Under the pieces are notes generated by a model. It searched no databases, was not told the DNA's origin, and worked only from the letters and a program-made list of their open reading frames with translations. Both the position numbers and the translations under genes were made by a program. From Balanoglossus misakiensis (Eukaryota > Animalia > Hemichordata), in assembly GCA_040954595.2 (NCBI GenBank), contig CM082584.2:5460110-5524109 (forward strand): a DNA stretch of 64,000 nucleotides, written 5' to 3'. Below, piece after piece: positions 1 to 64,000 of this stretch (position 1 is its first letter; the number at the start of each line of letters is the position of its first letter).

Positions 1-1988
1 TCAGTGAAGCTCATGTGTATGTACATTCGACAATGTTGTTGCTAATAAAAGTATTCAAGTCTGACTTAAAAGCCTCTATTTCTGCATAATATTTTGATGA
101 TTTTATTTCCAAACTTAGATTAAAACATACTAATAGGTATACATGAACATCTCATCGACACCCGATTATGACTGTATGTTGCAATTTGAACACGCTACAT
201 ATTAAACCGGTGCCGCACCCATTTAATCAGCCTCCATACAAACAGTTATATTTACTGAAGAGTCAAAATTGACTGAAACAGTCTCTCTTGGTAAGTGCTC
301 TAGGAAGCATAGGGTCTATGTAGGAAGGTTGTATAACGATGACAGAGTCTGTTTGTTGAAACGTGGCTTCAGAGACATCAAAGAATTTTTAACACCTGGT
401 TAATGAATGATTCTGAAGGGTGTTCAAACTACACCCCTGAAACAATGGGTATCAGGCTGAACTTAAGTCCACCCAGCCCTTGTGTAAAATTCTTATCTCT
501 ATCACAACCGCCGCTGTGACTGTCTTGTCAGGTTGGTACATGTTAACGGAAGAGAGAATGAAGAGGTCAACTTGGAGCACATACATTCAGATAAGAAGAT
601 GCTTGGCAGCCAATTTACTCAGGCCATATCAGTTGGTAGTCTTTTCACATGTTTCTCTGTCACTCCCGAACAGAGAAGAAATGAACAAGTCTTAATTTCG
701 TTCACATGTGCATTCCTCTATTTGAAGAGTTTTTAATACCAATAAACATTTAAATCAACTGTCCATGGAAGCATTCAATTGTTCTTGTCAGAGATCAGCT
801 GTGATTGTATGTCTCTATGTCTCTAACAGCTAATCATGGCTATGAGTGAGACCGGGATGCCAGGAGAAAATTCAATGTGAAGAGGCATCCAAGCAAGTTG
901 GTGTATCTGGCGTGGGATCGGTTATACATGCCGACACTGGTGTCGTAGCAGGTAAATATGATGCATGGTCATGCACAGGTTTTGTAGACTGTCAGCAGTC
1001 GCTCACGCCTACTTAATTTGTTTAATAAATTTGCGACGCAGGCACTATCATCAGAATCATATGCATGATTGACACACAGCATAAGTGGGATGTTGAGAGC
1101 AAAGGTGCAAGCCTGTGCCAGCTGTACATGTATAAAAATAACTTCATATTTTATAGCATATAGTATGCGAAACAAAGGTCAAAACAGCACAAGTTGCTGT
1201 CGACAGTCTAAATTGGTGAAAAACAATATGGTTGTCCTGGATACCAGTGTACACAAGGCAAGTCTGTCCTAATTTTTTCAGGCCAACCTTGAAATTTTCT
1301 AAGCCACATTGGGAGTATAGCACAAAAATACCATAATATAGTTATATGTTTAAGGATGACCTAGCTAGAGAGAGAAATGTAGAACAATGTCATAACCACC
1401 TTTATATGAAGTGTTATGAATGGCCTCATGACAGCTACAGCAAGACACACATTAGGAATCTAAAAGCTCAATTTTTAGCTGCACATTTACCCTAACTATT
1501 CAAGTATTAAATTTACCTACTCAACTTGTGTGGCAGCTGACAAGCAAGATGGGGTGTCCTCATGTTTCTCAAAGTACAGTCTAGCCATACTGGAAGTAAT
1601 ATCATTCTGTGTGCAGCTAGTGTAGTCACACAAGGTAGCACCATAGACCCTAGAGAAAGGTAGCACCGAGTTTTTAAGTAGCTCCAGGTTTTCCAGATTT
1701 CAATTAGAAATATTAACCAGGCCATTTTAGGAAAGTTCCTTGACTGGCCACTATAGAGACAGGTTTGACTGTACAATCACAAATGACTATTTCTCATTCA
1801 ACTTCGCCAAAGGAATTTCTCTTGGGCAAACGAACTCCAACCTCAAGTTAGCACTGGTCAAAAATAGTTTCACCCAATCACTGAGCTCGTATTAATTGTC
1901 CATGAGAGCCATATTACAATAGCCCATATAAGCATTGGGCATAAAAATTGAGATACAAATGTGAGCAGGATATGAGGCATAAATACTT

Positions 1989-2017
1989 CGGGGGGGGGGG
2001 GGGGGGGGGGGGGGGGG
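1989..2017. repeat. Poly-G homopolymer (~29 nt)
   Basis: Uninterrupted G run, visible directly. Confidence 0.9.
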
Positions 2018-2960
2018 AAGATTGTATTAAACACTTCAGCACTTCAGTTGTATTACCAAATATCCCCTTTATTTGAATGCAAGACTCAAAAAACAGTTGT
2101 CACAATCTTAGAATACTTCTTTCCTTTACACTTCACGACAAATCAGTTTTACAAATGCTTTTTACTGTAAACCAAATACATATTTAGCTTTACTAATATT
2201 AGTAGGTATTTACATAAAAAATGTCTAAAATTAAACTACTGTACGTGCATGATGGCCACAATTTATTCTGAAATTTATAACCAAAACAAAACAAAATTGA
2301 TAATACCATGATTTGAAGGGATAGATCAAAAGTTGAAGCGTGAGATTTTATAAGAAAGCTAGTATAGCAGATTATTGACATCAATTCCACCCCCCCCCCC
2401 CCATTGCCATCGCATATTTGATATTATTCAAATGGTTGTATACATTAAGACAAATTACATTAAGCTTCAGAAAAACATCACAAACTGACCAGCTGGGTAC
2501 ATCATCTTTCAGTCTTCTGCTTTACACTATAAATATTCCTGCCTATAAATTTCAGTTCGAATTTCCAAACAAATCTGTAAATTTACAGTAGTAAATATAG
2601 CAGGGCGAGACATTTATTTGTCTGAGAAATAGTTAAATGCAAAGAAATCAGAATGCCAGTACCGAGGGCAAAAATAACTCCATATGTCAGAACTACGCCA
2701 TGATTCAGAGGTTCAATGAAACGCCATTATCTTCAGAGAATATGTTAACACTATGGAATAGATAGTAAAACATGTTCCCATTAAAATTCATAAAGCTCTC
2801 TTGGTACATGGACAAGTGAGTATGTCTTTAGAATGTTAGGTACAACTTTAAGCTTTTCACCCCCTGTTCGCTCTTCATTGTACATTGATTAGAAACTGCT
2901 CTTATCAAGTGTTCATGAGCATTGGTGCAGTTAAACTTTGGATTTTTATTGTAACTACGA

Positions 2961-3137
2961 TTAACCCTCTCAGGCCTAAACTCGTACACCGAGTGCTAAG
3001 AATGAGTATATTACATTTACCAGTAACCCAGGCATGGAAGGCTTAACCCTTTGATCATTATGGTTTAGCCCAACCGCATTGTTCTCAATGACAATGCCGG
3101 ACCTCTTTATACAGGAAATGGTGGTGAAAGGATTAAA
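2961..3137. mobile_element. Two adjacent very short piggyBac-like remnants sharing a TTAA site
   Basis: ttaaCCCTctcaggcct...ggcatggaaggcTTAAccctttgatcat...atggtggtgaaaggattaa; both have degenerate TIRs bounded by TTAA. Confidence 0.4.
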
Positions 3138-3594
3138 AGTTATCAAAACTGATCATTTAGCCATGTTGGTTGTCTCGTTTGAGTAAAATATTGCTAAGCC
3201 CTGTGAAATGTGACTTTCATAGAGAAATCTGAAAAAGGACTTAAGTGTGATTACTAATAAAATGGAATTTTAGGTGGAAATACTTCAAATATAGGTCCTT
3301 CCGAGAAATAACCCTTTCAAACTTGTCTTCCATCAAGATACTTTGTAAATTGGAATTGTTACATGATTGACAGCATCGGGTCGATTTTGTATTCGCATAA
3401 TCCTCACATGCGACAAGTATGCTTATACACATTAACCCCTGGAATCCCAAAACATGAAAAAGAGAGAGAAAATAATTTTCCCTTGTTGAAAAAAAATTGT
3501 CAATAAACCAAACAACAACATCTCATGCCACAGGCAAACACTATTCACCTGAAACCCTGCTTTGCACAGTGTTGGGAAAAGAGCCTCATGTAAG

Positions 3595-6500
3595 TTAGAT
3601 CTTTGACTGTGTTTTCTCAATTTCAATTTTCAGAGGCAATGGTTCAACATCGTCATCAGGTGATGCTGGCTTGATGTATACTGGATACGGATATTTCTCT
3701 TTGCAGTCATTCAAGTATTCCAAATCACCATATATACTCAGCTTCTGTAAAAGAACATATGTATACATTTACATGTATGTAAAGTAAAACATGACCTGAT
3801 AAACTGATCAAAATTACCAAATTCTTTTCCTGAATGTCAACTAAAATACTTGAGCAAAACGTTTGCACATACATGTACTTTTAAAAATTAAAATTTATGT
3901 ACATGGAATTATCTTGCAGTCAAGTTTATGCATCAGATCATTTAACAGATAAACCTGTCAATAGTGGCCAGTCAAGGGACTTTCCTAAATAGACAGGTCA
4001 ATTTATGTACACATAAATTGCACAGGGACTGCAATAAAGTGGCCACTATATAGAGGTGGCTGCCAACACAGGTTTGACTGTATACACCAGAATTGTCAAA
4101 TGACAATCCACACATAATGACTGGCTGTGAGTGTAACAGCACACAACAGTTCATTTGAGAGAATGTGAGAAACTCCAGAGATCTAGGGCCGGCCAAGGGC
4201 AGCAAGGCAGACAGACATGCATGCTGTTAGCCAGCCATGGCCAGTCAATAGGGGCAAGGCTTGTAATTCACTTCCTAGTATGTTTACCCACAAAGGTAGT
4301 TCGTAAAAATAGTACATGTAGTGCATTACCTAACATTTTGAGACCCGAATTGATGCTCAACAGGATTTACAATTTTCATATGTAGCGTTTTTGTAGAGAT
4401 CATCATGAGATGCATTCGAAATTCCCAATGGTGTTAGAGAATGTGGTGGACTAATTTTGTTGTACAAAGGGTGACGTACTGCAATGTGCAGGCTTTGTAA
4501 ATGTTGGGATGCATTTAATCTAAATTACCACTGGGGGCGCTGTTTTGACCACTCAAAAATCCAATGGAATTGCCAGCACGAAAATAATTTCACTGTATAT
4601 GCTGGGTTTTGAGACCTCATATCAAAATCAGTGCAGTGTGTTTAGACTCACCTCTTTGCGTACTCTCTGATCTGGGGCGGTGACTGTAGTGGCACAACAA
4701 AGCCAAAGTAAAGCCATGGATGAAAGGAATATCGTCGCACTTAACACCCATCTTGGCAGACCGGATTTCTTGGAGACACAGGCTAGCCAGTCATTACCAT
4801 CCTCATCATGCAACATCATAGCTGTTCCCTTATCACCATAGATAGTAGGGTCATCATTTTTTAAAGCTTGCAAGTTTGTTTCGATATCACGTAACATCTT
4901 GTCAGAACCAAACACTGTTAAAAGAAGAATATCAATAATCTCAGAAATCACATTGAAAATGTCATTCATACAGGCCTTGAGGATATATCAGTGTTTTCAA
5001 AATGAATCTTAAATTAGCAGATTATCATTAACGTGACATGTTTTCTGAGGGACACCATGGCATTTACGTGTATCAGAGTAATTGAATTATACAAATTACA
5101 TCAATGTTTGTTGACATGGATACTGTAGAAATGCATTGTTACCCCCAATACCAGATGCATAATTTCAATATTGTGCACCTACCATTATCATTATCAGCCC
5201 AAGGACCGGAAGTAAATATCTGAGGTTGTGACTGGAACATATACATTTTACCATTGTCAGATTCCATGTACATAGACCAAGACCAGGACACGTAGCTTTT
5301 TGCATTATCCATGAAATCATTGCAGAAGTGACGCACTAACATTATGGGTTCCAGAACATGGATTGGAGATGGTTCCATTGCAAGCTGGAAGAGAACACAT
5401 TTCATGCTGACAGTTTGTTGGCAGGAAACCCCCTCTGACAGATTATTTAGCACCATCTTACAAAGAAATGCATTACCATATTAAGAGATATGTACTCACT
5501 TTTTCTCTCCTCTGCTTTGCAACAGGAACTTGACTTTGACAACCCAGACTGCAAGCATATCTGTTGCCAGTTTTCAAGTAAGCTTCCTGACACGCTATTG
5601 CAATTGAGAGTAAGAAGGAGAAAAAATTAAAATGTGTCAATGACACTTCCAGTTTTTTATACGTCTTAGCTGTACCATGCATAATGTGTAATCGATTTAC
5701 ATAAAACCCCATGAAGTTTTCCTCAGTTTTATGTCATCATATGCAAGTGTGCGTTTTTTTTTTTTTGTGAAGCCACATAACTTACACAGGATTTTGAGCT
5801 CACCAGCCCTTTGGGCCAAAAGCATGACGATGTGTGGTTTGGTGAAAAACATGAGTGTTGTACAACAGAAAACTTCAAAGGATTATATACATGTATTGAT
5901 TGCATGATATTTTTCTTACTTTTTGATTGAACATGTAGGACAAAAACTTTTCAGTAACTTGCTAAAATATCCGAGCAGTAGAGTAACCTGAACGATACCA
6001 GAGATAATTCAAGCAGTGTCTGTGTTTAGTTGATCATTCAAAGTTTCACTTAACATGCACAAAGCAAATAAAGTTGTTGAGCCAAAAAACAACAACAACT
6101 CCATATTTACCTGCATTGCAATGATTATATGTCATGTTGAAATCCTCAGAATCTTCGACAAACTCCACAATAGAAAACATTCGACATCCTCTCTTGCAAG
6201 CAAACAGGTGCTCTGCCTGTAAAATGAATAATTTTGCCACAATGGTTAAAGTTACCAAGAATATTGTATGAAAATTCCATGTTGCTTTTGGAGCTGGATG
6301 GATCGCCCTCAAACAGAAAAGAAGCCCTAGAAATGCACTGGCTGCCAAGAGTCAATACTCTTTGATCACTCATTCAACGAGCTGGATCACTTTTCAAACT
6401 TTCTGTGAATGTCTGTCATGCACCTTTATATTTCCTGTGAATAATTTTCTTGCATCGCCAGTGACTTTGTAGAGTGTCATGTTTTAATTATATAATAATA

Positions 6501-7861
6501 GTAAGTGGACTCACTATTAAACAGGTATTTATTTTTGCAGCATGCATCTAGATCATATAGGACTTACAAGATCCAGAAATTTTGTCCATCAGGACAACCT
6601 ACTAGTAATTCAAACTCTACAATACATGATATCAAGGAGCACGATGAAATCATGTTTAGTTTCAGGTCTATACATGTAACTCCCACTGTCGTCTCTCACA
6701 CAACTATGAGCTTTGCCACTACACATTACAGAAACAGTACCACTCTGTTTGTTAGTAGTAGAAATGTAATCTGCATCAGGTGGTAACAGCTTGCAGCTCT
6801 CCCGACCTACCACTTAAAAATGAAGACGTCACACCAAAACAAAAAGCGTTCAGACACAGCAATTCTGCAAAATCAGTGTTCTATTATCAATGAAGTTTGT
6901 ATTAAATTTTAAGTTTTACATTAACATAACAATTTATGCCATATTTATTAAATGCGTTTAATTATTTGTAATGATTATTGAGATCCACATGTATGTATGT
7001 ACCTTGTTGCTCCACTGGGTATTTTACCTGCGTGTGCTGTTGTTGAAATCAATTTTCCCCTTAGTCGCACTGCTTTTTATAGCGACAGAGCCAGACCTTT
7101 TTCTGTCTGTGCGCCTCAGTTGTGGAATTCATTACCCTCACATCTTGAGCATCTTCTACATTTGATAAAGTAGGGTTAAAAACTAGCTCTGGACTTATAC
7201 CCAAACAGCGTATAAGTCCAGAGCTAGGTTAAAAACCTACCTTTTAAAATAATTTTATACACAATTCCCATTGTTTGACCCCGTTTAACTACGCTTTAGC
7301 TGTTTTATTTCTCTTGTCACTTATAATTTTGAAATTTTACTTGATTGTAAAGCAGATTGAGACATACAATGAATTATGTAATGTGCTATATAAGAATTAA
7401 ACATTATGATTTTTCTCACATGGACTGTGGACGTATAAATACAAAGGCGTGTCCTGTTATTGTTATTATACTTGTGTAAACAAAACATCTTTAACACAAC
7501 ATTCAGAGCAAATTGCAATGCTTTGCACACACAGGCAGCAGAATCACACTGCCGGGTGGCCTGATCCAACCCGTAAATAAGAAATCCTTGCGTTATAAAA
7601 CAGTGTACAATTGTTGACAATACAATGCAAATGTTCCCTTGAAAGTTGAAGAGGGGTTGTTATGAACATTGAACATGTTGAAAGATACAAAAATTACACA
7701 AAACAAACCTTCGGGTATGTATGAAGTGGGTAGGTCTGTTCACATGTTTCCATACAAGGTGACACGTCGTCTAATATGTTGTCGAAAACATCTGAGGACT
7801 GTACACTCTTCGACAAAAATGTTGTCATGAACAGAGCTACACACACCAAATAAGTCGCCAT
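3595..7861 (-). CDS. TMEM59: Transmembrane protein 59 (TMEM59/TMEM59L family), 6 coding exons, ~322 aa
   Basis: Exons 7861-7709, 6216-6111, 5594-5500, 5384-5183, 4914-4652, 3744-3595, all GT-AG and phase-consistent. Signal peptide MATYLVCVALF, then FDNILDDVSPCMETCEQTYPLHTYPK, ACKRGCRMFSI, ACSLGCQSQ, DWLACVSKKSGLPRW, a TM helix and KLSIYGDLEY, all characteristic TMEM59 motifs. Confidence 0.95.
3950..4082. mobile_element. Tc1/mariner-like MITE copy (CAGTCAAACCTGT family), left end eroded
   Basis: Shares aaacctgtc..tagtggccagtcaagggact...acaggtttgactgta with the copies at 35980-36162, 37266-37431 and ~1700-1773. Confidence 0.7.
7184..7226. mobile_element. 43-bp miniature inverted-repeat element with a 10-bp target-site duplication
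   Basis: tagctctggacttatac-ccaaacagc-gtataagtccagagcta (17-bp perfect TIRs), flanked on both sides by ggttaaaaac (7174-7183 and 7227-7236). Confidence 0.7.
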
Positions 7862-7946
7862 CTTTGCCAATCCACAATATACTCAACTCTCGCGTTACGC
7901 GAGAATAGTCTTCGTCACGTTCCTACGAGACTTGTGGGACCAAGTC

Positions 7947-7986
7947 TGATCCCCTGTCTCATTCCCGCCGCTGGCTGCGCTATGCT
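7947..7986. promoter_or_regulatory. ~40-bp motif upstream of TMEM59, shared with the SLC35D upstream region
   Basis: tgatcccctgtctcattcccgccgctggctgcgctatgct versus tggttccctgccccaatcccaccgctggctgcgctacgct at 41335-41374. Confidence 0.5.
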
Positions 7987-10165
7987 TCAGTCTTAGAGTG
8001 ACAAAAAGCTCAGCAAACAAAATTTATTCGTTTATGCTCACCCCCTCTCCCCTACACGAAAGTTCATGTTGATTTGCAAAATAAACTGCCATGTTGAAGT
8101 TTGGCTATAGATATTGAGTAATGTTTGCCTACGATCACATGCAAGAAAATTGGAGTAAATTTATCAAATTATGAACACTGGGAACTACCAGAGTGAGGGG
8201 TTAAATATTAAATGTGGGTGGATTCTTTGGAATTAGATTTTGGTTTAATAAAAACGTAATTTAGGAAAAATTCTGTCACCTATTAGTGTGAAACCCCCTC
8301 CCCTAAACGAATTCATTTCATTTGTTCAGTTACCTAAATTTGTACTGGTTGATCAAGTTGATGTCAATCTGGTGAAGAATTTGGCCAATTCATATATAAA
8401 TGATCAAAGATATCACACCAAGACACTTCCTGGGATAGAAAAATATTCTAGGATGAACACAAAAGAGAGTAAACACATTTTACAAGTTAAAATGTATTAT
8501 TTTAATTTAAAATGTGATTTTGAAATACAGCATATTTTTGTTACAATAAAAATTCAAAGAATATATAGATACATGCATATTTTGATTAAATACACTTCAA
8601 GGTGTGTACATTGCAATTGGATACGGAGTATGAGTGGTAACTATGGTTACAAGTTGGGAATGTACTTTTCTGTCAATCAACTACATTGATGTCTGACTTC
8701 ATTTAAATTCTGTAATATTACAAATATGCTTGATGGGTATATAATGCAGTTAACTTTTGTAAAGACTTGAAACACACAAAGTGGGAGATTATAACTTACA
8801 ATGACAAAATGCAGAAATAGTTATTAATTCCAATACAATAAATACTGTACATAACATCCCATTTGAAATTTAAGTGCAAAAATACTCAGAATGGTGTAAG
8901 ATGATGAAAAGGGAATCTCAAATTGACAGTAGTTGACTCATTATCGACATTTGAAGATTTTCATAACAGAGAAAAATCACCACTACAGCATATGCAAAAA
9001 GTAGTTTCATAAACACTATTCTCTCATTTCATCAGAATTGTTACATTCAAGTTTGAAATATACTGTATTTCACCTGGTTAAGAGTCCAGGAACCTGAACT
9101 TGAAAAATGTTGCATCTATACATGTATTTGGACTCATACTGTTCAATTTCCAACACACATTCAAAGGGGCACCTTTACATTTGACATTTACATAATTTAT
9201 GAGACATCAGATGAATAAATCTGATAGCAACCATGCGGGCTTAAAACATGAGGTTAGCAGTACCTGAAAAATAGTTTTTGACTAAAATGTCAAATATGCC
9301 ACGATCGGCATTGCAGATAAATCAAAGCATGTTCGATTAATGTGTAGACATTATTGGTAAATGATGTGGTATTAAAGCCTTATGAGCTGCAATTTTTGGG
9401 GTAAATTATCATGAAATTTATTTTCAAACTGTACCAAAATTAGCCCATACAGATGTATGAAATGAAGTATATACAATATTAGAAACCCTAAGTATGAGTG
9501 CATATGCAAGTTTTAACCAGATAAATAATAAAGCTTTGCCGCAATCAAATGTGGCCGCCACCACGGGAAAACGAAAATACAACGAAAATGTTGCATTCCC
9601 CACTTTGAAACTTTATTCAAAAACATGATCTGATACTGATGATGCAGACACAGTTGGTCTATTTGACCTATGACTTCCGAATGTAAACAAACAATTTCAC
9701 AGTGCATTTATAGAAGAACATTTTTTCCTGAAAGACATTCATACCACACATACCAAAAACATATTTTAAAACCGGTCTTTTAAATGTCATGGGAATCTGT
9801 CAAGCGGTTGACCAAAAATGGTAAAATGGCAAAAAATTCTCCTGAAATACAAAATTGATATTTTACCATCTTGTTGGCATATTATAACATCACTTGGCCA
9901 TACAAACCAGAATATTAGTAAAAAAAATTCATGAGCACCTTCTAAAATGGATTTTTCAAATATAAATTGCCCCACAAATACATTGACATTTTCTATACAA
10001 CTTTGGAACACACATACTTGCACAGACACACATACATAATATAATGTAGATACATACAGACATGTATATATACAGACAGACAGACATAGAGACAGATCAA
10101 CAGGCAAAAACTGACTGACCTATAAACTGTCAACAGTATGTGTACATATACCAAACGGGAGTTAA

Positions 10166-10774
10166 AGGGGAAATCCGTCGTAGCTGATTTCTACATAATT
10201 TGGTAGCTTTGATGTCACTCTTTCAGAAAAAAACATATTCGCCATGTATAGGTCGCGCGATTTTTTACAAAATCTAGGGAAAGTTCCAATATGGCGTTTA
10301 CTGTAATTTGAATCATGGGAAAAAAAGCGCCAGGACCAACTTCCGACCACCATGGTGTGGGTGATACCATTCTCCGATAGGTGTCACTGGGCGACAGACT
10401 AGGCGTATTTTCATAGCTATTGTTTGTTCTTTGCATCAGTTGATAAACAATCATCAGCAAAGTCGAAAATTTGTCATCTATTGACAGTTTTCATGAGCTA
10501 TAACCCATGGAAAATATGCAAATACGCTTAGCTTGTGACGCAGTGACACCAATCGGAAAATGGTATCACCCACACTAAGGTGGGCGGAAGTTGGTCCTGG
10601 CGCTTTTTTTCCCATGATTCAAATTACAGTAAACGCCATATTGGAAATTCTGCCAACTTTCCCTAGATTTTGTAAAAAATCGCGCGACCTATACATGGCG
10701 AATATGTTTTTTTCTGAAAGAGTGACATCAAAGCTACCAAATTATGTAGAAATCAGCTACGACGGATTTCCCCT
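10166..10774. mobile_element. Non-autonomous Kolobok-type DNA transposon (MITE) with ~240-bp near-perfect TIRs
   Basis: TTAA|aggggaaatccgtcgtagctg ... cagctacgacggatttcccct|TTAA. A TTAA TSD with purine 5' termini fits Kolobok rather than piggyBac. Explains the mirror-image ORFs 10162..10353(-) and 10560..10778(+). Confidence 0.85.
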
Positions 10775-11810
10775 TTAACAACAGAACAGCTGGTCTCTTT
10801 GACAGCTGCCTTAAGTTATGGACTCGGGCTCAGTGAGTGATGTATTGGACTTGCCTGCAGTTCGTCCAATACACGTCATTCACTGAGTCTCTCGCCCATA
10901 AAAGGCAGTATTTTTCAGGGTGTATGAAACAATCGAACACATAACATCTTATCAGTATTCCTATTTACATAATGGTCCTCAGAATGTACAAACAGCCTTC
11001 AAAATGGCAAGGATGGATGGAAATTATAAAAATTTAACTAAAACCAGAAAATTCCAATTATTGGCAAAATGCAATTGACTTTTAAATCACAAACCAGAGT
11101 TAGCCCCTTTCTTGAATCTTCTGATAGTGTTTAATGCTGTAAGATCCAGTACTTGTCTACTAGATATATTAAGAATCACCATCTTTGCAAGCATTTGTTT
11201 CATGGGTGTCTGTATCGTCAGTTGTTACAACTATGTCCATAACACCTTTTGTACATCACAAAGATGGCATATCCATGTAGGTATGTGATGCCTGCTTGGG
11301 TGAACTTCTCCTTCAATATACCGCATAATAATTAAATAAACCATGGTGGTTTTGGCCTCTAAGCTGATAACACACTGATTGTCTATCATGAACATTCATT
11401 ACATGTTCAATGCATAGCATCCTCCATATACCACAATATTCTCAAAACACCTCTCTCTTTTCTGGGGTTTATTCAAACGTAACAACAATGACAGAATTTG
11501 AATAATTCTAATTAACATGCTTGTTAATCACACATCTTATATCTGACATAGTAAAAACTTGCGACATGTCACATGATAAAATTTTGTGTTGAAAAGTTGA
11601 TGTAAGGAACCCAGAAATATTGTTTCTTACAGGACACACCGGTTCGAGATGATGTGATAGATCATGACAGTGTTACATGAAGGTCCTCTTTAAATATTTA
11701 ATAAAAAGTGATAGTACAATGTTAGTTGATCTTCCATTTAAACACCATAGATCTCCGCAGGGGGTAATCAAGTAGCGTGGTAGGGAGTGTATTTACAGTG
11801 CATGCACGTG

Positions 11811-11829
11811 TTAGTAGCCATAATATTCA
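11811..11829 (-). CDS. Putative alternative terminal coding exon of HOOK (adds ...SEYYGY*)
   Basis: Strong acceptor ttcc(t)nctcttttcag|TGAATATTATGGCTACTAA, in phase with a phase-2 donor ACAAG|gtgaat that overlaps the proximal stop codon at 15664-15666. Confidence 0.5.
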
Positions 11830-13028
11830 CTGAAAAGAGAAAAAAAGGAAATCAAGGGTAATTAAATAAGAAGGGGTTGAAATATTTGATATTAAAATAA
11901 GTACTTATAATAATAAATGGTATGAGAAAAAAAGAATTCAACTGAATTATTACAAGCAAAATGGATAATAACTGCTGTAAAAGTATTCATTAACGAAACA
12001 TTACCATGAAAGTGAGAAATCAAGAGCAATGGACAGACATGGAGCAACATGCAACAAAATAAGGAGTCAATTATTGACCATAATCCGATTCAAAATAGAG
12101 ATTCCTGAAATAAAAATCCAAACTATAGAATTTTTATCATATCTGGTGCAACTTGTTTAGTGTGGGAGTAAGGATGAAGTCTCTCAGAAATAATTGGGAC
12201 ATAGAAAATTAATTTCAGTAGTTGGCTGTAAGACTGACTGTTCTAGAGGGGCAGGGTGATCTGAACTGCACTGTATTAATTGCTGCCGCTGTTCTGGGAG
12301 ACTCTCCTAACTAATATGTGTTGAAAGTAATTTGGTACAGATGCATTGTTTGCCATGGTGTACAATGTAGTAGTTAAACTTCGCACCAACTTTGACTTGC
12401 AACTTGACAGCCGCAGATAGGATGACAATTAAATAATAACACATGTTAGCGAGGGCAATATCATGATCTTTGGCCTGCACGAGGGATGGTGATCTCTGAC
12501 CATACTATTGATGATGCCCAAGCCATTGAACGACAGTTTGTTGTGCGCAGAAAAGATGTGCAGAACCTAAAACCTGTTCTCAGCCGGCAATATACTCTCA
12601 GCGCGCGCGTATCCCCGGCCCGTAGCCCCTACCTACGGGCCATAGACTCTGTCAACCATGTAATACCACGTTCTTTTCTATGTCACGTGGTACGGTCTCA
12701 GCCAATCAATAGTACGGAATACAGAGTGAGGTGTAATAAAAGAAACCAGGCTAATGCACACTACAACAATCAAAATATCAGCTGATGTACACTGAATTTG
12801 TGAGCATGACACATGGAAAGGTACATTTAAATTTAGTATTCTCTATTACACGTGTAAAAACAGACCAAAGGCTATCACATACTTTTAAAAGAAAAATGTT
12901 GGTCCCTTACTGACCAAAGCAAGGCCCAGGTTGCATTGATTATGTGTTTGGATTGTCAAAGGAAAGCAATCATACAAAACCTTTAGTGATATCATGTAAA
13001 CAAGTTCTGGTTCTTTATTGATCCATAT

Positions 13029-13230
13029 TAGGGACAAAGTCTCTCTTTCGCCGCTGCCCTTTTTCCATTAATTATGTTTGATACCAGACACCGTTTATGT
13101 TATTCTACATGTGAATAGTGAATCAAAGTTCGACCACACACAACTTCCATCCCACTTGTAGATATGAGAGTGAAAAACTCGCCAAAATGAATAATCGGTC
13201 TCGACTGTTTATTCATTTTGGCGAGATATC
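13029..13230. mobile_element. Truncated copy of the AGGGACAAAGTCTC Kolobok-like MITE family
   Basis: agggacaaagtctctctttcgccgctgccctttttccattaattatgtttgatac... is homologous to 19776-20123. Confidence 0.7.
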
Positions 13231-15264
13231 CTACAAACAAGTTGCTTTTCAAGATATGACAAAAATTGCAAACAGTTTGAACTCTTGTCTGAATCAATAT
13301 CTTCATCAAAATCACACTAAGATATGGCATGCATGGGTATAAAATATTCACTTTGATTAGTAAATAGTATGTATACAAATCTTTCAAGCCATTTAGATTA
13401 CGATTCTATCAACTTTGTAAAAAATATAACATTATAAAATAGCATGATTTATTTTTTCTGTTGATTAATGGTACATAATTGTCCACACAAAAACAGTGTA
13501 ACTATGAATTTATCAACAAATGTAGGAAGACCTGCAAGGCATTTTGCAAAGAGTGTGGGCAATCACAATGTGTACATAAATATGTAATAAAAAAACTGTA
13601 TTAAATTTGAAATCCTTAAAAGCAAAAAAATTTATCTAAACATTTCTTTTTTGACCCAGCATACAGTATCTGACCCACTCCTGATACACACATACTATTT
13701 AATTTTCATGTTATTTTCAATTCTACAAGTATACTACAATGTTTGAAGCTTAGCAAAGCACCACATATATACATACAATCTCTTTTAGACTGCACTGTGT
13801 AGCAAAGGATCATGACAAGTTTTATCAAGGGATAATTGTTAATGTTTATACAACTTCAAAGGATAATTGGCCATGTGTGAATGTTTTCCAACTTCAAACA
13901 GGATCTTGTCCAGTACACTGTATGTATGTACCTTTCAATTCCTCATACACTACGGTACATATTTCTTAGCATCAGGTCATGTAAAATGGAAAAATATTTA
14001 TGTCAATTTTCCATCATATGAATATTTCCATATTACGCGTGTATCGTGTTTAGCAGATGTTAGGAATTTTCTACACAATCATGAATAACTATTATCCATT
14101 TTATGATATATCATGCATGTTAATCAATTTATGGCATTTATCCAAAATGGTTACTAGCAAAATCACACATCTTTTTTCACAAGAGATGAAATTAAGATTT
14201 GCTCATTCCTGGACAAACTATAAAATGGGATGCTTGACAAACTTTCATTTAATGAGAAATTTCTGGGTTTTTTGTTCTTAAAAAGTGTAGAAGGGCTTTA
14301 TGGTGATGCGTCTTGTCATCAAAGCTAACTTGTCATCCTTGGATAGAAAACATGTCATGATCCTTCAGTGAGTGATGTTGTGAATGTCGCATAAAAAAAA
14401 TGGTTTGCGCAAATGGACAAAATGAACCAACAAACACTCCTGTATTCTCTGGCATATAAATCTTCCCCATGGCAGTAAATAAACAACAAACAACTGTATG
14501 AGTGACAAAAAGTACTAAAATAAAATTCAACGCTGCTTGCTTAAAATAAAAAAAGAAGCTGTCTTTCGAGAAGCAGAAGCAACCAAGACACATCATTTTC
14601 GATATGGAAACCTAGACACAAAAACAAAACAGAAAATAAACTTGGATCTAAATCTAGCCACAGATGTACCAAAAATGGAACCTGTGTTAGCGTTGAAAAA
14701 ATAAAACATGCTTCTTTTAATTTGCAAGACCTGTGAAGTATTTAACTTTGCCCATAATGATGCATTACCCATTACATTACCATGGTCATTACATTTATAC
14801 CAAACCACTGTCAATCATCAACAAGTTTCAAGTTCAAGATCAATAAATAGAACATAGCCTTTCTGACATGTCAAGAATTTTTTTTTTTTCTGATCTTGGC
14901 AGTACTGTCCGTTGTCTGTTGGTAATGTAAACAACATCTCATGACTAAAAATTTATACATGTGAAAAAGACTTGATTTCTTGAAATCATGTTCCTGAACA
15001 TTAATTACTTGTTGAATGATAGGACAGAGGTTGGTGTAGACTGTTTTCAGTTGTACCATTTACAATAGAAGAGTACTGTGTAAGTTTGAAGACACCGATA
15101 AGACTAGTGTTATTTCCAAAAGATCCACTAACTTTAATATCCACTTGATTTCCATCCAAAAAAATAAGCATCCCAAAGTGAATAAAATTGAGTTGGTACA
15201 GGTTAAAAATGACATTTTAACGACTACTGTTAATAGACAAGCAAGCTGGAAGCAGAGACGTTAA

Positions 15265-15570
15265 CCCTAATGCTGCTAAGTCAGTTGAAACTGGTTTGAT
15301 TTCCAGGGTACCTAGAATCCTGGCTCCCAGGCCTGTTAGGCTGCCAAGTGTGTGTTAATCAGTAGGGCCTATACAAGACCCTCAGACCAATACAGTGCAA
15401 ACCAGTGCGATTTGGTACATTTTACAGGGGGTTCAAACTGCCAAGTGTGTCTAAGTACGTATGAGAGCCATGTCAAGACAGTCAAACTACGTTTTAGAAG
15501 AAAAAGTGGCAAATATGTATTTTAAGGGACTTGGCACTCTAAACAGGTATGACACCCAGTAGCATTAGGG
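15265..15570. mobile_element. piggyBac-type MITE just downstream of the proximal HOOK stop
   Basis: TTAA|ccctaatgctgct ... agtagcattaggg|TTAA, i.e. CCCT/AGGG termini with a TTAA TSD. Confidence 0.7.
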
Positions 15571-15663
15571 TTAAAGCAAGGAGAATAGAGTGTCAATCAC
15601 CGCCATTGGTAGACCATGCACTTGCATTGATGACTGGGAATGTTTCACAACTAGCTGCCATAT

Positions 15664-18600
15664 TCACCTTGTTGTGCTGTTAACATTTCCTGTGGTGATA
15701 GTCTGTGATCGTCTGGTGCTGGCCTGTCTCTGTCTTGCAAGGAAAGATTGACCCGATGTGCTGTTTGCTAGCCTCTCTTCAGCTGCCTTCCTGTGTAACT
15801 GCATTCCCTGGAGAAAGAAAAACAATGCAGACAACATTTACAAACTGCTCTTAAACTTGTTGAAATTATTTGATTATTAAAAATTGTCAATTACAGTCTC
15901 TTTTGCATTAACGAATAAAGAAGGATTGAGAAAACACTGGAGAACATCATTATGGAATAAAGGCATGTCTCCAAAACGGTTATAAATTGGTACTATGGTA
16001 AACTGGTGATTATCCGAATTGTTCTGTTATCCAAACTACCTTCGTGTCCACCACACAGAGCCTGGACAAACTGCACTGTGTGGCGGCATATCAGAAAACA
16101 CAATATGAGGCTATTGCCCTGGGTATTAGCTGCATCACAAGAGTTAAAGATGAGTGTGATGCAGCTCACACCCACACAAGCGTACCGAGACATACATTTA
16201 TTATGTAGTCCTATTTATTGTTGTCAATGACTGCAAAAGCTTGGTAGATTATACTTACTAAATTATACCAGGCACTGACAACTAACTTCTCTTCTGTTTC
16301 CCTTATTGATTTGGTTTTCTCCCGGTCATTCTGCAAGTCAAAAAGGTGATGTATTAAAGAAAAGTGTTAGAAAAAACTTCTCCAGCTCAAAGAAAATGAA
16401 TAATTGATTTCTAAAAGATAACCAGACTTATTCTAAAATTAACTATCATTGTTTCTAAGTGGATTTGACGTCTGGCCAGCAAATCTAACTCATATCTGAA
16501 ACATTCCAGGACCACTTAAACTGTTCACACATAATAATTTTATGCCAGTATTTGACCTGAGACGTTTCAGAAGCGTTTCAAATGCACGTGTGTGAACTCC
16601 ATATTAGAGTGATGGTATTTATTTATGGGTATCAACCTTACCTCCAAGTGTTCGATTAATTTATGTTTTTCTGTGAGTTGATTTCGTAATGCCTGTACTT
16701 CTGGGGCAGCACCTGGGTTTTGCTTTGGATCTAGTGTTCTAATAACACTCTTTGCTTTGTCTAAATACTTCTTGTATCTCTCTTCCATCGCTCTCATATC
16801 TTCTTCTTTTTTATTCAACATTTCCTGGAGTACAGAGACCTGATCACCTAAATAAGTAAACAGAATTGTTTGGTTAAATGACTATGAAAACATGTAACCT
16901 TGCTGATCTCAAACATAGATACAAGCAAATAATGGTAAACCACCATTTTCCAAACGGGATCCATGACAACGACCTGAACAAGCTCACAAACAATGTGTAC
17001 TGGAGAAGGATTCCTTTATACAAGAGTTTACTGAGGGTCTGTTAGGAGTGTTGACATAGCCAGCTGTGTGTCTGCTGCTCGTATTTCTATATCAATGGCA
17101 TAGTACATTTACTGCACTACATGTAACTGGCAGAGTGAATTGTCAGACTGGTTGTGTGTTCAGAAAAAGTTTCATATTTAGCCATCATGCAAATGATTTT
17201 CAAACCAGCACAATAGGCAATGATTGAAAATGCCCCATGAAGATTTCGCTTGTTAAAATTGTAATTTCAAGTTGATGTCATGAATACTTTTATAATGTGA
17301 TATGCTTTCACAAACGAACAAATAAATCACTGTATATCAAGGAATTTTAATATGTAAATGTAAGAAAGTTCTATCTGACTTACCACTATGGACAACTTTG
17401 GCTTCTAAATCATCAATGTATGTTTTCTTCTTCTGTATTTCCAGATCAGCTTCTCGGAGTTTCTCTCTGTAAGATAGACCAGATATTGATTAACAATGTG
17501 CAAAAAACTCACAATGGAAATGGCGTCATCCGCAAAAATAGCTCAAAGTATTCCACAGTATTCAGAATAGAACAGATTACTGGCAGCTATGTTTGATTGA
17601 ATTACCAAATGAATTCACATGCATTTTCCTTGTGCCAAGTTCTGGCACATCCAAGCAATAGCTCTGGACCTGGAAAAAACTCGCGATGACACATTTTTTG
17701 CATGTTATAAGTTTGTTTATCACAAAACGTTCTCTAGAATTGAACAAGTACAGACAACAAACAAATAAAGATACTTTACTCACTGGCTTTCATGTTGCTT
17801 TTTCGTCAACTCCGCTGACTAAAATAAAAAAAGATAAAAACTTAAGTTAATATACTACCATAGGCAAATACTGTGTAAATTTTATCACTGATATGACTTG
17901 GACTGATTACATATGATTTAAATAACGCGAGTACCTTGTTATTTTCAAAAGTAATTCTATAGGACTAGCAAAGGTAATGTTCAACAAATTCAGGTTCAGG
18001 AATGTGTACTGCATTTAATTCTAACATCAGGATAGTGGTAAATATTATTTTCATAAATACAAGAAGACCAAAAACTCAAATATCACTAGAATTACAAAAT
18101 ACAACTACAGATACTTACCACATTATCGCCAACACCTGCTGTAAATTGTTTTTGTTTGATTTCTTCCAGCATTGCTTCTAGTTGCATTATTTTTTTATTT
18201 AAAGACCTATCAAACACAAGAAATGTAACTTGAGAACCGTTCAGTTCAACGTGATGTAATTTGGTATTGTCATAAGATCTAGATCTGATTAAGTTCTGGT
18301 GGACGTGGCTTTCAAATTAATAGCTCATTAAGTATATTTGTAATGAATTTTGCAATTATGCCAATCTCAAGAAGTACTGAACCAAATTTGATATGGCTTT
18401 GCACATACTTTGATTGGGCCCTGTAACATTACTATGCTGAAGATTTGTAAATGACCCACTTCAGTTCCCTAGCCACCCAAAATGTGAAGTAATAATTATA
18501 GGTTTCTTCTGTTAGAACAGCTGGCAGGTCACATATGTTTTTCGACTCGCCAGATGGTTGTTTTGCCGACTGCAGACTTTTAAGGGATTGATAATATTTT

Positions 18601-21600
18601 CAACAAACAAAGTGTTGAAGGCAAATTATCAGCCGGCACAAATTTCAAGCACGCAATCAGCCATGTGTCCAATGGTGTATGTGAATTTTACACTAAATTA
18701 CACGATTGCTTCTCAGCTATTCTAAGGTACTAAACAATTACATATACTAAAGTACAAGCTATCTTATCAAAGAATTATCAGATAAAGCAATAGAAGGATC
18801 GTCATAAACACAATATCAGAAAACACACCATGGTAGAGTCTATACACAAGGCACACTTTCATGGTGTATACCTTGAACAACAAAGCTTTGCCACACATGT
18901 TGAAATTACCTGTTTTCTGTCTCCACTTCCGTTTTTCGTTTGGTTGCATCTTCCAATAAACTTCGCAGTAACTGCATTTCTCCATCTGTGTGTTCACTAT
19001 GCTGAGACTTCAGCATCTTGTTTTCATGTTGGAGTCTCAGAAGTCTTTCTCTAAAAATAAAATAATGTTATATAAAAGATCAGACTTTTGATTTGCATTT
19101 GCGCTGTGAACACACATCTTCAAGTTTAATCATTGCTGTGCCTTTGTTGCATTTAACAATCAGACTGACAGAGGTTTCATCAATCCATTGATCTATTTAT
19201 ATAATACTTACTTAACTTCTGGAGGAACCATATCACCCAGGATTGGTACTGTATCAGGACTACCTGGTGACCTTGGGTGTCCTGGTAACGGTGATCCTAA
19301 CTTAGCCATTGTTAATTCTTCATTGCTTTCTCTTAGTGTGTCTCTTTCTTCAGTAAGTCTCTGCAGAGAGATTTTAAATACACACAATGAACGTCACAGC
19401 CAATCAGTTTTATTTTGACTTTCATCATCTCTCCAGTGCTGTCAAGATCATTTGATTTATCGAAGATTTCATAGTGATCGTTATCATCAGCCAGTTTACA
19501 ATGTGAATGAAATATCAATCCACCAGGCAGAATAATACAATTCGATGAAATTAAAATGTTCTCGCTTTATTTTTATTTTTCTTGTGGAATCCTTGGTAAG
19601 GGCATATGATAAATAGGTTATCGCCTGATATCACTTTTTGGTTGGACTGTATTTGTTGCTCATGTGGATGTGAGCTGCATCACACCCATCTTCGACATGT
19701 GTGATGAGGCTCACAACCCTACATCACAATGCAGCCCAGCCAAGAGGTGATATCAGGCGATAACCTCTATTTTAAAGGGACAAAGTCTCTCTCTCGCTGT
19801 CCTTTTTTCCATTAATTATGTTTGATACAAGACACTGTTTATGTTAATGTACATTTGGATATATAGTGAATCAATGATCAACCACACAAAACTTCCGTCC
19901 CGCTTGTATGATATGAGAGTAAAAACTCGCCCAAAATGAATAAATGGTAAAGAACGATTATTCATTTTGGCGAGTATTTTTGCTCTCGTGTCTACAAGTG
20001 GGACGGAAGTTGTGTGTGGTTGAACGTTCATTCACTATATATCTACATGTAGAATAACAAACGGTGTCTTGTATCAAATATAATTAATGGAAAAAGGGGC
20101 AGCGAGAGAGAGACTTTGTCCCTTTAATACCACTTATCGTAAAAGCTTATCACTTTTGACTAGACTAGTATCATAACCATCACAAACACTAAAGCTTACC
20201 ACTTGTTCTCTGTACAACTGTTCACATTTTTCTTGCAACCTTTTCTGTTCAAACTCTGTCTTGTCGGCTCTCTTGGTTTCTTCCGTTAACTGTGCATGCA
20301 ATTCATGGACTTGCTTTTTATAGTTTTCAATCTGAGATCGCAGAGCACCCGATTTCTTCAGCTCCTATCAGGGAGAGAAAATAAATTAGAGATCTAATAT
20401 TGCAGCTTATTTATGGATATATTAATGTGAAGCTAACATCTCTGCACGTTTCACCAGATATTGGTTTTGTTTCTCTGTGGCATTAAACATTAACAATGAA
20501 ATACTGTGAAACACTTTATTTTCGCGAGCAATAAATTTTCGCGAAATACACGAGAGCCAAAATAGCGTGAAAATAAAAAGTTGCGTAATTTTTTTTAAAG
20601 GTAACGATGCAGTGAATGAAATAAGAGAACGTGAAAATTAATACTCGCGAAACAGTGGCCTCTCTTGATATCAGGAAAATTTCAACTCGCGAAAATAAAG
20701 TGTTTTACAGTAAGTTAACAAAAATAATTAAAACTTTTTGACTGGACTGAATGAAATAATTGACTTACTTCTTCTAGATCCATATTCGTCTGCATATACG
20801 AAGTGTTCTTTTCTTCTAAAATTTTCAACTGTCTTCTTAAATCACTCAGCTCTTCCAGTTTCTTCTTGTAAGTTTCCAACGTAGATTCATACTTGGCAAC
20901 TTTATCAGAAGTGTGTCTAAGAATGTCTAACTCATCATTCAATGCACGGGCTTCTTCTGCAAGTGTTGACAGGTCTTCATTCTAGGAGGTTTAGTGAAGA
21001 CAGAATTAGTATCCAATTGCAATATAAAGCAATCATTTCATAACTGGTAATTCTGACTTACCTGGTTTGCTACAAAAATTTATTCCTAATAATTGAAGAA
21101 GTAATATATGCCAAAATACAATTATCATCATTTGAAATGTGATAACTTCTTGTATGATCACATTGTTTGGAAATCACGCTGATGCGTTTACAAATGGAAC
21201 GTTTATTGATAGTAAAAACCAAATTGCTTCATTGGCAAAGTTATTAGCTTCAATAAGTAGCATTCCATTATTTTGAGAAGAAAAGATTTTCATGGAAGAA
21301 AAATTTAAATAGGATACAAAGCTGACTGTTGTGATGGTCAAATCAATTTAGGTTTGTGTTACTCCAGAGGAGTTACTGGTCAACAGTTACCAAAGTTGAC
21401 CTTTCAGGCAATAGTTCCAAAAACTGTTGCCTGGCTATTGGAAAGCACCATCTACACACGCACACTCCAGAAATCTAAGATGGCGATGTCGTCTGCGATG
21501 AGATCAACTTGATGACAGATGAGAAATTTCCTGGCTAATGTTACTGTCGGATGGGGTGTGTAATATAAAGCACATATTGACAGGTCATAATTGGGTAACA

Positions 21601-24600
21601 GCATAAATTTGTGTCCCCTCGGGCCTGTGAGTCATCCCAAATCAGTCTGTTTCCCTTAGCCTTTGGAGTCTGGACACAGACTGTTTTGGGGTGACTCACA
21701 GTCCCTTGGGGAAACAAACAAAGACAACGAATCTTCTGCAGTTCTCACAGGAACAAGACCTTGTCGGCCATGTGCATCTAAGTCTATTCCAAGAACAAAT
21801 ACATTGATGGGACCTTGGAATACACAGTATGCAGTGAGTTTAACATATTTTATGAAAATAAAACAGCCACGAGCAAAACTCTTGTGTTATTCTCAAATAA
21901 AGATGCATTTTACCTTTTGAGAAAGTTCAATGAGTTCTTTTTCTTGGACTTCAGCTTTGATGCGAAAATCTTCTCGTTGCGACTCTAATCTGTAGTTCTC
22001 CTCCTGAAGCTGTTCAATTTGTGTCTGTAACTGCTGATACCTCCTGCCAGCAAGGGTACTGCACATATGATAGAACAGCTACATTGAAAAGGCTATTCTG
22101 CCAAACCTGAAGTACCCCTGCTGGGCAGTTCAGGTAAAAAGCATTTACATGTTAATGTTTATACAGTTAATGTTGACCATTGTAGAGCAGGTTTGTCCAA
22201 ATGACTATTATAGATGGAAATATATAAAATATGGAAAGCATGGACATGTTAGGATTATACTACACAGAAAATGTTGAACAAGACATGCAGTTAGTTTCAC
22301 TGAAAGAAAGTAAAATGAGAGATTATTATTTATGTTAATTTAACCATGACAAAAATTACAGATGTAGCATTACCATCTTATTAATCTCTTGTCAATATTT
22401 TACATAATCGTTAGTGTTATCCAAGTTTCATATTAATTGTAGCATTTAATCACAAATTGTGATCATGTCTATGACGTCGCTCAAGTCAATCACCTTACTC
22501 AACACTATACTGATTGGCCATGTGTTCATTACTACTAATTATTTTCCAAAAAAAACGAGCAATACAACTCAATGAAGAGGTGATACTTGATTGGGCAATA
22601 ATTATAATGTAATCTCCCAATATTCCAAAAGGGTGTAACACCATCAAAGACGAGTGATTTCCCCATTTACATGTAGTCACAGTGTCCCTCCGCACAAACA
22701 TGATGTCTTTCCATGCTGAAAATCTCATGTGGAAATGAAATGCTTGAATTATTGGTGATTTACTTTGCCAGCCTTTAAAAATCATAGCCTCTGATCATGA
22801 CACGATACAATACCTTGGATCATCAAATCCTTCTCCACGTTCTATCTTTTGTAATAATTTCTCATTCTCTGACTGTAATGTGTTCTTCTCTTCTAAAAGT
22901 GTTGCAATCTGCAAAGGATGAATAATTGTATGTTGAATGAAACAATAATCGTATTCTTCAGTCTCATCATGTGTGTGATCACTCTTTGCAGCTACTAGCC
23001 CTTGGCTAATATACACTGCTCAATCATTCTGCACATGTACCTCTGACAGACCTTTAGAGAAATAGTTCATTTCTCAAAAAGTTTGCACAAGGCTAAAGCC
23101 CCCAATACTAGTAGATCTCACCTGATGTGGTTGAATGGCTGCCATTTAAATTAACACAGAAGTACTGTGGAATACTTTTTGTTAGTGCAGAATTTATTTT
23201 TTTAGCCATTTTGAGAAGGATGTTTGGTGGGAACATCCATTCACGTCGACAAGTGTTGATTTCTGAACTCAGAGAGATATGAATTTTATGTGAACTGCTT
23301 TGTTTGGCTTACCCAGTCATTTTTTGACAGCTCGTAATTGACATTACAGTTATTACTATAGCTGGTTAAAACAATAGCATCAAACATTTATCTACTTGAC
23401 TGAATCACCAAAAAATGATACACCAAAAAAAAACCCACATTGCATGGCACCTAATTATCATTCTTTCATGTTTGTTTTTGTTGGTTGCGCATTGCCACTG
23501 CCTAAACTCTAAAGTACATGTTAACAATGTAAAGTGATCAGCACGAAATAACGTCACGGCAACATATCAATTTTAACAACTGCATGAAAATAAATTCCAG
23601 CTATAACAAAATGTCCCACAGCATACCATTAATCATGATGCCACTTTCTTAACCAAACTACACATACATGCAAATGTATCTGATAAATGTCTCCAAAGTT
23701 AGCAAGCAGTAACCCATTCACTGTACACTGGCACTTACATTCAGTTCATTTTCTTGATTTCTGGACGAAATTTCTTCTTTTTCATTCGTAATTCGCTGAA
23801 CCTCTTCCAAGGCTCTTTTCAACTGTTGTTCGATTTCTGAGAAGTCTTCAGCTGCCTGTGATGTGGGTTTCTCCTTGGTCATCAATTCCTGGATTGCGTT
23901 CATCACCACAAGTTGTACAGATTCTTCCATTACCATGATGTTATTGATGTAGTCCTCTTTGTGATCACAGTTCACAGCACATCCAAGTGTCAATTGTAAC
24001 AGACGCCCCAATTCTTCAGGATCACCACGTTCACCTATAGCACTCACATCTGGCATACGGAAATCATGAATCTGTTGACCTAACACCTGCAAAACATTAA
24101 AATTACAAGTGAGTGACTTGTTTGGTTAAAGGCAATAGATTGTCTCACGCGCATGCGCGTAACTTCCATTCAAATAGTGGAATGCCTTCGCTTCTTTCCA
24201 TATTTCATGCGCTCCGTATAAGTAGATTCTGGTTTTGTCCCTCCTTTTCACCCAAGCTGGTGTTTTCATGATCTCCGACACAGATTATGGTCGCCGCCAT
24301 CTTCTCAGAGCACTGCCTTATGGGATTGACTGTTCACTAAACGTCTGTAACCAGCGGCTACAGTTGGAACATGCGTGTGAGACGAGCTAGGCGCTTTAAA
24401 ACACACATTCAGGACAGCCACATTCAGACTTTATCTCATTACAATTTGATAAAAATAGTTTCAAGATTGGTGAACTGGCCGAAAACTACCGTATATAAAT
24501 ACTGTGAAAAAGGAAATTTTCGCGAGTGATAAATTTTCGCGAACTACGCGAGAGCCAAAGAAATGCAAAAATTAAAAGTCGCGTAAAAGAAAGAAAAATA

Positions 24601-26782
24601 GAAATTACTTACGTCATTATAGTAATCCAACATTCCTTTATGCACTTTTTTCAAATTACTTATTTTCAGCCTCCAATTATCGCCAACATCTTTTTTAATT
24701 CGGCCAAACCAAACCTCATCGAAGTAATTTGGGGCTCTGCAAGAAAACACACAGGTTGATTGAATCACCAAATTTGCTAACCTAACAAAATGGTTGTTAT
24801 AGTATCAGTACAACAGTGCCACAAATACGCTGTCAAAATTGGATGAGAACCTGTTTTAATTTAGGCAATTAAAGGCCATTTTCGTGATCCCAGGGCAGAA
24901 CAATGAAGGCAAACAAGAAAGCCTTTGTGTTAGCACGTAACTGTTTATTGGAAACAAAAGATTTGACCCGCTGCTGAGCAAGGCCTTTAACTAGAGCACA
25001 TAGCACAGTTATATTAGCCCCACAAATATAATGCAAAACAAAGGGAACCGCACAATATGTTTTCGCTATCAGTGTCACTTCAAAATAAAATTTGTTGTTA
25101 ATTACCCTTGAAGATTATTGGCTATTAGTCTGGAAGTCAGCGTACTAGTATTTCATACTTACATGTGACACAAAACTTCACTTATTGCCACACCGTCTGT
25201 CAACTCATCCACTGTTTCATGTGCCGATTTGATTTTGAATGTTTGAAGCTGAAAATAAAAGGTGCACATCAAAGTCAACAGTTGTTGTTCAAACTTAAAT
25301 TATTTATTTTTTTGTTTATGGTAGTTTTTACTTGATAATATAATAGAAATAATCCCTGTCACAGTCAGGAATACGCTCGATTTGGGTAAAATTCACTCCA
25401 TACAGCAATTGCAATATGGTTTGCGCAATATTAATAGTGTATCCAAATCTTGCTGTGGGGGTTATTGCATAACTACAGAATCTTCCTATCTGAATGATGC
25501 ATATTTGGCCAAGCCGGATAACGTATGGGCATTTGATGTCTCCTCCAAATGTGACTTTCCTTATCCTTTGGGGGTGGGGGTGGGGGTTGCACCCAGGCTG
25601 TTATTTAAATATCTCAACACATGTGGGTGTGACTTGTATCTCTGTTCATTTAGCACTCATCTAGCACATTCTCTGGTGTTTTTGCAACTTGGAAGGCATT
25701 TATACGAATCACGGGTGGACCGTGGAGATCCCCCTCCCCTCTTGCAGAGGGTTTGTCTTCGTACCGGGTATCATCACCCATCACTTGATTATCTGCACAA
25801 AGGTGTCAGTCTTCCAAGTTTTGAAAACACCAGAGTATGCATCAGATGACTCACCATAAGTGCTAAACGAACTGTTTTGGGTGAAATGCGCTTGATACAA
25901 TTACAAGTCACATCTATTGGACTTTGGGCTAAAATAAGCAAAATTGATATTGCAGCTACACTTGCTACACACTAACTGCATGTGTACATGTACCCTCTCT
26001 GAAGTATTTGACAAAGGGAAGAAGGGACTACATGTAGTGTATATTGGAGAAATTCACAGCCAACATACATGTATGCCTGTGAATCCATTCTACTTGACGA
26101 GTACTGTATATATCATCATGACAGGGCGGGGGGGGGGGGGGCGGGATTCACCCCCTGTTGACATGTTGGCACCCCTAGCAATTTGTCAAGGGGGGATTAA
26201 TTGTGCCCCCTTAAAAAAGTATGTCACTCACATGTTGGAGATTCCCCCTTGCCAGAGTGGAATCCCCAAATATATTCTGGCAGAGGGGGGCATACCGTAA
26301 CCCCCCTTCCCACCCGGTTGATGCCATCCTGGTTGGAACACTGCATTTGTGATACCTCGATGGACACTACAGTCCACGGTGACCCAAACGCTCGCTGTCT
26401 ACTTAACTGACTTTGTAAACACTGTAGATTGGTTGATCTTTATCAAGCATTTAGCTGTTATAAAAACACACGAGGGCACCACAAGGCAACCCACATGTTC
26501 ATACTTGCTCCAAGAGCAGAAAAATACCGACAAAACTTCAACTGGAAACAATTGAGCAACTGACTGCAGTTTGGTCACCGTTTCAATATTCTAGCGGTAT
26601 TTCCTAGACTTGTTTGGGCGAGGTTTATAACGCCAACGGAACCACTGTGCAGTAACACCTTACGAGGCGATCGTGGGATAAGACACTAACAGCTGCTTCT
26701 GTCGTTTAACGTTGCGGTTGACAGCGCAAACAAGATGACTTACCCAGATCATTAGGCTCTCACAAAGCTCAAGACTCGACAT
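15664..26782 (-). CDS. HOOK3: Hook microtubule-tethering protein / dynein adaptor (HOOK1/2/3 co-ortholog), 16 coding exons, ~710 aa
   Basis: Exons 26782-26744, 25248-25163, 24736-24613, 24086-23739, 22908-22814, 22058-21914, 20981-20769, 20364-20200, 19360-19212, 19050-18910, 18206-18119, 17818-17784, 17466-17384, 16847-16642, 16330-16259, 15807-15664. Motifs LCESLMIWLQTF, DNWRLKISNLKKV, ELGRLLQLTLGCAVNC, a long coiled coil, MEERYKKYLDKAKSVIRTLDPK, EEKLVVSAWYNLG, SFLARQRQA. The symbol follows the RNF170 synteny. Confidence 0.95.
19614..19766. repeat. Palindromic (hairpin) element
   Basis: Inverted arms taggttatcgcctgatatcac ... gtgatatcaggcgataacct. Confidence 0.6.
19776..20123. mobile_element. 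Complete Kolobok-like MITE (AGGGACAAAGTCTC family) in a HOOK intron
   Basis: TTAA|agggacaaagtctctctctcgctg ... cagcgagagagagactttgtccct|TTAA with long TIRs. Confidence 0.85.
20502..20712. mobile_element. TA-flanked MITE (CTGT...ACAG, TCGCGA-rich family)
   Basis: tactgtgaaacactttattttcgcgag ... ctcgcgaaaataaagtgttttacagta. Related copies at ~24499-24590, ~51610-51945 and 54746-55133. Confidence 0.7.
21607..21720. repeat. Palindromic hairpin element, family shared with 55534-55699
   Basis: Inverted arms ttgtgtcccctcgggcctgtgagtcatcccaaatcagtctg / cagactgttttggggtgactcacagtcccttggggaaacaa. Confidence 0.55.
24131..24394. mobile_element. Kolobok-like MITE; its internal part is related to ~28600-28820
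   Basis: TTAA|aggcaatagattgtctcacgcgcatg ... catgcgtgtgagacgagctaggcgct|TTAA. The internal tgccttcgcttc..ccatatttcatgcgc..gtataagtaga also occurs at ~28695. Confidence 0.6.
26120..26345. repeat. Dispersed repeat (second copy at ~33563-33784)
   Basis: gggattcaccccctgttgacatgttggcacccctagcaatttgtcaagggg ... ttgatgccatcctggttggaacactgc is shared with the 33.6-kb copy. Confidence 0.75.
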
Positions 26783-27373
26783 TTTGTGTAAGTATCCTCT
26801 GTCTTCCTGAAAAATTTCCTTGAAAACTTGAGTGGAGGAGTGACACTTTACCACAACAGTAATGTCTTCAAACACTGAAAATATTTATAACCTGTAGCAC
26901 CTATGGTCGTACCGATATAGTAGATTGTCATGGAAAAGTACCCAGACTTTTCAGCAATAAAATTAAAAATAATTATTTTAATTTATTTAAAAAGTGTATT
27001 TGTTGGTTTTTTTTTTTATTATTTGAAGATACCACAGTTTGTCCTTTTTTCGAAGTCACACACTAGAAATAAAATGCAAAAACAATATACTTATTTTCAG
27101 CTACTGATTCAAAATAGTTAAAATGTTTTGCAACAATTATGACTAAGTTAAACTATAAATAATAAGTAAAGTCTATTTTTTGTATATCTAATTTTATATC
27201 AAGTATTTTAAAAATGTCTTTCGGTTTTCTTTATCAGTTTGTTCGAACCGGTCGTTCAAAATCCACGAATGACCGCACTATCCGTAAGGTCAAAGTTCAC
27301 ACACGTTCAGATGAGTCCAACGAAGATGGTTAGCTTAGTTAGGTGGAAGTGAATTCCGGCATTGAAGCATTTT
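26783..27373. promoter_or_regulatory. Bidirectional promoter region between HOOK and RNF170
   Basis: Divergent start codons at 26782 (-) and 27374 (+) are only ~590 bp apart. Confidence 0.7.
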
Positions 27374-30269
27374 ATGAACAAAATGACGAATCCACAGAGT
27401 GGAACTATTCTTGAAGGAGTTGGAGACGAAGTTATTCATAGCGTAGTTTTAATTGTATGTGCGGTTGTACCAGCAGCGATCGTCATGCTGCGGTAAGTAC
27501 ACGCACTGCACGCACGGTCACTCCCCATTTGAAGTAAAGTACACGTCACGTTGCAGTTGACCCCGCGAGTTATTAATTGTGTCATATAAAAACACACTTT
27601 ACACGCGGAAGTGAAGGCAGCTTGTCGGACAGATCAGATATGGGGGTTTCTAGACCTTGTGTTCCTGGATATTTAGGCCTTAGTGTTTTCAGCGTGGAGT
27701 TTTTCGACATAGAGGTCTTCGGACCCTAGCTAGCTCAGCTGCAATGATTGTATCTGCAGCGGGTGCTGCCTCAGCCTAGTTGACAATGTAGTGCGAACTA
27801 TAGTGTCAACTCAACTAGCAGCACCCACTGCAATCATTGTAGCTATTCGGACCCAAGACCTTTGGCACCATATTTTCGGGAAGAGTCTATGTAAAAGCCC
27901 CACTTTATTAATTATCAGACTTAAATACAGTGTAGAACAAAATACAGTTTTCCACACATTCCCTAATGTGAACCACGGATTGAGAAAAGTTCAATGAAGT
28001 TGAAGTGAAGGTCAAATGGAGGTAGAAGAACATGCCAAACAAATGAAACTCTAACAAAAATAGGGTTGTTAATTCCCATCAACACCGTCTTTTTTTTACA
28101 TAACTGTGATTGATTGGGAAGTCCTTGGTGCCTTAGAGAGTATTTTGCTACACCCGATGAAAAGTTGAGTGTTACATCTAACTGTGTATACTCAGCTAAT
28201 AGTATGCAAGGCTTTAGATGGTATAATGAATAAATAAAATTTGCCTAATTCATGACGACTGTTGTCAAAGTCGCAGTTACATGCAACACAACTTTTCATG
28301 AATGGGACCGTGTATATTAATCTTTTGATATTTCTTCATTTTGATGGCATAGGTATCAGAATAGAAATCAAAGTATTCACCCTGAAAATCAAGAAAGGGT
28401 CCGCAATGCACGTCGTCAACTAGGATTGAATGAAACATTGAATGAAGACGCACAAGATGGTGCAAATGGAAGACCTCACATTCCTAGAAGATACGCTGCT
28501 GATACTAACTGCCCAGTATGTCTACAGGATGCACAGTTTGTCACAGAAACAAATTGTGGTCATCTTTTCTGTGGTAAGGCATACTAATTATTTAGCTTAA
28601 AGGCCAGTGATCCTCTTAATATCTTGTGTACAAACCTTACCGTCCTATCCAAATGTTCTGCAAATTTTGAATTCAACACATACAGATAGTGGACTGCCTT
28701 CGCTTCCTTCCATATTTCATGCGCACAGTATAAGTAGACTTTAGTTTTGTCCCTTCTTTTCATCCAATTTGCTGTCTTTTACTGATCTCCAACTCTGGCT
28801 ATGGTCACTGCCATCTTGTCTGTTGTTAGGGCAACACGCAGAATTGTCGAAAATATCAAAAATCATAATTTTACCTACATTTATGGCAATCGTATTTAGT
28901 ATATGATAAAATGCTTATGCCTGTGTGTATATGTCATCAACTGATTAAAATCTCGTGGTGTACCTGTCCTGGGGGTGTTTTATTGCTTAATTTTAGCAGT
29001 GCTGCATTGAGCTCTCATCCAATTAGAATGGCAGATGGTAGCATAAAATAATATAATGACCACTTGTTTGTGTTGTACTGGTTGTGATTTATGTTTTATT
29101 TGTTCATACAATGCAGCTAACTGTATAATAGCTTACTGGAGGCATGGAGCATGGCTGGGTGCAGTTAGATGTCCAGTGTGTAGACAGCAGGTAGATAATC
29201 TCTTTCTATATTTTTGTGTACTTGAGAAATTGACCATAAATACACAGTGAAAACTCGAAAATTTCCGCTACTAGAGCCATGTACTAGCATCATAAGTTCT
29301 AAAAATAGCTGTCCCAGGCATATGCTCAGACATTTCACTCATCTTTCCAAAATGCAGACTAATACAATGGCCGATCCTTTTGCTTTGAAATTTGATATGG
29401 AATTACATATTAGGACAATTTTTGTGTGTGTGTGTGTGTGCGTGCGTGCATGCGTGCGTGTACAAACATACACTGCAAAAACTCGTTACTAATATCATCC
29501 TGATATTTGGTGTGTACTGTAGATGTGTACAGGATGGCACTGACAGAAGGGATTTTGTTACAATGGAGTTGTCTCTACCAAAAATATGCAGATGAGCTGA
29601 AAAACATGAAAATGGTCAAAACCCAAGAAGTACTGGTCAAATTCCTGCCTTCACTAATTTGCATTATTTCCCTCCCTGTCTTTCACATACAGGTAACAAT
29701 GTTATTTACAGATTTTTCAGAAGACGAAAGAAATTCTGAAGAAGGCAGAGCCAAACTACGAGATGTGAATGATTATAACAGACGTTTTTCAGGAGAACCA
29801 AGACCTGTGAGTATATTCGAAATAGCTTCTGATTTGCATATGACAACGACATGACCGACACTTTTCTTCACAGTTGTGGAATTTGCTTTGTCAAAAAAAT
29901 GTTGATAACAATTTTCAAATGAAAGAAAGAAAAGTCACAGTTGTATACACAGACTTGCATCAAATTTACATATCATTTTTCTTTTTTTTCTTTCAGTTTA
30001 TGGACTACTTGCGGGATCTGCCAACATTACTCCGTCATGCATGGGGTGAATTTTTCTCATTAGGGGGTCTGGTGTGGATGTTCAGATTACGCATTTTGTT
30101 ATGCGTACTGGCGGCCATTTTGTATTTTGTGTCTCCATTGGACATTATTCCAGAAGCGGTATTTGGATTAATAGGATTCCTGGATGATTTGTTTGTTATT
30201 TTATTGCTTTTGATTTATGTATCAATTATCTATCGAAATATTGTTGCCAATAGAGCAAGGGATGCATAA
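27374..30269 (+). CDS. RNF170: E3 ubiquitin-protein ligase RNF170 (C3HC4 RING, ER membrane), 5 coding exons, ~263-266 aa
   Basis: Exons 27374 (or 27383)-27492, 28353-28573, 29117-29190, 29693-29806, 29997-30269. Motifs ILEGVGDEV plus [97 protein letters not shown]. Confidence 0.96.
27736..27845. repeat. Hairpin element (agctgcaatgattgta.../...caatcattgtagct), family shared with 40330-40392
   Basis: Inverted arms visible directly; a homolog lies in SLC35D intron 1. Confidence 0.6.
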
Positions 30270-33200
30270 CAAATCAAGACATTATCCACTAATACTTTAA
30301 TTTCTATGGAGGCAGGGTCGTAATAAAATGTTGCCTATTGTAGATAAGTAATATGGACAGTGTGCAAATGAGCACAACACTAATGACTATGGGGGAAATG
30401 TGTTCTGTAAACATTTTATTATAGTTATTGGATCATTATGATTGCATCCTTCATAACAGGTTTAATCACGTTTAAGACATCCTTTAAAACGGAATATATT
30501 TCAAAAATATCTGGAACATGCTCTTCAGAAATACTTTTTTCAAAAGTTTTATTGTTTAGTTATTTGTATTTTATCAATAAACAGCTTATCTTCATTTTAG
30601 CCTCCATTTGGTAAATGAATACTAGTATATACCAGTGGGAACTTTGGGATCAGTCACTGTTCAGTATATACATAGCACATCCTCCCTCCCCTTTCCCCTA
30701 TCTCTCCCCCTTTCTGTCTGTATGAACAGTATGTACCCTGTGTATGTATTTATGTGTGTCTACCGCAAAAACGTGCAGACTACTGTACATCATCTAACAT
30801 CATTTCTGGCTCTTTTTGCCAAAACTCCCATCTTTATGATTTGTTGTTTATATGTCTGTGCTTTTGTTTTGTGTATGTCTTTGTAACACAATGTAAATAT
30901 ATAATATTTGACCAATTAATTTATATAGATTTGTTTATTTTGTGGTTTTGTGTCACGTTCTTCCTTTTTAATTAAAAACCCCTTCATTATGTTCTCATGA
31001 TGATTTTTTTTTAAACTTTCGAGGAATTGTCAATATTGTATATGTGGAGGAATAATGGCGTTTTTGGCAAAAAAATACCAAAATTTCCTTTCTTTGAAAA
31101 GAATGTCAAATTGCTTTATAATCTGGTTTGCAAGGGCCATTGGGAGTTATTATTATACGTTGACTTTGTGATAAAAATATCTATGATGAAAATATAAATC
31201 ATGCATTTTGGAGGGATTTTGTCCCCTCTTTGATCAAAAATTCTATTGCAGAAACTCTATTGCTGATTACTTTAATATTTGAGTGAGTTAATAGGGTGTT
31301 TTCAAATCTTAATGAAAATTTAATTTTGAATATTTTGTTTTTCAAAAATCTTCCTGGCTAAAGAGATACCGTACATTGCCAACTTTGAAACAGATTACTT
31401 TATCATGGGCAAACCCCTATTCAATAGGGGTAGGCTATATCAAAAGTAACAATTTACTCACTCACATCGTGCATGTTCGTCTGTTTTTGCAATATGATCC
31501 AATGTGCCCATTAACAGCCACTCTAATTTGTCTGTTACCAAAATACAAACATGCCTAAACTGACTCCATTCAGTCTTGCCGTTATTTCGTTATGATTTCT
31601 ATATCCTGAGTAATATTGTCCAAACATGGTTCAACATTTCATTCACTCAAAGAGTGTGATGTTCTATGTATAATGTAACTAAGCATTAGTCAAATGTCCA
31701 GGCCTTTTGTAATACGTTGCAAAGACTTTTGCACCAATGCCTAAACTGACCACTGACTGTCCTTGAATTCTGTGGTGACCTTGTACTTTGGTTTGGCCTT
31801 GCTAATAAGAGATGAAGACCTGGTTCTTAATTGACAAGGATCACATAGTTTATAAATTTTTGGTGAACTGTAGCCTACTTTGAATTGTTTCAATGTTTAG
31901 GTATTGCAGCATACCAGCTCTTTGATTGACGTGAGTCAATGATAAATTTGGACTGACCTTTGACTTGGTCTCTCTTTTGCCACTTTTCAAACATATCAAT
32001 GCAGACCTGAACCTTATTTACATGGGTCAGTAAGGGACCACAATTTTCTTTCCAAAGTCTGTGGTAACCTTTATACTGTAACTCATCATTGAATTATATA
32101 TTCAACATATATTTGTACTATGATGTTTTGCTATCAGCACCTACGGTAAAATTTTGCTTGTTTCTGTTTGGTAGCTCTTTGTAATTTTGTTTGGTAAACG
32201 ATATTTCGACTCCTGCTTTTATTTCATGTAAATAGTTTCAGTGCCTTAGCCATTGAAATAAACCTGTTGAATTTTCTATAGAAGCCTTTTACTTGATCTT
32301 TGCAACCATTTTTTAAAAATCTTTATACATATTTGTCCAAAGGACACCATGGTTCTCAACATTTATGTGGAAATAAACTACACCGTTCAATTTCACCTTG
32401 AGGATTCCTCAATGTCATTTGTTACCCATAATAATTTTGTAAAAGGAGACTATTACTAGGGAAGGACAAACACATGAAGACAGTAATGAAATAAAATAAG
32501 CATTTATATCAAAGACTCATTTGGATACAAATCTAGATTCATAGAGCAATAGGCACCAACTGATAAGATTCCAAATAGGAGCTAGAAGTATACAATAATC
32601 CGGCAATGGCAGTTGTATAAAAAGTCAACAATAATAAAAAATACACGTATATGCTCAACAATAATGAAAAATATAAGCAATGAATATACATTTGTACACA
32701 GTTATCTTACACAAATGTATTAGTTTGTCACCAAACAATGGAAAAGGAACCATTTGTCTGAAAAATGAATTTTTCCCTCAAAATTTTCAACAACAGACCC
32801 ACTGACACATCACATGCTGTTGTATTAATTAATAGATAATAATGTGTGTATTGTTAATGCTGAAAAGTTACAGTTCACAAGAAAGTTCTCAGAATGCCAC
32901 ACTTTACAGCACAGTATTAAAAAATCTTGTAAAATATCCACACCAATAAATAAATAACAGTAAAAAAATCTTGTGCTTGGAGGGGAAAGTTTGACATGAG
33001 CTGCCTCAGTCAATGGAGTCATACCAATAGAAACAGTCAGTATAAATGCAGCATACCAGAATATTTGATGAAATATAATCAGTGTGCTCAGAATGTACTT
33101 TCGAGAAGTCACGTACAGTATGTTTTTGTCTGTGGTAGTAACATACAGTGTTGATATAAAACTCAAGAAAACTGCAAATAGATGAAATCTTTTCTTTCCT

Positions 33201-33562
33201 TGCCTATAGGCAATGGAGTGATTATCATTAAGTTTTTACGGCTTTAACAATTATCAGTCAAAAAAAATCCTTTTGAGTTCACCAGCATTCACATAGTATA
33301 GTGGTCCATTTTGTATAAAGATTGTGCTTTCAACATGATTGATTTCACAAAACATTTGCAATATTGACAGTTTATGATTGCACGTTTTTCTAGAACCTTC
33401 CAGAGTAAATTTCAGTTTACCTCTATCAGTAATGTCAACTTACAGAGAGAATAAACCTTCTTTTATACTTAGTTTCCATGTACTCTTTGAGAATGTTTAA
33501 TTTCAACTTGTTAACTGAACATAGTTTGTGCAAAAAGAATGACTGTTACAGTGTTTCATCTA

Positions 33563-33784
33563 GACAGGTCCTGGGGGATTCACTCCCTGTTGACATCTTG
33601 GCAGCCCTTAGCAATTTGTCAAGGGGAGACCAGTGCCCCTAAATATGATGTCACTCACATGTAGGAGCTATTACATTCCCCCTTGCTAGAGTGGAATCCC
33701 CCACCCCAAAAAGATATATTCTGGCAAAGGGGGACATATCCCCCCCCTCCCCCCTGTTGATGCCATCCTGGATGGAACACTGCC
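33563..33784. repeat. Dispersed repeat (copy of 26120-26345)
   Basis: Colinear similarity over ~220 bp. Confidence 0.75.
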
Positions 33785-34152
33785 TGTTAACATCTTGTAT
33801 CACAGCATCAGAGAAAGTCTTGTTCAGCAATTACACTCAGTCCTGTGGATTTGCTGGACGACGGCCGTGATGTCTTTGCAGACGACAGAAAGTGGACTTG
33901 CACATTCAGCAAACGTGGGGGACACAAGTCCTCAACACATGCACACATCATGCACTTTTTTCACGGTGGCTGTTCTCATTCAAACACAATGTTCTGGCTG
34001 ATCTGAAGATTGACTTGATGGCAGATTGACTCGCGAGCTGATGGATGGAAGAGTGGGGTTGTCAGAGATGAAGCAGTAGATCAAAATCTGACGGCTGTTA
34101 GAGAGCTTCGCATATCAAGTTGTCGACATGTTGTCCATTCTCACGAACTTCT

Positions 34153-37100
34153 TCAGACTTTATTGCTATTTTGGACAGAGTTCGTACTGATTTCACTTAC
34201 TGGTTTTCTTTGCGGACTGCGTTCAATAAATGTGAAGTATGAATAGAATAAACTTCCCACAACACTGCAAATCAAACAGAATCAAATCATTAGTTTCTGC
34301 TATTATAACGTCAACTCTTTGAGTCATGTATGAGACTACAGCACTAAAATATTAATTGTATCCTGGATTTACCAGAATTTGCCATCAATAGAAAGTTTAA
34401 ATTTCTCCCAGCTAAATTAAATTCGCATGGTACCTTACTTCGTAACTAACAATGTTTGGATAGTGCTGGAGGTGTCATAGAGATGAAATAACTTGTTACT
34501 AGTTCAAGCCATTGTTTAGTTGGACAATTGTTGGTCCAACTAAACTTTCCCTTTTCAGACACTGTGGAGCAAAGCACCACACCAAGGAGCAAGTTCTGTT
34601 CGATTGGCCAAGATAGTGTAGCAAATGTAGTAAAGACTCCCGCAAGTTCTAACTACTGGTCTGTTGTCTGACTGGTCTACCATCCATGCCCCAGTTAGAG
34701 ATTTCCACCAAAATGAGAAAATTCTGGCCAGACCAGGAAGTATCTATGTGGGGAAAATCATGTGGTATTTTGTTCAACTTTTGAAAATATTTCCCAAAGT
34801 GTTGCACCTGTATCTGTTCTTTGTGCAAAGGACACACCGTATTCATGGTGGACTGGCAATTTGGCAATTGTCTCAGTATTCCAGACCAACAGCTCTCATC
34901 TTTAATTTTGTGTATTGTATCATGTGCAACAAAAATAATAATGCAGAAGAATTGAAAATACAAATACCTTATATTTAATCCAAAGAAATTCAGCATGGAG
35001 AAATAGTAGTCACCTCCAAACACCATTCCAATGTATGTCACTAAAATGTTCTATCGAGAAAAAAGACGCAAAGGTTATAATATCTAACTGAATACATGGA
35101 AGGAGTGAAACTAGTATAGAGCAGGTCCATTGACAGCAGTAAAGAAAAATGCAAATTTAATACAGATTTTGGGGGGATGATATTGAAGCATTTAAAAACC
35201 CCAGTAGTATAATGGTAAAAGTAGAAGTAATACTGTCAATAATTTTTCAATTCTTACTTATCAATTAATGAATTGATTAGCATTCCACACAGCATTGTTT
35301 TGTCATAATTTAAAAACATACAGTCATTCTTACCTTGATACAGCCAACCATAGTTGTAGTTAATGCTGAGTTGTAATTTGTACACAGGACTATAGAATAC
35401 ATTAATATAAACCTGAAATGGAAAATCTTCTGTTAGATTTTACTTTTTGTAAATAATGTTAAAGTAACACCCGTTCATATGGAAATTTAGCTAAAGTTAC
35501 CATGGTAATTTGAGATCTAGCCAATCACAGATTTTCAGTGGGTGCCACGCGTGAAAAAAGAGCACCAACATATTTAGAACACTCAGATTTGCCATTTATG
35601 GACATATGTAAATTGGAGGTGACCATGTACCTTTTACACTTTATAAATCATTTCTTGAAATTGTTCAACTTTTGAATCAAACAAACAAACAAAAGCAAAT
35701 TTTCAATTATTTAATATTTGAAAGAAATGATAATAATATAGCTTACCCCATGATACATGAAATTAAATATTGTATAAGGAAGGCCCGGTCTGTCCATGCA
35801 TTGAACGACAAGGCTGATGAAACTTGACCAGTGGCCATTGCTAATACTGTTGCTGGTATCAACATGAATAAAGCATTATAATATAGAACACCATATTTCC
35901 CAAGATCCTGCAGATCAAACCACAAAAAACGAGTTGGTACAGGCATCAGGTCAAGAAGTTAACACTGGATTATGATTTGTACAGTCGAACCTGTCTATAA
36001 TGGCCAGTCAAGGGATTTTCCTAAACTGGCCTTTATAGACAGGTGACTGTTATAGACAGGTCAATTAATGGACATGTACATTGCATGGGGACTGCAACAA
36101 CATGGCCACTATAGACAAGTGGCCACCGTAAAGAGGTGGCCACTATCACAGGTTTGACTGTATGACATACATACATGTATATATACAATATTTTATCAAA
36201 TGTAAAAAAAAATGGTTGCTTCATGCCTTACCTTAGAGTCTAGTTTCTTTTTTGTGTATACCCCATTAGCAGCTGTGCATATATTATTTATTGATATAAA
36301 TGTGTAGCCTACTGCATCAAATGATAGGTCATCCCTGTCACAAGAAAACAGATGTTAGTGAAATTCTCTGCAATAAGAAGGATTTTTCTGAATAAACAAG
36401 GGACCAACATGTAGCAGCTGGTAAGAGTGCCTGTTTAGAGCTTTCTGAACAAGTGGTTCTATGTACATGCGAAAGGAACTGTAAAAATGTTCAGTATGGA
36501 CAGGTAAGGTTGCAAGATTAGACAGGGTTTGGTTTAAACAGGTTTTACTATACACCTTGCAATAGATTGAAAAAAGCACATTTCACTTACGCTGCAGCAA
36601 CAAGAGCTCCAATAATCATTGAAATGATTACAATTTGTACTTTCCTGGAGGCTGTCACTCTGTCATACAAAACAGAATAGTTTTATGATGAAATGAGGGT
36701 CTCAATTACTAGTACATGTATTAAGTGACAGCGCTAGATCTGTGATCACTGGGTGGAAAGACGAACAACAACAAACACATCAATCTGCAAAGCTGAGCCT
36801 GGTGCTAACAAAAAGGTTACAAGTAACATAATGATCCTTACCCTAATATATAATGTTCAGCAATCATTGTCATCAATATTGAAAACCTCCTAAGTACTGT
36901 AAACATTGGTAAACTGAAAAATAGAATCATGCACCCAAATTACTAGAGGAATACACACAGTCACAAATCTGATGAATATCAAAAACAGCTCCCTCAATAT
37001 GGTTTAGAATCTGTTTACTGTACATGTGCAAAGGTTAACATTTCCTTCATGATTTTATTTCAATAATTTTCACAGAATATTTATGCAAAATACGACGCCA

Positions 37101-40100
37101 ATAAAACCAGCACTTACATTTACGTGTCATACATGTAATTCAAGCAATATTCATACATGAATCTGAATATCTCTTGTGCACGATTGGACAAATATTCTCA
37201 TAATAACGCATATGCTGCTGTTTTTGTAACTCACATATATACAATAAACATGCTTGTCTCAGTAATACAGTCAAACCTGTCTATAGTGACCAGTCAAGGG
37301 ACTTTACCAAACTGGCCTTTATAGACAGGTGGTCTTTATAGACAGGTTAATTTATACACATGTAAATTGTACAGGGACTGTAACTAAGTGGCCACTATAT
37401 AGAGGTGGTCACTAACACAGGTTTGACTGTATACACAATGACCAAAGTGCCTGGGTGTTTTCTTAGAGAGAATGCAACATTAGCAGGGAAACTGACAATG
37501 GTTTATCAACTTGGTCTCTGAAAATATCTTCGTATATTGGCAATGAAATTTCAGGCAATCAAAAAATCTTCATTGGCAATGAAAATTCAGACAATCAAAA
37601 TGTACCAGTGTTGAATGGTGCTTGGGCCGTGCAATGATGATACATGTCCATGTTTGATACTATGACGTGTCTGCCAGATTTAACACAGAGGCCAAATCAT
37701 TCGCCTCCTCCAGACTTCATTTATGTGGACCGAAAATATTTACCTTATCCTCTTTGTACCACCCAATCCAAATACTAAATTACCCATGTAAATAAGAGGC
37801 AATGGCCATATCTGTAAACAGAAACACAAGTATTTTGTTAAAAAAAACATTTTCTACTGGTACACCAGATAACAGGGTAGTGCCTGTACTACTCCCCTAT
37901 AGATCAGATAGGTAAATGGAATAGTGTGAATATTAAGTAACGCTATTCCAACAGTACCAGGACAAAGTTGGCGAACATCGTAAAATCGCTGATATTCTGT
38001 ATGATATATTTTAGTGTGGGTGTTAACTTATGAAACTGGGATAATATGGTCAGACATGCAATTATCAGTTGGTATTTTATCAATTTGTTTCTTCGATTGT
38101 AAATAAACATGAATATATAGCTAATTTGTTGGCATGTGAGAAATAGAATCTCACACACCAAGGACCCGGGATCAGATTTCTCACACTCGTGGACGATATT
38201 TTGTCACACAATTCTAGCTGCCTTTATAGACAGGCTTTTCGACAATTGTGTACATCATGGTACACTGCCCCTGTACTAAGTTTGAATTCAATAAGTCAAG
38301 GAATAGCTGAGTGATGGCTCAAGATGGATGGATTGGGAGAGGAACAGACAGATTTATGAACAGACGGAGCCCAATCCACTGAAATGTGAAAAATCTTACT
38401 TTGTCAGGTATTTCTCGACTCCAATCAGGAAATGAAATGATTCGCAATGCTTTTCCAAGGCCTAAAACCAATATTGTTGCAACCATCTGTAATGGAAAGG
38501 AAGACAAATTTAAAAGCGTGTTCACGCATAGATGCCTACAATAAATTTTCAATGATGAACTGAAAAGCTGAATTATTTTTTTGTCTGTCTCGTGCAAATT
38601 TTAATTTTAACCCACAACTTTTCACAAAACTAATCTTACATGTATGTTGACATATTGCATGTTGACATATTGCATTTGTAAGATACCAAATTGTCAATAC
38701 AGTGTTACTAACTTTTGGAAAATACCTGAACTTGATAATGGATATTAAGAAATGATACAAAATACATGAATTGAAAAACATCTTTTAATTGTGGATTTTA
38801 GGATTCTCCTTTGTAAGTCTAATAAAAATCTGTCATAAAATGTAGGGGTCACCGCGCTTATTATTAATACTGTGAATTTAGCCCATAATGAAAAAACAAT
38901 TGCAGTACCAGCAGAAATAACTACCCTACATCACATGTACATACCAGTAACACCTACAACTATATAAGAACAAACATTCAGGACATATGTACCAGTTTTA
39001 CCATACTGTACTTAAACAGTAAGATACCAGTATCTTACAGTAAAGGACACACAAAACTGAACAAAACTATGATATTACTCAACACATAGACTACAATCAT
39101 GTATCTCTCAATTGTAATGTTGGAACTACATGTACTAGAATCATCATGCATTTGGTTAAATGTTCATAAAAATACATGTACACTTGTACACTTAGTAGCA
39201 GTATAAAGTGATGTTTTTTTCCCAGCTTTTCATTGTTACATTTTGTATACTTACTTGTCCTAAGCCTAATACTTGGAAAGCTGGAAATCTATAGAACGAG
39301 AAATAAACGATAGTGCCATAAATGATATTGTAATTGTCTTACATAATTGTAGCTCATAAAGTGAAGTAAACAATGTATATTTTTAAACCTGGAAATAAAG
39401 CTCTTGGTCACCTATATGCAAGTTCAGGCACAGTTACATGTATTATGGCAACTTCTGATCTAGCCAAAGAAAGATTTTTACAATGTGCCACGTGAAAAAG
39501 ATAGTGCCACTAGAGCATGATACTGTTTGTGTTTTGGGGATTTATTATACAATCTGGGAAGTGTGGTACAATTCAAAACAAAACTCTTACATAAAGCACA
39601 CATTATGGATTACGTCCTCTCCCAGCTGTTACAAATGACTCAGATTGCAGCCTGTTTTTTTGGACCAAAATCTTTCTCTGAACAAGAATATTTCAATTGT
39701 TAGAATCAAGATATTTGCTTCAATTTTTTAAAATATGTTTATTAAACCCCTTTATCAAACAATTTAAATTAAAAATGTTGGCCAGTTTTGCAATTTGACA
39801 CATACATAAATATGAAATATATTTTTCGTAAGCTTTTCAATTCAATCTATGATTTTAGTATTTATTACATGAAGTACACCCGTCTCACCACCTGTGTGAC
39901 ATAGACTAGAACAGATCATTCAAAAATCCAAATCACCCCTGTTCTACGTCATCAACCAGAACTATTTCCACGGATTCATCGTAACATTGTTGTAAATATC
40001 TTGCAAAACAGAATTACAAGTTTAATATATGTACCAGTATTTACAGTACAGAAATGAAAAGTAAACAAATGACGGTTCCATGACAATATTGCTTGGTAAA

Positions 40101-41251
40101 ATCAATCAGAGGAAGGTGGAATTTGGAAAGAAGACAACCAAAGCAATGATCGTGGATGTGCTTACAGCTGTGCTGTCGAGTCAAGTCCGAGCAAGCCACC
40201 AAAGGCGACGGCCTAACACATCAATAAACATTAGCTTTCCATTGAATGAAGGAGTTATAAAAGACATTCAGGTGAAACAAAAACGTACTATTCATGATCA
40301 GTGTGGGTACTTCTGTGGTAGGTCCAGTGTAGCTGCAATGATTGTAGCGGGTGCTGCTGGGTTGAGCAGCACCAGCTACAATCATTGCAGCTTGTGTACA
40401 ATACGAGCGTGAAGTTGGCCTCATCCTCATCCTCAGCTTCGCCAGCCTCATCCTCATCCTCAGCTTCGTGACCCAGCCTCAGCTTCGTGACCCCAGGAAG
40501 TAAACATGAAAATTATCCAAACGATCGGTAAAAAGAACAAATGGAGTCAAAAGAAGAAATTCAATCAATTATTTAGACTATCCCATGTAAATTATTTTAC
40601 CTATATCGCTTTCGCTTCTTTTAGATCACATCAGATATACGAAATTCACGATAATTTTGAAATCTTCCTGAGGTCACGAAGCTGAGTCTGAGGTCACGAA
40701 GCTGAGGATGAGGATGAGGATGAGGATGAGGCTGGCGAAGCTGAGGATGAGGATGAGGATGAGGCCAACTTCACGCTCGTGTGTACAATAACATGTTTTC
40801 ATTCACTGCACTGGTCAGTGGCAAGTTTTGCAACATGCAGAATGGGTGTGATCGAATAAATCGTGTATGCGTAGTAGGCCCATAACGACAACGTAAGCCC
40901 ACGATCACCCCTGATAAGCCCAACTAACGCTAAATATTTGAAACGCAGAGAAAGATGGCAAGTACAAAGTTAGTAGAAACGGGAAGCAAAGAAAATGGCA
41001 CCAAGTGTCAAGTGGGCTTCCGGCGAAATACACTACAGTCACCCGTTCAGCGTTTGTGAAGTTTGGGTGAGGTGCTATTCAAGTCCAGAAACAACGTATC
41101 AAAATCGATATACTTACTTATAATTCGTCAGCACACTCTTGTTAACGATCACTATTAGAAAAGATGACAACCCGTAAAATACAGCCGACAGAATCATACC
41201 CAGCCGACTTTTCGGAGAGCTTCCGATTTGCTCTTTCGTACTGTCGGCCAT
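34153..41251 (-). CDS. SLC35D2: UDP-sugar transporter, SLC35D1/D2 (fringe connection/sqv-7) family, 11 coding exons, ~333 aa
   Basis: Exons 41251-41118, 39288-39255, 38486-38400, 37811-37744, 36913-36842, 36659-36591, 36334-36232, 35907-35747, 35412-35334, 35050-34968, 34264-34153. Motifs [89 protein letters not shown]1 versus D2 cannot be resolved. Confidence 0.93.
35980..36162. mobile_element. Tc1/mariner-like MITE
   Basis: TA|cagtcgaacctgtc ... acaggtttgactg|TA. Confidence 0.8.
37266..37431. mobile_element. Tc1/mariner-like MITE
   Basis: TA|cagtcaaacctgt ... acaggtttgactg|TA. Confidence 0.8.
40403..40780. mobile_element. Foldback/MULE-like non-autonomous element with internally repetitive TIRs and a 9-bp TSD
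   Basis: gtgtacaat|acgagcgtgaagttggcc(tcatcc)n tcagcttcg ... cgaagctga(ggatga)n ggccaacttcacgctcgt|gtgtacaat. Confidence 0.8.
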
Positions 41252-41334
41252 GTTGTCAAACTCTTCAGCACGGCGGAGTTAATTAAAAAGGACCCCTCAA
41301 CACAGTGAAAACTTTGCATTGCAAGTCCTTAGGC

Positions 41335-41374
41335 TGGTTCCCTGCCCCAATCCCACCGCTGGCTGCGCTACGCT
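41335..41374. promoter_or_regulatory. ~40-bp motif upstream of SLC35D, shared with the TMEM59 upstream region
   Basis: The core ccgctggctgcgcta is identical to 7968-7982 and lies within a short taggc...gccta bracket (41330-41400). Confidence 0.5.
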
Positions 41375-41625
41375 AAAGGGAAAGGGTCAGGCACGGCCTA
41401 TTGTAAACATGGCTCTCATTGGTCAATACATACGAACATTAAGTTGTTAAATTGATAAGTTTGTTGTAAGATACTCATTTCCCGTTCTCTCCTTCACCTC
41501 CATGAATGTTTATCATTCGATTTCCAACTTTACAACAAACGAAACAAAATAAACTGCCTGGATGAATCTTGACCGGCGTACGGACATTGGAGGCATCCAT
41601 CTTGTTTATGATCACGTGGTTTACC

Positions 41626-42436
41626 TAGTCTCGGTTACCCAGACGCCTTTGCTCTTCCGATGCTCTCCAGAAAAGGGTCTGGGGAAATACCGGTTACCCA
41701 GACGCCTTTGCTTCTTCCGATGCTCTCCAGAAAAGGGTCTGGGGAAATGCTATTGAAAGCGTTGTAAAACAAAATGGCCGATGTCAGGATTTTGATCATC
41801 GCCTGATTGGCTGAGCTCTCAGTATGACCCGGGTCATTGCAATAGTTTCGACAATCGTCTACCAAAGATATTTCATATAATTTCTCCAACAATGCTAACA
41901 GAGGACGCCTTTTGCCTTTCGCATCAACCAACAAGTACCGGTCTCTTGATATGAAGATACGACAAATAATCACACATTGTCAAGAGTCAGTGACCCGGGT
42001 CATACTGAGAGCTCAGCCAATCAGGCGATGATCAAAATCCTGACATCGGCCATTTTGTTTTACAAAGCTTTCAATAGCATTTCCCCAGACCCTTTTCTGG
42101 AGAGCATCGGAAGAAGCAAAGGCGTCTGGGTAACCGAGACTATTGAAAGCTTTGTAAAACAAAATGGCCGATGTCAGGATTTTGAACATCGCCTGATTGG
42201 CTGAGCTGTCAGTATGACCCGGGTCACTGCAATAGTTTCGACAATCGTCTACCAAAGATATTTCATATAATTTCTCCACCAATGCTAACAGAGGACGCCT
42301 GTTGCCTTTCGCATCAACCAGCAAGTACCAGTCTCTTGATATGAAGAGACGACAAATAATCACACATTGTCGAGAGTCAGTGACCCGGGTCATACTGACA
42401 GCTCAGCCAATCAGCGGATGATCAAAATCCTGACAT
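41626..42436. mobile_element. Rearranged MITE (TAG...CTA termini, long TIRs) with two internal tandem duplications
   Basis: tagtctcggttacccagacgcc (41626) ... ggcgtctgggtaaccgagacta (42142). A ~60-bp left-end duplication lies at 41631-41748, and the ~295-bp core is repeated at 42140-42436. Confidence 0.75.
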
Positions 42437-43205
42437 ATATATATCCCACATAGTCAATATTCAAACGTACCGGTACATGTAATTTTCTTGAAATTTGAAA
42501 GTTCAATTTGTCTCTACATTCTATAAAAACATAAATGAAATCAAAGTTGCTGGAAAAATTTGTAACTTGATACAAGTGTCGCCGTCTATGAGAAAAGTCA
42601 TTTGCAAGTTCATTCATGACCGCAAAGTTTAATAACATTGTAATACCGGTTAGTTTTCTGTTAAAAATGTCTCGTTATATTTCTCTATAAACATATAAAA
42701 TGAAATCAAACTTACCAGAACAATTTGTAATCTTTATTGTATTATTATTAAATGTGAAGAGAAAATTGTATCCACCTGACTATCTCAGGATTTTTACTTT
42801 GGGATTATACCAAAATAGGTCAAGGAATCACTGTCTACAAGAAAAAAGCATTTAAAAGTTTACTACCACAAAGTTGAACTTTAATAAAATTGCAGTACCC
42901 CTCACTTTTCTGTTTACAATTTCTCGTGATTAATAGTTTCATGTATACATGTATGTAACTGCCGTGCAATTCTGGTATTTTAGCAGAGAATTTGAAAAGA
43001 CTTCTCCAACCACCAGTGGTGTTGATTCTCTCGTTTATAACTGTAAATGAGTGATTTCAGGAAAGATAGCCGTAATATCATAAAATGGGTGCAAACGCAA
43101 TATAGACCACTAGTTTGATGTAACCTTTGCCCTATTAAATCTCCTTTGGAGTTTGAAACCTTCGTAACATTTGCTCAGGCAAAGTATCCCATAATCATCA
43201 AGTAG

Positions 43206-46200
43206 CTAAGAAGTGATATTGGCATATGTTTGAGTATTTTCATCGCAGTACGTCACAACCACTTCATAGCAGAGTTGATATTGTTCCTGGGGAAATATAA
43301 AGAAATGTTTGGGTTTATACAAATTGAAGCGTTGGATTGGACTTGTGTTTGACAGGAGTAGACAATGGACAGTGAGGGGTTACCGGTAGTTGTGGATCTT
43401 TGTAAAAATGTTGGTATTCTCAAATATATTGTTCAATCATTTCAAGCCTCTGATTTCTATTCAGAAATTGTTTATTTAAACTCTAACCTCACCAGTGATT
43501 GTTCTTGAAAGGAAAACAAGGGTGATTTGTTACTCTCAAAAAAGTATACCTACCAGAGTATATCCTTGGTACATACTTAGTAGACAGAGAGGGACAATCA
43601 TGCATTACTGCAGTAAATATACTGTCTATTCGTACCAGCCATTTCACTGTATATTTTACTCACCAATGTTTCAATCATGTTTGGTCTGAAATTTCTGATT
43701 GTCCTGACAGCCTGGAAGACGTCCACCATTTGATCGACTTCGATTCGTTCACATGCAGAGATGGCAGCACAGAATACGCCACTTCGACCAATACCATTGC
43801 TGAAAAGAAAAAGAAAAAGAAAAAGAAAAACCTCAAAATTATAATAGCAACATGTAATACCCCCAAAAATGGAACATTCATGTTCCGTTATAAGCAATGA
43901 CAGTTCTGATTCACACATGGAATTTCTGGCTGAAACAATAACTTACATGCAATGCACAGTAATGGGGCCATTTTCAGCTTCCTGTTGTATTTGCTTAACC
44001 ATGTTCATCAACTCTACGATGATCTTGGTCAGTTTCCCAGTTTCATGGTTGTGTTTCCAACTGCGAATTTGAAACTGGTGTATTGAGACAGAATCCTCTC
44101 CCTAAAAATGGAAATGATAGGATCACATTTGCATCTTTATTATAATTTTCTCTAGGTTTTCATGTATGAATATGCATGGTTACAGAAAAATATTTTTTAT
44201 GCCATACGCATAATAATAAAAATTGTAACAAGACAGACACTTTCAAAAATCAACCATTGATAGATTGGTTGATGATTGATAGATGGACAGACCAATCTCA
44301 GAAACCATTTCTTATTGTTCATTATCACAACAATGAACATTGAACAAAATATTATTTAAATTTCCTACCTTGGAAAGTGTAAGGATTCGTTTGACAATTT
44401 CTCCAACATTTACACTTTCAAGTTTCACGTCAAATGGTCCAAAATGTTTGTTTTCTAATTCACTAGGCCAGTAATAACAGCTACATGTATCCTATAAGAG
44501 ACACAGGGTTAATTTTATATTTCAACCACAACCAGTTGTTAAAGTACAAAAAAAATGGATAATGAACGTCAAATGCGATACTCACTGTCATTTCACTATC
44601 CACGTCGTTCAGCATAACTATGATACGCGATTTGTGATCATAGACCATTCTCCAGAAATCTACGATAGTACTTGGTAAGGGCATCTGGGTTACCAGGAAA
44701 GCATTCTTCACATTGTATGTCTATTAATTGAATAACAGATTAAATCATGTATAATAATGTTCCAAATGTTTGAAGAGACTTAAGTATCATAGTTTAGCAC
44801 TGCCATACCTGAATTTTAAGCTTATACAAAGACTATACTTACATCCAAGAAGCTTGCGTTAATGTAATCTGTTGATTTAGGATCCTGTATGACTGTAGTC
44901 AACATGGGACAGTACTTGTCAACTGTAACATGACCAAGAATCTGTGTGATTAGAGTACCCCCTATATATACTAGTTAATTCAAGCATACTATATGTTAAA
45001 TTTCTTCATTCCTCTTTTGTCTGGAGCCTTCGGACCCATAACTATGTTAATACACTTACTGGGCAAAATATTGGCAAACCGGTTTTTCTTTCGGTTTTTA
45101 GGTAGACGACCTTTCTTAGATTCTTCTGGTTTGGGTTTGTAACTGTTTCCGTTTAAATTCTGTACATTTGAGTGGAGAGAAAAAAATGATTGGTGTGAGT
45201 GAAATGATTCCAATTAAAATATATGATACTTAAGCTTCAATGAATTTCATATTACTTCCTCGAAATTAACTTGTGTTACTGTTGCAATGTGATCGTCCAG
45301 AGGTACATGTAGCTCTGTTAAGTCTTGAATAAAATTTACTCAAAGAAGATGCTACTGGATTTGAATATAAAAATCAGATATTTTGGCTGTTATTTTACCT
45401 AGGACTTAAAAATCAACACTAACCTGCCATTCTGAATACAGACGTGTTTTCATAGTTTGTTGATCTTTTTTCAGTAAATCAGTGAATGTCTTTTTAACAT
45501 CTGAGACTGGAATGGTCGTGGAGGTTAATCTTGTTGAAGGATTCAGGGAGGTATACTCCGATTCTGTTTCCTGAAAACAAAAGAGAACTCAAGTTGATGT
45601 AACTGTGCGGGTAAAAAGAACACAGGGATCATTTTGACCTGTTAACAGCTATGTGGACACAATGAAAGAATGGCTGGTCTTCTTTTAATTGCCACACCAC
45701 ATCCAGCAATGTTCAACTTTTTCCCAACATGTATAACCATTTTAATGTTTTACCAACAGGTTTATGTAATATGAAAATTTAATCAAAATGGCAGACTTTA
45801 AGCAAGGCTAGTACGTGGGTTATCCATAGATCAGGCAACCAGTAAAAGATTATCTGGAATTGGTGATGGAAACTAGGTAAGTTTAAAAAAGGGGTGTACC
45901 AGTACATACGTACTACATTGTTTAGATATGCACTGCCGTATACAAACCATTTCTATTGATAAACCAGCATATGCACTTTCTTCTGGATCCTTTTTAAATG
46001 TTGTAGCTGGTTTTAGATGTGACTTTCCCTTTGATCCTTCAGATGGTACATCTATATAAGCATACTGATCACCATCATCATTGAGGTCCTTTTCTGAGAA
46101 TGCTGAATTGGATGCATCAACTGCATTGAAAAGAGTTGTTTGTATTAATAGGCCATGAGTATATTATCAACAGTTATTTGGAAATAAATAACCTGAAATT

Positions 46201-49200
46201 TACATTGGAAAAACTCATTGGAGAAAAACTTATTTGGTGCTAGATAATACATACGCTATCTTTTACAGTTCAACAAGTATATGGACAAAAGCTGTGTTAA
46301 AATCAACTTCAAGATCATGCATCATAGAAGCTTTTATAGCAGCCAGAACGTTATAAATTGGATATTTTATGCCGGCCCAGGCCCAGCAGCGGTGCTACAC
46401 TGTCGTAAACTGTCCAGTCTGAACCCCTTTTGTACATCTTCGAAATTTACACAAATGTTCCATGAGAAACGGTTTGAAAGACCATTTGCTACCTGAGCAA
46501 GTTTCTTTACCTCGTTTTCTTTTGTCTGCAGTAGTAAGCTTGATTTCCTCTTGTTTGTTATTTCTGTTTGATTTACCTGAGTTTCGCCTATGGTATAAAA
46601 TGTTAAACCTGATTACAAAACTGTCTTATCTACCGGTATTATAGAATATGTAACCTGTAACGGCAATAAAACTGGAGTCAGTTTGCTTTTAAGTAAAAAG
46701 AAGACATGCATCCATGTTATTCTATCACTCACCATCGTCTTACTATGAAAAACGCACCAAAGAGGACACACATAACCAATGCTGTAGCGATGACACCACC
46801 AACAAAGGCAGCAACTGGTATACATGTACTTGGACAGGTAGTTGGCCCACCGGCTGTATTCATTTACAACAGATCATTGTGATAAAAGTGTTAGCCAGAA
46901 TTCATGACATCTTAAAGTATTTCTCAACTGAGAATGTATGACTGTATAGAGGAGCAGTAATATAGTATACATTGATGGCTGTACTTTAATGAAAAGCAAA
47001 AAAATATTTAAATCCAACATACATGCATATATAATAAGCCCACATTCATCTAAGAATATTGCTCCCTGTGATGGCCATCACGTCAGATCACATTGCATGA
47101 TCGTATTCATTGCATGATCGTATTCATTTGAGAGATTGTAGCTTTTCTGCTTTTTCATACTCAAGTCCAGTTCACAAATCAAAGGAATTAATATATCACA
47201 AGCTAAATGGCATATTGATGCAATCAAACATCTCAAATTAGAATTATAGTCATGCACTATAATTATGTAATGTAGTTGCTTACCTGTAAAGGAGAGGGCA
47301 GGAAATTCATCAAGATGGTATATAGGCATAGCCTTTGATGGTCACAGTGGAGGAATTTGATTTAAAAAAACATTTAATTACATTTCATGCCATTCAGTAA
47401 CATTTCAGACACACTGGTATATTGAAGAAAGGCTTAAATTGCAATGTGAACAGATGCTATGAAGATTTGCCCATAGACTAATACTACCATCAACATAAAT
47501 CACTATTTAATTTTACTTGTTACCACCTTACCCCACTTGTTTCACTTCTGAGTCCATAGTAAATGCCATATCGCGTTCCTGTGGTAAGTGGAACGTTGTT
47601 ATAACCACCATACACGTGACCATCACCAATAATGAACGTCTCTGGTAGATTATTGAGAGGAAGTAGTGCTGTGATGTAGTATGGTGTACCCGAAGCATTA
47701 TACTCTCCAAGTTCTGAAGGGTCTACCAGTAAATGTCGCCTTCTTCTATTCTTAGAACTCTCTTCATATTCCAGAACAACAACGTACTCACTGAGAAGAG
47801 AAAAGTGATACAATTAAATAAAAACTTTCAATCTGTGCCTTGACTGTCAATATGGTGATCTGGTAACATTTGGATTTCACATCAAACCTGTTGATGAGAT
47901 GAAAATTAATGCATATATAGGGTGGAATACCAACAAAATCACTTTTGTTCAATGCATCATGACAAAGCTACATCAATTACCCAATCTACCAATCTGCACT
48001 TACATGAGTGTTGTCTTTTCAGAAATGCCCGAGTCGTCTGACAAACCAGGTAAAGTAACCATGGCACTGGTCTTAGAATGTACAACATTACTTGTTACAT
48101 CTGTCACCAGCAGTGTTCTTGAAATATCAACTAAAATGTTAAGCAAATATATACAGAGAATTTAAAATTAAAATAATGTAAAATATTAAAGCAAGAAAAC
48201 AAAGGTGCACATAAACATTGAAAATTAGAGGCGATTACAACATACATGTAGATATGTTGGGAGAAGGTATCTACGCTACATTGTTTTGTTAATATCTTGA
48301 AAGCTGTGTAAAGAACAATGTTTTTAATTTTATAGGCTTGTACACCAGAATCTATAACATTTCTTTTCTTTTCTTGATTAATACTTTCTGAAGTAAAAAC
48401 TAAAGAAAAAGAAAATGACTGAAATCAGATCAATCACAAGATAGAATATTGACGCCCTTTGGTTCCTGAATTGACAAAAACAAAATGTGCACAATTCGGC
48501 GAGAGGTTCGCTACACAACACCATATGGGGCTTCTCCGTTGCTAAACAGTTGAGGGCGCGTCAGTGAAGAGCCTTGTAGCGAACCGTGGGCTGTCAGAGA
48601 GTTTAGTTCATGATATATTTGCACAACAAATAGAAATTAGGTAAAGGTTACATTTTCTACTGGTATTTTATAGTGGACAGACTACCTGTAAATGAAGTGC
48701 CACTTGACACAGTTCTGGGTTCTCCGAAACCCTTGGAAGTGCTGGCATTCACACTGATTTCATATGTGGTTCCAGGATTCAAATTTGTAAGTGTGTGAGT
48801 ATTCACTGTGCCTTCAACAAGAAACGATCGGGTCTCCATCTGTGTGTCTTTGAACACTGAATCTGTGGATGTGTATGATATCTGAAAAAAGAAATTTCAA
48901 TTTTTTTAGGTTTAGTAGTCATTTGTAAAGGCACTTTTTATATTCACAAAAAAAAAAACATTTTTTTGGAGAACCCTGACAGTAATAATTTATTGTCTCA
49001 ATTACAAATACAGATATGGATTTTTACTCTACAAATGGGTTCAATCCCATACAAAACATCTGAATTATTAGTTGATATTACGAAGCCAGTTTCATGGCTT
49101 CTGACATGAAAATATTGAGAAAAAAACCCTCATGTAATCTGTCAGAAAATGCTAGAAAACAAACCTATTAAAATATCTTACCCCATATTGTTGAATGTCT

Positions 49201-52200
49201 CCACTAAATGGAAAGGGATCTGTCCAAATCAATTTAATCTCAGTGTCTGTGATATCTCCAACTTCTAGACTGGTGGGCTCCTGTGGAACTAGTAGAGTCA
49301 AAAGGGAAGAAAACAATTACATGTACTTCTGTGAAGTAGTATTATTCAATGTGGGAGTGGTTATACTGTACAATTTGAAGAAAGTTATTGCTGCAAAGGT
49401 TATGTTCGTGGAGATTAGCACCTTGGAATTTACGGTATGTATTGCCTCTTTTACAGAAAATATTCATCAGGGCCTGTTAAATCTTGCACAAGTATTGTTA
49501 GATTTTGGTCAAATACTGAATTGATAATGATATGTTTAAACTTATAATGCACATCTTCAGCATGCTGCATGGTGATGTTGCCAAGGTTTTTTTAAGTAAC
49601 CTTCCCACTAGGGCTTATAACTTCATTTTTGACTGTAGTATGTATAGAAAACCACATCAACTTACTAATTGTCATTATTGTTGTTGCACTTTTTTCATCA
49701 CTTAAAGGTCCCATTCCTGGGGTTGTGAATGCTCCAACCTGAAAATTGCAAATAAATATATATACATTGTACTATTGTTTTGAACTTGTTAGTCAACGTA
49801 CAGCACTTGTCTATTGGGAGACTTTTTCCCACAAAAGTACTCACCACCTCATTTGCATGTTTGACAAGGTTTTCTGTCCTCAACAAAATTATTGCAAATA
49901 TAATCAACAATACATGTACACATACATGTATATTAACCTTTTGACAGAATAATAATTTTGTGGGGAAAGTTATGAAAATACATGTTATACCTGAACAGTA
50001 TATGAAACATCCTGTGTAAGGTTGGTTATGAGATATGTGTTAACACCACTCAGATCTTCTGTCACTTCTTTCTCTTTCTTTGTGTTTACATCGCTTGTTT
50101 CCCAGTAAATAATTGTATACTTTCTGACGATACCATTTACTGGATCAGGTATTAACCACTGCACTTCAATGGTTGTCACTGTAGGAATCAACGTCACATT
50201 TCGTGGTTTGGACGGCACTGGGTGCATAGAAAACAGTGTATCAGTTATTTACCTGTTTTTCTGGAGTGTGCTGTTGAAGGCATTAGACTGCCATGGGTCT
50301 GTTAGAGTTTAAGTTCTACAGGGCCTGAAAATTCATAAAATGTGCTAATTTCAATGATAGCTTGGTGTAAAAATGCACTTTTTTGTGTTCAAACTGGAAT
50401 GTTCAGCTCCTTTCACAGGTCTACACAGCACTGTTCAATATCTTTCACAAACATATACTGATGGATTTGTATACTTAGTATAGAGAGACCATGAGTTGAA
50501 GTAGTGACATCAAATAATTAAATGTTTCTCAGGATTTACAAATTGGTTCCTCAACTCACCATCTTCAGCGGTTCTTTCAGTTGACACTGGACTCCATGGA
50601 CTTTGTTCATCTCTATTGTCAAATGACACCATCACATCATACTCTGTGTATGCCAGTAATCCGTCAATTATGAAAGTACGTGCAGTTCCATCATTCACCA
50701 CTAACTCTGTATATTCATCATGAGTGTTTGTTTTCTTGTACTTCAAATTGAAACTCTCAATGTATCCATCAGGATTACATTTGATATCTGGTGTGTCAGG
50801 TACCTGTCATAAAGTCAAAAGTTGACAGCATAAATTACACTGTAACCATTAATCTTTAATAATTATAAAACTAATTCCATATTATTGATGCTTAATACAG
50901 AGGAGAACCTACAGTTCTATAGGCCAATAGTTCCTAGTTACCGTAATCAGTCTATTAATTCAACCGCTCCATTAATTCAACCACCCACTATTCTTTGGAA
51001 AATTAATTATTTTATAACCTTCAATTGTTTGACCACTGATTAAATGCATGTGTTGATATTGTGTATTTTTCATGAAGATATCTGCAACTTAAACCTTCCA
51101 AGGTATTCAGAACTCACTGATTTTATTCTGTGTGACCTTAAACAGTTCAATTCTATCATAAATATCACCTAAACTACATGCTGCTGGTGCATACAGTTCA
51201 TGCCATGCAAACATGCCCCCTGAAAAAGTATTCAAGCACTTTGAGTGGCCATTTTTGTTTTATTTTATTTTTATTCTATTAGTTTAGCTTTTCACAAATC
51301 ATATTTATTTTTTCTGGTCGAACTGATGGAGTGATTACGGTAAGATGTTTATTTGATATGGACTGTCTCACAGCCCCTTTTCTGGCTACTCAGATGTTAT
51401 ATTTTTCTGACCACCCTACTAGCCAACCAAGCTGGCAAAAGTAGTGTTGTTACACAATCCTCTGCTACCTCTGTCCTCTGACAGGGGCATCAGTATACAG
51501 CAGAGAATGAAACCAGAATAGCTGGCAAGAGACTGTAAAAGAGTCTACATGCACTAACATTTATGCCACTTTATGAGGATGTATATATATAAAAAATATA
51601 GAGTAATACGAAAATACCATAAACTTGGAAATTTTCGCAAACGAATTTTCGCGAACTTCGAAAGAGTCAAATAAACATGAAAATAAAAGTCACAAAAGAA
51701 CAATGTGTGATTTACATTGTGAAACATAACACACCGTCTCAGCTCTTCAAAATCAAACAGACAAACACATGCACACATTATTTTGCTACACATTGCGAAA
51801 TTTGTTTGAACATCAAGGTTTGTGGCCAAGAATCTTGCTACGAATAGGACAAATAAGCATACAATATAAGTTTTTCAGCGATAATGATGCAGTTAGTGAA
51901 ATACAACGAAATTTTTCTGTTGTGAAAGAATTCTGGTTTACAGTAAAATGAACTAACTACCGGAAAAGGTATGACTCTCTCCTCAGCTCGGACAGTCAGT
52001 CAGTACCATAGTATAACTATACGCCCTTTTCAATGATGCCTTGTTTGAATACAGAAGTACAAAGTGTACAAACCCTACCTCCACTGTAATTCCAATCTCA
52101 TTGGGGTCTGTCGATATTGCACTTTTAATTGTTGGTCCTTCTGAGGGAACTGAAAAAAAGTATATATTTATGTTGAAGGAAGTTTGCGCAATAATAACTG

Positions 52201-55200
52201 TACATATAATCCTGAAATGTCACTGTAATGAAATACTTTTCTCTCTAGCTATATTGTTAGCTGAAACAAATGGCTGATGACATCATACCAGTGGCTCCCA
52301 TGAGCCTTTTAGCACCCATTGGCTAGCTTTAATTCATGGCTATTTCTTCAGCTGTTTGCCAGTGCATGCGTCAAGTGATTATAAGCAGAAAGTGGACAAT
52401 TGGCCAAAATGGAAAATATAAATTTCACGTAGAAATTATCAACATTAGTGAATTTGTCCAGCCATCAACATCGGCAATAGTTTTGATTTTGTGGAACACA
52501 TCAACAGAAATCGAATTGTCCTGATATGCGATTGGCCTATTCTCTGAGGGTGCATAAATATATCACTTACCATCACACAGTGTAGTGGCTGTGGTAACAA
52601 TTTCCTTGCTCCCTTCTCCCTTGAGTCCAGGTCTCGTGACAGTCACTGTGAAATCATAACTTGTAGACCAGTCTAGACCAGTGATGTCTGTGTTGTAACT
52701 CGATTGATCAGGATTAGTTACTGTAATTGTACCATGAGATGTCCAATCATCATCTGATGTCTTTTTGTAGTAAACTAAGTAAGCTTCTGCAGGTCCATCA
52801 CCAACATCATTTCCTGACTCCCATTTCTGCCAAGCAACAGTTGCTTGAGTTGCTTGAACTGCAACGCCTGGTTTTTTATTATCTTTAAATCTTGGTAGTG
52901 CTGAATATTCAAACCATACAAATAAAATTATATGATTACAACATGGAAAAAAGATCTCATGAAATGATTGCATACAAAATATCATGGGTATGAAGAACTA
53001 AAGCATTGATATTGTTAGTCCTTTTACTTACCATACAACTCAAGAAATAACTGCTGAATAACAAAGGGAAAAGGAGCAATGTTTATATAACAATAATAGA
53101 TCTGGCCAATGTTCACAGTAACACCTCTGGCATTTGCTGTGTATTGATAGTCTGCTGCTTCTGCTTGAATATCATCAAACACTTCAGCCGTTGATCCAGA
53201 GAGGTAATATCCCATTTGATTCCGTTGTTGAGTTGGATTGCTTCGACCTTTACATGTAAAGTGTGTCTCTTCACCTGGGTTTACTTTCGTATTCTTGAAT
53301 TCTATTAATTTTGGAGAACCATCTGAAAATTGAAGCCATGAGCCATTTTTAATAAAAACAATACAAAAAAGTATAATTTTAATGAAGCTTATTAATAATC
53401 AATATCATATATTAAGCCAGGTGTGAAAGTGATACAGTAATCCTTTAGCTGAGATGTCACAAGCCAATATTGCACTTCAATATCAAATACACATCCCTCC
53501 CTTGCAATAATTACAACAGCAACAAACAAAATGGGAACCAATAGGGTGTACTGTGCATGTGTATTCAACCTGTTCGCACAAGTGTATGGTACTACATCAA
53601 ATACAAATGACTACCATAAGGTATGCTGAGTACGTAGTTCAAATTTTCTCAGGAGTTCAGCACACTGAAAAATAACCAGTAGAAAAAGAAATGAAACAGA
53701 ACCTATCAGTAACTCACCTTGTTGACAGTGACCACTTGAATGAACATCAATCCATCCTGGAGCACATTCTCCATTTGAACACAAATCAGTTGTCCTGTCA
53801 CACGCTGCATTGTCTTTGCAGTGACATTCATAACTGCACAAGTCACCATAGAAACCAGTAGTGCATGAATCAGGGACTACAGTATCAATAGAACGACAAA
53901 ATTAATTTATTTCAGTTCATGAAATAAATAGTAATTATAAATATATCTGAATCTATTACCATTACCCTGACAGTCAGATACACAAACTTTGTCATGCCGT
54001 ACATGTATATGCACGTCCAACTTGGGTTACAAAACTATAAAAAGCATCAGAAAAGATACTCCATCAGAAAAAGATAAGCACCCACCAAAGTATAAGATTT
54101 GTCACATAAAAAGATGGTCTTGCACCAGAAGAGAACATGAGGCCATGAATAAAAATGGCTGGTGTTCTTTTTATGTGAATTTCACACACCACAATTGACA
54201 CTTCATGCTGTCCTTCTGATGGGTATTCTGTGGTTCATTCAATAATCTTCGCCAGTGAGGGCATATGGGTTTTGTTCTGCTTTGTCATAAAATGTGTGTA
54301 CATGTATATATTTCTAAAAACAATTAACTGTCTTAGACTATATATGTTATAAAAGATACCAAGGAAAAGAGCCTCCCAACATTCAACAGAAAAAATCACT
54401 TACCATGACAATTTGTTCCACTCCACCCTGACTCACATACACCTCCACTGTTACATGCACCAGTTTCTTTATTACACCCATTGGTACAGTGACATGTCTG
54501 TGTACATCCAGAACCATACTTGCCATCTGGACAATCTGTCACAACACAAACAGCAATCATTATAATTTCCTTTTTGTGGTGGCCATTAAACTCTGCCAAC
54601 CTATACCATCTTGTTTTCAAAGGCACATTATACATGTAGATAACAAATATGTATTTATTTGTTTTTGTTACGAGTGAATAGTGATGACAAAATCCAACTT
54701 GTTTGTTGCATTGTCCATCACAATGAATACACTAACATGAACAATACTGTAAAACTTGTTATTTTCGCGATATCGAGACAGGCCACTGTTACGCGAGTAT
54801 TAATTTTCACGTTCTCGTACTGCATCGTTATCTCCGAAAACTACTGTTGTACTCTTATTTGTCGCATTTGTAGCAATATTCTTGCTCACAAACCACAATG
54901 TTCAAACAAATTGCACGATGTGTAGAAAAACATGAAACTGCAACCACTTTAATAAATTACCTGCACTTTCAAACTGAAAACATTTTGTTGCGTGTTTGAC
55001 TATCGTTCTATTACTAGTATTTACCACACTGTTCTTTCACAACTATACTTATGCGAGTCTTTATTTTCGCGTGTTTTGGCTCTTGTGTATTTCGCGTAAA
55101 TTTATTGCTCGCGAAAAAAACGTGTTTTACAGTATAAGTGTCATTTCTTGCATCAACAATTTTTCTTTATGAACCGGTTATACTTACCAGTTGAACAGTT

Positions 55201-56877
55201 TAGTCCTGTATATGATGTACTGCATGAACACCCATAAGGATCAGCTATGCAAAACATATTGCTGCGACATGCGTCTTGATCTGCACTTGAACACGCACGA
55301 CCACACTCTTTTCCCCATTTATTCTTACCACAGCCTGGGATAAAGAATTATCATGTATACCGTACAGTGTTGTAACACACCATGCAGTGAACCCTCGATC
55401 GTGATTCGTCAATACGCCGTCACGTGACCTTAGTAATTTTGAACTGTTCCCTAGGGCATCATTTCGATCAGTTTCTGCCCGGTACTGTTGCCCCGTCTTG
55501 ATATAATTCCGTGTTTGGTGTGTTACAAAACTCATGATGACTGACATATTCGGGCAACAGTGTATTTTTGATGACCTCGGGACTGCCAGTCACACCAAAA
55601 CAGTCTGTTTTCCCTCGGGCTATGCCCTCGGGAAAACTTGTGACTAGCAGCGCCCTCGAACATCAAAATACACTGTTGCCCTCATTGTCAGTCATCATGT
55701 GTATACTGATTAATGATCAAATACATTGCTTGTGTATGAATGTTACATTGCAACCCATTTTAACAGCAAATTGTTTCCATCATCTTAGTCATTCAAATAT
55801 TATAATCAGGTGCATGAAACATTGAACATGAGTAGGTGGTACAAGATGTCTGGAATGGATATTAAGCAGTCGATAAGCATATGTGCTACACAAAGTGAAA
55901 AATTATATAGCTTGTGATATTATACCAGTTAGTTTGTAACGTTTGTGATTTGCTACTGGTATGTCTGAAAATGCTCGCTTGGGAAAAATATGCAGACATT
56001 AATTGTACCTATTCCTATGAGACAATGTCCAATTTCCATATAGGATTATTCCCAAATAAGTCTTCCAATTTGACCATACTGGCACACATTTTTTGGTGTG
56101 ACCATAAAATGTTTGCTTTTATACTTGTAAATAATTGGTAGATTTACATACTGCTGAGAGTTCATGTAAGTTCTCCTTTTAGTACTTAATCGTCCCACTT
56201 AATTATCAGGTTTATCAGAAAATGGATGTACCAGATAACAATTTCACAACTTCAATAGCTATGAACTAGTATACAATGAGCAAATAGTTCTTTGGCATAT
56301 TGCTAAGGAGATTGATTGGGCGTAAACTCTTCCCTTATCCAATTCACACCTGCACAACCTTCTTGCAATTAGTACATGTATTTCATCACTTTTAACACTT
56401 AATATTTAAATATAAAAACATAATGATGTCACTCACCAGTTTCACAGTTGCTTCCCATGAATCCAGGCGGACATATACACTCACTAGTGTCAGAGTTGCA
56501 TATTCCTCCATTGTAACATGTTGGACATGAAGACAGACAGTCTGGTAATCCCCATTTTCCATTTGGACAACCTAAAATGGGAATTGAATATGAATTTCGA
56601 CTTAATTTTCATTCCGATTGTAAATTCAAGAGTAATGCATTCCTGTTGATCTTTTGAGTATGATGCTTTCAACCAATAAAAAAAGTTACCTGGTAAAAAA
56701 TGGATGAATTACAAAATGGTTTTGTTAAGCATTTGCTCAAATACCAAAATGGTAGCTAATACAAGCCTAGCTTAAAGTGGTGAGTTTTGACTGTCCTCAT
56801 CTTGTTTAGCGAAAAATGAAATGACTTTCACAATTGTAAATAGTGAACTTGGGGTACATTGCAATTTATGTTACTTT

Positions 56878-56964
<87 letters not shown>

Positions 56965-58996
56965 TTCATTTATTTATTTATTTATGTATGTATACATGTA
57001 TTTATTTATTCATCTTTATATATTTTTCAATCTATGAATTTTATTAGGTTTGATAGTGATAAAAAACAGAATGGGCCTTGCAGGTTAATATAAACGTGTC
57101 TCGACATGTCATGTGGAAATAACTAGAAGAGGAGATTTTAAGTTAAACATAAATGTACTGCAGCTTTAGCCTATAACATAAGCAGTGTCAATCACTTTTT
57201 ATTACCTCTGACAATCAGTCTCATAAATCCATGCAGTCCTTGACTTCGTTGGGTGTCATTGGTGTAACATTCATAGATTCCTGCATCACTGGTCTTTGCA
57301 AATGATATTGTAATACTCTTCTGACCATTCCAGTTTGTTTTCTCATTTTCACCATGTCTCCATTTCAATGATGATTCAGCGATTGATGTTGTCATGGTCA
57401 ATGTTACATCATCTCCAAAACTCACTGTTTTGGTTTGACTTTCTGGTTGGATTTCAGCTGGCAGATGCACAGAGACAGACAATTGGCTTTGATTCATATT
57501 GCTTACACTGAAAAATGATCTTCAAATCATCAATCCATATATATATTTGAGATAATTTTATGTGCCATTATATCAGCGAGACAAAACTGCCCAAATTCAC
57601 CCATCCATCCATTAACCCACACATGAAACTATCAAATTTATGAGTAATGTATGTTCAAAATGCCAATACTACCGTTGTCATTTTAGCGACCCGAAACACT
57701 GATCAGAACTCCAATATAATTAGCCAAAGTAAACTGAGATTTTTATGCTGAAGTCAGCATCTGGTTACGTCCGTTTTGATCATTAGAACTGATTAGAGCA
57801 GTTCTGTATCAACACACTCTGGGGGGTGTCCTGCTTCGAACATGTCTAAAACACATGTGTACACATTTGTAAAGAGATTTTACACAGGGTCAGTTTTGAA
57901 GCAGGATGCCCCCTGTGGTACATGTTGATACAGAGCTATGTAATCAGTTATAATGATCATTGCAAATGTAATCATATGCCGACTTCAGCATAGCAATCTC
58001 AGTTTACTCTGGCTAATTATATTGGAGTTCTTATCAGTGTTTCGGGGTGCTAAAATGACAACGGTAGTAAGATTTGTTCATAACTTACCAGTTGCAGCAA
58101 CCTGTACTGTTACAAGTCTCTCAGTTACTGCACTGTTAGGCAAGGCTTCACAGTAGTACACACCAGGTCTGCCAGCACCAGTTGGTAATTTAAGTCTTCT
58201 TGCATAGCCACCAAAGTTTTCATATGAATGGCCTGCAGGAAGGTCATCTCCTGTGCCTGTGTTTAGGAATCTTCCAAAGACGAAATTTCTACCTACAGTA
58301 TTAGGGTTACCAGCTGAGTATCCGCCAATGAAATAATCACTATCACTTAAACTTGGTAATGCTCTAAAATTATAGAAGGTCACATCTAACCGAGCATCTG
58401 CAAAATAAAATGAATTAATTGAAAGGAATGTCTGTCTCAAAAATGTACCTTGTATGGTACAAATCAAAGAGAATTGTGGCTAATTTATATTATGCATGTT
58501 TAATCGCGGTTTTGTTCATGCAGACACAAGTGACAAGAATGCTTGGCTAGAAAACCAATAATGGCCTGGTGTTGTCCTTTAATGCATTAATTGGCAAATC
58601 CTAGCAACCAGGAAGTATAATGGTAAGAAACTCCAAGCTATGAAGGTGCTTGCCATAAACTTCAAAATACAACTGTACAACACATTGTTTTGGGCATTAT
58701 TGACATGGTCATATATAGTTAGTTTTTGCTACCATTTTGATTATTTTGACACTTTCAATTTGTGTATATCTAGCTTGGAAAATCACACACATGGTCTTTT
58801 TAGCAGCAAATGTCATCTGTATGCTCAAACTAACTTATGGCAGCTACCAGAATCATAAATTTCACACTGTCTATATTTTTTGGTTTGATTCAGAGAGTAT
58901 GCATGCAGCTATGAGAACTTGACCAACATTTATAACTCATAACTTACCTGTGAATGTCAATGGAATGAATAAAACCAGGCTTAGAAGACGATGCAT
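43206..58996 (-). CDS. Receptor-type protein tyrosine phosphatase-like protein with Tie-like ectodomain (SP-Ig-Ig-4xEGF-Ig-4xFN3-membrane-proximal domain-TM) and a single D2-type PTP domain, 29 exons, ~1500 aa
   Basis: Exons 58996-58948, 58397-58089, 57457-57206, 56571-56437, 55334-55188, 54535-54404, 53876-53718, 53322-53032, 52900-52571, 52149-52079, 50803-50560, 50217-49991, 49738-49666, 49288-49182, 48881-48686, 48130-48004, 47790-47532, 47332-47284 (weak acceptor), 46853-46733 (TM), 46587-46493, 46120-45948, 45570-45424, 45159-45060, 44922-44843, 44720-44586, 44491-44369, 44101-43947, 43799-43664, 43286-43206. Sum is 4503 nt in frame. PTP motifs KNRF, DYINASF, TQMPLPSTIVDFWRMVYD, YWP, VHCINGIGRSG, EQYQLCY. 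Tie-like motifs RLIVRGCPNGKWG and FCIADPYGCSC. Confidence 0.88.
54746..55133. mobile_element. TA-flanked MITE (CTGT...ACAG family)
   Basis: tactgtaaaacttgttattttcgcga ... ctcgcgaaaaaaacgtgttttacagta. Confidence 0.65.
55534..55699. repeat. Palindromic hairpin element
   Basis: atgatgactgaca..gggcaacagtgtatttttgatg / catcaaaatacactgttgccc..tgtcagtcatcat. Confidence 0.65.
56877..56985. repeat. (ATTT)n tetranucleotide microsatellite
   Basis: About 27 tandem tatt units; source of the IYLF-repeat ORFs. Confidence 0.95.
57667..58069. mobile_element. TA-flanked MITE with ~90-bp TIRs
   Basis: TA|ctaccgttgtcattttagcgacccgaaacactga ... tcagtgtttcggggtgctaaaatgacaacggtag|TA. Confidence 0.8.
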
Positions 58997-59516
58997 TTTG
59001 ACGAAATTATTTCACAGCTCACTCCGTTACACATATAACAATTGTTATCGTCCTCAATACCCATCTATGGGTATTGTTGTAAAATTTGTTTGCAAGGGTC
59101 AACAATTTGACATGTGGTCAAGGACATTTCCGTGTTTAGTATGCTTTACACGTAAGGTAAGGTTGCAATGTATACAAAATAGAGTTTGACAAACTTACGT
59201 ATTTAATGATTTCTTCATAACTTTTACTCTTTTATTCATTCAGAGCTATATGGGTTGTTCAGGGGGGGGGGGGCTGGAGGATTTTGGGGGAAAAACTCTT
59301 TATTCCAGGCAGCTTTGGAAAAAAGGGTTGTCTTTTCACCACAACATACAAAAAGACTGTTGCTTCCATTGAGGTCAAGCACTGTTGTATTCCATTTCAC
59401 CAGTGATCTGGAGCTGGTGCATTTGTAAGCAAGCATGTTATGGCGGTTGTACTAGATGGATGTACTCTGCTGAGCCTGATGGTAATGTCTATGGCCATGA
59501 CTGCATTTTCTCTGCA

Positions 59517-60809
59517 TAGAATTCATCATCAAATAAACTGTCACAGATAACTTAAGTTACTTTTTAAAAATTTATTGAAATATTAAACGCCATTGTATGC
59601 AACAACAAAAATGTAAATACAGGAAAACAATCTATAAGATAATATGATCACTAGAACAGAACAAGCTTGTTGTGGTGCCTGAATATTTCATTGGTCAATG
59701 TAGAATTCATCATCAAATAAACTGTCACAGTTAATTAAGTTACTTTTAAAAAAAATATTGAAATATTAAATGCTATTGTATGCAACAACAAAAATGTAAA
59801 TACAGGAAAACATAATCTATAAGATAATATGATCACTAGAACAGAACAAGCTTGTTGTGGTGCCTGAATGTTTCATTGGTCAATGTAGAATTCATCATCA
59901 AATCAACTGTCACAGTTAATTAAGTTACTTTTAAAAAAATTATTGAAATATTAAACGCCATTGTATGCAACAACAAAAATGTAAATACAGGAAAACAATC
60001 TATAAGATAATATGATCACTAGAACAGAACAAACTTGATATGGTGCCTGAATATTTCATTGGTCAATTAAAATTCATCATCAAATCAACTGTCACAGTTA
60101 ATTAAGTTACTTTTAAAAAAATTATTGAAATATTAAACGCCATTGTATGCAACAACAAAAATGTAAATACAGGAAAACAATCTATAAGATAATATGATCA
60201 CTAGAACAGAACAAACTTGATATGGTGCCTGAATATTTCATTGGTCAATGTAGAATTTATCATCAAATCAACTGTCACAGTTAATTAAGTTACTTTCAAA
60301 AAAATTATTGAAATATTAAACGCCATTGTATGCAACAACAAAAATGTAAATACAGGAAAACAATCTATAAGATAACATGATCACTAGCACAGAACAAACT
60401 TGATATGGTGCCTGAATATTTCAATGGTCAATGTAGAATTCATCATCAAATCAACTGTCACAGTTAATTAAGTTACTTTTAAAAAAATTATTGAAATATT
60501 AAACGCCATTGTATGCAACAACAAAAATGTAAATACAGGAAAACATAATCTATAAGATAATATGATCACTAGAACAGAACAAGCTTGTTGTGGTGCCTGA
60601 ATGTTTCATTGGTCAATGTAGAATTCATCATCAAATCAACTGTCACAGTTAATTAAGTTACTTTTAAAAAAATTATTGAAATATTAAACGCCATTGTATG
60701 CAACAACAAAAATGTAAATACAGGAAAACATAATCTATAAGATAATATGATCACTAGAACAGAACAAGCTTGATGTGGTGTCTGAATATTTCGATCATTG
60801 GTCAATGTA
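59517..60809. repeat. Tandem array, 7 units of ~183-185 bp
   Basis: The unit start tagaattcatcatcaaat recurs at ~59517, 59701, 59886, 60068, 60251, 60434 and 60619, and the units are near-identical. Confidence 0.95.
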
Positions 60810-63678
60810 ACGGCTGCAACGTGGGGGTTGCACTGGACGCCAGTGTTCATCAATGCAGTTGTAGATGTGTCTGTCACGGAATGGCATGTATCCTTCTTCG
60901 CAATGTAGAATACATTGAAATCCATCTGGTGAATCTCCGCAAGATAACGTCCCATCCTGAGGGTCTCCTAGGTCTGGACACTCAGCTGATGTTGGAAAGC
61001 GACATCAAATAAACAAAAAACAAAAAGAGTATAATGATGGATTGCTTATCTGTGAAAATAGAAAACCTCTAACTATGTCCTAAAACCCAGATAACATTTT
61101 GGTCAGTATAGTAATCAAAGATGACATGCTCACCATAACGGCCATATTCTCAATTATGAGAAGCAGTCGCAAAGTTGTGCTATTGAATATTCAGAAGTTC
61201 TACACCTTATAACTTGCTGATCTGAAACATATCTTTAACATAATAATACTACACTAGCATGCAACTATTGAGGTATATGGACTACTAGAATCTTCAAATC
61301 AGCTCATATCATTGTAATCATAGGTGAATCGACAGGTTTCGATGTATAAACCACAAGAATTTCAGTAATTCAAATAAACAGCAGGTCATAAATGATATAT
61401 GATGTCAAAAAGGTAATATTGTGGGGGTATGGGAAAACACAGTAACCAGTCATTACTTACCACGGCTGTGTATGATGGTGATATCGAATGTACACGTGGC
61501 TACATTTGCAGAGGTGTCTACAGCTGTGACTGTTACGGTATGAGGACTTCCTGTGACAGTAAACTCTGAACCACTCGCCCGGCTTGTTGTGACGAAAGCC
61601 AATTCGGTGTTGTCCGTAGCGACTGGTGGAAGCCAATCAATGTCAACGCCAGCATCTGACGTGTTTTGTGATTGGTCAGGCGGACAGAATGTTATCTTCG
61701 GTGGGTAAGGATCTGAATGTGATGAAAAATTAGACAAATACTAGTATATAATCAAATTTATCTCATTGTTCATATGAAAGGTATACAGTCACCTCCAATT
61801 TACATACAACCATATATGGCTAACATGGCGTATTTGAGTGTTCAAAAGAACATATGGTGGCGCTGTTTTTTTCGCATGTGCCACCCACTGAAAATCTGTG
61901 ATTGGCTAGATCTCAATTTGCCATGGTAACTATAGCTAATTTTCCATAGGTGACCGTATACCTTTAACAGACTTAGACAAATAATAGTAATCAAATTTTC
62001 CTCATTGTTCATATTAACAGACTCTTTTTGCATGTCAATACACTTGGTATTTTACCTCAGATTTTGATGTATTGCTTTATTTGCAACTGACCGGGTATTT
62101 TCAATCTCAAAGTCAAAATAGGAAGCAGCCACACACTAAAGACTTACCAACCACTTTCACTTGAAATAGGCACCATGCTTCTTCCTGACCAACTGCAGCC
62201 CGTACGTTGATGTGAACACCAGCCTTTGTCTGATCATTAAATTGTATGGTGCCGGGAATTTGGATGGCACCCATGACTTCATGTGTGATGACATTACCTC
62301 TTGCATCGATAGCCTCAATGCTGACATCAAGGTAAGCTGTGTCGCTATCTTCACTTAATACTGTCAGTAGTATGGGTGCAGTCGGGCACAGTCGGAATGA
62401 CACTGGCCCTGTAAATGGCGTTACTGAAATTCAAGAAAATTGTAAAGGCATTTCATATGTGTGACATGAATGTCCCAGCAATACATATTATTATAAAATG
62501 GCTATTGCAATATGATAATGTCTCCAAAACTCTGCATTAAGAAAATAAAAATAAGCTGCATTATGTGATTATTATAACATCATATACCAGTATATGTATC
62601 AATAACTTAAGGTGATTACTTCCTATCAACTTGTACAATATACTTCATTTTTTTTCTGTTGACTTTTGAGTTATGTCATATTGAATAATGCAAAAATGAC
62701 AATTATTGACAATATGTATATACTAACCTGTTGGTGTTGATAAAGTGGTTCCTTTTAATAAACAGACAAAGAACAATGTTAGTTTTATTACCTACTGGGA
62801 ATTTGCAACATGGATTGAATGAATCAACGTTCGACCACACACAACTTCCATCCCGTTTGTAGGATAGTAAAAACTCGCCCAAAATGAATAATTGGTAGAG
62901 AACGATTATACATTTTGGTGAGTTTTTTCACTCTCGTGTCTACCAGCGGGATGGAAGGTGTGTTTGGTTGAACGTTGATTCACTATATATATCCACATGT
63001 AGAATAACATAAACAGTGTCTTGTATCAAACATAATTAATGGAAAAAGGGCAGAGAGAGACTTTGTCTCTTTTAAGGCCGAGCTTACTTGTCACTGTTGT
63101 TGTTGCACTTTTTGCCTCACTTAAGGGTCCCCTCCCTCGTGATGTGTATGCCCCAACCTGAAAATATAATATAATTGTTAAATCCTAGGCAACAACATTA
63201 TTTTGTATCTCTTAAACTATACTGAGTGAAACTGCTCATCATATGTGGGTCTTTCTTCTCAGAGTACTCATCACCACACAAATTGCCCCATACCTTAATT
63301 AACTTGCTGATTTGTGACAACCTAGCACAGATGCAGTCAACAAAAGTAATGACCACCTATTGAAATATTTGATGAAATAATAATTTCATAGGAATTTAAT
63401 ATTGATGGAAATACATGAAAACAAAACGCTTGCCCATATCAATACTATTACCTGAACAGTATATGAAACCTCATTTGTAAGGTTGGTTATGAGATATGTG
63501 TTAACACCACCCAGATCTTCTGTCACTTCTTTCTCTTTCTTTGTGTTTACATTGCTTGTTTCCCAGTACATGATTTTATACTTTGTGATGATACCATTTA
63601 CTGGATCAGGTATTAACCATTGCACTTCAATGGTCGTCACTGCAGGAATCAACGTCACATTTCTTGGTTCGGATGGCA
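60795..63678 (-). CDS. Partial gene (5' end beyond the window): FN3 - Thr-rich linker - HYR-like - HYR - Sushi/CCP, with no TM in the visible part
   Basis: Exons 63678-63452, 63157-63088, 62751-62728 (24-nt microexon), 62423-62148, 61712-61461, 60985-60795. HYR motif DPYPPKITFCPPDQ..VDIDWLPPVATDN..VTVTAVDTSANVATCTFDITI. Sushi-like CPDLGDPQDGTLSC..CILHCEEGY..YNCIDEHWRPVQPPRC, followed by a TGA stop. Confidence 0.8.
62815..63070. mobile_element. Partial copy of the AGGGACAAAGTCTC Kolobok-like MITE
   Basis: Ends in ...cataattaatggaaaaagggcagagagagactttgtctct|TTAA and is homologous to the right part of 19776-20123. Confidence 0.7.
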
Positions 63679-64000
63679 CTGGGTAAATGCATGAAAATAA
63701 TACACATATTAAATTTAAGATTTAGATGTTCCATATAAAATGTTTCTTAAATTTATCTGTACAGGTAGTTTTCCTCTTCAGGTGACTGTATTTATATTCT
63801 ATGACTTGGTATGATGTTGTGTTTTTTTTTAAGTTGGTTGATATTAATACCTCTAACAGTTAAGTATACAGCACATTAGCCATTAGTAAGCTTATTTAAA
63901 TTGACCAATCTAAGTTTGAAAGTACAATCATGATGAAAATAATGCAATAATTAATTGGCATTCAGTTATTCACTTAGCCACTCAGTCAGGTAATCAGTCT

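What the first reader, a model, noticed from the sequence alone, without database searches (positions are those of the whole stretch)
43206..58996. Chimeric receptor: angiopoietin-receptor (Tie)-like ectodomain joined to a lone D2-type pseudophosphatase domain
Seen: an intact 29-exon ORF with signal peptide, Ig-Ig-EGFx4-Ig-FN3x4, a TM helix and only one PTP domain. The ectodomain carries Tie1/TEK-like signatures (RLIVRGC..GKWG..C..C..C.NGG.C....ECICPPGF.G..CE and FC..DPYGCSC). The PTP domain looks like a membrane-distal D2: KNRF for KNRY, QMP for QGP, the WPD loop replaced by SWKHNHET (no general-acid Asp), and signature HCINGIGRSG, close to the R2B D2 motif HCLNGGGRSG rather than HCSAGxGR. 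Knowledge: Tie receptors are tyrosine kinases, and RPTP D2 domains normally follow an active D1. Inference: D1 was lost, leaving a catalytically weak or dead, possibly substrate-trapping or redox-sensing receptor that could bind angiopoietin-like or fibrinogen-domain ligands.
Basis: partly seen in the sequence, partly recalled or inferred. Interest (0 to 1): 0.8.

Follow-up and report, generated by a model that had tools for sequence, protein, structure and literature searches.

The report
Acorn-worm receptor phosphatase missing its enzyme
This intact gene, likely from an acorn worm, encodes a cell-surface receptor of the tyrosine-phosphatase type that lacks the normally active enzyme domain, as do database gene models from two named acorn-worm species, and it likely signals instead through a pair of tyrosine docking motifs, one of which sits in the leftover piece of the lost domain.

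Summary
The minus-strand gene has 29 GT-AG exons (58996-43206) and encodes 1472 aa: Tie-like Ig-Ig-EGFx4-Ig, four FN3, a PTPRU-type FN3 with a tetrabasic site, a TM helix and one PTP domain. That domain is a D2 by profiles and two trees. No D1 exons lie in the locus; exon 22 is the relic of D1's last helix plus the D1-D2 linker. The loss is not an assembly error. Ptychodera flava and Glandiceps talaboti models share it, and the lone D2s form one clade beside the D2 of a D1+D2 sibling with the same ectodomain. The Tie-like/phosphatase fusion itself is common (44 of 125 Tie-like proteins examined have two PTP domains); D2-only forms were 6 of 85 PTP proteins, all acorn-worm. New here: a YxSL motif in the D1 relic is the only invariant juxtamembrane feature in 8 members, three of which lack D2, with a second tyrosine 11-14 residues upstream. 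In this gene the pair fits the ITAM consensus and both sites also fit ITIM. Likely a non-catalytic docking receptor; expression, ligand and effector are untested.

The parts
43206..58996 (-). Whole gene: 29 coding exons, 4419 nt, 1472 aa
   Evidence: All introns GT-AG, phases match, no internal stop; 51-53% identical over the full length to P0012, P0003, P0004
58948..58996 (-). Exon 1, start codon and likely signal peptide
   Evidence: Hydrophobic N-terminus; relatives begin alike; no signal-peptide predictor run
57206..58397 (-). Exons 2-3, Tie-like Ig1 and Ig2
   Evidence: Ig Pfam hits on exon 3, none on exon 2; relative P0001 matches TEK/Tie2 structures from residue 96 on at E 3e-55
53718..56571 (-). 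Exons 4-7, four EGF-like exons with Tie signatures
   Evidence: Pfam EGF hits on exons 4 and 6 only
53032..53322 (-). Exon 8, Ig3, the most variable part of the N-terminal cap among paralogs
   Evidence: Median pairwise identity 31% (15 rows) against 65-68% for Ig2 and the EGFs (19 rows)
48686..52900 (-). Exons 9-15, four FN3 domains
   Evidence: fn3 above the Pfam cut-off on exons 9, 11, 12, 15
47284..48130 (-). Exons 16-18, membrane-proximal PTPRU-type FN3 domain with KNRRRR (47736-47753), a likely furin site
   Evidence: PF23144 E 2.4e-10 on exon 17; motif position; furin reading from knowledge of R2A/R2B receptors
46733..46853 (-). Exon 19, transmembrane helix
   Evidence: Kyte-Doolittle peak 2.6
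46577..46587 (-). Exon 20, 11-nt microexon that joins the phases of exons 19 and 21
   Evidence: AG/GT flanks and phase match; the least certain exon without RNA
45948..46120 (-). Exon 21, juxtamembrane exon with Y1116/Y1118 and Y1147 (ESAYAGL, 45960-45980), first tyrosine of the pair
   Evidence: weak likeness to the juxtamembrane region of D1+D2 sibling P0005 (45 of 2000 shuffles as high)
45571..45947 (-). 377-bp intron at the inferred place of the deleted D1 exons
   Evidence: 76 D1 queries by tblastn gave 26 hits in 45420-47300, best E 1.4; the D1 profile's best window hits are D2 exons
45424..45570 (-). Exon 22, relic of D1's last helix plus D1-D2 linker; carries Y1160 (SEYTSL, 45544-45561)
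   Evidence: Score 81 against the matching P0005 segment, 0 of 2000 shuffles, against 21 for the pre-D1 region; closer to the linker than to the pre-D1 region in 56 of 72 two-domain proteins
43206..45159 (-). Exons 23-29, lone D2-type PTP domain (Cys1400 kept; no WPD Asp; Q-loop Glu) and C-terminal YANI (43215-43226)
   Evidence: stand-in P0012 folds as a PTP domain

Best explanation
The gene encodes an intact Tie-capped receptor of the two-domain phosphatase type that has no D1 domain and keeps a lone, predicted-inactive D2, and it likely works as a phosphotyrosine docking receptor rather than an enzyme. Shown: the architecture, the D2 identity, the D1 relic in exon 22, the shared loss in two acorn-worm families and the conserved tyrosine motif. 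Inferred: deletion of the D1 exons brought a juxtamembrane tyrosine (Y1147, exon 21) 13 residues from a YxSL tyrosine (Y1160) in the relic of D1's last helix, in a region predicted to be disordered. Ligand binding at the Ig/EGF cap would cluster the receptor; a Src-type kinase would phosphorylate the pair, with no D1 to undo it; a tandem-SH2 protein would dock, Syk/Shark (ITAM reading) or SHP-2 (ITIM reading). D2 would stay as a protein-binding scaffold and the C-terminal YxN as an adaptor site. I put the ITAM and ITIM readings at about even odds.
For: In an alignment of 8 family members (147 columns) the Y and L of Yx[ST]L are the only invariant columns, and all 8 have another Tyr 11-14 residues upstream. 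SxYx[ST]L occurs in 4 of 5 complete lone-D2 receptors and 3 of 4 enzyme-less acorn-worm paralogs but in 0 of 74 two-domain juxtamembrane regions. Three P. flava models (P0002, P0046, P0074) end a few residues after the pair and have no D2, so the pair can outlast the domain. The window gene fits the published ITAM consensus Yxx[IL]x6-9Yxx[LI] and both of its sites fit the ITIM consensus (consensus from 10.1101/2022.03.04.482883, passages). AlphaFold of the P0012 tail gives pLDDT under 50 over the motif and over 90 in most of D2. Amphioxus SYK binds and phosphorylates an ITAM receptor (PMC13344425, passages). A YxN tail is present in 5 of 5 lone-D2 receptors.
Against: No binding, phosphorylation or expression data. 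The published ITAM consensus is met by only 1 of 5 lone-D2 receptors (the window gene); the others have V/M at +3 or a 10-residue spacer. The relaxed and SxYx[ST]L patterns were chosen after seeing the alignment, and the 8 members are relatives, not independent. Tandem tyrosine motifs also occur in 5 of 20 Tie-like kinase juxtamembrane regions and 3 of 74 two-domain ones. The enzyme-less paralog P0050 lacks the motif. D2 is kept at 54-56% identity, like the FN3 domains, so it has a job this model explains only loosely. The D2-less tails are unverified gene models and could be truncated predictions.
Confidence: 0.45

Rival explanations
1. Decoy or tuner of the active sibling, in the manner of PTPRU: the receptor shares ligand and D2-recruited substrates with the D1+D2 paralog and shields those substrates from dephosphorylation. 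This can coexist with the docking model.
For: The G. talaboti D1+D2 sibling P0005 has the same ectodomain (60% identity in the cap) and its D2 is sister to the lone D2s (99/92; 94/96). Its accession is consecutive with a D2-only and an enzyme-less model (XP_077981808/809/810), which suggests a tandem cluster. R2B D2 domains recruit substrates without phosphotyrosine (PMC6440744, passages), and PTPRU is proposed to act as such a decoy (10.1101/805119, passages).
Against: Three paralogs dropped D2 but kept the tyrosine pair. The lone D2 of the window gene is only 50% identical to the sibling D2, so shared partners are not assured. No D1+D2 sibling with this ectodomain was found for P. flava in three word-based searches (P0014 is a more distant paralog).
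Confidence: 0.28
2. Birth-and-death by-product: a fast-duplicating cluster sheds domains, and the D2-only form works mainly as an adhesion or ligand-capture molecule with little cytoplasmic signalling.
For: Many truncated, TM-only and TM-less models surround the family (25 TM-only and 28 TM-less or fragmentary among 125 Tie-like proteins). A near-identical FN3 exon copy (211 of 227 nt) lies upstream in another domain context.
Against: The D2-only form is intact in two families, Ptychoderidae and Spengelidae, with D2 and the YxSL motif conserved while the surrounding juxtamembrane region is at 6-28% identity.
Confidence: 0.15
3. The lone D2 keeps low or redox-gated catalytic activity, or traps substrates.
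For: Cys1400 and the P-loop Arg are kept in the window gene; the Cys is kept in 5 of 5 complete lone domains. LAR D2 can be reactivated by two mutations (cited in PMC6440744, passages).
Against: No WPD Asp in any lone domain, Q-loop Gln replaced by Glu, Arg lost in P0003 and P0004. PTPRK D2, in whose wider clade these domains fall (100/100 branch with fish R2B D2), stayed inactive after motif repair.
Confidence: 0.1
4. Assembly artefact: D1 exons are missing from this assembly only.
For: No reads were available to check the locus, and the region is a duplicated cluster.
Against: No N in the window. Four complete models from two named species have the same loss and the same remodelled relic, and the lone domains are monophyletic.
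Confidence: 0.02

Closest known systems
Ambulacrarian and amphioxus Tie-capped two-domain RPTPs (database models, e.g. G. talaboti XP_077981808.1 = P0005)
   Same: Same ectodomain from Ig1 to the PTPRU-type FN3; D2 sister to the lone D2s; identical HCINGIGRSG loop.
   Different: They keep a canonical D1; the window gene has only a relic of D1's last helix, remodelled to a YxSL motif.
Vertebrate R2B RPTPs (PTPRK/M/T/U), especially the pseudophosphatase PTPRU
   Same: D2 falls in one 100/100 clade with fish R2B D2; PTPRU-type membrane-proximal FN3; PTPRU also lacks activity.
   Different: No MAM domain; Tie-like cap instead. PTPRU keeps a degenerate D1 next to D2, whereas here D1 is deleted.
Tie1/Tie2 (TEK) receptor tyrosine kinases
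   Same: Ig-Ig-EGF-Ig-FN3 order and cysteine signatures; E 3e-55 between relative P0001 and the TEK ectodomain.
   Different: Four EGF exons and five FN3-like domains; no kinase; the angiopoietin-binding FIHSVP strand has no counterpart.
Single-domain receptor pseudophosphatases PTPRN/PTPRN2 (IA-2)
   Same: Receptor with one inactive PTP domain (named as pseudoPTPs in 10.1101/805119).
   Different: Different ectodomain and family (recalled); IA-2 was not placed in my trees.
Invertebrate ITAM/ITIM receptor clusters (Hydractinia Alr) and snail EGF-RPTP clusters (Biomphalaria SudRes1)
   Same: Duplicated receptor genes with variable ectodomains; ITAM/ITIM tails in Alr; clustered EGF-RPTPs tied to parasite resistance in snails (PMC12297450, passages).
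   Different: Alr tails have no PTP domain; the snail RPTPs are described with tandem PTP domains. Neither is homologous in the tail.

Membership tests
RPTP D2 (membrane-distal) domain | Groups with D2, not D1, domains | tested here: met
   D1/D2 split 100/100 in both trees, lone domains on the D2 side; 291 vs 176 bits
RPTP D2 (membrane-distal) domain | Preceded by the D1-D2 linker | tested here: met
   Exon 22 scores 81 on the P0005 D1-end/linker, 0 of 2000 shuffles
Two-domain RPTPs (R1/R2/R4/R5) | Membrane-proximal D1 domain | tested here: not met
   No D1 exons between TM and D2
Active classical PTP | WPD-loop Asp, Q-loop Gln, HCSAGxGR | tested here: not met
   SWKHNHET, ETLEQY, HCINGIGRSG
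Active classical PTP | Measured phosphatase activity | not testable with these tools
   Needs an assay
R2B RPTP (PTPRK/M/T/U) | MAM-Ig-FN3x4 ectodomain | tested here: not met
   No MAM hit in 20 exons scanned or in whole relatives P0012, P0003, P0005
R2B RPTP (PTPRK/M/T/U) | PTPRU-type membrane-proximal FN3 domain | tested here: met
   PF23144 41.3 bits, cut-off 24.7
Tie receptor tyrosine kinase | Ig-Ig-EGF-Ig-FN3 ectodomain | tested here: met
Tie receptor tyrosine kinase | Cytoplasmic tyrosine kinase | tested here: not met
   PTP domain instead
Tie receptor tyrosine kinase | Angiopoietin-binding F161-P166 strand in Ig2 | tested here: not met
   F161-S164 gapped and P166 against Glu in the TEK-P0001 alignment; the window Ig2 aligns to six relatives without an insertion there; importance from PMC8294587. 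Tested through a relative.
ITAM receptor | Yxx[IL]x6-9Yxx[LI] in an exposed tail | tested here: met
   Window gene YAGL-x9-YTSL; disorder predicted for stand-in P0012; met by only 1 of 5 lone-D2 receptors and 3 of 4 enzyme-less paralogs
ITIM receptor | [ILVS]xYxx[IVL] | tested here: met
   Two sites in the window gene; 4 of 5 lone-D2 receptors, 0.77 expected by shuffling; also 19 of 74 two-domain controls, 13.5 expected
ITAM/ITIM receptor | Phosphorylation and Syk or SHP binding | not testable with these tools
   Needs experiment

The most novel reading that the evidence does not exclude
A receptor phosphatase was turned into an activating immunoreceptor by exon deletion. The ITAM was created at the deletion junction, half from the old juxtamembrane exon and half from D1's last helix, which reversed the sign of signalling. 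In the acorn-worm tandem cluster it pairs with a D1+D2 sibling that shares its ectodomain and supplies the off signal enzymatically, and Ig3 is the diversifying recognition surface.
Probability: 0.22. Interest if true: 0.85.

Novelty: new variant of a known kind. Interest (0 to 1): 0.6.

Why it matters
D2 domains almost always sit behind an active D1, so their own function is hard to isolate. Here a natural family kept D2 without D1 across two acorn-worm families, next to an intact sibling and D2-less copies, which gives a ready comparison series for what D2 does alone. If the tyrosine pair is a working ITAM or ITIM, this is also a traceable case of an immunoreceptor motif arising from the remains of an enzyme domain, relevant to how paired immune receptors arose in invertebrate deuterostomes.

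Tried and rejected
RNA evidence: no RNA holder listed, so no reads were laid. No whole genome was held, so the sibling locus, synteny and Syk/SHP genes could not be searched. D1 remnants in the introns: none. ESM Atlas gave only generic PTP clusters under 0.9. A paper on R2B exon structure, recalled, was not held, so D2-type intron positions are not used as evidence. Literature searches for a described D2-only or Tie-capped RPTP listed none; PMC11788884, PMC5336234 and PMC3172300 were read as passages and did not bear on it. The library lacks most subscription journals, and sea-urchin and genome-wide phosphatome catalogues (recalled, not read) may list such genes. No supplements were read. Earlier-finding look-ups by words and by sequence were empty. 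KNRF as a D2 marker was rejected. No complex was predicted: a D1-D2 pair would pass by likeness to solved tandem structures, and no SH2 partner sequence was at hand. No AU test of the lone-D2 clade was run. dN/dS was not possible without homologous DNA.
Full report
OBSERVATION. The window is eukaryotic DNA of about 36% GC with no N. From stop-to-stop frames and splice-site lists I built a minus-strand chain of 29 exons, 58996 to 43206. Every intron is GT-AG, phases match, and the product is 1472 aa with no internal stop. Pfam on 20 of the 29 exons gives Ig (exon 3; weak on 8), EGF (4, 6), fn3 (9, 11, 12, 15), Fn3_PTPRU (17) and Y_phosphatase (25, 27, 28). One TM stretch lies at aa 1060-1093. 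No RNA run was listed and no genome was held.

RELATIVES. The best hits are acorn-worm gene models. P0012 (Glandiceps talaboti, 1479 aa) and P0003 and P0004 (Ptychodera flava, 1493 and 1496 aa) align over the full length at 51-53% identity and have one PTP domain each; P0017 (G. talaboti) also has one. The two species belong to Spengelidae and Ptychoderidae. The window is therefore likely from an enteropneust (inference). P0005 (G. talaboti, 1823 aa) has the same ectodomain followed by D1 and D2. P0005, P0012 and the enzyme-less P0050 carry consecutive accessions XP_077981808/809/810, which suggests neighbouring genes (inference from accession order).

HOW COMMON. Of 182 proteins examined (181 fetched plus the window's), 125 have the Tie-like Ig2-EGF block: 44 with two PTP domains, 23 with a kinase, 25 with a TM and no enzyme, 28 with no TM or fragmentary, 4 with D2 only and 1 with D1 only. 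They come mostly from echinoderms, amphioxus and acorn worms (one search listed the best 120 of 446 hits, so this is a sample). The Tie/phosphatase fusion is thus ordinary in these gene models. D2-only forms were 6 of 85 PTP-bearing proteins, all acorn-worm: the window gene, P0003, P0004, P0012, P0017 and P0044, the last a scrambled model with a partial D2 at its N-terminus.

D2 IDENTITY AND ONE LOSS. Profiles built from two-domain proteins score the window domain 291 (D2) and 176 (D1). Tree 1 used 23 D1, 23 D2 and 5 lone domains; 16 proteins were left out as near-duplicates or fragmented domains. D1 and D2 split at 100/100, the lone domains form one clade (100/97), and the sister is P0005 D2 (99/92). 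Tree 2 used 28 second domains, 6 D1 as outgroup and 6 lone domains, chosen by hand from the 85. It gives 99/94 for the lone clade and 94/96 with P0005, inside a 100/100 clade that also holds the fish R2B D2. One origin fits; no AU test was run. The fold of the P0012 tail (39-row alignment, mean pLDDT 80.5) matches RPTP structures, led by PTPRA, PTPRD, LAR and PTPRE D2. Catalytic motifs: no WPD Asp in any lone domain, Q-loop ETLEQ where D1s have QxxxQ, Cys kept in 5 of 5, Arg lost in 2 of 5.

THE DELETION. The introns between the TM exon and D2 are 94-456 bp. Seventy-six D1 queries gave 26 tblastn hits in 45420-47300, best E 1.4. Exon 22 (49 aa, phase 0-0) aligns with a single gap to the 50 residues of P0005 that span D1's last helix and the linker: score 81, 0 of 2000 shuffles, against 21 for the pre-D1 region. 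It is closer to the linker than to the pre-D1 region in 56 of 72 two-domain proteins. Exon 21 weakly resembles P0005's juxtamembrane region (45 of 2000 shuffles) and not D1 (437 of 2000). The D1 exons were therefore likely deleted between exons 21 and 22.

THE TYROSINE PAIR. In the relic, P0005's FIHTAL corresponds to EYTSL in the window gene. A Tyr stands at that helix position in 29 of 69 two-domain proteins, so it may be inherited rather than new. Across 8 family members (5 lone-D2, 3 D2-less) the Y and L of Yx[ST]L are the only invariant columns of 147, and each member has another Tyr 11-14 residues upstream. SxYx[ST]L: 4 of 5 lone-D2, 3 of 4 enzyme-less paralogs, 0 of 74 two-domain juxtamembrane regions. 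Published ITAM consensus (10.1101/2022.03.04.482883, passages): window gene yes, 1 of 5 lone-D2, 3 of 4 enzyme-less, 0 of 74 controls. ITIM consensus: 4 of 5, 3 of 4, 19 of 74 controls (13.5 expected). A relaxed tandem pattern, chosen after the fact, hit 5 of 5, 3 of 4, 3 of 74, but also 5 of 20 Tie-like kinases and 4 of 20 other enzyme-less receptors. The motif region of P0012 is predicted disordered (pLDDT under 50). A C-terminal YxN is in 5 of 5 lone-D2 and 56 of 74 two-domain proteins, so it is ancestral; its role as a Grb2 site is recalled from PTPRA.

ECTODOMAIN. Relative P0001 matches the TEK ectodomain at E 3e-55, but TEK F161-S164 fall in a gap and P166 faces Glu. F161 and P166 dominate angiopoietin binding (PMC8294587, passages). 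Angiopoietin-type binding is therefore unsupported. Among 19 acorn-worm paralogs Ig2 and the EGFs are the most conserved parts (65-68% median identity) and Ig3 the least (31%, 15 rows). This may reflect diversifying recognition or simply low constraint.

MECHANISM. Best reading (0.45): a non-catalytic receptor that, once clustered, is phosphorylated on the tyrosine pair and recruits a tandem-SH2 protein, with D2 as a scaffold. Architecture, loss and motif conservation are shown; ligand, phosphorylation and effector are inferred. Amphioxus SYK binds an ITAM receptor (PMC13344425, passages), so the machinery exists in invertebrate deuterostomes; I could not check it in this genome. Main rival (0.28): a PTPRU-like decoy for the D1+D2 sibling, since R2B D2 domains recruit substrates without phosphotyrosine (PMC6440744; 10.1101/805119; passages). 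Lesser rivals are a cluster by-product (0.15), residual or redox-gated catalysis (0.10) and artefact (0.02). Unreviewed earlier notes on this genome report paired ITAM/ITIM receptors elsewhere; I did not test them and do not count them as support.

KNOWN OR NEW. Six literature searches listed no description of D2-only or Tie-capped RPTPs; the library lacks most subscription journals. Snail EGF-RPTP clusters tied to parasite resistance have tandem PTP domains (PMC12297450, passages). The genes exist as automatic RefSeq models labelled PTPRS-, K- or F-like. Verdict: a real gene and a new variant of a known kind, an acorn-worm D2-only subfamily of the widespread Tie-capped RPTPs with a tyrosine docking pair at the deletion junction. 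Interest 0.6.

Noticed in passing
window 60798-63721 (-): End of an upstream paralog: copies of exons 12 and 13 (211 of 227 and 60 of 73 nt identical), then an unassigned exon, a HYR domain exon (E 2e-10) and a cysteine-rich exon that looks Sushi-like by eye but has no Pfam hit and stops at the tandem repeat. It suggests a recent duplicate with a different, possibly secreted, C-terminus.
   Followed up: partly
window 59517-60792: Tandem array of a 183-bp unit, 6.9 copies, 96% matches, between the upstream paralog and this gene's first exon.
   Followed up: no
window 4631-4987 (-), 16570-24125 (-), 28345-30266 (+), 41117-41278 (-): Neighbouring housekeeping-type genes: BSMAP/TMEM59-like, HOOK, and RING plus DUF1232 (RNF170-like, name recalled) by Pfam; an exon at 41.2 kb resembles a nucleotide-sugar transporter N-terminus (recalled, no Pfam hit).
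   Followed up: partly
window 41638-42402: Two similar minus-strand frames and a related plus-strand frame with a 60-bp tandem pair; no Pfam hit; probably a repeat element.
   Followed up: no
P0048 (P. flava model, C-terminus): The juxtamembrane tyrosine block is repeated several times and ends in the same YTGL-x9-YTSL pair.
   Followed up: no
P0089, P0134, P0152, P0156 and other amphioxus models: Tie-like ectodomains that carry a fibrinogen-type domain (PF00147) in the same chain, some with PTP and some with kinase or SAM tails.
   Followed up: no
P0139 (Acanthaster model): A Tie-capped receptor with a single D1-type domain, the opposite loss; may be an incomplete model.
   Followed up: no
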